From the NCBI GenBank assembly GCA_035626855.1, contig DASPMW010000128.1, positions 1,574 through 65,573 on the forward strand: DNA of 64,000 bases. Direction: 5' to 3'. Below are positions 1 to 64,000 of this stretch, piece after piece (the stretch's first letter is position 1; every line of letters begins with the position of its first letter). This DNA is from Patescibacteria group bacterium (GTDB lineage Bacteria; Pseudomonadota; Alphaproteobacteria; Micavibrionales; UBA2020). The position numbers were made by a program, and so were the translations under genes. Below the pieces are notes generated by a model, which did no database searches, had not been told where the DNA came from, and worked only from the letters and a program-made list of their open reading frames with translations.

Positions 1-429
1 GATGCCGACCAGCTTGCCATTCGCCTTGGTCACCGGCACGCCCGAAATGCGGTAGCGCTTCATGAGGTCGAGCGCTTCGGCCAGCGGCGCGTCGGGGTGG
101 ATGGTGATAGGATTTAGCACCATGCCAGATTCATACCGCTTCACGCGGCGCACATGCTCCGCCTGCATGTCGGGTTCCATGTTGCGGTGGATGATGCCCA
201 TGCCGCCTGCTTGCGCCAGCGCAATCGCCGCTTCGGCCTCCGTCACCGTATCCATCGCGGCCGAGACGAGCGGGATGTTCAGCCTGATATTCTGCGTGAT
301 GCGCGTCGAAGTATCCGCGTCGAGCGGCTGTATCTCCGACGCCCCCGGCAGCAGCAGCACGTCGTCAAAAGTCAGCCCCACGGCGGCGCGGATTTTCTCG
401 GTAACGATTTTCGATGATTTCTTGGCCAT
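1..429 (-). CDS. guaB: IMP dehydrogenase, N-terminal part (gene continues past the left window edge)
   Basis: Absent from the ORF track because it is truncated. My reverse-strand translation from ATG (cat at 427-429) reads [84 protein letters not shown]..., the conserved IMPDH N-terminus. An SD-like GGAAGG lies upstream. Confidence 0.9.
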
Positions 430-521
430 GGCAACCTTCCGGCGGCAGGGGTTTCGGTTGCAGTTTTTTATATATGATGCGGTGCGGGATGTCCAACACG
501 GTGGCAAAACCATTGCTGCAT

Positions 522-1016
522 TTACATATCGCTTAGAGCTTTTGTGTTACTAAAGCGGTGTGCCAGAAGTTTTAAGCAATCGCTGACGCCGCAATCTAGT
601 ATCTCCAAACTGGCGTTTTCCGCGACGCATTCGAAAGTCGAATCGTGAAACGCAAAAATTAGGTGCCTTAGCTCACGATAAGCTTTTGGGTTATGACGGG
701 AATGAACGGAATTTATTATAACGAGTTCAGAAATCCATGAAGACTCATGCACATTGAAGACGCTGTAAGGTCTCAGACCAGTTTTGTAAAGCGGGTGGCC
801 GCTTAGAGCTTCATCATTGGGTGCGCCAAACTTAAAAATGAGAAAATTCCGGAATTGTACTACTGCCGCTTTAGTCGCAGCCCGCTTTTCCTCAGCAATG
901 AGATAAATTAAATAGAGGGTAGTCTCATTACAGATTATCGCCGGTAACGGAGCTCCAGGCGATGAGGTTGGGAAGTCGACTAGCTCTTCTAAGCGATCTA
1001 ATTTCGTCACTCCCAC
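522..1016 (-). CDS. hypothetical protein, AT-rich orphan ORF between guaA and guaB
   Basis: ORF track 164 aa with GTG at 1016. An in-frame GTG at 1010 would form a GTGA overlap with the guaA stop (1007-1009). Visibly lower GC than both neighbours. No family assigned (contains [15 protein letters not shown] and [15 protein letters not shown] segments). Confidence 0.5.
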
Positions 1017-2602
1017 TCAATCGTCCCCGGCGGCTTGCTCGTGATGTCATAGACCACGCGGTTAATGCCCTTCACTTCGTTCACAATTCGCACGGCGCAG
1101 CGGCCGAGGAATTCGTGGGGGAGGGGGGCGTAGTCGGCGGTCATGCCGTCCACTGAGGTCACGGCGCGGAGGGCGAGGACGCTGTCATAGGTGCGGCCGT
1201 CGCCCATCACGCCGACGGTTTTGACGGGCAGCAGCACGGCGAAGGCCTGCCAGGTTTCGTCATATAATTTATTGCTGTGCAGCTCCTCGATAAAAATCGC
1301 ATCGGCCTTGCGCAGGATGGCGAGTTTTTCCTCGGTGATATCGCCCGGAATGCGTATAGCGAGGCCGGGGCCGGGGAAGGGGTGGCGCTTGATGAATTTT
1401 TCGGGGATGCCAAGCTCGGCACCGAGCGCGCGCACCTCGTCCTTGAACAGCGCGCGCAACGGCTCCACCAGCTGGAATTTCATGTCTTCCGGCAGCCCGC
1501 CGACATTGTGGTGCGACTTGATCGTGACGCTCGGCCCGCCGGTGAAGGATACGCTTTCGATTACATCGGGGTAAAGCGTGCCTTGCGCGAGGAACTTCGC
1601 TTCGCCTGCGCGCTTCTTCGCGTCCTCGAATACGTCGATAAAGGCCTTGCCGATGATCTTGCGCTTCTGCTCGGGGTCGGAAACGCCCGCGAGGCGCTCG
1701 AGGAACAGCGGTCCCGCCTTTTCATGCACCAGCGGAATGTTGAAATGGTTGCGGAACAGGTCGACCACTTCCTCGCCCTCGTTCAGCCGCATCAATCCGG
1801 TATCGACGAAGATGCAGGTCAGCTGGCCGCCGATCGCGGCATGCAGCAGCCCTGCGACGACGGTTGAATCGACGCCGCCTGACACGCCGCATATGACGCG
1901 CTCCTTGCCCACCTGCCTGCGGATCGCCTCGATCGCCTCGTCCTTGAAGGCCGCCATCGTCCAGTCGTTTTTGCAGCCGGCGATTTTCAGGATGAAGTTC
2001 GAGATGATCTGCTTGCCCTCCGGCGTATGCACGACTTCGGGGTGGAACTGCACGCCATAGAATTTGCGGGTTTCGTCGGCGACGGCGGCATAGGGGCAGG
2101 TGTCGCTCTTGCCGATGACGCAGAAGCCGTCCGGAATGGCGGATACGCTGTCGCCATGGCTCATCCAGACCTGCGGCTTCACGCCCGCCTGCCAGATGCC
2201 GTCGAACAGCGGCGATTTAGCGTGCTCGACCGTGATATGCGCGCGGCCGAATTCGCGCTTGGGCGAAGACGTCACTTTTCCGCCCAGCTGTTCGCACATC
2301 GTCTGCTGGCCGTAGCAAATTCCCAGAACAGGTATGCCCATCTTGAAAATCTCGTCATGCGCGCGGGGGGAATTCGCCTCCGTCACGCTTGCCGGGCCGC
2401 CCGAGAGGATGATCGCCTTGGGGTTCGCCGCGCGAATTTTTTCCATCGATGCGCTGAAGGGGAGGAGAACCGAGTAAACCCCCGCCTCCCGGATGCGCCG
2501 CGCGATCAGCTGCGTCACCTGGCTGCCGAAATCGAGGATCACGACGGTGTCGTGGATCTTCTTCGGCTCGATGGTCGCGGGGGCGGCGGGACGGGCTTGC
2601 AT
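1007..2602 (-). CDS. guaA: GMP synthase (glutamine-hydrolysing)
   Basis: 531 aa. Amidotransferase half (GICYGQQ, VQFHPEV), PP-loop SGGVDS, and the typical C-terminal KPPGTIEWE. Confidence 0.95.
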
Positions 2603-2696
2603 GGCAACTCCTCTGGCGCAAAAATGCTCGCGCCACTATCCGAAACTGCAGGCTTTGCCGTCAATTGATTCGGGCGTTTTTATCCATAACTAGCTT

Positions 2697-2770
2697 GTCA
2701 TCCTGAGCGCAGTGAAGGATCTCCCTTCCTGCGGCAAGAAAGAGAGATCCTTCGCTGTGCTCAGGATGAC
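2697..2770. repeat. palindromic extragenic repeat, family 1 (GTCATYCTGAGCGCAGYGAAGRATC arms)
   Basis: gtcatcctgagcgcagtgaaggatctccc / gagatccttcgctgtgctcaggatgac inverted pair with a ~19-nt loop. It starts 7 nt past the stop of the minus-strand gene ending at 2777. The same arms recur at 8667 and three times in 18531-19024. Confidence 0.85.
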
Positions 2771-2776
2771 AGGGGA

Positions 2777-4153
2777 TTATACCTTGCGCTTGCCCGGCCG
2801 GATCAGCCCCATCGCGAACAGGATGACGATGACGAGCGTCGCCACCAGCACGCCCACGCGCAAGGGAGAGGGCGCAGCAAGGTTATCGCCCTGCGTCGTG
2901 AAGTCGACAGTATCGACGATCACAGAGAGCGAGCTGATGAGCGTAAAGGCGAGCATGAACAGCCCGAGCTTCTTGTTCTGCAGGTGGTTCAGGTTTTCGC
3001 GGATGCGGTTATAGATTTTCTCCACCAGTTCCAGCTTGGTATTGAGGTTGGCGAAGCGGTCGCGCGTATGCCAGGCTTTTTCGAGCGCGTGCCACACCTT
3101 CAACCCCTGTGGGTCCAGACTGTTGTCGAAATCGTCATAGACGGCCTTGAACAGCGTCACCTTCGACTGGTATTCGACGATCAGCTCCGATTGGCGTTCC
3201 AGCAGGCGCATATCCTGCGAATGTTTCTGGCGGTCGAGATCGTTGGACAGGAAGAACAGGTCGCGGTCGATATCCTCCGCGGCCACGTAAAATATATTTT
3301 GCGTGCGCACCATGCTCAACAGCGTGCCGAGCTGTTTCGGCTGCACCGCGCTGGCGTCATAAATCTCGGCCGAGTTGCCGTTGCCGGGATAGACCGAGAG
3401 GCCCGCGGAGACGGAGGCGTCCTCGATCAGCGCCGGCTGCTCGCCGAAGATCAGCGCCTTGCCGGTTTCCTTCAGCACGGCATATTCGCCCCCGCTGGCA
3501 CAGGCAACATGGAATACCCGGTGCACCCAGAACAGGTCGCCGATGCCCTGGAACAGGCAGGTATTCGCCCAATAGGCGTTCTTGCCGCTGCCGTGGAAAT
3601 TAGCGAGCGTCAATTCGGGCGCCAGCTGCGCGCCCACGCGCTTGAAGGTTTCAAGGTAAAGCGTCTTGAAGGCGGTCAGCTCGGAACTCGCCTTTTCAGC
3701 CGCCACGCGGAATTCATCGAGCGACATATCGCGGAGCGCCTCGATCTCCCCCTCGAACGTCGCCGATCCATAGCCCATGTCATAGACGCGGATATCGATG
3801 CTGTGGATATGGAACAGGCAGGTCCCGTCGAGCTTGATGACACTCGGCAGCACCAGCGTCCCAAGCGCGGATTCAAGGTCGGCGCCCGTCAGCGTGCGGC
3901 CGATGAAATAGCCGGGAATGATCGTGTTGCCGCGCCGCGTATCCGCATCGATCTTCATCTTGTTGCCGCGCGCGCCCTGCGCCGGCGTGTACCAGTGGCC
4001 GGCATAGGCGGCCGAAATGGCGGCCGCGAAATCATGCTGATAGTCGGCGTATCCCCGCGCCAGCAGCGCGCGGCTGTCGATAACAAGGCCCGAGCGCAGC
4101 GGGCCGTTGAAGGTCATTTCGCGGCGCGCGGCTTTCGCGAGAAACACCGTCAT
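2777..4153 (-). CDS. hypothetical membrane protein (large soluble N-terminal region, coiled-coil stalk, two C-terminal TM helices, basic tail)
   Basis: 458-aa ORF. Its ATG overlaps the stop of the upstream M48 gene (ATGA at 4150-4153). C-terminus reads LGLFMLAFTLISSLSVIV...VGVLVATLVIVILFAMGLIRPGKRKV. No family recognised. Confidence 0.6.
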   Translation of the reverse strand: MTVFLAKAARREMTFNGPLRSGLVIDSRALLARGYADYQHDFAAAISAAYAGHWYTPAQGARGNKMKIDADTRRGNTIIPGYFIGRTLTGADLESALGTLVLPSVIKLDGTCLFHIHSIDIRVYDMGYGSATFEGEIEALRDMSLDEFRVAAEKASSELTAFKTLYLETFKRVGAQLAPELTLANFHGSGKNAYWANTCLFQGIGDLFWVHRVFHVACASGGEYAVLKETGKALIFGEQPALIEDASVSAGLSVYPGNGNSAEIYDASAVQPKQLGTLLSMVRTQNIFYVAAEDIDRDLFFLSNDLDRQKHSQDMRLLERQSELIVEYQSKVTLFKAVYDDFDNSLDPQGLKVWHALEKAWHTRDRFANLNTKLELVEKIYNRIRENLNHLQNKKLGLFMLAFTLISSLSVIVDTVDFTTQGDNLAAPSPLRVGVLVATLVIVILFAMGLIRPGKRKV

Positions 4154-6537
4154 GTCGTGCCTTTCTTGCTGTCGTAGATCAGCGCGCCTGGAATTTTTTT
4201 CAATCGTCCCTCCAGTCCCGAAATCGCCGTCACGTCAATGAACAGGAAATCCGCGCCGAGGCCCGAGGTTGCAATGAACTGGTTCAGTTCCTCCTGCAGC
4301 TTCTTCTGCGACCAGAACGCGCCCTTGCTCCGGAAGCCGATCAGGTAGGCGGGATATTCCGGCAGGTAGCGCACTTCCTTGCGCGCAAGGTAAACGAAAC
4401 GCAGCAGCTTGAACTGCGCGCAGTGGCGTGCGATTGCCGCGACGGTCGTCTCCGGCAATCCGTGCGGATGGTAACGATCCGTTGCCAGTACGATCTGCCG
4501 TTCCTCCGCGCCCGCTTCGCGCTCGTATTCCCAGGCGCTCAGTTTTTCTTCCCAGCTTTTTGCATCTTCCGGGCGCTTTTGCTTGTGGTAATAGCCAATC
4601 GCATGGCGGCAGGCGCCTTGCAGGCATTGCTTGTCGGCGGCAAGGCCCTCCAGAACCGGCAATTGCGTTTCGTCGCCGTTCCACAATCGCAGGCCCGCGA
4701 TATTCAGTTTCGCCATGGCGTTGTCCGGCTCGCGTGCCAGCAGCTCCTCGCTCGCCGCGATCACGCTCTGGTCATCCTTCGCGCGGTCGGATGCGGAGAT
4801 ATATTCCATCAGCTCTTCGCGAGTCAGCTCAGTCAGCGCGCGGGCCTTCAGCTCCGCGTGACGGGCGGTGAGCGTCTTGTGCTCTTCATGCGCGGCTTCC
4901 CAATGCGGGCGCGCGTTATGCAGCCACTCCATGTTGAAAATTTCCGTCAGCTTCTGCTCCAGCGGGCCGAGCAGTTCCGCCGCGCCGCTCTGCGCAATCG
5001 GCTGCGGCGGAATGAAGCCCTGGCCGAGCGCGCGCAACCGCTCCATCAGCGTCGGATGCGTGCTCGCAAAACCCGGCGTTTCCTTGGTGACGACCTCGAT
5101 AATTTCCTGCTGGTCGCGCGGCTGCGCGAAGAAACCGGCCAGGGCGGTGTACGGCGCTTCGGCAGCCGGATCGGGCACCGCCTCGCTCTTCTTCCACTGG
5201 TCGCGCCAGTAAATCGTGCCGACTTCGTGGTCGCGCACCGCGACGGCGGAAAGCGCGGCCGCCGCATGTTCCGCGCCCGCGAGCTTCGCGGCGAAGGCAT
5301 CCGCCTCGTACTCGCAGCGGCGTGACAGGGCGAAACTGTAGGCGCTGAACACGCCGATAAACCACTGGTAAAAGCGGTTGAGCTTCAGCGCGTACCACAT
5401 CTGCTCGAACTGCAGCCGGTCGCCCAAAATCAGCCAGCTGGTGCGGATGCGGTAAATCCATTGGCCAAGTGCGTTATCTTTGGCCGCGACATGGCCGTAT
5501 TCATGGCCGACGACGGAGGCCAGCTGCGGTTTCGTCAGCGCCTGCATGAGCGGCAGGCCGAGTGTCAGCGTCACCGGACCGAAGCCGAAAAAGCCCAGGA
5601 ATCCACCGTCGCGGCTGACGCTCGCGTTCATTTCGTTGCTGATATAGACGCGCTGGAAACGCGGGCCTTCGGCTTTTTCGATGATTTTCGCAAGGAAGGC
5701 GAAAAGTTGCGGGGCGTCTTGGGCGTTCACCTCGATACCGGGCGGCAGGAATTTCGGCATCAACAGCGATTTCGCCATCGCAAACGAAAATCCGATCGGC
5801 ACGGCGGCGAGGATGAAGGCAAGCTTCGCAGCACCGGCATTCGCGCCCGTGAGCACCAGCACCGCCGCCCCCATGCCGAGCCCGACCGGGATCATGAGAA
5901 GTATCGCCCCGAACACAACCGCATAGCCAAGCAGGGCGAGGCGGATGGTGCGGCGCTTCAGCCATTGCGGGTCTTGCGCGGCCTTCGCCTCGACCAGCTT
6001 CACCAGATGCACGAAATCGTCGTCGCGCTTTTTGCGCGCGGCGGGCGTGACGACCTGGATGTCGTCTGCGAGCATCCACAGCGCGTAAAGCGGCGGCAGC
6101 AATAGGCAGAGGAACAGGCCCATGAGGAAATGAAAATTGAAGCGCAGGCCGAAGAGCGAGAAGCGCATCGATTTATCATGCGCAATATCCCATTCATTGG
6201 CATAGGGGCGCTCGGCCACGCCGGTTGCGAAGAAATCGCCCTTCTTCACGCGGTGCCGCGCGCTTTTGCCGCTATACATCCACTCGATGAAATCCGCCTC
6301 GCTCGCGATCGGCGGCACCGCGGCGGTCTTGGGATCGGCCAGCTGGGCAAGGATCAGCATCTTCGGCGGAAACTGCCGCCAGTCCATCGCGCGGCCGAGG
6401 TATTTCCAGTGATAGGGGCCTGCCATCGCGCTCGCGGGCGGCAGCGGCGCGCGCGTGGTCGCATTGGTCGCCGTAAACTGCAGCGCGGGCAGCCAGATGA
6501 CAAGGAACAGCGCGGTGAAAAGGAGGCGTTTCAGCAT
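4150..6537 (-). CDS. M48-family zinc metallopeptidase, multi-pass membrane protein with long helical C-terminal extension
   Basis: 795 aa. HExxH in the context VVGHEYGHVAAKD, a downstream EYEADAFAA, an N-terminal signal/TM and several hydrophobic segments before the protease core. Confidence 0.75.
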   Translation of the reverse strand: MLKRLLFTALFLVIWLPALQFTATNATTRAPLPPASAMAGPYHWKYLGRAMDWRQFPPKMLILAQLADPKTAAVPPIASEADFIEWMYSGKSARHRVKKGDFFATGVAERPYANEWDIAHDKSMRFSLFGLRFNFHFLMGLFLCLLLPPLYALWMLADDIQVVTPAARKKRDDDFVHLVKLVEAKAAQDPQWLKRRTIRLALLGYAVVFGAILLMIPVGLGMGAAVLVLTGANAGAAKLAFILAAVPIGFSFAMAKSLLMPKFLPPGIEVNAQDAPQLFAFLAKIIEKAEGPRFQRVYISNEMNASVSRDGGFLGFFGFGPVTLTLGLPLMQALTKPQLASVVGHEYGHVAAKDNALGQWIYRIRTSWLILGDRLQFEQMWYALKLNRFYQWFIGVFSAYSFALSRRCEYEADAFAAKLAGAEHAAAALSAVAVRDHEVGTIYWRDQWKKSEAVPDPAAEAPYTALAGFFAQPRDQQEIIEVVTKETPGFASTHPTLMERLRALGQGFIPPQPIAQSGAAELLGPLEQKLTEIFNMEWLHNARPHWEAAHEEHKTLTARHAELKARALTELTREELMEYISASDRAKDDQSVIAASEELLAREPDNAMAKLNIAGLRLWNGDETQLPVLEGLAADKQCLQGACRHAIGYYHKQKRPEDAKSWEEKLSAWEYEREAGAEERQIVLATDRYHPHGLPETTVAAIARHCAQFKLLRFVYLARKEVRYLPEYPAYLIGFRSKGAFWSQKKLQEELNQFIATSGLGADFLFIDVTAISGLEGRLKKIPGALIYDSKKGTT

Positions 6538-6602
6538 GGCGGGGAGGACCTTATATTTCCATCCCCATTCTAAAGCGCGATCTTTAAGAAAACTCTAATT
6601 GA

Positions 6603-7634
6603 TTATGGGCAATGCGGGCGTGGCGGCTGGGGCGGAATGTAGGGAGCGATGGGCGCAGGCGGCGCGAGCTTCGCCTGCATGCGCGCGATCAGGTCATCCT
6701 TGTCGAATTCGGTGTAGCGCAGGTGCCAGGGCTTGTCCTTGCCCTCGCCAGCCCGCTCCTGGTAGAGCAGCCCGATTTTATCGCCGAGATCGATGGTGTC
6801 GGGATGGCCGTTTTCGCCCGTGCCCTCCGGATAGGCAGTCGGGTCGATCGGGGTTTCCATCGGCTCGAACGGGCCGTTCGGCGTTCTCGATGCCGCAAAA
6901 AATACGCGCTGGCGCGTGCCGCGCTCGGTCAGTTCCTTGTCGAGGAAGGCGACGCCGACCATGAGGAACAGGTCATCCGCCAGCTGCACCACCTTCGCGC
7001 CCTCCAGGCCCCATTCGTAATTGGGCGTCCCGGGCTTGTTGTGGAAGGGCACATCTTCCTGCTTCAGCGCAAGCTGCGGCGCTTCCCAGCACTCCGTGCC
7101 TTTTTCGCGCAGCGACACATAGACATCGCCGCAGCCGAGGCTGCGATAGCCGGAAAACGTCATGCAATCATAATCGCGGCCATTCAGGCGAATGTCGGAG
7201 AGCGCGACGTCATAGAGGCTCACGACCGGCACCGGACCCTGCGGCACATCGTCCTTGGTCATCGCGGGCAGCGCCGCGCCGTGGAAATTGCGTCCATCGA
7301 GCGACACAGCCTGCGCGATCACGCCCGTCGTGCTGAAACAGCTGGTCTGGATGAACATTTCCCATTCGCCCTTCGCGTTCAGCACCACGGCGGGCGCGAC
7401 GACTTCGGGGCCTGCGATATTGGTGATGACGGTCGGCTCCAGCTCCTGCCAGGGACCGCCCGGATGATCGGCCTTGAACCGCCCGACGCACCAGGGCTTG
7501 TCCTTCTCCGTGCCGAGCGTTGCGAACATGAAATAGCTGCCGTCCGGCGCCTTCACCACGCTCGGATCCTTGATCTCGAAGTAACCCGTATCGATATCGT
7601 TAAGGCGGCGGAAGGCGACGCGGTGCGATGTCAT
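6603..7634 (-). CDS. GH43-like five-bladed beta-propeller glycoside-hydrolase-family protein (function uncertain)
   Basis: ORF track 6603-7739; I prefer the internal ATG at 7634 (MTSHRVAF...). FEIKDPSVVKAPDGSYFMFAT and LEGAKVVQLADDLFLMV resemble the GH43-type Asp and Glu blades. Pro-rich C-terminal tail. Confidence 0.5.
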   Translation of the reverse strand: MTSHRVAFRRLNDIDTGYFEIKDPSVVKAPDGSYFMFATLGTEKDKPWCVGRFKADHPGGPWQELEPTVITNIAGPEVVAPAVVLNAKGEWEMFIQTSCFSTTGVIAQAVSLDGRNFHGAALPAMTKDDVPQGPVPVVSLYDVALSDIRLNGRDYDCMTFSGYRSLGCGDVYVSLREKGTECWEAPQLALKQEDVPFHNKPGTPNYEWGLEGAKVVQLADDLFLMVGVAFLDKELTERGTRQRVFFAASRTPNGPFEPMETPIDPTAYPEGTGENGHPDTIDLGDKIGLLYQERAGEGKDKPWHLRYTEFDKDDLIARMQAKLAPPAPIAPYIPPQPPRPHCP

Positions 7635-7786
7635 GATCGGTATCCCGAAAATTGAGCGATAAGGAAAATTACGCGCTGATCCGGTGCCGCGCAACCCCCT
7701 GATTGGGCAAGATAAATTCACGCTTATGGCATTCTGCAATGCAGTAAAAATCGCCTTTGAATTGCAGCTGGGCTATAACGGATTCC

Positions 7787-8665
7787 ATGACGCAGAAAAA
7801 AATCACGAAGATCGTCTTCCCTGCCGCCGGCCTCGCCACGCGCTTCCTGCCCGCGACCAAGACCGTGCCGAAGGAGCTGTTCCCGCTTGTCGACAAGCCA
7901 CTGCTGCAATACGCGGTCGAGGAGGCGAAGGAAGCGGGGATCGACGAATTCATTTTCGTGATCTCCGCGCGGAAAGACGCGATCCGCCAGCATTTCGCGC
8001 GAGAGGAAGCGCTCGAGCAATACCTCGCCGATATCGGCAAGCAGGCCTATGCCGATATCATCCGCGCTTGCGCGCTGCCGGATGACGCCGTGCATATCAT
8101 CCATCAGGACGAACCGCGCGGCCTCGGCCACGCCGTCTGGCTTGCGCGCGATGTTGTGGGCGATGCGCCCTTCGCCGTGTTGCTGCCCGACGACGCAATC
8201 CTCGCCAAAACCGGCGCGCTGAAGCAGATGGTTGATTTCGGGGCCGCGCATCCGGGGTCGAGCCTCGTCGCCGCGCAGGACGTCGCGCCCGAGCAGGTGC
8301 ATATGTATGGCGTTATCGACGGCGCGGCCGAGTACGGCCATCTGCGCGTGAGATCGCTGGTCGAAAAACCGTCACGCGAAGCCGCGCCCTCCGCCACCGC
8401 CATCATCGGCCGCTATATCCTGCAGCCGGAAATTTTCGGCATCCTCGACAAAATGGTGCATGCCCCGCGCGGCAAGGGCGAAATCCAGCTGACTGACGCG
8501 ATCTCGGAGCTCGCCGCGACCGCGCCCGTCTATGGCTTCCGCTTCGACGGCAGGCGCTACGACTGCGGCCACTGCGCCGGCCTCATCGAAGCCGCCGTCG
8601 CCTTCGCGCTGCAGCGCCCCGATATCGCGCCGGGGCTGCGCGAAAAGCTGGCGGCGCTTCTCTGA
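7787..8665 (+). CDS. galU: UTP--glucose-1-phosphate uridylyltransferase
   Basis: KIVFPAAGLATRFLPATKTVPKELFPLVDKPLLQYAVEEA is the GalU N-terminal signature. ATG at 7787 is preferred over the TTG at 7757 used by the ORF track. Confidence 0.9.
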   Translation: MTQKKITKIVFPAAGLATRFLPATKTVPKELFPLVDKPLLQYAVEEAKEAGIDEFIFVISARKDAIRQHFAREEALEQYLADIGKQAYADIIRACALPDDAVHIIHQDEPRGLGHAVWLARDVVGDAPFAVLLPDDAILAKTGALKQMVDFGAAHPGSSLVAAQDVAPEQVHMYGVIDGAAEYGHLRVRSLVEKPSREAAPSATAIIGRYILQPEIFGILDKMVHAPRGKGEIQLTDAISELAATAPVYGFRFDGRRYDCGHCAGLIEAAVAFALQRPDIAPGLREKLAALL

Positions 8666-8666
8666 T

Positions 8667-8740
8667 GTCATTCTAAGCGCAGCGAAGAATCCCCCTTGCT
8701 TGCCGGAGTGAGGGAGATCCTTCGCTGCGCTCAGGATAAC
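8667..8740. repeat. palindromic extragenic repeat, family 1
   Basis: gtcattctaagcgcagcgaagaatccccc ... ggagatccttcgctgcgctcaggataac. It begins 2 nt after the galU stop codon. Confidence 0.85.
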
Positions 8741-8842
8741 AATTAGATTCCGTAAACTCCCCGCAACGCATCCTTAATATCTTCCCCCTATTCTCGGAAT
8801 GCGGGAATCCGCGGCAAGGGCATCATCGGGGGCAGATCTTTC

Positions 8843-10891
8843 ATGGAAACGCATATCCAGGTCATCTACGGCGTCATCTTCGCGATCGTGATCATCGCGA
8901 TCCTGTTCAACTTCCTCGTCAACGTGGGGTCGAAGGAAATCGCGATCATGGAGCAGCGCTTCTTCGGCAAGGAGCTCGATCCCGGCCACGTCTTCGCCAT
9001 GCAGGGCGAAGTGGGGCTCAAGGCGCATTACCTGTCGCCCGGCCTGCATGTCGTGCCCTGGCCGATCGTGCGCGTCGTGTACAAGCCCGATTTCCTCACC
9101 ATCGGCGCCGACGAGCTCGGCATTGTGGAAGCGACGGACGGGCAGGCGCTGTCCTCCGGCCGCATCTTCGCCGACGACCCTGCGGGCGAGACGCATAATA
9201 ATTTCCAGGACCCGCTCGCCTTCCTCGCCAATGGCGGAATCCGCGGCAAGCAGCTGCGCTTCCTGACCAACGGCACGTTCAAAATCAACCCTTATCTGTT
9301 CAAGGTCACGAAGATCAAGAAAACCTTCATCCCCGAAGGCTCGATCGGCGTGGTGACAGCCTCCGACGGCGCGCCGCTCGACCGCCTGCTCGGCCGCAGC
9401 GTCGCAGGGCACGACAACTTCCAGAAGGCCGAAAGCTTCCTGAAAAACGGCGGCCAGAAAGGCCCGCAGATCGATTTCCTGCGCCCCGGCACCTATAACA
9501 TCAACACCGAAATCTTCCGCGTCGAAGTGCGCGAAGCGGTGAAGATCGCGGAAAACGAAATCGGCGTCGTCGATTCACGCGACGGCCTACCCATGAACGA
9601 ACATGAAGTCGTCGTGCAGACGCCCGAAAGCCACGGCAATTTCCAGGACGGCGAGGCCTTCCTCAAAAACGGCGGCCAGCGCGGCCCGCAGGAAGCTATC
9701 CTCACGCCCGGCACCTATTACATCAACCCCTACCTGTTCTCCGTCACCAAGCACAAGCAGACGATGATCAAGCAGGGCGAGGTCGGCGTGATGATCTCCA
9801 ACATCGGCCGCGACCCCAGCGAATACCAGTCGCCCGACAAGCCGAACGAGGATGCCTCCGATGACAAGGGCCGCACGCGCCATGTCGTCAGCCGGGGTTT
9901 CCGCGGCATCCAGCGCGAAGTGCTTGGCCCCGGCTCCTACAACATCAACCCGCTCGCCTATTTCGTGATCATCATCCCGACCGTCACGCGCTCTGTCGAA
10001 TGGAGCGCGGAGGCCAACCAGGCGGCGGGCGCCGCGAGCTTCGATCCGTTCGAGGTCGTCTCCCATGACGGCTTCCCGATGAAGGTCGAAGTGCGCTGCC
10101 AGTATCGCATCCTGCCCGAAAACGCGCCCTATGTGGTGCAGAAGATCGGCAGCGTCGCGCAGCTTGAATCGAACGTGCTGCATCCGCAGATCGACGGCAT
10201 CTTCCGCGCGCAAGTCGCGCGCAGCCCGGCAATCGCGTACCAGCAGAACCGCGCCGAAGAACAGAAAATGGCGGAGGAAGCGGTGCGCGTCGACCTCACG
10301 AAATACCGCGTCGATGTCGTCTCGGTCATGGTGACGAACATCCACCTGCCGGAGGCGCTGATGCGCACCACGCAGCAGAAGAACCTGGCCGAGCAGGAAA
10401 AATCGATGTACGACGCCAAGAAAGAGGCGGAAACGCGCCGCATCCAGTACGAAAAAACCAAGACCGAGGCCGACCAGCAGGTAAAGATCAGCGCGGCCGA
10501 AGCCGGCATCATGGTCGCGCAGCACGAAGCCAAGCAGACCGAAGAACGCGCCCGCGGCGACGCGGCGCGGGTCAGGATGCTCGCCGAAGCCGAAGCGCAG
10601 CGCACCAAGCAGATCGGCGACGCCGAAGCCTCGATCATCCAGGCGAAGGGCGAAGCGCAGGCCAAAGCCTATCGCGACCAGGCCAGCGCGCTCACCCCGT
10701 CGGGCGTTACCTCGGTCGAGATCATGAAGGCAATCTCCGTTGCCGGCCTGAAAATCACGCCCGATATCCTCGTCTCAAGCGCGAACAACGACGGCTCCGG
10801 CAACCCCAGCGGCGGCCTCGTCAACGTCCTCTTGGGCCGCATGCTGCAGGACCAGAAATCCGCGAACACCACGCCGGGGAAGGTCGCCTAA
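8843..10891 (+). CDS. flotillin-like SPFH/Band-7 family protein with N-terminal TM anchor
   Basis: 682 aa. N-terminal TM (VIYGVIFAIVIIAILFNFLV). Three tandem ~65-aa repeats (NFQDxxAFLxNGGxxGxQ..L.PGTY.INPYLF.V). C-terminal flotillin-type A/E/Q-rich coiled coil (EAQRTKQIGDAEASIIQAKGEAQAKAY). Confidence 0.75.
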   Translation: METHIQVIYGVIFAIVIIAILFNFLVNVGSKEIAIMEQRFFGKELDPGHVFAMQGEVGLKAHYLSPGLHVVPWPIVRVVYKPDFLTIGADELGIVEATDGQALSSGRIFADDPAGETHNNFQDPLAFLANGGIRGKQLRFLTNGTFKINPYLFKVTKIKKTFIPEGSIGVVTASDGAPLDRLLGRSVAGHDNFQKAESFLKNGGQKGPQIDFLRPGTYNINTEIFRVEVREAVKIAENEIGVVDSRDGLPMNEHEVVVQTPESHGNFQDGEAFLKNGGQRGPQEAILTPGTYYINPYLFSVTKHKQTMIKQGEVGVMISNIGRDPSEYQSPDKPNEDASDDKGRTRHVVSRGFRGIQREVLGPGSYNINPLAYFVIIIPTVTRSVEWSAEANQAAGAASFDPFEVVSHDGFPMKVEVRCQYRILPENAPYVVQKIGSVAQLESNVLHPQIDGIFRAQVARSPAIAYQQNRAEEQKMAEEAVRVDLTKYRVDVVSVMVTNIHLPEALMRTTQQKNLAEQEKSMYDAKKEAETRRIQYEKTKTEADQQVKISAAEAGIMVAQHEAKQTEERARGDAARVRMLAEAEAQRTKQIGDAEASIIQAKGEAQAKAYRDQASALTPSGVTSVEIMKAISVAGLKITPDILVSSANNDGSGNPSGGLVNVLLGRMLQDQKSANTTPGKVA

Positions 10892-10897
10892 ATAAAT

Positions 10898-11070
10898 CCT
10901 TCTCCCTCTGGGAGAAGGCGGGGCCAGCCGCCCTCAAAGCGCGAGCATCGCTCGCGGGCTGGGAGAGGATGAGGGTACTTCCTGGGCGTCGCGTATTGAC
11001 GCCAGCCAAGTACTCTCACCTTACCGTCGCAAGCGCGACGGGCCCCTTTCTGTCCCAGAGGGAGAGGAGG
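10898..11070. repeat. ~170-bp composite palindrome (family 3, GGGAGAGG / GAGGGTACT motifs)
   Basis: Left arm ccttctccctctgggagaagg...gggagaggatgagggtact mirrors right arm agtactctcacc...tcccagagggagaggagg. It fills the gap between the convergent genes ending at 10891 and 11088. Confidence 0.7.
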
Positions 11071-11087
11071 ATTCAGCAAAGCCGCCC

Positions 11088-11711
11088 CTACATCGCGTTT
11101 GCAAATTTCTTCGCCGCCGGTCCCTTTTGCAAGGACGCAGGCGCGGCATTCATTTTTCCGGCGCGGGCGGCGTCAAAGGCGATCGCGACGGAAGAAACTT
11201 TGGAAACAGCGGGGGGCTGGGTTTCAGGCGCGACGCCTACTGCCACCCCAAGCGCGACCGCCAGAGTCGCGCCGCCCGTTGCGAGCGCGCTCGCAGGGCG
11301 GAAATAGGTGATCATCTCCCGTTCGAAATCAAAGTACAGGTTCACGGCCGCGCTCGCTGCGAGAAGGCCCGCACCGCCTAGAACGGCGAGGCCGGCCGCG
11401 CCCGCGACAAAACCGGCCGCCGCAACACCGGCCGCGGCGAGCAGCCCCGTGCCGAAGGCGACCACTGACAACGCGGCCATCGCCCCTTGCGACGCAACGG
11501 GAATGAGCGGCAGCACATAGCTGGCCGCGGCGACGACCGCGCCGATCACCCCGGCGCCCGCGAGGCCCACAATGGCGGAGGCGATGCGATCCGACCAGCG
11601 CTTCTGATGACGCAGATGCGCCTTGTATTCGGGTGTGTAATCGGTGAAGGGTTTGCCGTCACGCATCGTAGTGACGTATTTTTTCAGCGCGGGTTTTTCT
11701 GTTGCAGGCAT
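11088..11711 (-). CDS. hypothetical Gly/Ala-rich multi-pass membrane protein
   Basis: ORF track 11088-11726 (GTG). The ATG at 11711 has AAGGAA five nt upstream. Cytoplasmic N-terminus, then GLAGAGVIGAVVAAA-type hydrophobic segments. No family recognised. Confidence 0.5.
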   Translation of the reverse strand: MPATEKPALKKYVTTMRDGKPFTDYTPEYKAHLRHQKRWSDRIASAIVGLAGAGVIGAVVAAASYVLPLIPVASQGAMAALSVVAFGTGLLAAAGVAAAGFVAGAAGLAVLGGAGLLAASAAVNLYFDFEREMITYFRPASALATGGATLAVALGVAVGVAPETQPPAVSKVSSVAIAFDAARAGKMNAAPASLQKGPAAKKFANAM

Positions 11712-12019
11712 GTTCGTTCCTTTCACGGGGCAGCGTTACAATGAAGATGCCGGGAAAGGGATGCGCTTGCGCGGAGGCTTCTACATCAACAACCCTGAAC
11801 ATCTCGAAAGTTCATGGCTGTTGTGGCAGTCGTACTGTGTTTCTCCAGGTGTGAAACAGTCTCAAAAACCACGCTGGCACAAGTTGTACGCTTGCAGGGT
11901 TAGACTAGCGCAGATTCTGGATTATGGCAACTGGAATATGCGGGGATAACAAGTTCTCTTGCCAGTTATGGTCTGCCTTGGGAGAGGGGATAAGAGCGCG
12001 AGCATTTTCACACGTAGGG

Positions 12020-12130
12020 CCACCCCGGCGAAGGCCGGGGCCCACGGACATGGCAGCGTGATCCGTAACTTCTGCAGCCTGTTCCGCACCCGCATGCGCA
12101 GTCCGTGGACCCCGGCCTTCGCCGGGGTGG
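12020..12130. repeat. 29-bp near-perfect inverted repeat (family 2, CCCCGGCGAAGGCCGGGG core) with 53-nt spacer
   Basis: ccaccccggcgaaggccggggcccacgga (12020-12048) against tccgtggaccccggccttcgccggggtgg (12102-12130), one mismatch. Each arm also contains its own 7-bp mini-hairpin. Weaker outer symmetry extends to ~11980 and ~12170. Confidence 0.8.
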
Positions 12131-12269
12131 CGGAGTGGCGAGCGGTGAGATTGCCGCGCTTCTCTGTGCGGTCTTTCTCGAGAAGACAGGGAAGCGCGCG
12201 CGGGATGACGTGATGGCGGGCGGCACTGCCGCTGTTGCGTTTATCCCGGCCTCGCGGTAAAAATAACCC

Positions 12270-12626
12270 ATGGGAAAACTCACCACGCATATTCTCGACA
12301 CCGCGCATGGCTGCCCCGCGAACGGGGTGCGCTTGCGGCTGTTCCGCATCGGCGCGGGCGGGGCGGAGACGTTGCTGGTCGCGACCAAGACCAATGCCGA
12401 CGGCCGGGCCGATGCCCCCCTTTTGGCCGACAAGGATTTCAAGCCCGGCACGTACCGGCTGGAATTCGAGGCGGGAAAGTATTTTCGCCGCATGGGGGTC
12501 GAGCTGCCCAAGATCCCGTTCCTCGATCTCATTACTATCCATTTCGGCATCAGCGACGGCGAGGCGCATTACCACGTTCCGCTGCTCGTCTCGCCCTACA
12601 GCTACAGCACCTATCGCGGTAGCTGA
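12270..12626 (+). CDS. hiuH: 5-hydroxyisourate hydrolase (transthyretin-like)
   Basis: 118 aa. LTTHILDTAHGCPANGV near the N-terminus, HYHVPLLVSPYSYSTYRGS at the C-terminus. Confidence 0.9.
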   Translation: MGKLTTHILDTAHGCPANGVRLRLFRIGAGGAETLLVATKTNADGRADAPLLADKDFKPGTYRLEFEAGKYFRRMGVELPKIPFLDLITIHFGISDGEAHYHVPLLVSPYSYSTYRGS

Positions 12627-12812
12627 TTTCGCAATGAGGCTGCGGAGGGCCAGGAAGAGGCCGGCGATGGACCGCAAGAACGATTTTATGAGACTTTTTG
12701 CTTCTTCCCTGTTCATCCTGTCCTCCTTCCATCTTCTCTCAGGCTATCAGAGGTAGGGGAACAAGTCAAGAACAAGTTGCGGTATAAGCAATAATGCATT
12801 TCGCCCAGTGGC

Positions 12813-14279
12813 TTAGGTGAACATCGTCTTGTAGTGGCGATACCAGTCGCTCTGGAATATTTCCCGGGAATCGATGCGGCGTTTTTCCGCCAGCAGTTCG
12901 GGCAGTAGCGGATAGGCTTTCAGCACCTGGTCCTTGCGCGCCCAGCGGTGATAGGTCAGGTAATAACTTCCGCCCGCCGCGAGCGCGATATCGTACAGCG
13001 CCTGGAAATCCTGCTTCGCCTTTTCGATGCCGGCGTCGCTATGCACGATGTAGAGATTGAAAATAATGCAGGCGTAATCCTGCTTCGCCCACGGCAAAAA
13101 GCTTTCATCGTCGCGTTCGATAAACCGCACGGTGCCGTAGATGATATCCATGCCGCGTTTCAGCGCTTCGGCGCGGAATTTTTCCATGCTCTCGAAGAAT
13201 TTGTCGCGCGGCACGTAGACTTCGCTTAGCATCAGCGACGATCCCGCCTTCTCCCCGCGCTCTTTTGCGAATTGCTTATTGAATTCTTTCAGGTAAATGC
13301 CGGTCTGGTGCGCATCCGACCAGTAAACCTGCCCGTTCGTCGCGAGGTAATGGTCGCGATAGACCTGGTAGGCCTTCTGTTTATCCAGATGGGCGAGGCG
13401 GTAAAGATCCTGCCAGGCCTTTAATCCCAGATCGTGCGAAGCTTCCGACAGCGGCGTGTCATCCGCAACCGGCACATAGCAGGAAAAAATGCCGCGGCGC
13501 ATGAAATCATCATGTTTCTCGTCGGTCATGTACTGGAAATCGCCGTACAAATAGCCGTTTTTCACGCGGTCCGAGACGGCCTCCATCAATTTGTCGGTCG
13601 TGGTTATTTCAACGACGCGGCGCAATTTTATGCGGTTCCCGAGGCGCAGCGTGATCGTCCCGACCGCGCCGAACAACCCGTATCCGCCGATCACCTTTTT
13701 GAAAAGATCATGATTTTCATCGCGGCTACAGGTGATGATATTTCCGTCCGGTTTCACCAGCGTGAAGGATATAACATCGCTGATCAGCGGCTTTTTCGTC
13801 AGGCTGCGGCCGTGGATGTTGGAGGCGAGCGCGCCGCCTAATGTGAGTTCATCTGCGCCAGTCTGCTTCTGGATGATGCAAAGCTCCGGCGCGTTTTTCT
13901 GCAGATATTCCATCAGCTGCGGCCACATCACGCCGGCGTCGAGCGTCACGGTTTTTGCGGTTTTATCGACGCTGTGGATTTTGTTCATTTTCGTCGTGTC
14001 GATGAGCGTCGTGATGCGCCCGAACTGCTGCCCGCCCATCGCATGCCGCGCGCCGCAGATGCTCAGCAGGTGGCCGGAATCATGGGCCTTTTTGACGATG
14101 GCCTGCAGTTCATCGACATTTTTGGGCGTCGCGATCGCGCGGACGGTCGTCGGGTTCAGCTGCGAATGAACGTCATTCACTTCGATGTCCGCGACATCGG
14201 CCAGGATTTTTCGCGGCTGCAGCAGCGGCGCGGCGGTCGCGAGCGCGGCGGTGGTTTTTAAAAATTCACGGCGCTTCAT
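12813..14279 (-). CDS. Tat-exported FAD-binding (PCMH-type) oxidoreductase
   Basis: 488 aa. Twin-arginine signal MKRREFLKTTAALATAAPLL. FAD-binding region ICGARHAMGGQQFG and GGYGLFG. Confidence 0.7.
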   Translation of the reverse strand: MKRREFLKTTAALATAAPLLQPRKILADVADIEVNDVHSQLNPTTVRAIATPKNVDELQAIVKKAHDSGHLLSICGARHAMGGQQFGRITTLIDTTKMNKIHSVDKTAKTVTLDAGVMWPQLMEYLQKNAPELCIIQKQTGADELTLGGALASNIHGRSLTKKPLISDVISFTLVKPDGNIITCSRDENHDLFKKVIGGYGLFGAVGTITLRLGNRIKLRRVVEITTTDKLMEAVSDRVKNGYLYGDFQYMTDEKHDDFMRRGIFSCYVPVADDTPLSEASHDLGLKAWQDLYRLAHLDKQKAYQVYRDHYLATNGQVYWSDAHQTGIYLKEFNKQFAKERGEKAGSSLMLSEVYVPRDKFFESMEKFRAEALKRGMDIIYGTVRFIERDDESFLPWAKQDYACIIFNLYIVHSDAGIEKAKQDFQALYDIALAAGGSYYLTYHRWARKDQVLKAYPLLPELLAEKRRIDSREIFQSDWYRHYKTMFT

Positions 14280-14902
14280 TCTTCGCTCCGCAAAAAATGC
14301 TTGGCCGACAGGAAAATCAGGTAGATAGCGATAAACTGGACGACGTGAAACAGTGCGTTGTGGTCGAAATAGGTTGGGTGTATCCCGATCTTAAGACTTT
14401 GAAGCAACGCGCCCAAAAACGTCAGCAGCAGACCGGCGATGCCGAGCAACACCGGTGGCGCAGGTTGCCTGCGGTAAAACACGATATATCCGACAAGCAT
14501 GAACATCGTTGCCGGCAGGTAATTCAGCAAAGCTGCCGAAAAGGGTGTGTCCTCTCGCGAGATATACCAGCAGTAAAAAACCAGTTCCGCGAGCGCCGCG
14601 CGCTGCGCAACCGCCGCCCATTTCGGGCGCAACAGCAGCAGCGCGCCGATTGACCAGCCCGCGAGCGCCATCACGCCGAGCGATGCCAGCACGACCAGCC
14701 ATAAATTCTGCTGCGTCTCCCCCTCCGGAAAAAAGCCATGCACCAGCCCGCCCGCGAGCGCGCCGACGCCGATGCCGCCGAACATGAGGAAGAAGGCGGT
14801 GCGCATTTGCCCCGCCGGTGCTGTGCGCAAACACCAGGCAACCGCGGCGCATTCGAACGCGACGATAAAATCGGTGAGGGTAACGGCCGGTTCGAGCATC
14901 AT
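14276..14902 (-). CDS. hypothetical 7-TM membrane protein
   Basis: 208 aa, about seven hydrophobic segments, conserved-looking HPTYFDHNALFH near the last helices. Its stop overlaps the start of the downstream FAD oxidase by 4 nt. Confidence 0.6.
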   Translation of the reverse strand: MMLEPAVTLTDFIVAFECAAVAWCLRTAPAGQMRTAFFLMFGGIGVGALAGGLVHGFFPEGETQQNLWLVVLASLGVMALAGWSIGALLLLRPKWAAVAQRAALAELVFYCWYISREDTPFSAALLNYLPATMFMLVGYIVFYRRQPAPPVLLGIAGLLLTFLGALLQSLKIGIHPTYFDHNALFHVVQFIAIYLIFLSAKHFLRSEE

Positions 14903-15023
14903 GGCCCCAGTTTAACCCGCCGCGGCTGACTTGTAAAATACTGACAAATAACATTATTTTAACTGCTGTCCCCGATTTCGGCCTGTGCTATACAGCCCCT
15001 ACCCATAAAACAGGACAAGCCAT

Positions 15024-16295
15024 ATGAGCAAAACCGCGCCGAAGGGCATTTTTGCGGAAATGACGCAGGACCGCGTCGTGACGCTGACGATCATCGTCGC
15101 CGCGCTCGGCTATTTCGTCGACGTCTTCGACCTTTTGCTGTTCAACATCCTGCGCGTGCCGAGCCTGAAAGACCTGGGCGTGCCGGACGAAAAGCTGCTG
15201 GAGGAGGGCGTGTTCCTGCTGAACGCGCAGATGGCGGGGCTGCTGGCGGGCGGATTTTTGTGGGGCATCGCGGGCGACAAGTTGGGGCGGCTGTCGGTGC
15301 TGTTCGGCTCGATCGTGCTCTATTCGGCGGGCAGCATCGCCAATGCCTATATCACGAGCGTCGACCAATACGCCCTTATCCGTTTCCTGACCGGCATCGG
15401 CCTCGCGGGGGAACTGGGCGTCGGCGTCACGCTCGCCTCCGAACTGCTGCCGAAACGCTCGCGCGGCCTCGGCACCACGGTCATCGCGAGCATCGGTGTG
15501 CTGGGCGCGACTTTTGCAGGCGTGCTCGTCAATTACGTCACCTGGCGCCATGCCTACCTGATCGGCGGGCTGATGGGCTTCGCCCTGCTGCTGCTGCGCA
15601 TCGGCGTGAAGGAGTCGGGCATGTTCAAGCGCGTGCTGGAGCAGGGGGAAAAGGTCGTGCGCGGCAATATGCTGATGTTCTTCCAGAACTGGGACCTGTT
15701 CCGCCGCTATATGGCGGTCCTCATGATTGGCGCGCCGCTCTGGTGCACGGTCGGGATTTTCATCACGCTCACGCCGGAATTCGCCAAAGACCTCGGCATG
15801 GCCGACCCGCTGCCGACCGCCGCTAACGCGGTCATGTATTGCTATATCGGCATCGCCCTCGGCGATGTGCTGTCCGGGCTCATGAGCCAGTGGCTGCAGA
15901 GCCGTCGCAAGTCGATTTTCGTCTCGCTGGTCATGCTCACCGTCGCGACCGTCCTCTACACGCAACTGGGCGGCAGCTCGCCGACCATCTACTACTGGCT
16001 GTGCTTCTTCATGGGCCTTGGCGCGGGATACTGGGCGATGTTTGTGCAGGTGGGGGCGGAGCAATTCGGCACCAACCTGCGCGCGACCGCCGCGACCTCG
16101 GTGCCGAACGTCGCGCGCGGGGTTACCATTCCGGTCACGCTCGCCTTCCGCGCGCTCATCCCTGCGCTCGGCATCACGGGCAGCGGAATTGCCGTATTCG
16201 CGGGCGTCATGGCCTGCGCTTTCGCGGGGCTGTGGCTCATGAAAGAGACGTTCCATGACGATCTCGACTATGTGGAACAGCGCAAAAAGAAGTGA
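15024..16295 (+). CDS. MFS transporter
   Basis: 423 aa, 12 predicted hydrophobic segments, MFS loop motif GDKLGRLSV between TM2 and TM3. Confidence 0.8.
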   Translation: MSKTAPKGIFAEMTQDRVVTLTIIVAALGYFVDVFDLLLFNILRVPSLKDLGVPDEKLLEEGVFLLNAQMAGLLAGGFLWGIAGDKLGRLSVLFGSIVLYSAGSIANAYITSVDQYALIRFLTGIGLAGELGVGVTLASELLPKRSRGLGTTVIASIGVLGATFAGVLVNYVTWRHAYLIGGLMGFALLLLRIGVKESGMFKRVLEQGEKVVRGNMLMFFQNWDLFRRYMAVLMIGAPLWCTVGIFITLTPEFAKDLGMADPLPTAANAVMYCYIGIALGDVLSGLMSQWLQSRRKSIFVSLVMLTVATVLYTQLGGSSPTIYYWLCFFMGLGAGYWAMFVQVGAEQFGTNLRATAATSVPNVARGVTIPVTLAFRALIPALGITGSGIAVFAGVMACAFAGLWLMKETFHDDLDYVEQRKKK

Positions 16296-16326
16296 TAGGC
16301 TGAACCGCCCTGACAGGAGCAGACAG

Positions 16327-16959
16327 ATGTTACGATTTGTTGCCTTTATCGCCGTCCTGCTGATGACGACTGCCGCGCAGGCCGGCGAATTCGCGGGCTA
16401 TCTGCGTGAGGTCACAGGCACGGCGACGATCGACCGGGGTGCGGGCGCGAAACCGCTGCATAAGGGCGACGATATCGCAGTGGGCGACAGGCTCGCGACC
16501 GGCAAGGACGGGCGCATCCGCATCGAATTCGCCGATGGCGGCGAACTGGTGCTGGCGCAGAACGGCAAGCTGACCGTGGACGAGTATGTCTATGACCCGA
16601 AAAAACCCAAAGAGGGCAAGGCCGAGATGACGGTGCTCGATACCGCTTTCGCCTTCACCGGCGGCTGGCTCGACAAGGGGCCGGCGCCCGACGTCAAAAT
16701 GAACCTCAATTTCGGCACGATCGGCGTGCGCGGCACGAAACTGCTGCGCGCCATGAACAAGGGCGAATGCTGGATCTACCTGCAGACGGGCGCGATCGAT
16801 GTCTACAACAAGGGCGGCAAGGTGAGCCTGAAACCCGGCGAAGGCACGATCATGACCGCGACAACGAAATCCCCCGCCGCGCCGCATATCTGGCCGAAGC
16901 GGGAAATCGACTGGATCCGCGGCGCCGTCGCCGGCGAAACAACCGAGTGGAAACCCTGA
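16327..16959 (+). CDS. secreted FecR-domain protein
   Basis: Signal peptide MLRFVAFIAVLLMTTAAQA from the ATG at 16327 (the ORF track starts earlier, at 16255). GDDIAVGDRLATGKDGRIRIEFADGGELVL is FecR-domain-like. Its stop overlaps the aceB start (TGATG). Confidence 0.6.
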   Translation: MLRFVAFIAVLLMTTAAQAGEFAGYLREVTGTATIDRGAGAKPLHKGDDIAVGDRLATGKDGRIRIEFADGGELVLAQNGKLTVDEYVYDPKKPKEGKAEMTVLDTAFAFTGGWLDKGPAPDVKMNLNFGTIGVRGTKLLRAMNKGECWIYLQTGAIDVYNKGGKVSLKPGEGTIMTATTKSPAAPHIWPKREIDWIRGAVAGETTEWKP

Positions 16960-18503
16960 TGTTCACCGTCACCGCGCCGAAAGTTGAAGGACAGGACCGC
17001 ATCCTCACACCAGAGGCCTTCGCGTTTCTGGAAGGGATGGAGAAAAACTTCGGCGCGCGCCGCCGCGCCCTGATGGCCGAGCGCGCGCGGCTGCAGGAAA
17101 ATCTCGATGGCGGCTGGACGCCCGATTTCCTCTCCGAAACGAAAAACATCCGCGATGCCGAGTGGAAAGTGCGCCCCGCGCCCGCCGACCTGGCTGACCG
17201 CCGCGTCGAGATCACCGGCCCGCCCGACCGCAAGATGGTGATCAACGCGCTCAATTCCGGCGCCAGCTGCTTCATGGCGGATTTCGAGGATTCGAACACG
17301 CCGACCTGGGCGAACCAGATCGCGGGGCAGATCAACCTGCGCGACGCGAATGACCGCGTGATCGATTACAGGGATGCGGCGAGCGGCAAGGAATACAAGC
17401 TGAAGGACAAGACCGCCGTGCTGCTGGTGCGCCCGCGCGGGCTGCATATGGAAGAACAGCACCTGACACTCGACGGGCAGGCGCTGTCGGCGAGCTTCTT
17501 CGATTTCGGGCTTTACCTGTTCCACAACCGCCTTGCCCCCTATTACTACCTGCCCAAGCTGGAAAGCTGGAAGGAGGCGCAGCTGTGGAGCGACATCATT
17601 TCCTTTGCCGAAGACGCGCTCGGCCTCGCGCGCGGCACGGTGCGCGTGACGGTGCTGATCGAAACCATCACCGCCGCCTTCCAGATGGATGAAATCCTTC
17701 ATGCGCTGAAGGACCATATCGTCGGGCTCAATTGCGGGCGCTGGGATTATATCTTCAGCTTCATCAAGAAATTCCGCAACCGCCCAGATTTCATCGTGCC
17801 GGATCGCGGGTCGGTTACGATGACCGCGCATTTCCTGCGCTCCTACAGCCTCAACCTCATCCGCACCTGCCACCGCCGCGGCGCGCATGCGATGGGCGGC
17901 ATGGCGGCGCAGATCCCGATCAAGAACGACGAAGCCGCGAATAACGCCGCGCTCGAAAAGGTGCGCGCCGACAAGACGCGGGAAGCGAGTGACGGGCATG
18001 ACGGCACCTGGGTCGCGCATCCCGCGCTGGTGCCGGTCGCGAAGGAAGTTTTCGACCGCCTGATGCCCCGCGCCAACCAGCTCGACGTCATGCGCGACGA
18101 CGTGACGATTACGGCGGCCGACCTGCTGAAGGTGCCGGAAGGCGACATCACCGAGGACGGCCTGCGCCGGAACATCAATATCGGCATCCTGTACCTGAAG
18201 GCCTGGCTCGCGGGAAATGGCTGCGTGCCGATCCATCATTTGATGGAGGACGCCGCGACCGCCGAGATTTCCCGCGCGCAGCTCTGGCAATGGCGGCGGC
18301 ACAAGGCAAAGCTGAAGGACGGCCGCGTGATCGACGATGCGCTGATGCATGACATGCTGCTGGACGAAGCGGGAAAGCTCGACGGGGGTAAATACACAAG
18401 CGCTGCGGTCGGCATGTTCACGGGCATGGTGATGGCGCCGGTGCTGGACGATTTCCTCACGACGAAGGCGTATGACTGGGTGCTGGCGGATGAGCGGGGT
18501 TAA
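16959..18503 (+). CDS. aceB: malate synthase A
   Basis: 514 aa from ATG 16959 (MFTVTAPKVEG...). NSGASCFMADFEDSNTPTW and a length of ~515 aa indicate the A-type enzyme. The ORF-track N-terminal extension (16767) overlaps the FecR-domain gene. Confidence 0.9.
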   Translation: MFTVTAPKVEGQDRILTPEAFAFLEGMEKNFGARRRALMAERARLQENLDGGWTPDFLSETKNIRDAEWKVRPAPADLADRRVEITGPPDRKMVINALNSGASCFMADFEDSNTPTWANQIAGQINLRDANDRVIDYRDAASGKEYKLKDKTAVLLVRPRGLHMEEQHLTLDGQALSASFFDFGLYLFHNRLAPYYYLPKLESWKEAQLWSDIISFAEDALGLARGTVRVTVLIETITAAFQMDEILHALKDHIVGLNCGRWDYIFSFIKKFRNRPDFIVPDRGSVTMTAHFLRSYSLNLIRTCHRRGAHAMGGMAAQIPIKNDEAANNAALEKVRADKTREASDGHDGTWVAHPALVPVAKEVFDRLMPRANQLDVMRDDVTITAADLLKVPEGDITEDGLRRNINIGILYLKAWLAGNGCVPIHHLMEDAATAEISRAQLWQWRRHKAKLKDGRVIDDALMHDMLLDEAGKLDGGKYTSAAVGMFTGMVMAPVLDDFLTTKAYDWVLADERG

Positions 18504-18530
18504 GCGCCATTCGCCTTTACGCGCAAGCGG

Positions 18531-19024
18531 AAGGGAGATCCTTCGCTGCGCTCAGGATGACAATGATAGCGGTGTCATTCTGAGCGCAGCGAAGAATCCC
18601 CCTTTCTCCAGGCCAAGTCTGGGTAAGATTTCCCCACGAATAAACACGAATGAACGCGAAGGCGGGGAAGGTTTTGTCACGCATCGTTCCTATTCGTGTC
18701 TATTCGCGTCCATTCGTGGGCGTTTTTTCTGCGGAAAGGGAAGGGAGATCCTTCGCTGCGCTCAGGATGACAATGATAGCGGTGTCATTCTGAGCGCAGC
18801 GAAGAATCCCCCTTTCTCCAGGCCAGGTCTGGGTAAGATTTCCCCACGAATAAACACGAATGAACGCGAAGGCCGGGAAAGTTTTGTCTCGGGTCGTTCC
18901 TATTCGCGTCTCTTTGCGTTCACTCGTGTGCAATTGTTCTGCTGGCAACGAAGGGAGATCCTTCGCTGCGCTCAGGATGACATTGGGGCTGTCATTCTGA
19001 GCGCAGCGAAGAATCCCCCTTTGC
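18531..19024. repeat. tandem array: 2.35 copies of a 210-bp composite unit (family-1 hairpin plus a CGAAT-decamer inverted repeat)
   Basis: aagggagatc recurs at 18531, 18741 and 18951 (period exactly 210). The first ~125 nt of units 1 and 2 differ at one position; the remaining ~85 nt are diverged. The third copy keeps only the family-1 hairpin. Confidence 0.9.
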
Positions 19025-19046
19025 TTGTCAAGGGAAGCGGAGCCGC

Positions 19047-20252
19047 ATGGATATAGACCTCGCCCAGTGGCTCAACCTCGCGCTGCGCTGGTTTCATTTG
19101 ATGCTCGGCATCATGTGGATCGGGGCGTCGTTCTATTTCGTATGGCTCGATCTTGCGCTGCGGCCCGCGAAGGAACAGAAGGACCGCGAGGCGGGTGTGA
19201 GCGGGGAAGTCTGGGCCGTGCATGGCGGCGGGTTTTACCACAAGAAGAAATACCTGGTCGCGCCGGAGGGCATGCCGGACGACCTGCACTGGTTCAAATG
19301 GGAAGCGTACCTCACCTTTATCAGCGGCTTCTTGCTGCTTTGCCTCATGTATTACTGGCAGGCGGATCTTTACCTGATCGACCCGGAGCGCATGAATTTC
19401 ACGCCGGCGCAGGCGACTTTTACCGGCCTTGCCTTCCTGCTCGGCGGCTGGTTTTTCTATGACGAGCTTTGCAAAAGCGCGATCGGCCAGAACGACAAGG
19501 CCTTTTCCGTCATCTGGGCGGGGGCGCTGATCTTCGCCGCCTATGCCCTCAGCCAGTTGTTTACGGGGCGCGGCGCATTCATCCATGTCGGCGCGATGAT
19601 CGGCACGGCGATGACGGCGAATGTCTTTGCCGTGATCATTCCGAACCAGAAGCGCGTGGTCGCGGCGCTGTTGCGCGGCGACAAGCCGGACGCGAAATAC
19701 GGCAAGATCGCGAAGCAGCGCTCGATGCACAACAACTACATGACGCTGCCCGTCCTGCTGATCATGATCAGCAACCATTTCCCGGTGCTCTATGCCGGTG
19801 ACTGGAACTGGGCGATCCTCGCGGGGCTCGCGCTGTCCAGCTGGCCGTTCCGGCACTTCTTCAACCTGAAGGATCGCGGCATCACCGCGCCGCGCTTCCT
19901 GATCGCCGGCATGGCGGGTTTCATTTTGACCATCTGCGCGGCATCCGGTTTGTTCGCGCCAGCAAAACCGGTCGCGGCCATGCAAGCGGTCAGTCCTTCG
20001 GAAGTGCGCAAGATCGTGCGCACGCATTGCAGCGGCTGCCACAGCGACACGCCGGTGCATGACAGTGTCAGCGAAGCGCCGAAGGGCGTGGCGTTTGATA
20101 CGATGGCTGAGATAAAGCAGTTCGCGCCGCGCATTATCGAGCAGGCGGTGAAATCCGACACCATGCCGCTCGGCAATGAAACCGGCATGACGAAAGAAGA
20201 ACGCGCGCGGCTCGGCGACGGGCTCGCGGCGCTTTCCGGAAAACGCGATTAA
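19047..20252 (+). CDS. puuD: urate hydroxylase PuuD (membrane, C-terminal cytochrome c domain)
   Basis: 401 aa. WLNLALRWFHLMLGIMWIGASFYFVWLD N-terminus, multiple TM segments, and a C-terminal haem-c motif CSGCHS. Confidence 0.85.
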   Translation: MDIDLAQWLNLALRWFHLMLGIMWIGASFYFVWLDLALRPAKEQKDREAGVSGEVWAVHGGGFYHKKKYLVAPEGMPDDLHWFKWEAYLTFISGFLLLCLMYYWQADLYLIDPERMNFTPAQATFTGLAFLLGGWFFYDELCKSAIGQNDKAFSVIWAGALIFAAYALSQLFTGRGAFIHVGAMIGTAMTANVFAVIIPNQKRVVAALLRGDKPDAKYGKIAKQRSMHNNYMTLPVLLIMISNHFPVLYAGDWNWAILAGLALSSWPFRHFFNLKDRGITAPRFLIAGMAGFILTICAASGLFAPAKPVAAMQAVSPSEVRKIVRTHCSGCHSDTPVHDSVSEAPKGVAFDTMAEIKQFAPRIIEQAVKSDTMPLGNETGMTKEERARLGDGLAALSGKRD

Positions 20253-20439
20253 CCGGAAAATAACCCGGCGCGGCTATATTGAAATCTTCGCGGTGGCAAA
20301 GCGGGGGAAAATATGGCCATATTCTCGGAAAAGCCGGCTTACAGGATTTCGTCAACCGGCAACCTGCTTTGCGGCGCCGTCCCCATGCGGGTCAAGCTCG
20401 GCGCCAATGTGCAGAAAACTCCGGCCGCATGGGTGAGAT

Positions 20440-21429
20440 ATGGCTACAAGGAAAAAGCGCAAACCGGCATCCGGTAAAAAGCCCGCGCTCTCGAAAACGC
20501 CGGTAAAAACCACCAGCAGCGACCCGCGCGACTATGTCGGCTATGGCGAGAACCCGCCGCATGCCAACTGGCCTGGCGGCGCGCGCATCGCCGTGCAGTT
20601 CGTCCTGAATTACGAGGAGGGCGGGGAGAACTGCGTGCTGAACGGCGACGCGGCTTCCGAAACCTTCCTCTCCGAAATCATCAACGCGCCCCGCATCGAG
20701 GCGCGGCATATCAGCATGGAGTCGCTCTACGAATACGGCACGCGCGCGGGCGTGTGGCGTCTCCTGCGCCTCTTCAAGAAATACAAGATTCCGGTGACCG
20801 TCTTCGCGGTCGCCATGGCGCTCGAAAAATACCCCGAGATCGCGAAAGTGTTCGTGCGCGAGGGGCATGAAGTCGCCTCCCACGGCTATCGCTGGATCAA
20901 TTACCAGGATGTCGACGTCAAGACCGAGCGCGAGCATATGAAGCGCGCGATCGACATTATCGGCAACCTGACCGGCCAGCGGCCGCTCGGCTGGTACACC
21001 GGCCGCACCAGCCCGAATACGCGAAAACTGGTGATGGAGGAGGGCGGGTTCCTGTGGGACGCCGACGATTATTCCGACGACCTGCCGTTTTGGGTGAAGG
21101 ACGGCGAACAGAAGCAGCTGATCGTGCCCTATACGCTCGATACCAACGACATGCGTTTCGCGACCACGCAGGGCTTCAATTCTGGCGACCAGTATTTCGC
21201 TTACCTGCGCGACGCCTTCGACGTGCTGTACGAGGAAGGGGAGACGCGGCCCAAGATGCTATCGGTCGGGCTGCATTGCCGCATCGTCGGGCGTCCGGCG
21301 CGCATGGCGGCGCTCGAGCGGTTCATCAAGCATATCAAGTCCCACGATAAAGTCTGGATTTGCCGCCGCGTCGATATCGCGAAGCACTGGGCGCAGAAGC
21401 ATCCGTTCAAGGACAGCGCCAATGGATGA
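20440..21429 (+). CDS. puuE: allantoinase PuuE (polysaccharide-deacetylase fold) with Lys-rich N-terminal extension
   Basis: DPRDYVGYGENPPHANWPGGARIAVQFVLNYEEGGE matches the PuuE N-terminus. It is preceded by about 26 extra residues, MATRKKRKPASGKKPALSKTPVKTTS. Confidence 0.85.
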   Translation: MATRKKRKPASGKKPALSKTPVKTTSSDPRDYVGYGENPPHANWPGGARIAVQFVLNYEEGGENCVLNGDAASETFLSEIINAPRIEARHISMESLYEYGTRAGVWRLLRLFKKYKIPVTVFAVAMALEKYPEIAKVFVREGHEVASHGYRWINYQDVDVKTEREHMKRAIDIIGNLTGQRPLGWYTGRTSPNTRKLVMEEGGFLWDADDYSDDLPFWVKDGEQKQLIVPYTLDTNDMRFATTQGFNSGDQYFAYLRDAFDVLYEEGETRPKMLSVGLHCRIVGRPARMAALERFIKHIKSHDKVWICRRVDIAKHWAQKHPFKDSANG

Positions 21430-21931
21430 CAAGCCATTGACGGTTCGTCCGCGCGACGTAGCGCTGGACGTATTCCTGCGCGTCTATGGCGGTATTTACG
21501 AACATTCGCCGTGGATCGCTGAAGCCGCCTATAAAAACGCGCTGCCAGTTGCGACGGTCGCCGAACTGCATGCGGCGATGGTAACGGCGGTCGCGGCGGG
21601 GACCGTGGAGCAGAAACTTGCCCTTATCCGCGCGCATCCCGACCTTGCCCCTGCGATCGGCACAGCCTTGACCGATGCTTCGGTGTCGGAGCAGAAGAGC
21701 GCGGGGCTGAAGGAATGCACGGCGGAAGAATTCGCGGAATTCCAGCGGCTGAACAAGGTGTATAAGGAAAAATTCGGTTTTCCCTTTATCGTTGCCGTGA
21801 AGGGGCTGAACCGGCATGACATTCTCGAGCGCTTTCGCGCGCGCATGGGCAATACGCCCGACGCGGAATTTGCGACCGCCCTCGCGCAGATCGACCGCAT
21901 TGCTTTCTTTAGGCTGATGGCGCTGCCTTAA
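21422..21931 (+). CDS. uraD: 2-oxo-4-hydroxy-4-carboxy-5-ureidoimidazoline (OHCU) decarboxylase
   Basis: 169 aa. YGGIYEHSPWIAEAA, LIRAHPDL, SEQKSAGL and FGFPFIVAVKG motifs. Overlaps the puuE end by 8 nt. Confidence 0.85.
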   Translation: MDDKPLTVRPRDVALDVFLRVYGGIYEHSPWIAEAAYKNALPVATVAELHAAMVTAVAAGTVEQKLALIRAHPDLAPAIGTALTDASVSEQKSAGLKECTAEEFAEFQRLNKVYKEKFGFPFIVAVKGLNRHDILERFRARMGNTPDAEFATALAQIDRIAFFRLMALP

Positions 21932-23079
21932 GCCGCTTCCGTCCCGAACATCTTGAGCCCGTGGATGCCGCCGTTGTCGTAGTGCATGTAGAGCACATGC
22001 GTGACCTCGCCCGCATCGAACACGTCGCGGTAGCGGTGATAGGTGTCGGGCGACAGAGGCGCAAAGGGAATGATTTCCTTCCAGGGGCTGCCTTTGGGTA
22101 CATGCAGGACGATCCTGAATTGCTCGTTATCCTTCACGCCCTTTTCCTTCAGGTATTTCTGGCTGAGCATGTAGTCCTTGAAATCCCTTGGCACCACCTG
22201 CTTCTTGCCGTCGAAGACCACACTCCATTTCGGGGCGAGCTGCATGAGGGCGTCGAGTTTCTTGCCCTTCGCCTTGCGCATATCAAGGCCATAGACATGC
22301 GCCGTCATCGGCGCGTTGAGGCGGTGGAGATAGGTGTCCACGATCACTTCATCGATCACGGCGGGTTTTTTCAGGTGGAACAGCGCCTGTTCGCCATAGC
22401 CGGTGCGCGCCGATTCCCATCCATACATATACATCTGCTGCCGGTCGCCATCGACCGCGCGGTCGGGCACGCCGTAATGGATGTTGGAAACATGGCTGAT
22501 CTTCGCACCCTTCAAAAGGTTCGGGCGCTCTGGGTATTGCAGGTCGGCTTCGACGCCGAAGAAGTTGATGCGCGAGAGGCCACCTTCGTAATAAAGCTCG
22601 ACATAGACTTCCGTCGCCATGGTCGGCTTGATCTTGAAACTGTGGTCGCTGTCGGGCTTCAGGTTGGCGCGGCTGAGCACCTGCGCCTGCCCGCCTTCAA
22701 GGTCGTCGATGAGGAAAACCGAGGCCGCCTGCACCTGGTTGCCGGTGTACCATTTGGTGGAAATCGTGATGGTATCGATCACCGCGCGCTTTTTCAGCCC
22801 GATAATCATCCAGTTATGCGCGGCGTGGTTGAATTCAAGCGATTCACCGTCCGCCGCGATGCGCGTCGCCATATGGCGGCGCGATTCATAGCCCCAGTAT
22901 TTCGCGCCCATATGCGTGAAGTCGCCGCGGCAATCCTTGGGCTCGTCGGGCAGCATGGCTTCATGCGGGTTGGTGAAGTCGGATTCCGAATAGGCCATGA
23001 GGATGGCCGGGATGCGCACGCGCTTGCCGGCGGGCGGTTTTTTCGCTGACGTTTTCTTCGTTGCTTTTTTCGCGGCCAT
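21928..23079 (-). CDS. alc: allantoicase-like protein (divergent, two allantoicase-type repeats)
   Basis: I prefer the ATG at 23079 (MAAKKATKK...) over ORF-track 23262. Repeat-end signatures YYEGGLSRINFFGVE and HYDNGGIHGLKMFGTE plus GWESARTG resemble the allantoicase GWETRR / PDGG..R.R..G motifs. Its position inside the ureide cluster supports the call. Confidence 0.6.
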   Translation of the reverse strand: MAAKKATKKTSAKKPPAGKRVRIPAILMAYSESDFTNPHEAMLPDEPKDCRGDFTHMGAKYWGYESRRHMATRIAADGESLEFNHAAHNWMIIGLKKRAVIDTITISTKWYTGNQVQAASVFLIDDLEGGQAQVLSRANLKPDSDHSFKIKPTMATEVYVELYYEGGLSRINFFGVEADLQYPERPNLLKGAKISHVSNIHYGVPDRAVDGDRQQMYMYGWESARTGYGEQALFHLKKPAVIDEVIVDTYLHRLNAPMTAHVYGLDMRKAKGKKLDALMQLAPKWSVVFDGKKQVVPRDFKDYMLSQKYLKEKGVKDNEQFRIVLHVPKGSPWKEIIPFAPLSPDTYHRYRDVFDAGEVTHVLYMHYDNGGIHGLKMFGTEAA

Positions 23080-23158
23080 ATGGCGCTGCCCTTCGCTTGT
23101 GTTGATGGGCTGATTTATGCAACGATTGCCAAAGCATTGCAACCCCTCGAGGGATATC

Positions 23159-23662
23159 ATGACGCGCCGCATCATAAAGCCGGAACCGCTGACGGCAGAA
23201 TCCTTCAAGCCCTTTGGCGACGTGCTGGAAACCGGCACGGCGCGCGAATTGCGGCATATCAACTACGGCAATACCGAACGCTATCACAGCATCGCCAGCC
23301 TCGATTTATTGCAGGATGGCGGGAAACCGCTGGTGAGCATTTTCCGCTCGAAACCACTGCCGCGCCCGATTGAAATAAAGGTCATGGAGCGGCACCCCCT
23401 CTCCAGCCAGGCTTTCTATCCGCTCGACAATCATCCCTATATGGTCGTGGTTTCGCCGCCCGGAGATTTTGACGCGGGCGCGATGCGCGTGTTCCTCGCG
23501 GGACCGAAGCAGGGCGTGAATTACGCGCGCGGTACCTGGCACCATTACAGCCTCGCGCTCGACAAGGTTTGCGACTTCCTTGTCATCGACCGCGGCGGGG
23601 CGGAAAAAAACCTCGACGAGGTTTATTTCGAAGGCGATGATGTTATGGTCATCGATTATTGA
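23159..23662 (+). CDS. allA: ureidoglycolate lyase
   Basis: 167 aa from ATG 23159 (GAGGGA SD). PEPLTAESFKPFGDV, INYGNTERYH, ERHPLSSQAF, GTWHH. Confidence 0.85.
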   Translation: MTRRIIKPEPLTAESFKPFGDVLETGTARELRHINYGNTERYHSIASLDLLQDGGKPLVSIFRSKPLPRPIEIKVMERHPLSSQAFYPLDNHPYMVVVSPPGDFDAGAMRVFLAGPKQGVNYARGTWHHYSLALDKVCDFLVIDRGGAEKNLDEVYFEGDDVMVIDY

Positions 23663-23789
23663 CGTAACGCATAAAGAACGCGCGTTCTTTCGTCAAAATT
23701 CCCAAATTTAACAATCCGTTAAGACCAGTCTGCGACGATCGGTGACGATTTACACCAAGGATCGCGCGCCTGCGCGCGTCTTATGGCCA

Positions 23790-26700
23790 ATGCTGCATTT
23801 TCGCCGGAGGCTCTTCATGCCGTTTTTCGCTTTCCTCGCCCTGTTGTTCACGCTGCTGCTGCCGCAACCTGCAGCGGCCTACAGCGCGGACGACCTCGCG
23901 ACGGCCGATAAATATTACGGCGAAAAATCATATCAGCTGGCGGCAGCCGAATACGAAAAGCTGCTCGACCAGAAGGCGGAGCCCGCGCTGATGCGCGAGG
24001 TCGCGTTCAAATGGGGCGACAGCGTCCTGCAGGCGAAGGACGAGGCGAAGCGCGACGCGGCTGAAAAGAAATTGCTGGAACTGGCGGGGGGCGAGACGCA
24101 TGACCGCTGGTGGGCGGAATCCGGCACGACGCTTGCCATGAACTATATCGAGAAAGACCCCTACGGCAAGGCGGAGGAGATCAAGAAATACCTCGACGCC
24201 GCGCGCGACTGGTGGGCGGGGTCAAGCGATGTCGAGCTTGCGCGCGAGAAATTCATCACGACCAGTTTCGCGCTCGCCGATTTCATCACATCGCGCTGGG
24301 GATGGTACAACGCCGATATCCGCCCGATCCGCCTGAACGGCAAGCGTATCGCGCCCGCGCCGCAGCAACAGCCGGGAAATGCCGCGCTGCAGGTGCTGTT
24401 CGAGGAAATTTTAAAAGTCGCAAAGACGGAAGAACACAAAGCCCATGCCCATTACGGCCTGGCCATGAGCTGGATGCAGAATTATTCCGGCGACCAGAAA
24501 CTGCGCGACAAGGCGGCGGAGGAATTTGAAAAAATCACCGAAGACTTTGCCGACAGCGAATGGGCCGACGACGCCTGGTACCAGCTCGGCATGCTCTACG
24601 AAAACCAGTCGGATTTCGTCAAAGCGGCGGACGCCTATCGCGGCATCGCGAAGCGTTACAGCGCAGGGCAATCGCAATGGCTGGATGATGCGAAGCGCCG
24701 CCTTGAATATATCGTCAACCCGTCGATGGGGCTCAGTCTTGGCAACACATTTATTCCGGGGTCGGAGATCCAGTTTGGCCTTAGCTGGCGCAACGTGAAA
24801 TCGGCGCAGGTGGCGTTTTACAAGCTCGACCTGCCTGCCGAAATTGCGCTGAAAAACGACCAGAGCGGCTATTCGGGTTACCAGGAAGTGTTGCAGAAAC
24901 TGGTGGAAACCGGGCGTTATAAATCGCTGCCGGTCGCGCTCAATATTACCGCCGCGCTGAAGGAAGAGGGCAAGCACCAGCCCTATAGCGAATACAAAAG
25001 CCTCGCCGACTGGCGCAAGGACAGCGACGCGAAAACGAATCCCGATGACGGAAAGCTGGCCGCAGGCGCCTACCTGATGCTCGTGACCGCGGCGGGTACG
25101 CAGCCGGCCTATGACCTTGTGCTCGTGACCGACGCCGCGCTGGTCAGCAAGGTTGCGAATGACCGCGCGCTGTTTTTCGCGATGGATGCGAAGACGGGCG
25201 CGCCACTTGCGGGGGCGCAGCTGCGCTATACCTACAGCTTTTATGACGACAGCGGCAACACGCGCTGGGTCGCGGGGGAGGGCAAGGCCGGCGATGACGG
25301 GCTGCTGAAGGTCGATCTGCGCACGAGCTCGGCGCGCAGTTATTCGCAGCAGCACAACGTTTTCGCGGCGATGAGTTCCGGCAAGGGCCAGGCCTTTGTC
25401 CAGAACAGCTATTACAATTACTATAACAACGGCCGGGGTGAATGGTGGCTTTATGCCTTCACCGACCGTCCGGCTTACCGGCCCAACGAGACCGTGAATA
25501 TAAAAGCCATGCTGCGCCAGCCGAAAGACGGCGGCTTCGTGACGCCCTCGGGGCTGAAGGTGAAGGCACGCATCTATGACGCGCAGGGCAAGCAGGTCAA
25601 GGAAGGCGATTATACGCTGAACGAATACGGCGTGCTCAACGATACGCTGGTGCTGGATGACAAGGCCACGCTCGGCGAATATTCGCTGCAGCTTTACTCC
25701 GCCGATGCCAATAACCAGCTGGCGGCCGTGCAGCTGTTCCGGCTGGAGGAATATAAACTGCCGGAATACACAGTGACCGTCACGCCTGCGCCGAAAACGG
25801 CGGAAAAGGGCATCGCGGCTTATCGCCTTGGCGATACGATCGATGTCAGCGTCGATGCGCAGTATTATTTTGGCGGGCCGGTCGCGGAGGCCGAGGTCGA
25901 ATACCTTGTCTACCAGCAGCCGCTTTACCGCTATTACCGCCCGTGGCGCGCTTATAGCTGGTATTACGATGACCTGTACCCCCAGAATTACGGCTATGGC
26001 AATGGCGCGCTCGTCGTGCAGAAAAAAATCAAAACGGGGGCGGACGGCAAGGCGTCTTTCAAAATCGAAACGCCGAAGGACCAGGGCGACCTGCAATTTC
26101 ATGTGGAGGCGCGCGTCGTGGATAAAAGCCGCCGCGAAATCCGCGGCACGGCGGATATCAAGGTCATGAAGACGGCCTTCTACGCGGTTGTCGAGGCGAA
26201 AGCCAATCTCTACCGCCCCGGCGACAAGGCGCAGGCGCTGATCAAGACGCTGACGGCGGACGACGCGCCTATCGCGGTCGAGGGCAAAGTTACGATCCGC
26301 CGCAACAGCTGGCGCGATCCGGTATACCGCGAAGACAAGGTGGTGAACCCGGGCGGCTATGACGGGCGCGAAATCATGACCAAATTCGTGAAAACCAACG
26401 ACAAGGGCGAGGCGATCTTCGAATTCGAGCCGTCGGAAAACGGCTATTACACGGTCGAGTTCACAGGCTTTGACAATGGCGAGCCGGTGACTGCCGCCGC
26501 GAATATCTATGTCTGCGACACCGATGCGACGAATATCGGCTATCGCTACGGCGGGTTGCAGATCATCACGGAAAAGGACACCTATCAGGCCGGCGATACG
26601 GCGCGCGCCATGATCGTTTCCGACGTGCCCGATACTTACGTGCTGCTGACGGTCGAGAGCGATAACCTTTACGACTACCGGCTGCTGCATATCGAGGGAT

Positions 26701-29654
26701 CGGTGAAGCTGGTCGAGCTGCCCGTGCGCGGCAATTATGTGCCGAATATTTTTTTGAACGCGGTCAGCGGCGGGCAGTACCAGCTGAAAACAACCGGGTT
26801 GCAGCTGATCGTGCCGCCTGCGGATAAATTCCTCAATGTGAAAATCACCTCCGACAAAGCGGTCTACCAACCGCAGGAGGAAGGGAAATTCGACATCGAG
26901 GTTACAGACAACGCGGGCAAGCTGGTGAGCGGCGAGGTCGCGATCGGCATTACCGATGCCGCGATCTATTACATCCAGGACGAAATGGCGCCCGATATCC
27001 GCAAGTTCTTCTATGGAGACAAGAAGCAGCAAAGCGTGCAAACGCAGGCGAGCTTCTACCAGCGGCCCTATACGCTGCTGGTGCGCGCGGAAAATGGCGA
27101 CCTGATCACCGACCAGGAGCAGGAGCGGCGGAAATCGAACAAGGACGGCCGCAACGATGCGCCGGCCGACCAGCTGGGCGAGGCGGATGATTACCGCCAG
27201 CGCGGCGGCGTTGGCGGAAAGGCGGATTTCGGCGTCGCGAGCGGCGCGATGATGAAATCCGCGCCCTCGGCCGCACCCGTCGCGCAGATGGCCGCGAAGG
27301 AAATGGCCGATAAAAATGAAATGGCGCCGGAGAAAAAAGCCAAGATCACCGGGCGCGACGAAGACTTGAAGCGGCCGGAAGGAAATGCCGGGGGGCTCGC
27401 CGAGCCGGGGCGCGTGCGCAGCGATTTTCGCTCGACGGTGACCTGGCTGCCCGCGCTGAAAACCGATGCAAACGGCAGGGCGACGGTGACCGTTACCTTC
27501 CCGGACTCCCTCACCACCTGGCGGGCGACCGCGCGGGCGGCGACGGCGGAGACCTCGGTCGGCAGCGTGACGCATGAGGTGCGATCCAACAAGAACCTCA
27601 TGATCCGTCTGCAGGCGCCGCGCTTCTTCACCGAACGCGACCTTGTCGACGTATCAGCCATCATCGACAACATGACCGACAAGCCGATGAAGGTATCCCC
27701 TGCGCTGAAAGCCGAAGGGCTTGCCGTGACGGGGCTTTACCGCGACGGCAAGTTCGTCAAGGGCGAGCAGGGCGTGGTCGAGGTGCCGGCGCATGGACAG
27801 GCGCGCGTCGACTGGGCGCTGAAGGCGGAGAAAGCGGGCATGGCAAAAATCACCGTGACCGCGCGCGGCGAGGGCGCGGCGGATGCGATGGAAAAAACCT
27901 ATCCCATCATCCCGCATGGCATCGAGAAGTTCATCGCGCAATCGGCCGTGCTGAAATCCGCGGGCGACAGCGTGACGAAGGAAATCACCGTCAATATTCC
28001 GAAGGAGCGCATCCGCGAAGCGACCAGCCTGCGCCTGACCATTTCACCCTCGCTCGCGGCGAACCTGCTGGACGCGCTGCCCTACCTTGCCGACTATCCT
28101 TATGGCTGCGTCGAGCAGACGATGAGCCGCTTCCTGCCCGCCGTCATCGTGCGCAAGACGATGACCGATCTCGGCATCAGCGGCCACGATGTCGACGCCT
28201 ATATCAGCGATGTGCTGGAGCCGCGCAATGATCCGAAAGGCCACCCGCAGCGCCGCGAGGACGCGACCTATAAACGCCTGGACAAAATGGTGACGGACGG
28301 CCTTACACGCCTCTACGACTTCCAGCATGCTGACGGCGGCTGGGGCTGGTGGAAGGACGGCGACAGCGACCGTTTCATGACCGCCTATGTCGCCTGGGGT
28401 CTCGGGCTTGCACGCGATGCGGGCCTCGATATCCGCTCGGACGTTCTGGAGCGCGCTGCGCAGTACCTCCGCGTTCAGCTGGTTGAGGAGGAAAACGCGC
28501 CCGATATGCTCGCCTGGATGCTGCACGGCATTTCGCAAGTGTCGACGGCGGGCGACCAGTTCACCGACAAGCAGCGCAACAGGTTGTGGGAGATGCGCGA
28601 AAAGCTGAACCCCTATACTCGCGCGCTGTTCGCGCTGTCGGAAAACCGCTATGGCAACCAGGAACGCTCCCGCGTGCTGGCGCAGAACCTGATCAACGGC
28701 GTTGACGAGGACAAGGAAAACGCGACTGCCCATTGGGGCGAGGCGGGCGTGAATTACCGCTGGAGCGAAGGCGGCGTGGAGGCGACGGCCTTCACCATCA
28801 AGGCTCTGTCACTGATGGACCCGCAAAGCGAATACCTCGAAAAAGCGGTCAAGTGGATGGTGCTCAACCGCCGCGGCGCGTCGTGGAAGAACACGCGCGA
28901 TACGGCAATCGCCATCCTCGGTCTCGCCGATTACCTGAAAGCAACGAAGGAGCTCGCGCCCGAATATGATTACACGGTGAACGTGAACGGCAAGGAAGCG
29001 CGCAAAGGCCGCGCCGATACCTCGAACGTTTTTTCCTTCAACCGCCTGATCGATATTCCGGCGGAGGGGCTGAATGACGGTGACAATAAAATTACTGTCA
29101 CGATCAAGGGCAAGGGCGCGCTCTACGTAGCGGCGCATGCGAAATACTTTACGCTGGAGGAGCCGATCGCAAAGGCCGGAAACGAGATTTTCGTGACGCG
29201 CAAGTATTACAAGCAAGCCGTCAAGGAAACCCTTATGAAAGGCTATGCCGAAGACTGGGCCGAGCTGGCCGAGGGGGACGCCGTGAATAGCGGCGACCGC
29301 ATTCGCGTCGAAGTGACGCTGGACGCGAAAAACAACTATGAATACCTCGTTGCCGAAGACTACAAACCGGCGGGGCTGGAAGCCGTGTCACTCACGAGCG
29401 GCAGCGGCGAGGAAATCTTGCTTGACCGCAACGGCAAGGAGACGGGGGAGCGCGGCTATGTCTACCAGGAATTCCGCGACCAGAAGGCGGCATTCTTCAT
29501 CCCGCAGCTGAAGCAGGGCAAGCACCTGCTACGCTACGAGCTGCGTGCGGAAGTGCCCGGCGAGTTCCATGCGATGCCCGACCAGACGCATGCGATGTAT
29601 GTGCCGGAAATCCGCGCCAACAGCGACGAGATGCGCGTGAAGGTGAACGACTAG
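23790..29654 (+). CDS. alpha-2-macroglobulin family protein with intact thioester, N-terminal TPR-like domain
   Basis: The ORF-track ORF is 1970 aa from GTG 23742. I prefer ATG 23790 (about 1954 aa), which gives the signal peptide MLHFRRRLFMPFFAFLALLFTLLLPQPAAA. ATG 23817 has a GGAGG SD and is an alternative. Thioester CVEQ at nt 28107-28118 (YPYGCVEQTMSRFLP). Low-complexity bait-like region at ~27110-27420. Confidence 0.85.
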   Translation: MLHFRRRLFMPFFAFLALLFTLLLPQPAAAYSADDLATADKYYGEKSYQLAAAEYEKLLDQKAEPALMREVAFKWGDSVLQAKDEAKRDAAEKKLLELAGGETHDRWWAESGTTLAMNYIEKDPYGKAEEIKKYLDAARDWWAGSSDVELAREKFITTSFALADFITSRWGWYNADIRPIRLNGKRIAPAPQQQPGNAALQVLFEEILKVAKTEEHKAHAHYGLAMSWMQNYSGDQKLRDKAAEEFEKITEDFADSEWADDAWYQLGMLYENQSDFVKAADAYRGIAKRYSAGQSQWLDDAKRRLEYIVNPSMGLSLGNTFIPGSEIQFGLSWRNVKSAQVAFYKLDLPAEIALKNDQSGYSGYQEVLQKLVETGRYKSLPVALNITAALKEEGKHQPYSEYKSLADWRKDSDAKTNPDDGKLAAGAYLMLVTAAGTQPAYDLVLVTDAALVSKVANDRALFFAMDAKTGAPLAGAQLRYTYSFYDDSGNTRWVAGEGKAGDDGLLKVDLRTSSARSYSQQHNVFAAMSSGKGQAFVQNSYYNYYNNGRGEWWLYAFTDRPAYRPNETVNIKAMLRQPKDGGFVTPSGLKVKARIYDAQGKQVKEGDYTLNEYGVLNDTLVLDDKATLGEYSLQLYSADANNQLAAVQLFRLEEYKLPEYTVTVTPAPKTAEKGIAAYRLGDTIDVSVDAQYYFGGPVAEAEVEYLVYQQPLYRYYRPWRAYSWYYDDLYPQNYGYGNGALVVQKKIKTGADGKASFKIETPKDQGDLQFHVEARVVDKSRREIRGTADIKVMKTAFYAVVEAKANLYRPGDKAQALIKTLTADDAPIAVEGKVTIRRNSWRDPVYREDKVVNPGGYDGREIMTKFVKTNDKGEAIFEFEPSENGYYTVEFTGFDNGEPVTAAANIYVCDTDATNIGYRYGGLQIITEKDTYQAGDTARAMIVSDVPDTYVLLTVESDNLYDYRLLHIEGSVKLVELPVRGNYVPNIFLNAVSGGQYQLKTTGLQLIVPPADKFLNVKITSDKAVYQPQEEGKFDIEVTDNAGKLVSGEVAIGITDAAIYYIQDEMAPDIRKFFYGDKKQQSVQTQASFYQRPYTLLVRAENGDLITDQEQERRKSNKDGRNDAPADQLGEADDYRQRGGVGGKADFGVASGAMMKSAPSAAPVAQMAAKEMADKNEMAPEKKAKITGRDEDLKRPEGNAGGLAEPGRVRSDFRSTVTWLPALKTDANGRATVTVTFPDSLTTWRATARAATAETSVGSVTHEVRSNKNLMIRLQAPRFFTERDLVDVSAIIDNMTDKPMKVSPALKAEGLAVTGLYRDGKFVKGEQGVVEVPAHGQARVDWALKAEKAGMAKITVTARGEGAADAMEKTYPIIPHGIEKFIAQSAVLKSAGDSVTKEITVNIPKERIREATSLRLTISPSLAANLLDALPYLADYPYGCVEQTMSRFLPAVIVRKTMTDLGISGHDVDAYISDVLEPRNDPKGHPQRREDATYKRLDKMVTDGLTRLYDFQHADGGWGWWKDGDSDRFMTAYVAWGLGLARDAGLDIRSDVLERAAQYLRVQLVEEENAPDMLAWMLHGISQVSTAGDQFTDKQRNRLWEMREKLNPYTRALFALSENRYGNQERSRVLAQNLINGVDEDKENATAHWGEAGVNYRWSEGGVEATAFTIKALSLMDPQSEYLEKAVKWMVLNRRGASWKNTRDTAIAILGLADYLKATKELAPEYDYTVNVNGKEARKGRADTSNVFSFNRLIDIPAEGLNDGDNKITVTIKGKGALYVAAHAKYFTLEEPIAKAGNEIFVTRKYYKQAVKETLMKGYAEDWAELAEGDAVNSGDRIRVEVTLDAKNNYEYLVAEDYKPAGLEAVSLTSGSGEEILLDRNGKETGERGYVYQEFRDQKAAFFIPQLKQGKHLLRYELRAEVPGEFHAMPDQTHAMYVPEIRANSDEMRVKVND

Positions 29655-30652
29655 CGCGTCCAGAGCCAGGCCGCGCCGCGCACACCCGAGGAATCGCCGT
29701 GACGGGCGGGCAGCAGCGGCGTCTTGACGGTGTCGGAGAACACGTATTTTTTCCACGCCTCCGGCACGTCTTTATAGAGCGAATTGACGTTGCTCATCCC
29801 GCCGCCCAGCACGATCGCGTCGGGGTCGAGGATGTTGATGACCTGCGCCAGCGCGCGGGCAAGGCGGTCGGTATAGCGGGCGAGCGCGGCGGCGGCTTTC
29901 GGCTCTTTCTCCTTCGCCTGCGAGATGATGTCATGCGTCGACTTTTCGTCGCCCGTCACGCGCTTGTAGTCGTTCTTGAAACCCGTGCCCGAAATCCAGG
30001 TTTCCAGGCAGCCGCGGCGGCCGCAATAGCAGAGCGGGCCGGGGAATTCCGAGATGGCAGCGTCGCTGAAATAGCTTTCCTTCAACTTGTCGGGCACCTG
30101 ATACGCCTCGAACCGTCCGAAATCCTTGGCCGGGTCGGCTTTCGCCACATGCGGGTAGGGCAGGGGGTTGTGGCCCCATTCGCCGCCGATTGAATTGACG
30201 CCGCGATGCGCGACGGCATTCAGCGCAAGCCCGCCGCCGCAGCCCGTGCCGATGATGACGCCGAAAACGACGCCACGCCCTTCGCCAGCGCCATCGGTCG
30301 CTTCCGACACGGCGAAGCAGTTCGCATCGTTTTCCATGCGCACTTCCCGCCCCAACGCTTTCGCCATGTCTTTCTGGAAGGGCTGGCCGTTCATCCAGGT
30401 CGAGTTGGAATTCTTGACGAGGCCGGTTTCCGGCACGATGGTGCCCGGGATCGCGACGCCGACCGACCCCGTGCGCTTCAGCGACGCCTCCGCCCCGCGC
30501 ACGAGGTCGCAAAGCGATTTTACGGTGGTGATATAATCGCCGCGGGCGGTCGGGATACGCTGGCGGTAGATTTCCTTGCCGTTGCGCCCATCGAGACAGA
30601 TGATTTCGGTCTTGGTGCCGCCGAAATCGATGCCGATGCGCATGTCAGACAT
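29651..30652 (-). CDS. ROK-family sugar kinase (fructokinase / N-acetylglucosamine kinase-like)
   Basis: MRIGIDFGGTKTE N-terminus, GIGGGLAL-type segment (IIGTGCGGGLAL), zinc motif CYCGRRGCLETWISG. The start is chosen at 30652 or 30643 rather than 30715. Confidence 0.75.
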   Translation of the reverse strand: MSDMRIGIDFGGTKTEIICLDGRNGKEIYRQRIPTARGDYITTVKSLCDLVRGAEASLKRTGSVGVAIPGTIVPETGLVKNSNSTWMNGQPFQKDMAKALGREVRMENDANCFAVSEATDGAGEGRGVVFGVIIGTGCGGGLALNAVAHRGVNSIGGEWGHNPLPYPHVAKADPAKDFGRFEAYQVPDKLKESYFSDAAISEFPGPLCYCGRRGCLETWISGTGFKNDYKRVTGDEKSTHDIISQAKEKEPKAAAALARYTDRLARALAQVINILDPDAIVLGGGMSNVNSLYKDVPEAWKKYVFSDTVKTPLLPARHGDSSGVRGAAWLWTR

Positions 30653-31124
30653 CTTTGCCGAGCTCGCCCAACAATTGTTTATAGATGACGAGGCTCTGCT
30701 GCACATTTGCAGCATCGGTCACGTCGGTGACGCGGCCATAGGCGTCCATGTAACGCGCGATATCTTCCTCGCGGCAGATGCCGGCCTGCACCTCCCGCAC
30801 GATGCAGGCATCGGTGCCAAGATTGGCCATGCAATGCACGCCACCGACGGGAATCCGGATTTCACCGCCCTTTTTCAGCGTGATGCGCTGGCCGTCGAGC
30901 ACGACGGTGAGGACGCCTTGCTTGACCATCCAGTGCTCGCGCCGGTGCACGTGGCTTTGCAGCGACAGGATATGGCCAGGATTGACGATGATTTCTTTTT
31001 CGCAGTATTCCTCGCCCTCGTTGCGGCCGGCCGCAACGACGGTGTAGGAGCCCCAGGGGCGCGTGTCAGTTTCGCCCACGATATAGGCCTGGCCGGGAGG
31101 CAGTTTTTTCGGGTCTTTGCTCAT
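30645..31124 (-). CDS. cupin protein, type II phosphomannose-isomerase C-terminal-domain-like
   Basis: 159 aa. RPWGSYTVV...EKEIIVNPGHILSLQSHVHRREHWMVKQG...IPVGGVHCMAN. Confidence 0.6.
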   Translation of the reverse strand: MSKDPKKLPPGQAYIVGETDTRPWGSYTVVAAGRNEGEEYCEKEIIVNPGHILSLQSHVHRREHWMVKQGVLTVVLDGQRITLKKGGEIRIPVGGVHCMANLGTDACIVREVQAGICREEDIARYMDAYGRVTDVTDAANVQQSLVIYKQLLGELGKDV

Positions 31125-31130
31125 GCGCCG

Positions 31131-31159
31131 ATTATAATCAGGAACGCCTGTTCACGCAA
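31131..31159 (-). promoter_or_regulatory. candidate sigma70-type promoter with leaderless geometry for the cupin gene
   Basis: Minus strand reads TTGCGT-N17-TATAAT-cggcgc-ATG. The -10 is a perfect hexamer ending 6 nt before the ATG at 31124, no SD is present, and the -35 overlaps the trpA stop codon. Confidence 0.35.
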
Positions 31160-31919
31160 GCAGGGCACGGACCTTCTGTTCCACCGCTTCGGCCGCATTC
31201 GCCGGATTTTCCTCGATAATCTTCACGAGCGCGGAGCCCACCACGATGCCGTCCGCTTTTCCCCTCAGCGCGCGCACATGCTCCGGTGTCGAGATGCCGA
31301 AGCCGATCGCGAGGGGATTCTTCAGCTGCTGTTTCAGCGCCGTGATGCGGTCGTTCACCTGGGCGGGCAGCGCAGCCTGCGCACCCGTCACGCCTTCGCG
31401 CGAAACGTAATAGACAAAGCCGGTCGAATAATCGTCGACAAGCTTCAGCCGCTCAGGCGTCGTCGTGGGGGAGCAGAGAAACACGGTCTCAAAGCCGTGC
31501 TGCTTTGCGAGCGCCTGATATTCCTCCGCCTCTTCCGGCGGCAGGTCGACGATCAGTGCGCCTTGCGCTCCCGCCGATTTTGCCGCCGTGATAAAGGCTT
31601 CATAGCCCATCATGTAAATCGGGTTCAGGTACGAAAAAAGGCAGATCGGGATTTTTACGCCGGAGGCGCGCAGTTTTTTGACGAGGTCGAGCACGCCCTG
31701 CAGTGTGGCGCCCGCCGCGAGCGCGCGTTCCGCCGCCTTCTGCACCGTGACGCCGTCCGCGACCGGGTCAGAGAAGGGTACGCCAAGCTCGAGCGCGTCG
31801 GCGCCCGCCTTTTCAAGCGCGATGACGATTTTTTCAGTCACCGCCATAGAGGGATCGCCCGCCATGACGAAGGGCACGAAGGCGGATTTGCCGCCGGTGA
31901 GGGCTTTGCGCAGGCTCAT
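31152..31919 (-). CDS. trpA: tryptophan synthase alpha chain
   Basis: 255 aa. [14 protein letters not shown], and GFGISTPEH near the C-terminus. Confidence 0.95.
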
Positions 31920-33139
31920 TTCCGCACCCCGTCATATTTCTGGATGATGCCGATATCCTTGTCGCCGCGGCCCGACAGGTTGACGATGACCGTCTTCCCC
32001 TTCATCGCAGGCGCTTCCTTGATCATATAGGCGAGCGCGTGGGAGCTTTCGAGCGCGGGGATAATCCCCTCCGTCCGCGCGACGAAGTGGAATGCGGATA
32101 CGGCTTCATCGTCGTTCACATTGGTATATCGCGCGCGCTTCAGGTCGTTGAGATAGGCATGTTCGGGACCCACGCCCGTGTAATCGAGCCCCGCGGAAAC
32201 GCTATGGGTCGGCGAGGCCTGCCCGTCGTCGTTTTGCAGGATATAGGTTTTCATGCCCTGGAAGATGCCGGGCTTGCCGCCGGAAAAGCGCGCGGCGTGC
32301 TCGCCGGGGCGGATCGCCGTGCCGCCGGCCTCGACGCCGATCAGTTCGACCTTCTCGTCATTCACAAAGCCGGAGAAAATGCCGATCGCGTTGCTGCCGC
32401 CGCCAACGCAGGCGATGACGGTGTCGGGCAGTTTTCCCTCCTGCGCCATGATCTGCTCGCGCGCTTCGCGGCCGATGACGGACTGGAAATCGCGGACCAT
32501 TTTCGGGTAGGGATGGGGGCCGAGCGCGGAGCCGAGCAAATAATGCGTGTCCGCGATATTGCCGACCCAGTCGCGCATCGCCTCGCTTACCGCGTCTTTC
32601 AGCGTGCGCGAACCGGCATTAACCGCAACGACCTCGGCGCCGAGCAGACGCATGCGGAAGACGTTCATCTCCTGCCGCGCCATGTCTTCGGCGCCCATAT
32701 AAACTACGCATTTCATGCCGAACTGCGCGGCGGCGGTCGCGGTCGCGACGCCATGCTGGCCCGCGCCGGTTTCCGCAATGATGCGAGTCTTGCCCATATG
32801 CCGCGCGAGCAATATCTGGCCGATGGCATTGTTGATTTTATGCGCGCCGGTATGGGCGAGGTCTTCGCGTTTCAGGTAGATTTTCGCGCCGCCCAGTGAC
32901 GCCGTCAGGCGCGCGGCATATTGCAGCGGCGTTTCGCGGCCGACGAACTGCGCGAGGATGAGGTTGAATTCGCGCCAGAATTCGGGCTGCGATGACAGCT
33001 CGGCATAGGCCTGTTCCAGCTGCAGCAGCGGGGCCATCAGCGTGTCGGGCACGAAGCGGCCGCCATAGGCGCCGAAATAGCCGCGCGCATCGGGAAGGTT
33101 GCTGTTATGCGGCATGGGATGCTTCCTGTATCGTGGCAA
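31916..33139 (-). CDS. trpB: tryptophan synthase beta chain
   Basis: 407 aa. [32 protein letters not shown] (PLP lysine), GGGSNAIG. An alternative ATG lies at 33115. Confidence 0.95.
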
Positions 33140-33743
33140 AAAGAAGTTTCAGCTTCTCCGGGTCCTTGACGCCGGGCGAAGCCTCGACCCCGCTGGCAAG
33201 GTCGAAGGCGAAGGGATGCGTATTCTCGAACGCGTCGAGGATATTTTCGGGGCCGAGGCCGCCCGCGACGATCACCGGCACGCCCAGCATGGCGGCGCGG
33301 CGGGCCAGCGACCAGTCGCCGGTATGGCCTGTGCCGCCGTATTCGGCGCCGGTTGCGGCGTCAAGAAGGATGTAATCCACAAGGCCCTTGTACTCCGCGA
33401 TCGCCTGAAGGTCTGCATCGGTTTTCGGGCGCAGCGCCTTGATCAGCACCCCGCCAAAATTCGCGCGCGCGTGGCGCAGCTCGTTCGGCGTTTCGTCGCC
33501 ATGCAGCTGCAGCCCCTTCAGCCCGACGGTCTCCGCCGTTTTTAGCGCGTCCTCCGTCTGATTGACGAAGACGCCGATGGGCAGCGCGTCGCGGGGAAGG
33601 GAGGCAACGATTTCCTTTGCCTTGTCGGCATCGATAAAGCGCTTCGACTTCGGGTAGAAAATCAGCCCGAGCGCCCAGGCGCCGAGGCTATGGGCGAGGC
33701 TTGCGTCTTCCGCGCGGGTGAGGCCGCAGATCTTCACGCGCAT
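33105..33743 (-). CDS. trpF: phosphoribosylanthranilate isomerase
   Basis: 212 aa. [14 protein letters not shown]..., LQLHGDE, LLDA...GGTG. Confidence 0.9.
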
Positions 33744-34525
33744 TTCAACTGCTCCTGCAGGGTTTGCAAGGCGGCGCCGGGCTGCGGCTGCTTCATGAAA
33801 CTCGTGCCCATCAGGAAACCGTCATAGCCGCGTCCGCGCATATCGCGCAGGTCGGCTGCCGTCGCAAGACCGCTTTCGCAGATGAACACGCTGCCTTCCG
33901 GTTTTCGCGCCGCAAGTTCGCGGCCGATGTTCAGGTCGGTCTTCAGTGTTTTCAGGTTGCGGTTATTGACGCCGAGCAGCGTCGCGCCCATTTCAGCGGC
34001 TTCGTCCAGTTCTCGCGCATCATGCACTTCGACAAGCGCGGCGAGGCCGAGGCCCTTGGCCGCCTCGAACAGGTCCTTCGTCACTTCGGGCGGGGTCATG
34101 GCGACGATCAGCAGTATTGCGTCCGCGCCGCAGGCCTTGGCCTCGTAAAGCTGGTAGGGATCGACCATGAAATCCTTGCGCAGCAGCAGCGCATAGGGGT
34201 GACGCTCCCGCACATCGCTTAAGTAATCGAGATCGCCCTTGAAATAGCGGGGTTCGGTCAGGATGGAGAGCATCGCGGCGCCGGCCTTCAGGTAGCCGTC
34301 AGCAACCGTGACCGGGTCGCCCTTCGCGATATCGCCTTCCGACGGGCTGGCGAACTTTATTTCGGCGATGATGTTGTAGCCGTCGCGGCGGAAGGCGCGC
34401 GGAACATCGCCCGGCTGGCGCGCGAACAGCGGCGTGCGCTCAAGGTCGGAGAGGGAGCGTTCCGCGCGCGCTGCGGCGACGCGGTCGAGCGTAATGTCGT
34501 GGATTTTCTGCAGGAAGCTGGTCAT
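33734..34525 (-). CDS. trpC: indole-3-glycerol-phosphate synthase
   Basis: 263 aa. IIAEIKFASPSEG, LSILTEPRYFKG, GVNNRNLKT. Confidence 0.9.
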   Translation of the reverse strand: MTSFLQKIHDITLDRVAAARAERSLSDLERTPLFARQPGDVPRAFRRDGYNIIAEIKFASPSEGDIAKGDPVTVADGYLKAGAAMLSILTEPRYFKGDLDYLSDVRERHPYALLLRKDFMVDPYQLYEAKACGADAILLIVAMTPPEVTKDLFEAAKGLGLAALVEVHDARELDEAAEMGATLLGVNNRNLKTLKTDLNIGRELAARKPEGSVFICESGLATAADLRDMRGRGYDGFLMGTSFMKQPQPGAALQTLQEQLKCA

Positions 34526-35508
34526 GCCGCCCCCTTCATCGCCAGTATCTTCTTGAGCGCGAGGCCGTCCCTGATGACCTGTTTCGCGCGTTCCACGCCC
34601 GCCTTGAGGTCGGGATCCTTGCCGGCTGTCACGAAGGCGGCCGCGGCGTTCAGGCAGATCACGTCATGCGGCGCACCCGTGGTGCCCGAGAAAACGGAAT
34701 GGATGATCGCGCCGTTCTGCTCGGCCGATCCGCCCTGCAGTTTTTCAAGCGGCTGGGTTTCGAGGCCTGCGTCTTCGGGGCAGACGAGCGTTTCGGTAAG
34801 TTTGCCGTCCTTAACGTGGAAGATCTGGGTGAGGTCGGAGAGCGAGATTTCATCGAGGCCGTCGAGGCTATGGACGACCATCATATCCTGCCGCCCAAGA
34901 CGCTTGCCTGCATCCGCCACCTGCGGCTGGAAGCCGTAGACGCCCATCACCTGCCGCGCGGTCCGCGCAGGATTGCAGAGCGGGCCGAGCAGGTTGAGGA
35001 AGGTCGGGCGGCCGAGCGCCTTGCGCACCGGCGCGAGGCTGGCAAGCGAGGGGTGGAAGGCGGGCGCGGAGACGAAGCAGAGGTTATGTTTCTGGTGCTG
35101 GATTTTCGCCATGGCGGCGTTAGTCGCGACAGGGATTTTGAGCGCGGCCAGCACGTCGCTCGAGCCGCTGACGCCGGATACCGCACGGTTTCCGTGCTTG
35201 ATGACCGAAACGCCGGCCGCCGCGACCACGAAGGCGACGGCGGTCGAGATGTTAAAGGTCTTTACGTTCGACTTGCTCTTGTCGCCGCCGGTGCCGCAGA
35301 CATCGATGCCCTTGAGGTCGAGCGGCATCGCGCGGTGCATGAGCGCGCGGGCGCAGGAGGCGAGCATCTCACCCGTGATGTCTTCGTCCTTGACGCCCTG
35401 CAGGATGCGCACCTTGCCCTCCGCCGGAAAGCCCTCGTCGCAAAGCTTGGTCATCACATCCGACCATTTTTTATCGACTTCGTCGGCGTGTTTTGGTTTT
35501 GCGGTCAT
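34522..35508 (-). CDS. trpD: anthranilate phosphoribosyltransferase
   Basis: 328 aa. DVCGTGGDKSKSNVKTFNISTA, KHGNRAVSGVSGSSDVL. Confidence 0.9.
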   Translation of the reverse strand: MTAKPKHADEVDKKWSDVMTKLCDEGFPAEGKVRILQGVKDEDITGEMLASCARALMHRAMPLDLKGIDVCGTGGDKSKSNVKTFNISTAVAFVVAAAGVSVIKHGNRAVSGVSGSSDVLAALKIPVATNAAMAKIQHQKHNLCFVSAPAFHPSLASLAPVRKALGRPTFLNLLGPLCNPARTARQVMGVYGFQPQVADAGKRLGRQDMMVVHSLDGLDEISLSDLTQIFHVKDGKLTETLVCPEDAGLETQPLEKLQGGSAEQNGAIIHSVFSGTTGAPHDVICLNAAAAFVTAGKDPDLKAGVERAKQVIRDGLALKKILAMKGAA

Positions 35509-37631
35509 TTGCTGCCCGCCAGATGCTTCATCACGTTCTCGATCATGCGGTGGCCGACATAGCCCTGCATCGAGAGGACCGATTCCGGATGGAACTGCAC
35601 CGCCCAGATCGGCAGCGTCTTGTGCCGCAGCGCCATGATCACGCCGTTATCGTTGCGGGCCGTGACTTCCAGCTCCGCCGGAAGCGAGGCCGGCAAGCCA
35701 TGGATGGAGTGATAGGCGCCAACCGCGCAGGGGCTCGGCACGCCGTCGAACAGCAGGTGGCCGGTATGCGTGATGTTCCAGACCTTGCCGTGATGCGGGT
35801 TCTGCAGGTAGCCAAGCGTGCCGCCGAAGGCCTCGAACGTCCCCTGCAGCCCGAGGCAGACGCCGAATTGCGGGATGCCGGCCGCCGCGACTTCCCTGAC
35901 CATGCCGGGCACATTGAACTGCTCGGGCAGGCCGGGGCCGGGGGAATGGACGACGAGCTGCGGGTTATGGCGGCGGATCGTCTCGAGCGGCGTGCCGTGG
36001 CGGTAGGTGACGGCGGTCGCGCCGGTCTGGCGGATATAATCGGCGAGGGTGTGGACGAAGCTGTCCTCGTTGTCGATCAGCACGACGGTCTTGCCTTCGC
36101 CGCTCCTGACTGCGACGCGGTCGGCAGGCGGCGAAACATTGCCAGACAATATCCGCTGGAACGAGGTAGCCTTGGTATGGGTCTCCGCTGCTTCCTCGGC
36201 GGGGACGGAATCGTAAACGATGCTGGCGCCCGCCTGATAGACCGCTTCGCCGCCCTTCAAGTGCAGCGTGCGGATGGTGATGCCTGTGTTGACGCCGCCG
36301 TCGAAATGCAGCGCGCCGACGGCCGCGCCGTAATACTGCCGCGCTTCGGGCTCGAAATTCTCAATGAGCTTTGCGGCTTCAGGCTTTGGCGCGCCGGTCA
36401 GCGTGACAGCCCACATATGTGACAGGAAGGCGTCGATGCCGTCAAACCCGTCGCGCAGCGTGCCCTCGACATGGTCGACGGTGTGATAGAGACCGACGTA
36501 AGATTCGATCTGGCGGCGAGCGAGCAGGCGCACGGAACCGGGCTCGCAGATGCGCGCCTTGTCGTTGCGGTCGACATCGGTGCACATCGTGAGCTCCGCT
36601 TCATCCTTCTTGGAATTCAGTAGCTCCTGCAGGATTTTCGCATCCTCGATTACGGCCGCCTGGCCGGGCGATTTGCTGCGCCGGGCGGTGCCGGAAATGG
36701 GGCAGCTCTCGACGCGCTTGCCCTCGACCCGCACGAACATTTCTGGCGATGCGCCGACAAGCTGCTCGTCGCCCAGCTGGATGAGGAATTCGTAAGGGCT
36801 CGGGTTGATGCGCCGGATATTGCGGAACAGCTGCGACGGCAGGCCCTGATAGGGCGAGCGGAACTTGCGGCTGAGGACGACTTCGAAGACGTCGCCCTTG
36901 CGGATATGCTCCTGCGCGCGCGCGACCATATCCGCATACTGCTCGTCAGACATATTGCTGGTGATAGCTGCGGTGCCGGAGGAGGGCTTGGGCGCTGAAG
37001 TATTCCCTTGATCGCGGGCCATGCCGGCAGTATCGAACCCGGCATAGCTAAATTCAAATTCGCGGCAAAACACCGTTTCCTTGCGGCGGTCGAGCAGGTG
37101 GATGCTGTCGGGCAGGTAGAGCTGGAATAACGTGTGGTCGTGGCCCCGCGGATGTTTCAGCGTCACCGGGTTGAAGGCAAAGAGCAGGTCATATTTGAAT
37201 GCCCCGTAGAAACCGGCGAAATTCTCGGCTGCGGCCGTATATTTCATGAGCGTGCGCAAGGGGGAGAGCGGCGAGGGCTGGCGGGAACGTTCTTCCTCCG
37301 CGAAGACGCGCGTCGTTGGCTCGATTTTGCAGGTGAGCTGCTGCGCGGTCGTTGAAGCGGTGAATGCCTCGTCCGGGTGATCGCGGAAGATCTGCGCGAA
37401 GATGGCGAGGATTTTTTCCCCGCGCGCGTTCAGCGCCCTGAATTCGGCGCGGTCGGCAAAGCCGAGCACTTCGACCGGCGGCGCGGCGAAGCCGATATCC
37501 CAGCGGGAATAACGGCCGGGATAATCGGTGTCGGAGGCCATATAGACGCCCTTCGCGGCGTCGAGGCGATCAAGCAGGAAGTCGATGCCGGCCGCATAGG
37601 GCAGGCTTTTGTCGGCGTGTGAAATCTTCAT
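35505..37631 (-). CDS. trpE: anthranilate synthase, fused component I / glutamine amidotransferase TrpE(G)
   Basis: 708 aa. TrpE core (PSPYEF, GAPKP...A) followed by a TrpG domain (FGVCLGLQ, QFHPES), the fusion known from rhizobia and related alphaproteobacteria. Confidence 0.9.
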   Translation of the reverse strand: MKISHADKSLPYAAGIDFLLDRLDAAKGVYMASDTDYPGRYSRWDIGFAAPPVEVLGFADRAEFRALNARGEKILAIFAQIFRDHPDEAFTASTTAQQLTCKIEPTTRVFAEEERSRQPSPLSPLRTLMKYTAAAENFAGFYGAFKYDLLFAFNPVTLKHPRGHDHTLFQLYLPDSIHLLDRRKETVFCREFEFSYAGFDTAGMARDQGNTSAPKPSSGTAAITSNMSDEQYADMVARAQEHIRKGDVFEVVLSRKFRSPYQGLPSQLFRNIRRINPSPYEFLIQLGDEQLVGASPEMFVRVEGKRVESCPISGTARRSKSPGQAAVIEDAKILQELLNSKKDEAELTMCTDVDRNDKARICEPGSVRLLARRQIESYVGLYHTVDHVEGTLRDGFDGIDAFLSHMWAVTLTGAPKPEAAKLIENFEPEARQYYGAAVGALHFDGGVNTGITIRTLHLKGGEAVYQAGASIVYDSVPAEEAAETHTKATSFQRILSGNVSPPADRVAVRSGEGKTVVLIDNEDSFVHTLADYIRQTGATAVTYRHGTPLETIRRHNPQLVVHSPGPGLPEQFNVPGMVREVAAAGIPQFGVCLGLQGTFEAFGGTLGYLQNPHHGKVWNITHTGHLLFDGVPSPCAVGAYHSIHGLPASLPAELEVTARNDNGVIMALRHKTLPIWAVQFHPESVLSMQGYVGHRMIENVMKHLAGSK

Positions 37632-37684
37632 AGAGTCCGGCCTTCTAACAGGGCTGACGTATCATAAATGACGGAAATGGGCTT

Positions 37685-37719
37685 GGAAAAGGAAAAGGGC
37701 TGGCGTTACCGCCACCAGC
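37685..37719 (-). terminator. trp attenuator: terminator-like hairpin plus U-tract
   Basis: Minus-strand RNA GCUGGUG-GCGGUAA-CGCCAGC (7 bp including one G-U) followed by CCUUUUCCUUUUCC. The 5' arm contains the tandem UGG codons of the leader peptide, and the loop contains its UAA stop. Confidence 0.55.
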
Positions 37720-37759
37720 GGTTGGCAACGACGATCAGCGATGCGCTTTTTCCGAACAT
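37706..37759 (-). CDS. trpL: trp operon leader peptide (17 aa, MFGKSASLIVVANRWWR)
   Basis: My translation of the minus strand gives atg ttc gga aaa agc gca tcg ctg atc gtc gtt gcc aac cgc tgg tgg cgg taa. Two consecutive Trp codons lie two codons before the stop, 74 nt upstream of the trpE(G) ATG. Confidence 0.6.
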   Translation of the reverse strand: MFGKSASLIVVANRWWR

Positions 37760-37765
37760 ATCCGT

Positions 37766-37794
37766 AATTGACCACGCCCGTTCACATAAGTCAA
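37766..37794 (-). promoter_or_regulatory. candidate trp promoter (TTGACT-N17-TCAATT), leaderless geometry for trpL
   Basis: Located in the 45-bp gap after the ABC exporter stop. The -10 ends 6 nt before the trpL ATG, and no SD precedes trpL. Confidence 0.35.
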
Positions 37795-37804
37795 GCATCG
37801 GCGG

Positions 37805-39655
37805 TTATGCCGCGACAGTTTCCGCCTCTACTTTTGGCAGTTCTGCCGGCAGGAAGCCGCCCGCCTGCATTTCCCAAAGCTTTGCAAATACGCCTTTTTT
37901 CGCAAGCAGCGACGGGAAGGAGCCGTCTTCGATGATGCGTCCGCGCTCCATGACTACGATGCGGTCCATGTTGCTGAGCGTGGACAGGCGGTGGGCGATC
38001 ACGACGGTCGTGCGGCCCTTCATCGCCTCGGTCATCGCAAGCTGGATCGCCTTTTCCGTTTCGCTGTCGAGCGCGGAGGTCGCTTCGTCAAGGACAAGGA
38101 TCGGCGCATTTTTGATGATCGCGCGCGCGATCGCGATGCGCTGGCGCTGGCCGCCCGACAGCTTCACGCCGCGCTCGCCGACCAGCGTATCGAAGCCCTT
38201 GGGCAGCGTGGAGACGAAACCCATGGCTTCGGCCGCCTTTGCCGCCGCTTCGATGTCTTCGGGCGTCGCGTCTGCGCGGCCGTAGCGGATGTTTTCGCCA
38301 AGCGTGCGGTGGAACAGCACAGGCTCCTGCGGGATCACGGAAATCGCGGCATGCAGGCTGTCCTGCGTCACTTCGGCGATGTTCTGGCCGTCGATATAGA
38401 TGCCGCCGCCCTGCACGTCATAGGCGCGCAGCAGGATCTGGCAGATGGTGGTTTTCCCCGCGCCGGAAACGCCGACGAAGCCGACCTTCTGTCCCGCCGC
38501 GATTTTCAGGTTGAGGCCAGTGAAGACCGGCTGGCCCGGCACATAGCTGAAATCAACGTTGCGGAACTCGATTTCGCCCTGCCTGATGGCAAGGTCGGGC
38601 GCGCCCTTGGCGTCGAACACGCTGAGCGGCGTCGCGATCTTCTGCAGCGATTCCTGCAAGATGCCGATATCGTCGAACTTCGAACTCAGCAGCGAGACGG
38701 TGCCCGCAAGCGCGCCGAACATGTTCATCGCAAGGCCGACCGTCATGGCGAGCTGCCCTGTATCGACCTGGCCCTGCTGCCAGCCATAGACGACAAGCGC
38801 CATGAAGCCGCAGAGGAAGATCGTCATGATGAAGTCGAAGGTGCCCCAGAACACGCTGACATAGCGGTAGCGCGCGCGGAAGGTTTCGGTCATTTCCTCT
38901 TGGGCGTAATCGAGGCGCGCGAGTTCTTCGCGCCAGCCGACATTCTGCTGGACGATCGAAAGGTTCGTCGTGCTGTCGACGATATAGCCCGTCAGGCGCG
39001 AGGATTTTTCCGCATGGTTCGCGGAAAGCCGCGTCCATTTTGGCGCGGTCAGGAGCGCGCTGATCGCGCCAACAACGATAAACGCCGGCACGAACAACGC
39101 GAAAAGCGGCGTGATGGTCCAGAGCAGGAATCCGCCAGTGATGAAGCGAACGAGCAGCGACATGATGTTGTACTGCATTTTGTCGCGCAGCGAGGAAATG
39201 ACGTCGCCCGCGCGGCGCACATGGTTCGCGAGAACGCCGGCGAAATTCGCATGCAGGAAGGACTGGCTTTGCTGGATCAGTCGCGCGAACAGCAGCGTGC
39301 GCGTGGTGTTCAGCAGCTCCGGAACATAGATGCGCTCCATCCACTCGCGTCCGCGGTAGGCGATATTGCGCACCGTCCAAAGTCCCGCGAGCAGCGCGAG
39401 TTCGATGCCGACGTTTTTCCAAAGCATTTCGGGCGGGCTTTTCGCGATCGCGCCGACAATCCGCCCCAAGACCCAGGTCACCAGCGTATCGCAGACGGTC
39501 GCGACGATTTCGCAGAAAATCGCGGCGACGGCCCGTACCTTCATCGGCACCGAGCAGTGCTTCAGCACATAGGCGATAAAGGGCAGCGGACGGTCAGGGG
39601 TGCGCGGCACCCGCTTGGCGGTGGGGGTGGCGGCGGAAACGGCAATAACGGACAT
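37805..39655 (-). CDS. ABC exporter, fused permease/ATPase (MsbA-like type I exporter)
   Basis: Six-TM domain followed by Walker A GVSGAGKTT, signature LSGGQRQR and Walker B ILVLDEATSALD. I prefer the ATG at 39655 (MSVIAVSAA...) over 39733. Confidence 0.85.
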   Translation of the reverse strand: MSVIAVSAATPTAKRVPRTPDRPLPFIAYVLKHCSVPMKVRAVAAIFCEIVATVCDTLVTWVLGRIVGAIAKSPPEMLWKNVGIELALLAGLWTVRNIAYRGREWMERIYVPELLNTTRTLLFARLIQQSQSFLHANFAGVLANHVRRAGDVISSLRDKMQYNIMSLLVRFITGGFLLWTITPLFALFVPAFIVVGAISALLTAPKWTRLSANHAEKSSRLTGYIVDSTTNLSIVQQNVGWREELARLDYAQEEMTETFRARYRYVSVFWGTFDFIMTIFLCGFMALVVYGWQQGQVDTGQLAMTVGLAMNMFGALAGTVSLLSSKFDDIGILQESLQKIATPLSVFDAKGAPDLAIRQGEIEFRNVDFSYVPGQPVFTGLNLKIAAGQKVGFVGVSGAGKTTICQILLRAYDVQGGGIYIDGQNIAEVTQDSLHAAISVIPQEPVLFHRTLGENIRYGRADATPEDIEAAAKAAEAMGFVSTLPKGFDTLVGERGVKLSGGQRQRIAIARAIIKNAPILVLDEATSALDSETEKAIQLAMTEAMKGRTTVVIAHRLSTLSNMDRIVVMERGRIIEDGSFPSLLAKKGVFAKLWEMQAGGFLPAELPKVEAETVAA

Positions 39656-39788
39656 GACTGGAAAAACCCGATGAAAAGCTGCGAATCGTTCTTGATTCCG
39701 GTAAATTTTCGCGGTTTTCTGGTAATAAAACAAGAATGTTGTGGGTTTTTTGCCGCAGAAATCGCCGCCTGTGGCGGCATTACATCAG

Positions 39789-40370
39789 TTATTTAATCAG
39801 GCCAATCGCCGTGCCGGGGTTCAGGAAGTCGAAAATGGTCGTACTGTCGGTCTCGTTGACGAGGCCCCCCGACAGGACCGGCTTCTCCAGCAAATTGCCG
39901 CCATGGAAGACCATGGTCACGGAATAGCTCACCCCTTTTTCGTCCGTCTGCATCCGGATGGGGGAGGACAGGCCGTGTTTCTTGCGCACATCCTTGTAGT
40001 CGAGCTTGTAGCCCGTGCTTTCCTGAATGACGGTGTAAATCTCCATCTGTTCTTCCGGCGTGCCGGGCAGCGGGGCGTTCTCGCCGCCGAACAGCGCTTT
40101 GCGGATGCCGATACGGTCAAGGAGCGTCATCTGCTCTTTCTTGACGCCGAGCGTCCTGAACGCCTCGGCCTCCGTCATGCCCGGATAGAGCTTGTTCACG
40201 CGCTCCTTCAGGTCGTTGCCGGAGTTGAAATAGGGTTGGTTGACAGCCTCCGACCCGCCCGGCACCGGCGCGCCTTTCGCGCAGGCCTGCAGGAAGCACA
40301 GCATAGCGCACACAAGCAGGCGCTGTAGGAGGCCGAGGGCCGTTTTGCTTTGGCGGCGCGTGGATGTCAT
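39789..40370 (-). CDS. hypothetical lipoprotein
   Basis: 193 aa. Signal peptide with lipobox LCFLQAC. No family recognised. Confidence 0.55.
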   Translation of the reverse strand: MTSTRRQSKTALGLLQRLLVCAMLCFLQACAKGAPVPGGSEAVNQPYFNSGNDLKERVNKLYPGMTEAEAFRTLGVKKEQMTLLDRIGIRKALFGGENAPLPGTPEEQMEIYTVIQESTGYKLDYKDVRKKHGLSSPIRMQTDEKGVSYSVTMVFHGGNLLEKPVLSGGLVNETDSTTIFDFLNPGTAIGLIK

Positions 40371-40486
40371 CAGGTTGTTTTGCGTCCGACGGTGGATGCC
40401 AGGCGAATCCCGGCATGGCTGGTATTTACATTGTGGCGCAAAAGGGTAAATAAGTCCTTACAGGACAAAGGCTTAACGGCCGGTCG

Positions 40487-41688
40487 CTATTTATTATTCA
40501 AAAACAACAGGATGCCCTTGGCGGCGGCCACCCCGGTTGCGAAGCAGGCCTGCAGCAGGTAGCCGCCGGTCGGCGCCTCCCAGTCGATCATTTCGCCTGC
40601 GGCGAAGACGCCGGGCTTGCGGCGCAGCATGAGGTTGTCGTCGAGCTCCTCCCAGTCGATCCCGCCTGCGCTGGATATGGCCCGCTCGATGCCTGCGATG
40701 CCGGTCAGCGTCACGGAGCAGGACTTGATGCGCTGCGCCAGCGCCGCCGGCGCGAAGTGATTGACCTGCCGGTCTTCCTGCATCAGGCCGATGGCGGGTG
40801 GCGCGAGGTTGATTTCCTGCCGCAGGAAATTCGCAAGGGTGCGGCCGCGGCGCGGCGCCTGCAGGCGTTCGGCAAGCGCGGGCTCTGTGACCCCCGGTTT
40901 CAGGTCGATGATCAGTTCCGCGGAACCGCTGGCGGCAATCGCCTCGCGCAGCGCGGCTGACAGCGCATAGGTCGCGCCGCCTTCGATGCCGGTCGCGGTC
41001 AGCATCGCTTCCCCCGCGATCTGCTGCCCGCCGAAACGGAGCGTAACCGGCTTCAGCGGCTGTCCTGCGAATTTGTTGCGGAAGATGTCGGACCAGGCGA
41101 CGGTGAAGCCGCAATTGGAAGGCTGGAAGGGATTAGTCTTTATCTCAGGCAGGTAACCCACCCAGCCGCCATCTGCGCCGAGCCGCGGCCAGGATGCGCC
41201 GCCAAGCGCCAGCAACGTGGCGTCCGCGGTGACGGTTTCTGGTGTCTCGTTGTTTTTTGCGAAAACAAGCGCGCCGTCGTCGGCAAAGCCGCGCCAGTCA
41301 TGCTGCAAGCGGAAGCGTACGCCAAGCGCAATGAGCCGGGACTGCCAAGCGCGCAGCAGCGGCGAGGCCTTGAAGCTTTGCGGGAAAACGCGGCCGCTGG
41401 AGCCGACGAAAGTTTCCTCACCGAGCGCGGCTGACCAGTCACGCAGCGCTTGCGGCGGAAAATCGCGGATATAGGGCGCGAGGCGCGGAGCGGCAGCGCC
41501 GTAACGCGCGATGAAGGTATCGAGATCTTCTGAATGGGTGAGGTTGAGGCCGCCGCGCCCCGCCATGAGAAACTTGCGCGCGAGCGACGGCTTGCGGTCG
41601 TAAACAAGGACGGTTGCCCCGCCCTGCGCCAGAACTTCCGCCGCGATGAGTCCGGCCGGTCCGCCGCCGATGACCGCGACGGTTTTCA

Positions 41689-41689
<1 letters not shown>
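40487..41689 (-). CDS. BaiN/HI0933-like NAD(P)/FAD-dependent flavoprotein
   Basis: From ATG 41689: MKTVAVIGGGPAGLIAAEVLAQGG (dinucleotide-binding fold), LMAGRGGLNLTH, C-terminal FAAGEMIDWEAPTGGYLLQ. Confidence 0.8.
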
Positions 41690-43575
<1,886 letters not shown>

Positions 43576-43701
43576 GGTTTCTCGCCTTTTCCAGCCGCAG
43601 GTTATGGCATAAAACATGCGCAAAGTGAAGGAATTAAGCGGGTTGCAGACGTTGCGCGGGTGCGGCTTGCATGCTGTAATGTCTTGAAACAGTGGAAGAA
43701 C

Positions 43702-44481
43702 ATGGCCGACACCGGAAAAACAATCACCAGCGCCGCTAACCCCGCCGTGAAGCGCCTGCGCTCGCTCGGCACAAAGAAATACCGCGATGAAGAGGGGGTT
43801 TTCCTCGTCGAGGGGCTGCGCCATGTCGAGGACGCGCTGGCGGGCGGGTTCGCGCTGGAAACGCTCGGTTACGCGCCGCGGGCAAGCCGCGAGATCGCTG
43901 CAATCGCGCCGAGGGCAACGCATGTGCTGGAGCTGACGGACGACCTGCTGAGCCGTATTACGCAGCGCGACAACGCTCAAAGCGTGATCGGGGCGTTCCG
44001 GATGAAACCTGCCGGCCTTGCGGCCGTAACCGCGGGGCTGTGGGTCGGGCTGGAGGGCATTCGTGACCCCGGCAACCTCGGCACCATCATCCGCACGGCT
44101 GATGCGGTGAAGGCCGATGGCGTGATGCTGATCGGTGACACCTGCGACCCTTATGCGCCGGAGACGATCCGCGCCACCATGGGTTCCTTCGCGCGCGTGC
44201 CGGTCGCGCAGGCAAGCGTGAAAGAATTTCTGCTCTGGCGCGCAAGCTGGAAAGGCCGCGTGATCGGCACCCATCTGCGCACCGATACCGATTACCGCAA
44301 GGCAGACTACGCGTCCCCCCTGTTGCTGCTCATGGGCAGTGAATCGAACGGCCTGTCCGACGAGGCTGTAAAAGCCTGCACCAGCCTGGTTAAAATCCCA
44401 ATGGCAGGCGGCGCAGAATCGCTGAACCTGGCGGTATCCACCGGCGTGATGCTCTACGAAATCTGTCGCAGCCGGCTTTAG
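43702..44481 (+). CDS. TrmH/SpoU-family RNA 2'-O-methyltransferase
   Basis: From ATG 43702 (GGAAG SD). IRDPGNLGTIIRTADA, LLMGSESNGLS, IPMAGGAESLNLAVSTGVMLYE. Confidence 0.8.
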   Translation: MADTGKTITSAANPAVKRLRSLGTKKYRDEEGVFLVEGLRHVEDALAGGFALETLGYAPRASREIAAIAPRATHVLELTDDLLSRITQRDNAQSVIGAFRMKPAGLAAVTAGLWVGLEGIRDPGNLGTIIRTADAVKADGVMLIGDTCDPYAPETIRATMGSFARVPVAQASVKEFLLWRASWKGRVIGTHLRTDTDYRKADYASPLLLLMGSESNGLSDEAVKACTSLVKIPMAGGAESLNLAVSTGVMLYEICRSRL

Positions 44482-47069
44482 CCTGTGTTGCGCATCCCGG
44501 CCGAAATGCCGCCGATTGTCAGCGCAAGCGTCTTGCGCAATTCCTTCGGCGGGTTTTTAAGGCTGCGATATTCCTTCAACAAATGCGCCTGCAGGATATT
44601 CAGCACATCGACATAGGGCGTGCGGATGCGAATGGAGCGCGCCAGCACGGGTGATTTTTCGAGGAGATCGTCACGGGCTGTCACCTTCCGCAGCATTTCG
44701 CCCGTGGATTGCAGCCTGTGCAAATATTCCTCGGTCAGGTATTGCAGCCGCGGTTCGACCAGCAATTGCGAATAGTAACGCGTAATTTCCGCATCCGCCT
44801 TCGCAACGACCATTTCGACAAGATCCGTGACAGCCTGAAAGAAAGGCCATTCCGCATACATTTCGCGCAATTGCTCGAGGTTTCCGGCTGCGATTTCAGC
44901 ATTCAGCGCGTCGCCCACGCCCAGCCAGGCGGGCAGCATCGTGCGCGATTGCGTCCAGCCGAATACCCAGGGGATTGCCCGCATGCTGTCGAGGCCGCCG
45001 CCCTTTTTGCGCCGGCCCGGGCGGCTGCCGATCTTCAACAGGCCCAGTTCCGGCGCAGGCGTGAGCTGCTGGAAATGGTCCATGAATTCCGGCGTCTCGT
45101 AAATCGTTTTGCGAAAGGCTTTCTCCGACACATCGGCGATGCGCTGCATCGCTTTATCCCAGGCCGCGTGGCGCGGCTGCGGCTTTGACAGCACGGCATC
45201 CAGAAAGCCGGAAAGATAAAGCTCCATCGTCCGCTCGGCGACGCCCGGCAGCCCGAATTTTGAATCGATCACTTCGCCCTGCTCGGTGATGCGGATGCGC
45301 TTTGTCTCCATGGGGCGTGGCAATGCCAGCAAGGCCGTTTCGATCGGGCCTCCGCCGCGCGCGACGCTGCCGCCGCGGCCATGGAAGAAGGTCGTCTGCA
45401 ACCCGTGTTTTTTGCCGATGGCAAGCAGCGACGTCTGCAGCCCGTAAATTTCCCAGGCAGCCGCGAGGTAGCCGCCGCGCTTGGACGAATCCGAATATCC
45501 GACCATGATCTGCTGTTCCGCGCCCGCATGTTTACGATAGACACGGCTATTATAAAGGGCAGCCATTGTGTTCACGGCCGATTTCAGGCTCGCGGGCGTT
45601 TCAAAAAGCGGGCTGATCGGGATGTTTGCCTTCACGCCTGCTGCCTTCATGAGGAACTGCACGCCGAGCAGATCGGACACCGTCTCCGCCATGGAAATGA
45701 TGTAGGGCCCAAAGAACTCGCCGGGAAATTCGTTATAGACGCGAAGCGTATCTATGACTTCGGCGGTATCCGCGGATAGCTTTTTGGGCAGGCGGAATTT
45801 CGTGGCCCTTATCGCCTTTTCCAGCAAGGTGATTTTTTTTGCCTCATCCGCTTTCGCATAGGCCGTGCCTAAAATTTCCTCGACCGCCGCTGCATGGCGG
45901 TCCGAGCTTTGGCGGATATCGAGCTTCAGGAAACAAAGGCCGAAGACGCGAATGCGCCAGATAAGCTCCTGCAGCGGCACGCCGGCGAGCGCGCCGGCTT
46001 TGTTCTTATGCAGATAATCCTGCATGTCGTACAAGATTGACAGCAACTCGTTGCGCGTCAGGCCGGAAAGGGTACGGCGGAATTCGCGCAGGCGCCGCTC
46101 CGCCTTTGCGATCTGGCTGAGGCAATAATCATGCAGCTCAGCGCTTTCGCCATCCTTGTCGAAGGCAAAATTCTCCCGCAGGTTTTTGAGGGCGATCAGG
46201 TATTTCGCCGTCGCCGCGTTCGACGCTTCGCGCAATACTTTGCGCGTTATATCGGCGGTGACACCGGGATGACCGTCACGGTCGCCGCCCATCCAGGATC
46301 CAAAACGGATCGGGCGCGGGTAAACACCGGCCATATCACCGACCACCTCTTTATAGGCCGCGCTCATCAGGTGATGGAAATCGGGAATGGCCCGCCACAG
46401 GATGCGCTCCGCCACCTCGAGGCCATAGCGGGCCTCATCCACGGGCGTCGGCTTGCGCTCGCGCACAGCGCCCGAGAGCCAAAGCTGCGTAATAAGGGAG
46501 GCGACGTCGCGCATGACGACGTCCCGCTCATACGGCGCAAGCGTGTCGTGGTCGAGCTTCAGCAGCGCGATCGATAGATCGCGATAGGCCCGCACGGCCT
46601 GGGGTCGCATGGCCTCAGTCGGATGCGCGGTCAGCACAAGCTCGATCTGCACGTCGCGCATCGCCTCACGGATGGTTTTCTCCGGCAACCCGCGCGCCCG
46701 CAGGCGCTCGAAAGTGTCATAGGGCGACGCGCGCTGCGCATCCTTGCCGAGGCGGCGGTAATCGTTGCGGCGGCGGATGCGGTGAACCTGCTCGCAAAGG
46801 TTGGCGAGGCGCAGGAATTCCGTGAAGGCCTTGGCGACTTTGTATTTCTCGGCATGGCTGAGCCCCGCCAGTTCCTGCTCGATTGCGCGCGGCGCGGTTT
46901 TGTCGCCAAGACGGCTTTTCTGCGACAGGCGGCGCAGGGCCTCCACCTTGTCAAAAATGCGCTTGCCTTCGAAGGTCGTGATGGTGTCGCCAAGCATCCC
47001 GCCCAGCAGCCGCACATTCGCCGTCAGCGGCGCCAGCGTGTCTTCTTTATTATCTGCGCGTCTGGCCAT
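44478..47069 (-). CDS. ppc: phosphoenolpyruvate carboxylase
   Basis: 863 aa. VLTAHPTE, GYSDSSKRGGYLAA, FHGRGGSVARGGGP, C-terminal GMRNTG. Confidence 0.95.
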   Translation of the reverse strand: MARRADNKEDTLAPLTANVRLLGGMLGDTITTFEGKRIFDKVEALRRLSQKSRLGDKTAPRAIEQELAGLSHAEKYKVAKAFTEFLRLANLCEQVHRIRRRNDYRRLGKDAQRASPYDTFERLRARGLPEKTIREAMRDVQIELVLTAHPTEAMRPQAVRAYRDLSIALLKLDHDTLAPYERDVVMRDVASLITQLWLSGAVRERKPTPVDEARYGLEVAERILWRAIPDFHHLMSAAYKEVVGDMAGVYPRPIRFGSWMGGDRDGHPGVTADITRKVLREASNAATAKYLIALKNLRENFAFDKDGESAELHDYCLSQIAKAERRLREFRRTLSGLTRNELLSILYDMQDYLHKNKAGALAGVPLQELIWRIRVFGLCFLKLDIRQSSDRHAAAVEEILGTAYAKADEAKKITLLEKAIRATKFRLPKKLSADTAEVIDTLRVYNEFPGEFFGPYIISMAETVSDLLGVQFLMKAAGVKANIPISPLFETPASLKSAVNTMAALYNSRVYRKHAGAEQQIMVGYSDSSKRGGYLAAAWEIYGLQTSLLAIGKKHGLQTTFFHGRGGSVARGGGPIETALLALPRPMETKRIRITEQGEVIDSKFGLPGVAERTMELYLSGFLDAVLSKPQPRHAAWDKAMQRIADVSEKAFRKTIYETPEFMDHFQQLTPAPELGLLKIGSRPGRRKKGGGLDSMRAIPWVFGWTQSRTMLPAWLGVGDALNAEIAAGNLEQLREMYAEWPFFQAVTDLVEMVVAKADAEITRYYSQLLVEPRLQYLTEEYLHRLQSTGEMLRKVTARDDLLEKSPVLARSIRIRTPYVDVLNILQAHLLKEYRSLKNPPKELRKTLALTIGGISAGMRNTG

Positions 47070-48297
47070 TGCCCCTTACCACCCATTTATAACTCGTCAG
47101 CGCTTCCAGCCCCATAGGCCCGCGCGCATGCAGTTTCTGCGTGCTGATGCCGATTTCCGCGCCCATGCCAAATTGCCCCCCATCCGTGAAAGCGGTCGAG
47201 GCATTGGCATAGACGGCCGCCGCGTCCACTTCGCGCAGGAAGCGTTCAATCGTCGCTTCGTCTTCGGCAATAATCGCCTCGCTATGCCGGGAGGAGTGCG
47301 CACGGATATGCGCGAGCGCAGCATCGAGGGAAGGGACTGACTTCACCGCCATTTTGTAGGAAAGAAATTCGCAGCCGAAACTATCCTCCTGCGCGGGGCG
47401 CAGCGGGCCGTCATAGCGACCAGCCAACGCCGCAAGAGCGGGCGGGTCGGCGAAGACCTCGACGTTTTTCTCCGACAGTCCGGATACCAGTGCGGGAAGG
47501 TCGGCCAGGCGGTTTACATGAATAATCAGCGTATCGAGCGCATTGCAGACGCTCACGCGCCGCGTTTTGGCGTTAAACACAATCGCGCGGCCTTTCTCAA
47601 CGTCGCCGCTTTCGTCGAAATAGGTATGAACGATGCCTGCGCCTGTTTCGATGACCGGCACACGGGCGTTCTGCCGTACGGAGTCGATCAGTCCCTGGCT
47701 GCCGCGCGGGATCAGCACATCGACGATACCGCTCGCATTCATCAGGACTTCCGCCGCTGACCGGTCGGGGGGCAGCAGCGTGGCTGCGGCGGCCGGGAGA
47801 CCATGGCTGGAAAGCGTTTCGCTTATGATCGCGGAAAAGGCGGCGTTGCTATGCCATGCTTCCTTGCCGCCTTTCAGCGCGCAGGCATTTCCGGACTTGA
47901 AACAGAGCGCAAAAACATCAACCGTCACATTCGGGCGCGCTTCATAGATTACGCCGACCAGTCCCAGCGGCACCGAGATGCGCTCGATATGCAGGCCGTT
48001 GGGAAGATCGCGCTCCAGCTGGGTGATGCCGAGCGGCGAGGGGAGGGAGGCGACGGTGCGCAGCTCGGCGGCAATCGCCGCGATCCGCTCCTCCGTCAGT
48101 TGTAACCGGTCGTAGCGCGGATCGTGCTTGGGCATCGCCGCAAGGTCTTTTTCGTTTTCCGCCAGAATATTTGCCGTGTCCTGCCGCAGCGCGTCGGCGA
48201 GCGACAACAATACCGCCTTGCGTTTCGCATCATCCAGACCCGCGAGAACCGGTGAAGCGGCCTGCGCAGCACACAACTGCGCCGTGACGTCCGTCAT
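47050..48297 (-). CDS. proA: glutamate-5-semialdehyde dehydrogenase
   Basis: 415 aa. PLGLVGVIYEARPNVT, VCNALDTLIIH, HSEAI, YANASTAFTDGGQFG. Confidence 0.95.
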   Translation of the reverse strand: MTDVTAQLCAAQAASPVLAGLDDAKRKAVLLSLADALRQDTANILAENEKDLAAMPKHDPRYDRLQLTEERIAAIAAELRTVASLPSPLGITQLERDLPNGLHIERISVPLGLVGVIYEARPNVTVDVFALCFKSGNACALKGGKEAWHSNAAFSAIISETLSSHGLPAAAATLLPPDRSAAEVLMNASGIVDVLIPRGSQGLIDSVRQNARVPVIETGAGIVHTYFDESGDVEKGRAIVFNAKTRRVSVCNALDTLIIHVNRLADLPALVSGLSEKNVEVFADPPALAALAGRYDGPLRPAQEDSFGCEFLSYKMAVKSVPSLDAALAHIRAHSSRHSEAIIAEDEATIERFLREVDAAAVYANASTAFTDGGQFGMGAEIGISTQKLHARGPMGLEALTSYKWVVRGNGQTRR

Positions 48298-49382
48298 GTC
48301 TCGCCCCCGGCATCGATATGAAGCTGGTCGTAATGTATTAACTCAGGGCGGTTTTTCTGCCCCATATGCTCGCGCAGCTTTTCCGCGCCGTAGCGTGCGA
48401 TGCCGACGCCAATGCGGCGGCCGTCGGGGTCAGCGACCTCGACCATATCGCCCTTCTCAAAACTTCCGCTGCATGCCTTGATGCCGACCGGCAGGATGCT
48501 GAGCGCGCGGCTGCTATCCTTCAACAGCGCATATAACTGCGCATTGACGCGAATGACGCCGCTTTTGCGTGCGGAATCAAAGGCGATCCACTTTTTCAGG
48601 TTCGATCTCTTCTTGCGCGGCAGGATCGTCGTGCCGATTGATTCGCCGTCCGCAAGGCGCAGAATGACGTCCTTCACCTTCATTGCCGCGATATGGGTAG
48701 TAACGCCAAGATCGGACATCTTGCGCGCGGTGCCGAGCTTGCTTGCCATGCCGCCGCGGCCGAGCGCCGTTTTCGTGGCGGAAACCTTCGGCCATCCGTC
48801 TTTTTCCGGATTGATTAGGGGAATGATTTTGGCGCCCGCCTCGTCGGGGTTACGGTCATAGACGCCTTCGACGCTTGTGAGGATAAGAAGCTTGTCGGCA
48901 TTCAACTGCGCGGCGATCAGGCCCGCCAACTCGTCGTTATCGGTGAACATCAGCTCCTCGACCGCGACGCTGTCATTTTCATTGATGATCGGGATGATGT
49001 TGCCCGCCTCCAGCGTCTCGCGCAGCAGGCGTGCGATGTTCAGGTAATGCTTGCGGGTGTGGAAATCCTGCTTGGTCAGCAGCAATTGCGCGACGGCGAT
49101 GCCATGCGGGCGGAAAAGTTTCGCATAGGCCTGCATCAGTTCCGGCTGGCCGAGGCTCGCGAGCAGCTGCTTTTCCCCAAGCGTGCCGCCGTATTCCCGG
49201 CCCAGGCTTTCGCGAGCGACGCGCCGCCCCGAGGCAACGGCACCCGAGCTGACCAGCACGACGCGGTGGCCAGCCTGCTGCAGCTTAGCCACTTGGCGCA
49301 CCAAGGCCGGCATCGCGCTTTTCAACAGCGTGCCGTCGCTGGCGAGGATCGCCTGAGTGCCGATCTTAATGACGATTTTCAT
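48294..49382 (-). CDS. proB: glutamate 5-kinase (with PUA domain)
   Basis: 362 aa. KIVIKIGT, VLVSSGAVASG, FTDNDELA, C-terminal PUA-like region. Confidence 0.95.
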   Translation of the reverse strand: MKIVIKIGTQAILASDGTLLKSAMPALVRQVAKLQQAGHRVVLVSSGAVASGRRVARESLGREYGGTLGEKQLLASLGQPELMQAYAKLFRPHGIAVAQLLLTKQDFHTRKHYLNIARLLRETLEAGNIIPIINENDSVAVEELMFTDNDELAGLIAAQLNADKLLILTSVEGVYDRNPDEAGAKIIPLINPEKDGWPKVSATKTALGRGGMASKLGTARKMSDLGVTTHIAAMKVKDVILRLADGESIGTTILPRKKRSNLKKWIAFDSARKSGVIRVNAQLYALLKDSSRALSILPVGIKACSGSFEKGDMVEVADPDGRRIGVGIARYGAEKLREHMGQKNRPELIHYDQLHIDAGGET

Positions 49383-49503
49383 CTGCGTTATACGAATCCC
49401 GAAACAGGCCCAAGTTTAGCGCAGCGCGACGGGTGCCTGCCGAATATTTTAGAGCGCCATATCAGCCGTTTAATTCTTGAACCTGCTTTCGGCAGATTCA
49501 TCA

Positions 49504-49532
49504 TTGACATAACGCTAGATTCTTCCTAGAAG
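49504..49532 (+). promoter_or_regulatory. candidate sigma70-type promoter of the TelA-containing operon
   Basis: TTGACA-N17-TAGAAG in the AT-rich gap. The -10 ends 16 nt before the ATG at 49549. Confidence 0.3.
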
Positions 49533-49548
49533 GGGCAGCCATTAATAT

Positions 49549-51084
49549 ATGACAACTCGTAACGCGGCGGTATCTTATATGTCTTACGCGACCATCATCA
49601 GCATTAAAAGCTCGATCGACAAACTCATTGGCAAGCAGGAGGCAGTCGTCGCTTCTTTCGACGCTGCGGCAAAGAACGTCACCTCCGATCTAGGCAAGGC
49701 GTTAGACGCGGTGGATGCGGCAGCGCATGCGATCGTGATCGCTGATGATGCGGACCGTTACGCAGCCCTCAGCCGCGCTGCGAAAGACGCGCGCATCGGC
49801 CATGATTTTACCGCTATTGTCGCTGACTGGACGCAAAAGGACGCCGACAACCGCAAGGAACGCGCCGCGCTTGAGGAAAAATGGGGTACGCGTCAGGAAG
49901 TCGCGCACAAGGCTGCTGAAGTGAAAGAAGGCATCGAACTGATCGCCTCCGCGCTGGCCGAAATCTCGCCCGAAATCGCCCAGTTCGACGTGACGTCCAA
50001 AAAGATTAAGGACCATAACGAGAAGTATAAAGGTAAGCCGAAGCTGCAGGTCACGCCGGAAAGCTACGAGAACTATTCCAAATTCGGCTGGAAGGGCGTC
50101 GGCCGCTTCCTGCTCTGGCTCGTGGGCTATCGCGGGCCGCATCGGGCCTATAAGGTGGTGAGCGAGTACAGCAAGCAATTCGGCAACTACTATGAAGACG
50201 CGCTTGAAATCGCCGATCGCCGCAAGAACGAGAAGAAACTGCAGGGCGAACAGGCGGCAAAGCAGGAGCAGTATGACGAGCTGACCGGCATCGGCCGCCG
50301 CATGGCGACCCTCGACGGCAGCTATCGTGGCAGCCAGGGAATCGCGCGCGACATCGGTGGAATCATCGAGAAAAGCGTGCTCGCCTCTGCCGACTTCGTC
50401 AAAAACCTGCTGCGCGACGTGCCCGGGCATGAAGCAGACGTGATTGCGCTGAATACGCTGAAGGCGGCCAGCCTTTCCACCCTCGCAGCGACCGTAAAGA
50501 CGCAGGCATCGCTTGCCGGCGGCACGCTGCAGAAACTCAATGAACCCGGCCCCACCCTGGAGGCCGGCGTTAAAGTGGTCGGTAATGAGTCGATCAACTT
50601 TGACATCCAGCCGCTCGCGCGGATGGCGGCTGAAGCCGCGCGCTCGGGCGGAGCGGCTGCGGCGGCGCTGTCCTCGGCGAGCGACAGCCTCGAACTGCTG
50701 ACTGCGCCCCCCAACACGGACTATGACACGCTGCAGGCAATGGTCGGCAAACTGGGATCGGTCAGCGTTGCACAAACGCAGATCGCTTTCAGCTTCGGCA
50801 CTCTCGAGCGCAACGTAAATTCGGAAATCGAGGCCTACGAGGCGGAACAGCGCCGCCTGGCCGAAATCGAGCGCCAGCGCATCGCGGCCGAGGCAGAGCG
50901 CGAGCGCATCCGCCTGCAGAAAGAATTCGAAAGCGTCGCCCGCCGGACGCCGCAGGTCGATACGACGCCCGACCTGCCGTCATACACGCCGAGCACCAAT
51001 ATCGGGATCGGCAACCGGGGCATTACCGAACGCGGCGGATCAAGCGGCATCGGCATCGGCTCCCGCGGGATCAGCGGCAGATAA
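49549..51084 (+). CDS. hypothetical protein (predicted all-helical, ER-rich charged helix, duplicated GIGxRGI tail)
   Basis: 511 aa, coding-like composition. EAEQRRLAEIERQRIAAEAERERIRLQKEFE near the C-terminus. Last 28 residues are NIGIGNRGITERGGSSGIGIGSRGISGR. One hydrophobic patch, GVGRFLLWLVGY. No family recognised. Confidence 0.6.
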   Translation: MTTRNAAVSYMSYATIISIKSSIDKLIGKQEAVVASFDAAAKNVTSDLGKALDAVDAAAHAIVIADDADRYAALSRAAKDARIGHDFTAIVADWTQKDADNRKERAALEEKWGTRQEVAHKAAEVKEGIELIASALAEISPEIAQFDVTSKKIKDHNEKYKGKPKLQVTPESYENYSKFGWKGVGRFLLWLVGYRGPHRAYKVVSEYSKQFGNYYEDALEIADRRKNEKKLQGEQAAKQEQYDELTGIGRRMATLDGSYRGSQGIARDIGGIIEKSVLASADFVKNLLRDVPGHEADVIALNTLKAASLSTLAATVKTQASLAGGTLQKLNEPGPTLEAGVKVVGNESINFDIQPLARMAAEAARSGGAAAAALSSASDSLELLTAPPNTDYDTLQAMVGKLGSVSVAQTQIAFSFGTLERNVNSEIEAYEAEQRRLAEIERQRIAAEAERERIRLQKEFESVARRTPQVDTTPDLPSYTPSTNIGIGNRGITERGGSSGIGIGSRGISGR

Positions 51085-51131
51085 TTTTTAAAGAATACCA
51101 ACCAATCCACATAAACCAAAAGGAAGCACAC

Positions 51132-52412
51132 ATGCCTGACAATATTCTCGACAACAAAAACATCGCCGACGCTTTCGGCGGCGCGGCCGGCAAGGCGTTC
51201 AACGAAGACATCGTTGATTACCGCAAAGCGGACCCTGAAACCAAGGCGAAGATGGACAAGCTGATTGCTTCCATCGACCTGAAAGACCTCAACTCGATCA
51301 CCGTCTTCGGCAAGGAGCCGACGGATGTGTTGCGTGAATCCTCCGAAGCGATCGTGAAGCGCGCGCAGAACGCGACGAGCTTCCTCGGCGGTTTCGCCCA
51401 GATCAAGGAAAAGCTCGAGAACTTCGACTTCCAGACTGTCGGCCGTCTCGCGGCCGATTATTCGGCGAAAGTCGACCGCAAGCTGAAAATGGCGGCGTTG
51501 TCTTTCAAGAAAAGCCCGTTCATGTACGTCCTGAAAAAAGTCGGCTACTTCTTCACCGGCATGGGCGGCGGCAAGGATTCGAACATGGACAACATCCGCC
51601 ATGAAATCGACAAGAGCCTGCTGCAGTTGGCCGATGTCGTCGCGGATCTCGAGGAATCGAAAGCAAAAATCCCGGGCGTGATCAAGGACCTCAACACGCT
51701 CGAGGAAGCCCGTCTGACCGCCTATTCCGATTACGGCATCTATGTCGGCGCGGCGCTAGAAAAATATCGCCAAGTGAAGGAAGACGTGCTGCCGAAACTG
51801 GAGCAGGAGGCGTCGACCAGCCCCCTGAAACAGGTCGAGCTGCGCAACATCCGCCTGGCCGGAACCGTCCTCAACGCGAAAGTGACCGATATGGACACCT
51901 TCCACAAGTCGAGCCTCGTCCAGCTGAAGACGATCGACGACCTGCAGGAAGCGCTCGCGATGAGCCAGCTGAAAATCGACAGCCACCTGACGATTTCGCA
52001 GGGCCAGTGGACTGCGATCCTCGCTGAAGCCGCAACCGCCGCGCAGGTCAGTGAAATTGCTGAAAGCGTCGATGCGGCGGACAAGTTCGGCGACAAGATT
52101 TTCGAACAGTCGCAGAAACTCTCCGACATGACCAAGGCGATGTCGCGCGCGGCTTTTGGCCACGGCACCCTCGACCCGGTCAAGGTCATCCAGCACCTCG
52201 AGAAGCGCACGCAGGACATCAAGGATGACCTCGTGTTCATGACCGAGTTCAACGCGAAGATGGAAGCCCAGCGCGCGGCCCTCGACGTCGCCGGCCAGAA
52301 ATTCCGCGAGGCGGCGGCGCAAGTGACCGCGCCCCGCCCGGTGCAGGAAGCGGCTGAAACCGCGGCGACCGCGGCGATGAAGGACCTGCTGGCCAACAAG
52401 CCGAAACCCTAA
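51132..52412 (+). CDS. telA: TelA / KlaB / YaaN family (toxic anion resistance) protein
   Basis: 426 aa, AAGGAAG SD. The N-terminal pattern KMDKLIASIDLKDLNSITVFGKEPTDVLRESSEAIV and the overall helical ~400-aa architecture match the TelA family as I remember it. Confidence 0.7.
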   Translation: MPDNILDNKNIADAFGGAAGKAFNEDIVDYRKADPETKAKMDKLIASIDLKDLNSITVFGKEPTDVLRESSEAIVKRAQNATSFLGGFAQIKEKLENFDFQTVGRLAADYSAKVDRKLKMAALSFKKSPFMYVLKKVGYFFTGMGGGKDSNMDNIRHEIDKSLLQLADVVADLEESKAKIPGVIKDLNTLEEARLTAYSDYGIYVGAALEKYRQVKEDVLPKLEQEASTSPLKQVELRNIRLAGTVLNAKVTDMDTFHKSSLVQLKTIDDLQEALAMSQLKIDSHLTISQGQWTAILAEAATAAQVSEIAESVDAADKFGDKIFEQSQKLSDMTKAMSRAAFGHGTLDPVKVIQHLEKRTQDIKDDLVFMTEFNAKMEAQRAALDVAGQKFREAAAQVTAPRPVQEAAETAATAAMKDLLANKPKP

Positions 52413-52436
52413 CGAATCGAACAGGAGCCGGCCGTC

Positions 52437-53903
52437 ATGGCACTCGATCAATCGCCCAAGCTTGTCAGCAATAAGTTTTCCGGCGCAGCCGCGCCGGATG
52501 CCAAGCGCGCGCGGATTGATGCCCGGACGGTCGGCTATCCTGCCGATGAAGATGACCAGAAAATCTCCTGGATGGGCATGTCGCCCGCGCCCGGCAAGGG
52601 CGACGGGTGGTATGTGCTGCTCGTCGAGGAAGAGCCGAATAAATACCTGGTTCAGGTGAACAAGGACGAGCGCATCGTCGAAGTCGTGAGGGTGCTCGGT
52701 AAGGGCGAAGACGGCCCGCTGACCTTCGAAAAGGCGGTCGAGCATCTGGCAGTATGGGAATATTCCCGCATGGCCAATGGCGCCGTGCCGCATGATAAGC
52801 AGGACCGCGACGATCTCGGCAAGCATTACTACAAGAACCTTCTGCTGAAGCGCGGCTACCTCGTCGATACGACCGGCACGCTTGCGGCAGTCGGTGATAT
52901 CTACCCGGGTCAGGCCGGCAAATTCCTCAAATCCGATCTCGAGGCGCTGGAGCGCTATCAGGACGGATTGAGAGGCGAGAATATCCTCGGCGAATTGATC
53001 GCGTCCCACGATGCCATTTTCATCTCGGAGACGACGCTGGAGGAAGACCTCCGCAGCTTCGGCGAGATCGCGATTTTTGATAAAATGCAGCTTTTCACGG
53101 ATACGCTGGTCAAATACGCAGGCGTGAAGCTGAAGCAGGTGCAGGATTTCTATGCAGACCCGACCGCCAAGGGCGGCGATGAGCTGGCAGTCGCGCTCGC
53201 GAAAAGCGGGCATTTCACGCAAGAGATGGTCGATCGCTTTAATGCCGCACGCGAAGAGCTGTTCGGCGCCGTTTTCCGTTTCTTCCATGTCGATGAAGCG
53301 GACTGGGGCAAGGAGCTGGACCTGAAAAGCAAGGAACTTCGCAAGGGGCTGCTGATTGACCCGGATGCCCAGCAAACCTACAATTATTTCGATCGCAAAA
53401 TCGGCTATCCGCTGACGCCGGACGATGTCAATGCGATGCTGTTCGTCTCCGCGCGCTCGCTTGTCTATTTCCGAGAAACGCTGACGGACAGCCCGCAGAA
53501 AGACATGCTCGAGCGGAAGGGAATATACAAGCAGGGCGATATCGACGACCTGCTTAACTACCTCGACCTGCTCGACATCAAGTTCCAGTACAAAGCGCTG
53601 GCAGAAGCCGCCGTTTCGCTGCCGGGCACCAAGCGCGACCGCGAGCTGCAGGAAAAGAAAGACGCGTTCATCCTGCGCGTACAGGGCTTCAAGGAAGGCC
53701 TGAAGGAGAGCCAGGATTATTCGCCGGCGATGGAAAAGCAGATCGACGCGTTCATTCGCGCCAGCACTCCGATTTATCTGATCGACCGCATCGAGGCACT
53801 GCCGGCGAAAATAGCCGGGGCGCAAAAATATATTCGCGACCGCCTGCTGCCGAAACCGGCTCCGGCGCCGACCGCGCCGACCCCGAAACAGCCGACGCTT
53901 TAG
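52437..53903 (+). CDS. hypothetical soluble protein
   Basis: 488 aa, AGGAG SD, 24 nt after telA. Normal coding composition, Pro/Ala-rich C-terminal tail PKPAPAPTAPTPKQPTL. No family recognised. Confidence 0.6.
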   Translation: MALDQSPKLVSNKFSGAAAPDAKRARIDARTVGYPADEDDQKISWMGMSPAPGKGDGWYVLLVEEEPNKYLVQVNKDERIVEVVRVLGKGEDGPLTFEKAVEHLAVWEYSRMANGAVPHDKQDRDDLGKHYYKNLLLKRGYLVDTTGTLAAVGDIYPGQAGKFLKSDLEALERYQDGLRGENILGELIASHDAIFISETTLEEDLRSFGEIAIFDKMQLFTDTLVKYAGVKLKQVQDFYADPTAKGGDELAVALAKSGHFTQEMVDRFNAAREELFGAVFRFFHVDEADWGKELDLKSKELRKGLLIDPDAQQTYNYFDRKIGYPLTPDDVNAMLFVSARSLVYFRETLTDSPQKDMLERKGIYKQGDIDDLLNYLDLLDIKFQYKALAEAAVSLPGTKRDRELQEKKDAFILRVQGFKEGLKESQDYSPAMEKQIDAFIRASTPIYLIDRIEALPAKIAGAQKYIRDRLLPKPAPAPTAPTPKQPTL

Positions 53904-53929
53904 GCAAGAAAATTTGAGGAGTGTGAGAG

Positions 53930-54961
53930 ATGGGCGATTTCGACTTCAACCCGAAGAAAAAAGACGACAAAGGCATCGGCAAGATCCGCCTCGGCGAGGA
54001 GAGCGCAGCCGAGCAAAAGGAAACGGCCGTCAAAACGGCGACCAGGAAAAAATGGCTGATCGGCGGCGGCATTGCGACCGGCGCGCTTGTGCTGACCCTC
54101 GGTCTCACCGCCGTTTTCAATTCGAGCAGCGAGAAGCAGCCGGCGCCCCAGCCCCCTGCCGTCACGCAGACCCAGACTGCTCAGCCGCCTGTGACCCGCC
54201 AGCAGCCCGTTCCGCAGGATGAGAACACCGGCGCCATCTTGTTCCAGAGCATTGCGGACAAGCAGAGCGTGATCTACCGCGACCAGGTTTTGATTTATAA
54301 GGAAACTGATCGCGCCGGCCGCATGACGGGCACCGGCGAAGCCTATCTGAGCGCCACCGGGCAGGCCGTTCCGTTCGGCAGCGATTTCGCGGTGCATGTG
54401 TCACTTTTCGAAAAAGGCGGTGTCAGCCTGCTGGTCGCCTCGGGCCCCTATGCCGGCAACCGCGTCGAGTTCTTCCCGACCGGCGTGCGCGGCACGAGCC
54501 GTGTGACCTATAGCCATGTGGGCGAGGAAAACCTAGGCTCCGACGGCATCACCATGCGCTTCACCGCCCTGCCGCAGGGGCAGCGCACCGAACAAACCGT
54601 CTCGATGAAAAGCCCGGCTATCCAGGGCAGCGGCGTGCAGATGCCTGGCAGCGCCTTTGAATACGACAAAAACGTTCGCGAGCGCGGCGAATATGTCCGC
54701 GCCTTCACGGTCAAAGGCAATGTTGAAGAAGGCGTGTTCCAGGTAAAGATCTGGAACGGCGACACCTACACCATCAACTTCGCCACGGGGCAATACACCG
54801 TCGACAGCGTCTTCCTTTTCCACCCGGATTATGTCGAGGAAACGCAGCGGACGGGGGTCAATATCGACGCCTCGACCATTCCGCTCGTCAAGGGCGTCGT
54901 CAACGTGGCGCCCGCCCATCGCGCGGCGCCTGCGCCTACCCGTCGCGGCCCGTCACGGTAA
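53930..54961 (+). CDS. hypothetical single-pass membrane protein with beta-rich extracytoplasmic domain
   Basis: 343 aa, GAGGAG SD. Lys-rich cytoplasmic N-terminus, TM WLIGGGIATGALVLTLGLTAVF, P/Q-rich linker, then ~230 aa with no recognised motif. Confidence 0.6.
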   Translation: MGDFDFNPKKKDDKGIGKIRLGEESAAEQKETAVKTATRKKWLIGGGIATGALVLTLGLTAVFNSSSEKQPAPQPPAVTQTQTAQPPVTRQQPVPQDENTGAILFQSIADKQSVIYRDQVLIYKETDRAGRMTGTGEAYLSATGQAVPFGSDFAVHVSLFEKGGVSLLVASGPYAGNRVEFFPTGVRGTSRVTYSHVGEENLGSDGITMRFTALPQGQRTEQTVSMKSPAIQGSGVQMPGSAFEYDKNVRERGEYVRAFTVKGNVEEGVFQVKIWNGDTYTINFATGQYTVDSVFLFHPDYVEETQRTGVNIDASTIPLVKGVVNVAPAHRAAPAPTRRGPSR

Positions 54962-54982
54962 CATTCGCGGGACAGGAAATAG

Positions 54983-55015
54983 CAAGGGGCGGCCAGTCAT
55001 GCTGGCCGCCCCTTG
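54983..55015. terminator. 14-bp GC-rich stem-loop between convergent genes
   Basis: caaggggcggccag-tcatg-ctggccgccccttg. The outer gacagg/cctgtc can extend the stem. There is no clear U-tract on either side. Confidence 0.5.
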
Positions 55016-55040
55016 CCTGTCCAGCCTCTGAAAGAAGCGG

Positions 55041-55280
55041 TTATTCGTGGTTCTTGTCGTAGAGGTAGCCGCCGACAGCGCCGACGCCCGCACCGATCGC
55101 CGCGCCGCAGCCAACGCAGCCGCCGGTGACCGCCGTGCCGACAGCGCCGACGCCCGCGCCGATACCGGCGCCTGACAGGGTGCGCTGCTGGGTGGAATTC
55201 ATGCCGCTGCAAGCGGTCAGGGAAAGAAGCGCAAGGGCGATTACCGGTGCGCGCAGTTTAGAGGTGAGGGATGTCGTCAT
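55041..55280 (-). CDS. glycine-zipper lipoprotein (17-kDa-antigen / OsmB-like)
   Basis: From ATG 55280: MTTSLTSKLRAPVIALALLSLTAC lipobox, then GAGIGAGVGAVGTAVTGG...GAAIGAGVGAVGG. Confidence 0.7.
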   Translation of the reverse strand: MTTSLTSKLRAPVIALALLSLTACSGMNSTQQRTLSGAGIGAGVGAVGTAVTGGCVGCGAAIGAGVGAVGGYLYDKNHE

Positions 55281-55316
55281 GGGTCGTTCTCCTTGGGTGA
55301 ATTGCATCACCCGACA

Positions 55317-55341
55317 AACCCGCACCCTAAATCTTTGTTCC
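55317..55341 (-). promoter_or_regulatory. ECF (EcfG-like) promoter match GGAAC-N16-GGTT
   Basis: Minus strand reads GGAAC aaagatttagggtgcg GGTT, about 37 nt upstream of the lipoprotein ATG. Confidence 0.45.
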
Positions 55342-55380
55342 AAAAGAAAACCGTCCGGCCCAGGGCAGGGGGCCGGACGG
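55342..55380 (-). terminator. Rho-independent terminator of the EF-hand gene
   Basis: Minus strand reads ccgtccggcc-N10-ggccggacgg followed by ttttctttt. Confidence 0.75.
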
Positions 55381-55429
55381 TGTTTACCGGGATTCAGTCT
55401 CAGGGCAGGGAGCGAATCCCGGACGGTGG

Positions 55430-56086
55430 TTATTTGTTCAGGGCTGCTTCGGCGCGGTTTTTAGCGTCGATCGCCTCGTTATAAACGCCTTGCCATTCCT
55501 TTTTCTCGATGGCCTTGCTGTCGTCGACGTCGACCTGGTTGAACGCCTTGCCGGTGAATTCATGCGGCGACAGACCATTGTTGTTTTTGTCGAAGCGCGA
55601 GAGCTGCGTGTATTCCATGAAGCGCTCGTAGGTGACTTCCTGCTTGTCGGCCATGCCGTCATTGTCGAAGTCGTAAGTGATCTTCGTCATTTTCTCCATC
55701 GGCGCGACGGTCAGGACGGCCGGGCGCTCGAATTCATTGTTGTCGATGACCATGTTGCCGTCGGTGTCGTAAAGGCCGAAAATCATCTCGCCCACTTCGG
55801 CGCGGGAGAGCAGGCCGTTGCGGTCAGCGTCGAAATCCTGGATATGAAGCGCGCGGGTGGTGGGCGCGAGCGGCGCGGGAACGACAGCCGTTTCCGTCAG
55901 CTTCGAGGAGGAAGTGGTCGTGCTGGTGGTCGTTTCAATTGTCGTCGGGGTCGTGGTGGTGGTCACCGTAGACTTGGCGGCAGGTACTTCTACAATTCTT
56001 TCGTGGACGACGGTGGTTTCGGCAACTGCCTGGTTTGCCAACAGCGCGGCCGCGGCGCAAAGCATCATAAATCCGGTCTTTTTCAT
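55430..56086 (-). CDS. secreted EF-hand calcium-binding protein
   Basis: SD-supported ATG at 56086 (MKKTGFMMLCAAAALLANQAVA signal). Thr/Ser-rich linker. EF loops DADRNGLLSRAE, DTDGNMVIDNNE, DFDNDGMADKQE, DVDDSKAIEKKE. Confidence 0.75.
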   Translation of the reverse strand: MKKTGFMMLCAAAALLANQAVAETTVVHERIVEVPAAKSTVTTTTTPTTIETTTSTTTSSSKLTETAVVPAPLAPTTRALHIQDFDADRNGLLSRAEVGEMIFGLYDTDGNMVIDNNEFERPAVLTVAPMEKMTKITYDFDNDGMADKQEVTYERFMEYTQLSRFDKNNNGLSPHEFTGKAFNQVDVDDSKAIEKKEWQGVYNEAIDAKNRAEAALNK

Positions 56087-56119
56087 GGGGTTCTCCATTA
56101 AGGGTTATCTCAGGGCGCA

Positions 56120-56145
56120 AACGATGTGATCGTAAAAGTAGTTCC
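56120..56145 (-). promoter_or_regulatory. ECF (EcfG-type) promoter, exact consensus GGAAC-N17-CGTT
   Basis: Minus strand reads GGAAC tacttttacgatcacat CGTT, 33 nt upstream of the ATG at 56086. Confidence 0.6.
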
Positions 56146-56190
56146 TTCAATATGGCAACTCCGAAGGCTTTGATGAGACCTCCTAAATCG

Positions 56191-56216
56191 GGAACCATAA
56201 CAGCGGTGTGGAGGTA
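56191..56216 (+). promoter_or_regulatory. weaker ECF-type promoter match GGAAC-N17-GGTA
   Basis: GGAAC cataacagcggtgtgga GGTA, 36 nt upstream of the PRC-barrel gene ATG. Divergent to the promoter at 56120-56145. Confidence 0.3.
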
Positions 56217-56252
56217 AGCGCGCCGACGCTTAACACTCAAAGGAGCTACCCC

Positions 56253-57116
56253 ATGAAAAAACTCACCCTGCTCGGCGCCGTTTCCGCCCTTGCGCTGCTC
56301 GTTGCCGCACCGGCAATGGCTGAAACCGCCAAAGAAATGAACAAGGAATACAACCAGGAAGAGTCCTACGGCTCGCGTGGCAAGGATAGCGGCTCGATTG
56401 TTGACCGCAACCAGAACAACACCGAGGTCAAGGAAGACATCTCCGACGCCACGGCTAAAGCTTCCGCGTCGATGCGCAACACCGCCGACGAGATCAAGGC
56501 ATCCCTGATTGACGAGGACGTGAAGGTGAAGGCCTCCCCCGTCACGATCAAATCGGCGACGACGGCTGACGGCATCATCGGCAAGCCGGTGGTCAACCAG
56601 GCGAATGACCGCATCGCAACCGTCGAGGACGTTATCCTTGACGCGAACGGCGATGCAAAACTGATTGTCGTGAAAGACGGCGATTTCGCGGGCATGGGCG
56701 GCAAGCTTGCGGCCTTCGACTATGACGCCATCATCAGCCGCCAGGCGGATGGCGACGTCGTCATGCCGATCACCGAGCAGACTCTCGACAAGGTCGCTGA
56801 ATTCTCCTACGACAAGTCGGACAAGGATAACGTTCGCGTCATCCCTGCCAACGGCTACAGCGTGAAGGGCCTGCTTGACGGCAATATCGTCGATGCGCAA
56901 GGCGAAAAACTGGCGACCATCGATAACGTATCGCTCAAAGCCGGCAAAGCCGACATGATCATCGCGAGCTATGGCAAGGTACTCGCCATGGGCGGCGACA
57001 AGGTCGCGCTCGATTTCGATACCGGCCGTCTTGTCCGCGACGGCAAGAATGTCGACCTGAAACTGAGCCAGAACCAGACGGCGAAGTTCAACACCTACAA
57101 AGACAACCACAAATAA
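56253..57116 (+). CDS. secreted protein with two PRC-barrel domains
   Basis: From ATG 56253 (AAAGGAG SD): signal MKKLTLLGAVSALALLVAAPAMA. IIGKPVVNQANDRIATVEDVILDANGDAKLIVV and LLDGNIVDAQGEKLATIDNVSL are PRC-barrel-like. Confidence 0.7.
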   Translation: MKKLTLLGAVSALALLVAAPAMAETAKEMNKEYNQEESYGSRGKDSGSIVDRNQNNTEVKEDISDATAKASASMRNTADEIKASLIDEDVKVKASPVTIKSATTADGIIGKPVVNQANDRIATVEDVILDANGDAKLIVVKDGDFAGMGGKLAAFDYDAIISRQADGDVVMPITEQTLDKVAEFSYDKSDKDNVRVIPANGYSVKGLLDGNIVDAQGEKLATIDNVSLKAGKADMIIASYGKVLAMGGDKVALDFDTGRLVRDGKNVDLKLSQNQTAKFNTYKDNHK

Positions 57117-57126
57117 ACAATCGGTA

Positions 57127-57158
57127 TCCGGCCTGCGCCCTTACGGGTTCAGGCCGGA
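57127..57158 (+). terminator. stem-loop after the PRC-barrel gene
   Basis: tccggcctg-N14-caggccgga; the following T-tract is weak (atccctttc). Confidence 0.4.
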
Positions 57159-57180
57159 ATCCCTTTCAAAGGATGGCGCA

Positions 57181-57384
57181 ATGAACGAAGACATTCTGCA
57201 AGGCAAGTGGAACGAGCTGAAAGGCTCTATCCAGGAGAAATGGGGCAAAATCACGGACGACGATATGACGCGCATCAACGGCGACCGCACCAAGCTCGCG
57301 GGCACGATCCAGAAGAATTATGGCATCGCGCGGGACGAAGCTGAAAAACAGCTCAAAGAGTGGGAGCAGCAGCATCGCGGATAA
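57181..57384 (+). CDS. csbD: CsbD-family general stress protein
   Basis: 67 aa. GKWNELKGSIQEKWGKITDDDMTRINGDRTKLAGTIQKNYG is the CsbD signature. Confidence 0.85.
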   Translation: MNEDILQGKWNELKGSIQEKWGKITDDDMTRINGDRTKLAGTIQKNYGIARDEAEKQLKEWEQQHRG

Positions 57385-57425
57385 CGCCGCGAATCCAGTT
57401 GGATCGCGCCAAAGGGTGTATCCAG

Positions 57426-57451
57426 TGAACCTTTATGCCTACCGCGCTGTT
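57426..57451 (+). promoter_or_regulatory. weak ECF-type promoter match TGAAC-N17-TGTT
   Basis: TGAAC ctttatgcctaccgcgc TGTT, 34 nt upstream of the DUF883 gene ATG. Confidence 0.25.
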
Positions 57452-57485
57452 AGTGCGTTGTGCCATGCAACATAGGAGACCAGTC

Positions 57486-57878
57486 ATGCAAAACACCACC
57501 ACGAACACCATGGGCGGCAAGCCCAGCACCGGAGCGATCAGCCAGACGCTCTCCTCTGACGTCAGCGATATCCGCAGCGACGTCCAGGCGCTCAAGGACG
57601 ACGCCTGCGCGCTCACCGGCGACATCAAGGCAGCCGGTCTCGGCAGAGTTGCCGAAGCAAAAGGCGCCGCTATCGGCAAGGTCAACGAAGTCAAAGGTCT
57701 CGCTGTTGACAAGGTCAACGAAGTAAAGAACCTTGCGACGGAAAAGCTGGATTCGATCCTCGCTTCCAGCGACGAAAGCCTGAAGGCGATCGATGACGAG
57801 ATCAAGGCGAACCCGCGCAGCGCGGTTGCTTTTGCTTTCGCCGCCGGTATCGTTGCAAGCTTCCTGTTCCGCCGGTAA
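57486..57878 (+). CDS. DUF883 (ElaB/YqjD/YgaM) family membrane-anchored stress protein
   Basis: From ATG 57486 (AGGAGA SD). Helical repeats and a C-terminal anchor NPRSAVAFAFAAGIVASFLFRR typical of the family. Confidence 0.8.
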   Translation: MQNTTTNTMGGKPSTGAISQTLSSDVSDIRSDVQALKDDACALTGDIKAAGLGRVAEAKGAAIGKVNEVKGLAVDKVNEVKNLATEKLDSILASSDESLKAIDDEIKANPRSAVAFAFAAGIVASFLFRR

Positions 57879-57883
57879 CTGCC

Positions 57884-58318
57884 ATGGCCATTATTCAGCC
57901 GATGGTCGCGCAGCTGCTCATCAACAGCGTTCTCAGCCGCAAGTCCAAAGCGCGCGGACGTAGCAAGGCGGAGTTTCTCCTGCTTGTTTCTTCCGGCTTT
58001 ATGTCGCTTGTCGGCATCGTCTTCCTTTTCGTCGCCCTCTACGACTGGGCGATGCTTCACTACGCCGCGTGGATGGCTGCTGTCATCACCGGCGGCGTGG
58101 GCCTCGCGGTCGGCATGACTTTTGCCGCCATCGCCGGCGGCATGGAAGCAGAGCGCAAACGCCATGAACCCGAGCAAGCCGAAGACCCGGGAGAGGCATT
58201 GCTGGCCGCAATTGACCGCGCCACGCACGGCCTCGAAAAGCCCATCGCGGATAACCCGCGCACCTCGGTGCTGCTGGCTTCCCTCGCGGGCTATATGACT
58301 GGCAACAAGCTTCACTAA
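57884..58318 (+). CDS. YqjE-like (holin-X / DUF1469-like) two-TM membrane protein
   Basis: 144 aa, 5 nt after the DUF883 gene, mirroring the E. coli yqjD-yqjE order. Two hydrophobic helices. Confidence 0.55.
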   Translation: MAIIQPMVAQLLINSVLSRKSKARGRSKAEFLLLVSSGFMSLVGIVFLFVALYDWAMLHYAAWMAAVITGGVGLAVGMTFAAIAGGMEAERKRHEPEQAEDPGEALLAAIDRATHGLEKPIADNPRTSVLLASLAGYMTGNKLH

Positions 58319-58336
58319 GAAGAAGCACACACACGG

Positions 58337-58367
58337 AAAAGCCGCCCTTTGACGAGGGCGGCTTTTT
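58337..58367. terminator. bidirectional Rho-independent terminator
   Basis: gaaaa gccgccct-ttgacg-agggcggc tttttcc, between the plus-strand gene ending at 58318 and the minus-strand gene ending at 58388. Confidence 0.75.
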
Positions 58368-58387
58368 CCTGTTTCACCGTTGCGTGA

Positions 58388-59128
58388 CTAATCGATGCTC
58401 TTGGCGTCGCCGCAGAACATATAGCCCACGCCGCGCACGGTCTTGATCAGGGCCGGCGCAGCGGGGTCGTCGTTGAGCTTTTTGCGGATGCGCGCGACCT
58501 GCGTATCAATCACGCGATCATAGGCGTCGAATTTTCCGCCGGCGCGGGTAAGCTCGAACAGCTGCTCGCGCGACAGCACGCGGTTGGGGGCCATCACCAG
58601 CGCCTCCAGCAGCCGGAATTCCCCCGTCGTAAGGTCGGAGGCGGCGTGCTTTTCATCAAAAAGCTGGTACTGCTGGCGGTCAAGCAGCCAGCCGTTGAAA
58701 GCAATGCGCTTGGACTTCGCAAGCGGCTGGTCCTTATCGTTGGTGGGCGTCTTCTCGTCCGCGGCGGCACGGCGCAGTACGGCCTTGATGCGGGCTGACA
58801 GCTCGCGCATTTCAAACGGCTTGGTCAAATAGTCGTCAGCGCCCATTTCCAGGCCCACGATCTTGTCGGCCGTCTCGTCCTTGCCGCTGACCACAATCAC
58901 GGGGGCGCGGGTTTTCGCGCGAATCGACATCAGGAGCGTGAGGCCGTCATTATCCGGCAGCATCAGGTCGAGCAGGATGATATCGGGCTGGGTCGTTTCG
59001 AGTTTAGCCATGGTTTCCGCGCCGTTTGACGCAGTCAGCAGCTGATAGCCCTGATTCTCGAGATACGTGCGCATCACGAGCTGCAGGTTTTCGTCGTCAT
59101 CTACTGCCAGTACCGTAGCCTTGTGCAC
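58388..59128 (-). CDS. OmpR/PhoB-family response regulator
   Basis: 246 aa (GTG start). Receiver VLAVDDD...IILLDLMLPD...TKPF. Winged helix LTTGEFRLLEAL...VRGVGYMF. Confidence 0.85.
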   Translation of the reverse strand: MHKATVLAVDDDENLQLVMRTYLENQGYQLLTASNGAETMAKLETTQPDIILLDLMLPDNDGLTLLMSIRAKTRAPVIVVSGKDETADKIVGLEMGADDYLTKPFEMRELSARIKAVLRRAAADEKTPTNDKDQPLAKSKRIAFNGWLLDRQQYQLFDEKHAASDLTTGEFRLLEALVMAPNRVLSREQLFELTRAGGKFDAYDRVIDTQVARIRKKLNDDPAAPALIKTVRGVGYMFCGDAKSID

Positions 59129-59314
59129 CCGATCGCCGTTCTATGGAAATTCAAAGCGCGGAATTTACTATAACCGGTCGTTTATAGGGTTTTTGTCACG
59201 CAAATGAAACAATTTTTTTCGCGACGCTTACTTGAGCTTCAAAACGCGGTTACAGGCGAAAGCTATCCTTAGATCAGTAGCAAAAACAACCGTACTGAAC
59301 TTAGGAGCTGACAA

Positions 59315-59875
59315 ATGTTTGAGCAAAAAGCCCTCGTCGCTGAAATGGAAAACCTCCGCCGCTTTGCCCTGCGCCTGACGCGCAACGCAAGCGACGCGGA
59401 AGACCTCGTCCAGTCGACCCTGCTGCGCGCTCTCGAGAAGCAGGATTACTTTGAGACCGGCACCAACCTCTTCAGCTGGACCTCGAAAATCATGTTCAAC
59501 CTGTTTGCGTCGCAGTACCGCCGCAAGAAGAAATTCGAAACCCAGTACGATCCCGAGCCGTATCTGGCGCATGCGCAAGTCGGTCCGAGCCAGGAAGTCA
59601 CCGCCGACCTTTCCAAAGTGAAAGAGGCGATGAAGCAGCTCTCTCAGGAACATCGCGATATGCTGGTCCTGGTCTGCATCCGCGGGTTGCGCTACGAAGA
59701 AGTCTCTGAAATGCTGCAGATCCCGGTCGGCACCGTGCGCTCGCGCCTGTTCCGCGCCCGCAAGCAGCTGCAGGAAGTGCTTGATACGACGCCGGCACTA
59801 CCGCGCGTTGCCGCAGAGCGCGTTTTCGGCGCGCTGCCCGATGCCAGCGAGGAGAGCAAGCTGGCCCAGGCTTAA
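59315..59875 (+). CDS. ECF-type RNA polymerase sigma factor (possibly EcfG-like)
   Basis: 186 aa. Region 2 LRRFALRLTRNASDAEDLVQSTLLRALEK...NLFSW. Region 4 RDMLVLVCIRGLRYEEVSEMLQIPVGTVRSRLFRARKQL. Confidence 0.85.
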   Translation: MFEQKALVAEMENLRRFALRLTRNASDAEDLVQSTLLRALEKQDYFETGTNLFSWTSKIMFNLFASQYRRKKKFETQYDPEPYLAHAQVGPSQEVTADLSKVKEAMKQLSQEHRDMLVLVCIRGLRYEEVSEMLQIPVGTVRSRLFRARKQLQEVLDTTPALPRVAAERVFGALPDASEESKLAQA

Positions 59876-59894
59876 GCTGCAAGCTGCTCAAAAC

Positions 59895-59925
59895 AAAAAA
59901 GCCCCCGGCGACGGGGGCTTTTTTT
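59895..59925. terminator. bidirectional Rho-independent terminator
   Basis: aaaaaa gcccccg-gcga-cgggggc ttttttt, between the sigma factor gene and the convergent kinase gene. Confidence 0.8.
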
Positions 59926-59930
59926 CTGCC

Positions 59931-62201
59931 TTAAGCAGATTTGCCGGCGAGAAGTTCGTAAATTTTGGCCCGGAGATCCGCCTCGACCACAGGCTTGGGC
60001 AGATAGGTATCCATGCCGGCCTTCAGGCACTGTTCCTTGTCGCCGATAAAGGCATGGGCGGTCATGCCCATGATCGGCGTGCGCGGGCGGTTCGTTTGGG
60101 TTTCTATCCGCCGGATTTCCTGGGTGGCGGTGAAGCCGTCCATCTCAGGCATTTGCACATCCATGAGGATGAGGTCGAACGGCGTTTCTGCCCATTTATC
60201 GACCGCTTCCTTCCCAGTCCGCGCGACATCGTAGGGGCATTTCAGGGTGTCGAGGAGATAGGAGAGGATGACGATATTGCCTTCGTAGTCGTCGACGATC
60301 AGGACGCGTTTCTGGCGAATATCGGCAGGGCGTCCCGGTTCAATATCGCCGTCGTCCTCGTCCTGAAGTGGCTGCGGCTCCGCGAGGCGGAGCGGCAGGG
60401 TGACGGTAAACAGCGCCCCTTCCTTGGGCTTGCTGTCCACCGTAATATCGCCGCCCATAAGGCGCGCGAGACGCAGCGAAATCGGCAGCCCCAGACCCGT
60501 GCCGCCATATTTGCGCGAGACGGAACTGTCCGCCTGCTTGAAGCGCTCGAAGATAAGCGAGAAGTTCTCGGGCGAAATGCCGATCCCGCTGTCCTGCACG
60601 TCTAGGCGGAGCTGTTCGTCGTTTCCATCGCCGATGCGGCGGGCTGTGACGGCAACGCGGCCTTCCTGCGTGAATTTGATGGCATTGCCGATAAGGTTGA
60701 TAAGAATCTGGCGGAGGCGCACGGGATCGCCCAGCATCTGCAGCCCGCGGACCGCATTATAGTCAAACGTAAAGCGGATTCCTTTTTCCGACGCCTTCAC
60801 CGAAAAGATACTGACGACCTGCTCAAACAGCGCCTGCAGGTCGAACGCCTTTTCGGCGAGCTCCAGTTCGCCGCTTTCGATCTTGGAGAAATCGAGGATA
60901 TCGTTGATCAGGTCCTTGAGCGAGGCCGTGCTCGAGCTGAGGGTGCGCACCAGCTGCCGCTGGCGGGAATCAAGCCCGGCTTGCGTATTCTCGAAGATCT
61001 CGGCGATGCCGGAAATGGCGGTGAGCGGAGTCCGTATTTCGTGGCTCATATGGGCGAGGAATTCCGTCTTGGCGCGGTTCGCCTTTTCCGCGCGCTCCTT
61101 CGCGCGTTCCAGTTTTTCTTCATACGCCTTGATATGGGTGATGTCGGTATGCGCGCCGACGATGCGATAGGCATGGCCCGCGCTGTCATATACGGCGCGG
61201 CCGCGGGCATTGACCCATATCCAGCGGCCCGTCCGGTGCCGCAGGCGGAACACACCTAGGTATTCGCCTGTTTCTCCGGCACGGTACTGCTCGATCAGGC
61301 CTAATACCCGCTCCTTGTCTTCCGGGTGTATCAGGTCCCCAAAAGAAGCGAGCGCCCCCTGCACCGGCAGGTCGTCATACCCCAGCATGGCGAGGTACTG
61401 CTTCGAATAAAAAGCCCTGTCGCGCTGGAAATTCCATTCAAAAAAGCCGTCGCTCGACCCTTCGATCGCGAGGCGGAAGGCCTGTTCGGAATCCGCAAGC
61501 TCGCGTTCCGCGCGGTCACGCGCCATCCGCGCGCGCAGGTACCAGGCGTTAATGACCATGAACAGCACCGCCATCGCGATGCAGCAGATAAGGATGCGCT
61601 CAATGGCGCGCCGGCGCAGCTCCGCCAGCCCGGTACGCTGGTCGCCAAGCAATTTCTGGGATTCGAGCAGAATATCCCTGTTTACCCGCGCGAGATCGCC
61701 GCGCAGGTTTTCGGCCGCGATAATTCCTGATTTTTTGCCCGGCGCGGCGAATTGCGCGTCAAGGCTGGTCGTGTATTTGAGGAAATAGTCATGCAGTTCC
61801 TCCAGCCGGCTCGGCGACAGGCCGGGCAGGGCCGCCATGAGCCGGTCGATATCGGCGAGTGTGTCCGATACTTCCGCCTTTGCCTGCGTATAATCAGCGG
61901 CGAATTTACGGTTGGCGGTCAGGGCGTAGCCGCGGGCGGCCGCGATCATCTGTTCGACCCGCAGTCCGAAGTCCTGGTTTTTCCGCATGGCCGTTTCAGC
62001 ATGCTCGACCCCCAGGATTGCCGTGTCTATCTGACGCGCGCCCGTCAACAAAAAGCCGGCGATCATGCCGAAACTCGCCAGAATGACGAGCAGCAGGAAT
62101 AGGTAATTACGGTAGGTGGTGAGCAGCGTGCGGATGGGGGCCTGCCTTGCTGGTGGACGCAGTCCCAATATATAAAAAAATGGTGCTCCGCAGAGCACCA
62201 T
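59931..62201 (-). CDS. hybrid sensor histidine kinase/response regulator (TM, CHASE3-like, TM, PAS, HisKA, HATPase, REC)
   Basis: H-box FLAHMSHEIRTPL, G2 GGTGLGLPIS, receiver VLIVDDY...LILMDVQMPEMDG. The first 11 codons of the ORF-track model lie inside a terminator hairpin, so the true start is probably downstream (for example TTG at 62168). Confidence 0.85.
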   Translation of the reverse strand: MVLCGAPFFYILGLRPPARQAPIRTLLTTYRNYLFLLLVILASFGMIAGFLLTGARQIDTAILGVEHAETAMRKNQDFGLRVEQMIAAARGYALTANRKFAADYTQAKAEVSDTLADIDRLMAALPGLSPSRLEELHDYFLKYTTSLDAQFAAPGKKSGIIAAENLRGDLARVNRDILLESQKLLGDQRTGLAELRRRAIERILICCIAMAVLFMVINAWYLRARMARDRAERELADSEQAFRLAIEGSSDGFFEWNFQRDRAFYSKQYLAMLGYDDLPVQGALASFGDLIHPEDKERVLGLIEQYRAGETGEYLGVFRLRHRTGRWIWVNARGRAVYDSAGHAYRIVGAHTDITHIKAYEEKLERAKERAEKANRAKTEFLAHMSHEIRTPLTAISGIAEIFENTQAGLDSRQRQLVRTLSSSTASLKDLINDILDFSKIESGELELAEKAFDLQALFEQVVSIFSVKASEKGIRFTFDYNAVRGLQMLGDPVRLRQILINLIGNAIKFTQEGRVAVTARRIGDGNDEQLRLDVQDSGIGISPENFSLIFERFKQADSSVSRKYGGTGLGLPISLRLARLMGGDITVDSKPKEGALFTVTLPLRLAEPQPLQDEDDGDIEPGRPADIRQKRVLIVDDYEGNIVILSYLLDTLKCPYDVARTGKEAVDKWAETPFDLILMDVQMPEMDGFTATQEIRRIETQTNRPRTPIMGMTAHAFIGDKEQCLKAGMDTYLPKPVVEADLRAKIYELLAGKSA

Positions 62202-62207
62202 TTTTTT
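62174..62207. terminator. bidirectional Rho-independent terminator after the DUF1328 gene
   Basis: aaaaaaa tggtgctc-cgca-gagcacca ttttttt. Confidence 0.8.
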
Positions 62208-62232
62208 AGCTTTTCACGTTATGTCTATGGAA

Positions 62233-62409
62233 CTAGGCGGGTGGCGCCTTGCCCTGTAGTGCATGTACCGCATAGGCGACGATAAACAGCACCAAGAAAG
62301 CGACAAACAGGATCCGGCCAATTTCCACGGACATTACCGCAAGACCGCCGAAACCCAGGAATGCCGCGATAACGGCAAGGATCAGAAATGAAAAGGCCCA
62401 CTGTAACAT
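62233..62409 (-). CDS. DUF1328 / UPF0391 (YtjA-like) small membrane protein
   Basis: From ATG 62409 (AAGGAGA SD): [25 protein letters not shown]...[12 protein letters not shown] is the family signature. Confidence 0.75.
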
Positions 62410-62483
62410 GGCGTGTCTCCTTTTTCCGGTTAATTTCAGCGACTTAGCGCAATCATCCGCCACGCCGCCGTGTACGAACCGCT

Positions 62484-62509
62484 AACCCTTTGACGTATAA
62501 CTTGGTTCC
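62484..62509 (-). promoter_or_regulatory. ECF-type promoter match GGAAC-N17-GGTT (DUF1328 gene)
   Basis: Minus strand reads GGAAC caagttatacgtcaaag GGTT. Confidence 0.4.
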
Positions 62510-62522
62510 GGCGCGTATTGAC

Positions 62523-62548
62523 GGAACTATCGATGCTTCCGTTCTGTT
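62523..62548 (+). promoter_or_regulatory. ECF-type promoter match GGAAC-N17-TGTT (three-gene operon 62590-63637)
   Basis: GGAAC tatcgatgcttccgttc TGTT. Its -35 is 13 nt from, and inverted relative to, the -35 of the divergent promoter at 62505-62509. Confidence 0.4.
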
Positions 62549-62589
62549 TGCGAACTAAGGGAGGGCCGCAGCGAGGCGGCTTTTTGAAG

Positions 62590-62835
62590 ATGGGCGAAAA
62601 AGACGTCAACGATTACGACATCCAGGCACTTGTGGACGCCCAGCTTGACTGGGAAGAGGAGAAGAAAGTCTGGCAGGCGATCCAGGCCAATTCCATTCTC
62701 CAGCGCCGGTACGAAGAACTCGTGAACCAGAAAAAACTCCTTCTCGCCTGGTGGGCCTCCGAAAACACGATTGAACCTGTGGAAAAGCCGCTTGATCACC
62801 GCCTTTACGCGGTGCAGTCCAGCGAAAAGCATTAG
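62590..62835 (+). CDS. hypothetical 81-aa protein, weakly anti-sigma-factor-like N-terminus
   Basis: MGEKDVNDYDIQALVDAQLDWEEEKKVWQAIQANSILQRRYEELV resembles the ..L.DGEL..eE....e..L..dp.l...y..l pattern of anti-sigma N-terminal helices. There is no TM segment and no Cys/His zinc motif. The start is uncertain. Confidence 0.4.
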   Translation: MGEKDVNDYDIQALVDAQLDWEEEKKVWQAIQANSILQRRYEELVNQKKLLLAWWASENTIEPVEKPLDHRLYAVQSSEKH

Positions 62836-62847
62836 AAGGGCCGCAAG

Positions 62848-63093
62848 ATGAACGGTATTACCCGCATCCTTTTAGCGCTTCTCGTCATCGCGGCGATCGT
62901 CTGGTTCGTTGAACCGAGCACGGGACGAGAAGCGGCCGAGGGAATGCGCACGAGCGTCCGTGAATCCGTAAAGAATACCAAAGAGCGCTTGAACAGCAGC
63001 GTCGATGCAGCCAAGCAGGATATGCAGACAATCCGGTCGCGTGTGACCAAGGGAGCGAATGATGCAAGAGACAATCAATCCGACCGTCCGTGA
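62848..63093 (+). CDS. hypothetical small membrane-anchored protein
   Basis: 81 aa, GAAGGG SD. N-terminal TM ILLALLVIAAIVWFV followed by a charged helical tail. Confidence 0.45.
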   Translation: MNGITRILLALLVIAAIVWFVEPSTGREAAEGMRTSVRESVKNTKERLNSSVDAAKQDMQTIRSRVTKGANDARDNQSDRP

Positions 63094-63637
63094 GGCCGTT
63101 GGCGTCTTTAACGACGCCCGAAAGCTGCAGCACGCCCTCGATGCCCTCGAAGAGCGCGGATTCATGCGGCAGGAGATCGGCGTCTATGCGAACGAGCTGA
63201 GCCCGCTTGCGCAGGACAGCGAGCTCGGTCGGCATGCGGATGACGTCAAGGATGATCCTTCGGCGGAGCGTCAGGTGCCGATTCCCGTCGAAATCCTGGG
63301 AGAAATGGAAGGCTCGCTGATCGGCGCGCCCATGTATATCTCGGCCGTGGGCGGCGCTGTTGCCGCAGCAGCTGCCGGCGCCTCAATACTTTTCATTATT
63401 GCCGCGGCGGTGACGGCAGGTGTTGCCGGCGCGCTTGTCGGGTACGGCCTCGCCAAAGTGCTCGGGCGTCGTTACCAGGAATCCCTGAACGCGCAGATGC
63501 GTCGTGGCGGGGTTGTGGTATGGGTTTCGGTGCGGGAGGATAAAATGCAGGACGTCGCGGTTGACGTGCTGCGGCAGTTCTCGGCACAGGACATCCATGT
63601 TCATGACGTGCCGCTGCACGGCCGGACGATTAACTGA
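63059..63637 (+). CDS. membrane protein with YflT/GSP17M-like N-terminal domain (putative general stress protein)
   Basis: 192 aa, AAGGGAG SD. REAVGVFNDARKLQHALDALEERGFMRQEIGV resembles the YflT-type domain. Central Gly/Ala-rich TM pair. Confidence 0.45.
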   Translation: MMQETINPTVREAVGVFNDARKLQHALDALEERGFMRQEIGVYANELSPLAQDSELGRHADDVKDDPSAERQVPIPVEILGEMEGSLIGAPMYISAVGGAVAAAAAGASILFIIAAAVTAGVAGALVGYGLAKVLGRRYQESLNAQMRRGGVVVWVSVREDKMQDVAVDVLRQFSAQDIHVHDVPLHGRTIN

Positions 63638-64000
63638 TTTTCCCGACAGCCACCGGAAATTTGCCGAATAGCAAACTCAGCTCGCTGAACTGCGCAGACG
63701 TTAGCGTTTCTTCTGCCAATTGGTCCTCCACGGCCTGATCCCCCCCGATGACCAGATTCGTTCCGGCCCAACCATCCCGGCGCGCGAGCCTTTCATCCCA
63801 ATCATAACGCCCAGCAAACCGCGGAACCGCAACGATGAGACTGACGCCGCCGCCGTCCAGCCGAAGCGCGACAACACTGTCGGCATCGGGGCCTTCGACT
63901 TCCACTTTGGAAATCCTCAGATCCGCGCAGCCAAACGGCGACTCCCGCCGCAGCGCCAACAGCTTGCGAGTCAATGCAAGCTTGACGGCGCCGGTATGCC
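63630..64000 (-). CDS. C-terminal part of a larger protein running off the right edge (possibly malto-oligosyltrehalose synthase-like)
   Basis: The reading frame is open to the window end (...HTGAVKLALTRKLLALRRESPF...). The tail pattern KL.L...LLALRR..P.F...Y.......GPDADSVVAL.R......LIVAVPR resembles TreY C-termini as I recall them; this is a weak assignment. Confidence 0.35.
   Translation of the reverse strand, partial: HTGAVKLALTRKLLALRRESPFGCADLRISKVEVEGPDADSVVALRLDGGGVSLIVAVPRFAGRYDWDERLARRDGWAGTNLVIGGDQAVEDQLAEETLTSAQFSELSLLFGKFPVAVGKIS

Follow-up and report, generated by a model that had tools for sequence, protein, structure and literature searches.

Do the GGAAC-N16/17-GTT-like motifs that precede a cluster of general-stress-type genes in the 64-kb window (the whole stretch of DNA analysed, from an uncultured alphaproteobacterium) represent genuine promoters of an ECF sigma factor and, if so, which sigma factor would read them? 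The genes in question were the following:

55041..55280, minus strand, Gly-zipper (YMGG) lipoprotein gene (Pfam PF13441, 31.6 bits)
55430..56086, minus strand, secreted EF-hand protein gene (Pfam EF-hand_6, EF-hand_1)
56253..57116, plus strand, PRC-barrel protein gene (Pfam PF05239)
57181..57384, plus strand, CsbD-like gene (Pfam PF05532)
57486-57878, plus strand, DUF883/ElaB-like gene (weak Pfam match only, LEA_4)
57884-58318, plus strand, YqjE-like membrane protein gene (weak Pfam match only, Phage_holin_3_6)
62233..62409, minus strand, DUF1328 small membrane protein gene (Pfam PF07043)
62590..62835, plus strand, gene for an 81-aa soluble anti-sigma-like protein, a regulon member
62848-63093, plus strand, YtxH/DUF883-like gene (weak Pfam match), same operon as the 62590 gene
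63059-63637, plus strand, YflT-like general stress protein gene (weak Pfam match), same operon as the 62590 gene

The identities proposed in the first-pass annotation were recovered by Pfam for Gly-zipper_YMGG, EF-hand, PRC, CsbD and DUF1328, and only as a weak match for DUF883. The Gly-zipper gene was followed by a terminator at 55017-54981, and the EF-hand protein was 59% identical to its orthologs in related loci L007-L009. The DUF883/ElaB-like and YqjE-like genes formed one transcription unit, a pair kept in L006-L009, L015, L023 and L025, and the order YtxH-like then YflT-like was kept in L025 and L026. No ECF motif was found between the PRC-barrel and CsbD-like genes (57117-57180), and in L023 the two formed one unit under a single motif; the CsbD-like gene is probably transcribed by read-through from the PRC-barrel promoter.

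Six sites preceded these transcription units (distances run from the last base of the -10 element to the likeliest start codon):

55317..55341, minus strand, Gly-zipper promoter, GGAAC-N16-GGTT-tG, 36 nt to ATG 55280
56120..56145, minus strand, EF-hand promoter, GGAAC-N17-CGTT-tG, 33 nt to ATG 56086
56191..56216, plus strand, PRC-barrel promoter, GGAAC-N17-GGTA-aG, 36 nt to ATG 56253
57426..57451, plus strand, promoter of the DUF883-like/YqjE-like pair, TGAAC-N17-TGTT-aG, 34 nt to ATG 57486
62484..62509, minus strand, DUF1328 promoter, GGAAC-N17-GGTT-aG, about 74 nt to ATG 62409
62523..62548, plus strand, promoter of the anti-sigma-like/YtxH-like/YflT-like operon, GGAAC-N17-TGTT-tG, 41 nt to ATG 62590

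All six sequences were present as first described, each on the correct strand and about 33-75 nt before a start codon; the distance of 30-70 nt originally given applied to five of them (33-41 nt) and was slightly exceeded at the DUF1328 site. Start codons were adopted at 55280 for the Gly-zipper gene and at 62409 for the DUF1328 gene, and a start of the EF-hand gene at ATG 56098 was set aside in favour of ATG 56086, which has a GGAGA Shine-Dalgarno sequence. The EF-hand promoter alone matched the consensus exactly, and the Gly-zipper promoter lay immediately beyond the terminator of the EF-hand gene (55381-55350). Two divergent pairs with back-to-back -35 elements, also claimed earlier, were borne out: the -35 pentamers were 45 bp apart between the EF-hand and PRC-barrel promoters, and 13 bp apart between those of DUF1328 and the anti-sigma-like operon.

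Such matches might arise by chance or serve another function, for instance as transcription-factor sites, with the genes transcribed from sigma-70 promoters. A motif scan with an enrichment test, suggested in the first-pass annotation, gave a divided answer in the window. The exact GGAAC/CGTT consensus occurred twice against 1.1 expected, and so has no significance on its own. GGAAC-N16/17-BGTT occurred 6 times against 2.4 expected, and 4 of the 6 matches fell in promoter space (correctly oriented and 15-120 nt ahead of a start codon; 2.3% of positions x strands; binomial P = 4e-6). For the relaxed pattern [GT]GAAC-N16/17-NGT[TA], which was chosen post hoc after inspection of the data, 6 of 18 matches did so (P = 2e-6). 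When the intergenic DNA of the cluster (1,148 nt) was dinucleotide-shuffled 2000 times, the relaxed motif reached a mean of 0.23 and never 6, and the strict motif a mean of 0.09 and never 4; the remaining 55 kb of the window contained no match at a promoter position. An unbiased scan for 5-mers enriched in the intergenic DNA did not place GGAAC in its top twelve; counted singly, this pentamer was present 5 times, with 1.9 expected (P = 0.04). A simple consensus scan found a weak sigma-70-like match (9/12) at 56158-56129, overlapping the EF-hand promoter, but none upstream of the other five units. Set against the positional enrichment (P about 1e-6), the absence of the observed count from all 2000 shuffles, and the conservation and unselected G described below, chance or another function is a very improbable explanation. 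The decisive evidence for promoters is position and conservation, not the count of exact consensus matches.

The sequence examined comprised the window, about 5.3 kb of flank (L026) and 20-kb pieces of relatives. The motif occurred at orthologous positions of the transcription units in at least 8 related genomes, one of them with rearranged gene order (loci L006-L009, L015, L023, L025, L027 and L028), and L025, the closest complete genome, carried it at all six positions. The orthologous sites were:

Gly-zipper: GGAAC-N17-CGTT in L007, L008, L009; GGAAC-N17-TGTT in L025; GGAAC-N16-CGTT in L023
EF-hand: GGAAC-N16-CGTT in L007, L009, L025, L023, L028; GGAAC-N17-CATT in L008
PRC-barrel: GGAAC-N17-CGTA in L007, L008; GGAAC-N17-CGTT in L025; GGAAC-N16-CGTT in L028, L023
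DUF883-like pair: TGAAC-N17-CGTT in L007, L009; AGAAC-N17-CGTT in L008; TGAAC-N16-CGTT in L006; TGAAC-N16-TGTT in L025, L028; GGAAC-N16-TGTT in L023; GGAAC-N16-AGTT in L015
DUF1328: TGAAC-N16/17-CGTT in L006, L007, L008; GGAAC-N17-AGTT in L025; GGAAC-N16-AGTT in L028; GGAAC-N16-TGTT in L023
Anti-sigma-like operon: GGAAC-N16/17-CGTT in L006, L008, L025, L028; GGAAC-N16-GGTT in L007; GGAAC-N17-TGTT in L023; GGAAC-N17-AGTT in L027

The 16/17 spacing and the orientation were thus fixed at these positions, although the intergenic surroundings and even the gene order had diverged. The rearranged cluster of L023 contained eight motifs, every one preceding a transcription unit, and none upstream of its sigma, regulator and kinase genes. 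L026 belongs to the same genome as the window (0 mismatches over 4,249 nt) and held, outside the window, two further exact GGAAC-N17-CGTT sites, back-to-back. With this third divergent pair, placed upstream of an alpha-amylase-family operon and of a DUF892 gene, the regulon continues past the window edge. A G two nt past GTT, a feature not used in selecting the sites, was present at 30 of 32 sites of this genome and its relatives, and at 7 of the 8 sites of the window's own genome.

What was observed directly is that the sites exist, where they lie, that they are enriched and deeply conserved, and to which families the genes behind them belong. Because of this position and conservation, the unselected G and the documented GGTT and TGTT variants, the six sites are, as far as sequence can tell, genuine and conserved ECF-sigma promoters of a general-stress-type regulon, in agreement with the initial proposal of ECF-type promoters before general-stress-type genes.

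Many ECF groups share a -35 element with AAC and a -10 element with GT, and the invariant part of the -10 element in the window was GTT only, so another ECF group with a GGAAC/GTT core (SigE/SigH/SigR-like or ECF26-like), outside the EcfG stress response, might read the sites. The consensus of RpoE6 (ECF26) was indeed reported as similar to that of ECF15, but the ECF26 -35 element is GGAATA and not GGAAC (PMC6180224). Over the 32 sites the -35 element was GGAAC or TGAAC, with CGTT preferred as the -10 element, and the gene content matched alphaproteobacterial GSR regulons, which makes another group improbable.

The cluster itself encodes a candidate reader, within a module of regulatory genes:

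58388..59128, minus strand, OmpR-family response regulator gene (REC and winged helix; Pfam, NCBIfam)
59195..59262, plus strand, phased GT(C/T)ACA repeats (GTCACG-N5-GAAACAATTTTTTTC ... CTTACT ... GTTACA)
59315..59875, plus strand, ECF sigma factor gene, EcfG-related
59931..62201, minus strand, hybrid histidine kinase gene (CHASE3-PAS-HisKA-HATPase-REC; Pfam)

By BLASTP the 59315 sigma was 37-38% identical to two EcfG-type references and 38-42% identical to two ECF26-like references; in NCBIfam it scored 126 bits on NF009199, an EcfG-type model with a cut-off of 219, and 137 bits on NF009164 (cut-off 185), below the cut-off in both cases and marginally better on the ECF26-like model than on EcfG models. 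Being equidistant from EcfG and ECF26-like sigmas, it has a specificity that is unreadable from its sequence, and by these scores it appears EcfG-related only, not assignable to ECF15. For this reason, and because phyR and nepR were absent from the searched loci, the label "EcfG-type" given in the first-pass annotation suits the promoter sequence and does not, as yet, extend to the regulator.

The same promoters could be read by a canonical EcfG under NepR/PhyR encoded elsewhere in the genome, the 59315 sigma being a secondary, overlapping or unrelated ECF sigma within a stress-gene island. The motif equals the published EcfG consensus (PMC3892343; PMC7083833), the target families are classic for EcfG, with PRC-barrel and EF-hand genes documented (PMC6599016; PMC7083833), and in about half of alphaproteobacterial genomes there are additional, non-canonical EcfG-like copies that have no regulators next to them (PMC3892343). 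A canonical nepR-ecfG/phyR locus would recognise the same motif, and the inspected sequence is a fraction of the genome. Furthermore, no GGAAC...GTT promoter was found upstream of the 59315 sigma gene, whereas most ECF sigmas are autoregulated. Against this, tblastn searches of the window and of related loci L001-L018 (at least 10 genomes) found neither phyR nor nepR, no PhyR-like domain and no further sigma; the only anti-sigma-like gene of the regulon appears to have a class-I fold, not that of NepR, and travels with the 59315-type sigma family; and the regulator/sigma/kinase module was always flanked by the regulon in related loci across wide divergence (sigma identity 64-80%). In the closest complete genome the cluster has the regulator and kinase without the sigma gene, the sigma copy being relocated. 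A canonical EcfG acting from elsewhere is possible, though rather unlikely.

The reader of the six promoters would most likely be the mid-cluster 59315 sigma. The response regulator gene, which had no ECF motif before it, was divergent from the sigma gene, and the pair was kept down to 42% sigma identity (L016). When the regions upstream of 19 sigma copies were aligned, the phased repeats formed invariant columns, and the first two boxes occurred as a pair exactly once upstream of each sigma copy, relocated copies included; they are a candidate binding site, the binding protein presumably being the OmpR-type regulator. The true start of the kinase is probably further in, because the DUF1328 terminator (hairpin GGTGCTC-N4-GAGCACC and T-run, 62173-62200) overlaps the earliest ATG of its ORF. 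Signalling from a hybrid kinase to an OmpR-type regulator normally requires an Hpt step, and no Hpt linking the two was identified.

The 81-aa protein had no match in Pfam or NCBIfam. Its AF2 model (pLDDT 80.5) gave as best Foldseek matches the anti-sigma domains of ChrR, RsiW, RskA, RslA and MucA, with E-values of at least 1, which are usual in Foldseek for small helical proteins; the modelled fold looks like a class-I anti-sigma domain, not NepR. In L006 a homolog lay directly 3' of a second copy of the 59315-type sigma, another homolog was annotated "anti-sigma factor RsiW" by JGI, and homologs were found only in the regulator/sigma/kinase module, always with the motif. The protein is a candidate cognate anti-sigma.

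The identity of the sigma that reads the sites, the action of the regulator on the repeats and the pairing of sigma with anti-sigma are inferences from these data. One ECF-family sigma with specificity GGAAC-N16/17-(C/T/G)GTT-N-G would drive all six units, and the output would be small envelope and stress proteins. The amount of sigma would be set at transcription by the adjacent OmpR-type regulator through the phased repeats, the regulator probably being fed by the CHASE3-PAS hybrid kinase, and its activity would be damped by the 81-aa protein, whose own gene is under one of the six promoters, creating negative feedback. This whole model, in which the 59315 sigma reads the promoters under regulator and anti-sigma control, seems moderately likely to us, and a non-canonical control module of this kind is plausible.

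The regulon itself resembles known stress regulons of the ordinary kind; it is the adjoining regulators that are unusual. In EcfG promoters the -35 element is invariant and the -10 element flexible: in Sphingopyxis granuli TGTT, GGTT and CATT -10 boxes are functional in vitro with EcfG1/EcfG2, an EF-hand gene of that species having a GGTT box (PMC7083833). The EcfG-dependent motif of Sphingomonas melonis, GGAAC-N17-20-GTT, is located no more than 100 bp from coding sequences, and a PRC-barrel gene belongs to the EcfG-dependent set (PMC6599016).

Re-reading of the window sequence found the six promoter-like motifs of the first-pass annotation at exactly the coordinates it had reported. These motifs, the intrinsic terminators between the units and the genes considered as regulators were as follows:

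56145-56120, minus strand: site 1, GGAAC-N17-CGTT, downstream gene EF-hand
55341-55317, minus strand: site 2, GGAAC-N16-GGTT, downstream gene Gly-zipper
62509-62484, minus strand: site 3, GGAAC-N17-GGTT, downstream gene DUF1328
62523-62548, plus strand: site 4, GGAAC-N17-TGTT, downstream the operon starting at 62590
56191-56216, plus strand: site 5, GGAAC-N17-GGTA, downstream gene PRC-barrel
57426-57451, plus strand: site 6, TGAAC-N17-TGTT, downstream the DUF883-like/YqjE-like pair
55381-55350: intrinsic terminator
55017-54981: intrinsic terminator
58388-59128, minus strand: OmpR-type response regulator gene
59315-59875, plus strand: ECF sigma gene, divergent from the regulator gene
59931-62201, minus strand: hybrid kinase gene
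62590-62835, plus strand: gene for an 81-aa protein, the first of an anti-sigma-like/YtxH-like/YflT-like operon

Start codons were re-derived from Shine-Dalgarno sequences (EF-hand ATG at 56086, Gly-zipper ATG at 55280, DUF1328 ATG at 62409). All six motifs were correctly oriented with respect to the regulated coding sequence and lay 33-74 nt upstream of it, in every case less than 100 nt; the strand and the lower bound originally claimed (30-70 nt) were upheld, and the upper end had to be raised. The gene families named for the putative regulon were recovered by Pfam. The -35 element was an exact GGAAC in five sites and TGAAC in the sixth; the spacer was N17 at five sites and N16 at one; and the -10 element was CGTT once, GGTT twice, TGTT twice and GGTA once. 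Since intrinsic terminators separate the units, each promoter heads its own transcription unit. No motif precedes the CsbD gene itself, the simplest reading being that transcription from the PRC promoter continues into it. A further, bidirectional terminator hairpin was seen after DUF1328 at 62173-62207 (GGTGCTC-N4-GAGCACC flanked by A7/T7), overlapping the ATG at which the 756-aa kinase ORF opens; translation of the kinase probably starts downstream of this ATG, and the kinase gene is probably not simply co-transcribed with DUF1328.

The exact consensus was matched twice in the window versus 1.1 matches expected, and this count is therefore no evidence by itself. Promoter space (correctly oriented positions 15-120 nt upstream of a start codon in a crude gene call) amounted to 2.3% of positions and strands, and contained four of the six window matches to the strict pattern GGAAC-N16/17-NGTT (P = 4e-6) and six of the 18 matches to the relaxed pattern [GT]GAAC-N16/17-NGT[TA], defined post hoc (P = 2e-6). 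The promoter-space matches were all located between 55.3 and 62.6 kb, and the remaining matches were inside genes according to the crude gene call. In 2000 dinucleotide shuffles of the 1,148 nt of cluster intergenic DNA, the relaxed motif occurred 0.23 times on average, and no shuffle contained six. Unbiased 5-mer enrichment in the same DNA was dominated by A/T runs, and GGAAC counted alone was present five times versus 1.9 expected (P = 0.04), a sample too small to inform. Two matches (12321-12345 and 61247-61272) were rejected as promoters because they were inside coding regions, the second one in antisense. A perfect-looking intergenic palindrome at 703-729, TGAACGGAATTTATTATAACGAGTTCA, matched the relaxed motif on both strands, and is more likely to be a transcription-factor operator than an ECF promoter.

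Conservation was analysed in 18 loci from GTDB genomes, obtained with the window sigma protein as query, and in further loci obtained by exact-protein look-ups. The source organism was close to MAGs labelled Alphaproteobacteria or Micavibrio, and by its sequence relationships the organism is an uncultured alphaproteobacterium. Two records, a protein identical to the product of 62590-62835 (P0121) and a related contig (L011), were deposited as “Patescibacteria group bacterium” MAGs; because all sequence relatives were Alphaproteobacteria or Micavibrio-like, the Patescibacteria label probably stems from erroneous binning or labelling of the source MAGs.

In the syntenic loci (L006-L009, L015, L025, L027 and L028), the motif was present at the orthologous position before nearly every unit whose ortholog was present, most commonly as GGAAC or TGAAC-N16/17-CGTT. 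Two exceptions were both in L008 (AGAAC before one ortholog, a CATT -10 element before another), and no motif match was found upstream of the anti-sigma-like gene of L015. The PRC site, GGTA in the window, was CGTT or CGTA in the relatives, and the DUF883 site, TGAAC and TGTT in the window, had CGTT in four relatives, after TGAAC or, in L008, AGAAC; these orthologous sequences vindicate the two sites, the weakest of the window. In L023, whose sigma is 70% identical and whose gene order is rearranged, eight motifs were found in a 12-kb cluster, each before a transcription unit, and none upstream of the sigma, regulator or kinase genes of that cluster. Locus L026 comes from the window genome itself (0 mismatches in 4,249 nt) and reaches 5.3 kb further. 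Past the window end, at 8104-8183 of this locus (window-equivalent 67855-67934), it contained a third back-to-back pair with exact GGAAC-N17-CGTT sequences: one site faces a DUF892 gene and the other a two-gene alpha-amylase-family operon, the 3' end of which is the partial ORF at window 63630-64000 (minus strand).

Alignment of 32 orthologous sites showed an invariant G-A-A-C in the -35 element, preceded by G in 28 sites and T in 4, and a spacer of N16 or N17 in all 32. The first base of the -10 element was C in 19 sites, T in 8, G in 4 and A in 1, followed by an invariant GT. A conserved G two nt past GTT, which was never part of the search pattern, was present in 30 of the 32 sites and in seven of the eight sites of the window genome (window positions 55315, 56118, 56218, 57453, 62482 and 62550), and was missing from a chance match inside a gene of L028; this base may be specific to the lineage or to the sigma. 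It is highly probable that the six sites are real ECF promoters under functional constraint.

Other genes and sites were observed in or around these loci. Motif-preceded genes absent from the window adjoined the cluster in L007 (2726-4784) and L008 (2453-4650), encoding a single-domain response regulator, a secreted 195-207-aa protein and a 166-192-aa protein, which suggests a larger, variable regulon. In a Stellaceae MAG with a 42% identical sigma (L016, 6627-6800), a GGAAC-N16-CGTTTG site directly after the sigma gene had no convincing ORF in the next ~130 nt, beyond which lay a terminator-like hairpin; its product may be a sigma-dependent small RNA. Immediately upstream of the cluster, window 51132-54961 encoded a TelA-like protein and two large proteins (488 and 343 aa) without Pfam matches; these genes were syntenic in L025 and had no ECF motif. 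A 1,970-aa ORF was present at window 23742-29654 (plus strand).

It is textbook knowledge that Alphaproteobacteria have GSR-type ECF promoters (GSR, general stress response) upstream of CsbD, PRC, DUF883, Gly-zipper and EF-hand genes, and the promoter finding itself therefore belongs to a known kind. The window sites agreed with EcfG-type promoters in the -35 element, spacer, -10 variants, position and strand. The EcfG consensus in Rhizobium etli is GGAAC-N16-CGTT (PMC3892343). In Sphingopyxis granuli, the -35 element is almost invariant and the -10 element flexible, the commonest -10 variants (TGTT, CATT and GGTT) are transcribed in vitro by EcfG1/EcfG2, and the GGTT example is an EF-hand gene (PMC7083833). 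The experimentally derived motif of Sphingomonas melonis, GGAAC-N17-20-GTT, is concentrated within 100 bp of coding sequences, and its set includes a PRC-barrel gene (PMC6599016). ECF26 promoters have GGAATA as the -35 element (PMC6180224). Judging by their sequences, the window sites and their targets match the published EcfG promoter picture. The EcfG consensus strings, as quoted from these papers, end at GTT and so do not cover the position of the conserved G.

One sigma-like gene was present in the window. Its product scored 137 bits on the NCBIfam model NF009164 and 126, 122, 112 and 112 bits on NF009199, NF009198, NF009192 and NF009169, all below cut-off. The last four are EcfG-type models, as shown by two controls scored on NF009199, NF009169, NF009198 and NF009192: the PDB chain 5uxx_A (323, 296, 219 and 216 bits, respectively) and R. 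etli EcfG2, an experimentally characterised sigma with its sequence taken from p42f (153, 135, 146 and 142 bits, respectively). A Rhizobium sigma of the ECF26-like type, which has a membrane anti-sigma, reached 306 bits on NF009164. BLASTP identities of the window sigma were 38% to 5uxx_A, 37% to EcfG2, and 42% and 38% to two ECF26-like controls. With scores straddling two families, all of them below cut-off, the sigma is therefore EcfG-related and cannot be filed in ECF15. An identification as EcfG from the top PDB match (5uxx_A) or from Pfam PF22029 (PhyR_sigma2) was rejected as non-diagnostic, because the Rhizobium ECF26-like control scored the same or higher on both; the best match of R. 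etli EcfG2, a true EcfG-type sigma, was 57 bits clear of the next. The EcfG nature of 5uxx_A itself was indicated by 48% identity to R. etli EcfG2 together with the 323 bits on NF009199, and 5UXX is presumably the Bartonella quintana EcfG-NepR complex. ECF246 was considered as a group that could accommodate a sigma accompanied by a DNA-binding response regulator and an anti-sigma, and was not adopted; the literature search on this group returned one further paper, a review of Leptospira sigma factors. No related DNA was found in the plasmid collection, where the protein neighbours were ECF26-like sigma/anti-sigma pairs, used here as controls.

The window contained no phyR or nepR; the sigma gene is flanked by the OmpR-type regulator and hybrid kinase genes instead. 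Neither phyR nor nepR was detected by tblastn in L001-L018, no second sigma-like domain was present in the window, in L001-L018 (tblastn) or in the Pfam neighbour lists of L022-L025, L027 and L028, and the literature search returned nothing on PhyR in Micavibrio. Non-canonical EcfG copies also lack adjacent nepR and phyR. Promoters and targets that match the EcfG picture would also suit the main rival explanation, in which a canonical PhyR-NepR-EcfG system encoded elsewhere in the genome reads the six sites; weighed on one contig and 20-kb pieces of relatives, this explanation has an appreciable probability, though a lower one than reading by the local sigma.

No GGAAC-CGTT-type promoter was found before the window sigma gene (59129-59314), and the ECF motif was present in none of 19 related sigma upstream regions. 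The nearest approach to it, a GGAAT-N14-CGTT sequence at 59160-59182, was rejected as the ECF promoter of the sigma gene for its wrong spacing and lack of conservation. Helically phased direct repeats resembling GT(C/T)ACA (0, 11, ~33 and ~55 bp; 59195-59262 in the window) were present before every sigma copy in the window, L001-L009, L011-L015 and L023 (paralogous copies L001-L005, L013 and L014 included), with an invariant core, ACAAA.T.TTTC. The sigma gene was always paired with a divergent OmpR-type response regulator gene, down to 42% sigma identity, and usually with a CHASE3-PAS hybrid kinase gene. In the closest complete genome, one locus (L025, OZ257145.1 203726-223986) was fully syntenic with the window and kept the regulator and kinase genes without the sigma gene between them, and a 79%-identical sigma with the same upstream repeats was found about 1.2 Mb away among unrelated neighbour genes (L004, OZ257145.1 1439042-1459593). 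The GT(C/T)ACA boxes stay with the sigma gene even upon relocation. In appearance the array is that of a site bound in trans by a regulator of the OmpR/PhoB family, and the divergently encoded OmpR-type regulator is probably the one using it. The first two boxes were also seen, as a pair, before a conserved 83-85-aa gene in L015 and L022-L024, which has no counterpart in the window. An Rfam scan of the window matched no family.

The 81-aa protein encoded at 62590 had no Pfam, NCBIfam or PDB sequence-profile match. Its AF2 model had a mean pLDDT of 80.5 (92-94 over residues 11-50), and 16 of the 21 best Foldseek matches in the PDB were ECF anti-sigma chains, including the class-I anti-sigmas ChrR, RsiW, RskA, RslA and MucA; all E-values were 1 or higher, and weak E-values are expected for about 50 helical residues. 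The predicted three-to-four-helix bundle could be superposed on that of the ChrR domain (rmsd 0.9 Å over 48 residues, Foldseek probability 0.99), and the sequence shared the pattern IQALVD.QL...EE...V with class-I anti-sigma domains. Like the genes of class-I anti-sigma proteins, this one occurs in linkage with an ECF sigma and has a predicted ECF promoter. The protein departs from them in its small size (only 81 residues) and in lacking a transmembrane segment, a Pfam match and zinc ligands (no Cys, no HxxxCxxC), and its gene is not co-transcribed with the sigma gene in the window. Only nine homologous clusters of the protein were found, and all contexts looked up (four clusters and the tblastn matches in L006-L008 and L015) were in the regulator/sigma/kinase/DUF1328 module; in L006 the homolog is immediately downstream of the second sigma copy. 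An identification as NepR was rejected, given the anti-sigma-domain-like predicted fold and the absence of a NepR Pfam match. By its modelled fold, the only anti-sigma-like gene product of the module resembles class-I anti-sigma domains, not NepR.

On balance, we lean towards a model in which the local sigma reads the promoters, with the regulator and the 81-aa protein in putative control roles. A signal would act through the two-component system to switch on transcription of the sigma gene; the sigma would then read the GGAAC-N16/17-cGTTnG promoters of the surrounding stress genes and also that of its own class-I anti-sigma, the 81-aa protein, resulting in negative feedback. More tentatively, the regulon of this Micavibrio-related lineage may be run by a distinct sister group of EcfG in place of the partner switch PhyR-NepR-EcfG. 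The GSR would then have a rewired architecture, comprising an OmpR-type two-component switch acting through phased GT(C/T)ACA boxes and a class-I anti-sigma that is minimal, soluble and free of zinc, is induced by the sigma and buffers its activity.

In Alphaproteobacteria, PhyR-NepR-EcfG counts as the conserved core of the stress response. Should PhyR and NepR be absent from the lineage, an EcfG-sister sigma with an OmpR-type two-component system and a class-I anti-sigma would be a noteworthy GSR variant that documents the replacement of this core, and, if true, a simple, portable sigma/anti-sigma/promoter set. The regulon is otherwise one more general-stress regulon of an ECF sigma, unusually compact and clean, in an uncultured alphaproteobacterial lineage. 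Its use for annotation is modest: at least eight promoters, the refined motif GGAAC-N16/17-cGTTnG, and a dozen “hypothetical” small proteins assigned to one stress regulon.

Compared with the EcfG (ECF15) regulons of SigT, RpoE2 and EcfG1/2, the system described here shares the GGAAC-N16/17-CGTT promoter with a near-invariant -35 element and a flexible first base in the -10 element, divergent promoter pairs, and the target families CsbD, PRC-barrel, EF-hand, Gly-zipper/OsmB-like, DUF883, DUF1328, YflT, DUF892 and trehalose/glycogen-type enzymes. It differs in the extra conserved G two nt after GTT and in having no nepR-ecfG or phyR locus in sight. Like the non-canonical EcfG paralogues (R. etli EcfG2/PF00052, S. 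meliloti RpoE5, C. crescentus SigU and S. granuli EcfG2), the sigma has no adjacent NepR/PhyR, and a genome may contain more than one copy of it (MAG D1-2020, with L002 and L005, has two, as does L006); S. granuli ecfG2 also lacks an upstream EcfG consensus, yet its product reads GSR promoters. The window sigma departs from these paralogues in having only 37% identity to R. etli EcfG2, in EcfG-model scores that do not exceed those of ECF26-like sigmas, and in its consistent association with three partners: an OmpR-type regulator, a CHASE3-PAS hybrid kinase and a class-I anti-sigma-like protein.

Two-component-system contexts are listed for ECF15, 32, 39, 234 and 246 (PMC7826278). As in ECF39 (S. 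coelicolor SigE-CseBC), genes for an OmpR-family DNA-binding regulator and a histidine kinase are located beside the sigma gene, which has no ECF promoter of its own and is preceded by conserved, helically phased direct repeats of the regulator type. The two systems belong to different phyla and different ECF groups, and the one described here has, in contrast to ECF39, a candidate anti-sigma and a hybrid kinase with CHASE3 and PAS input.
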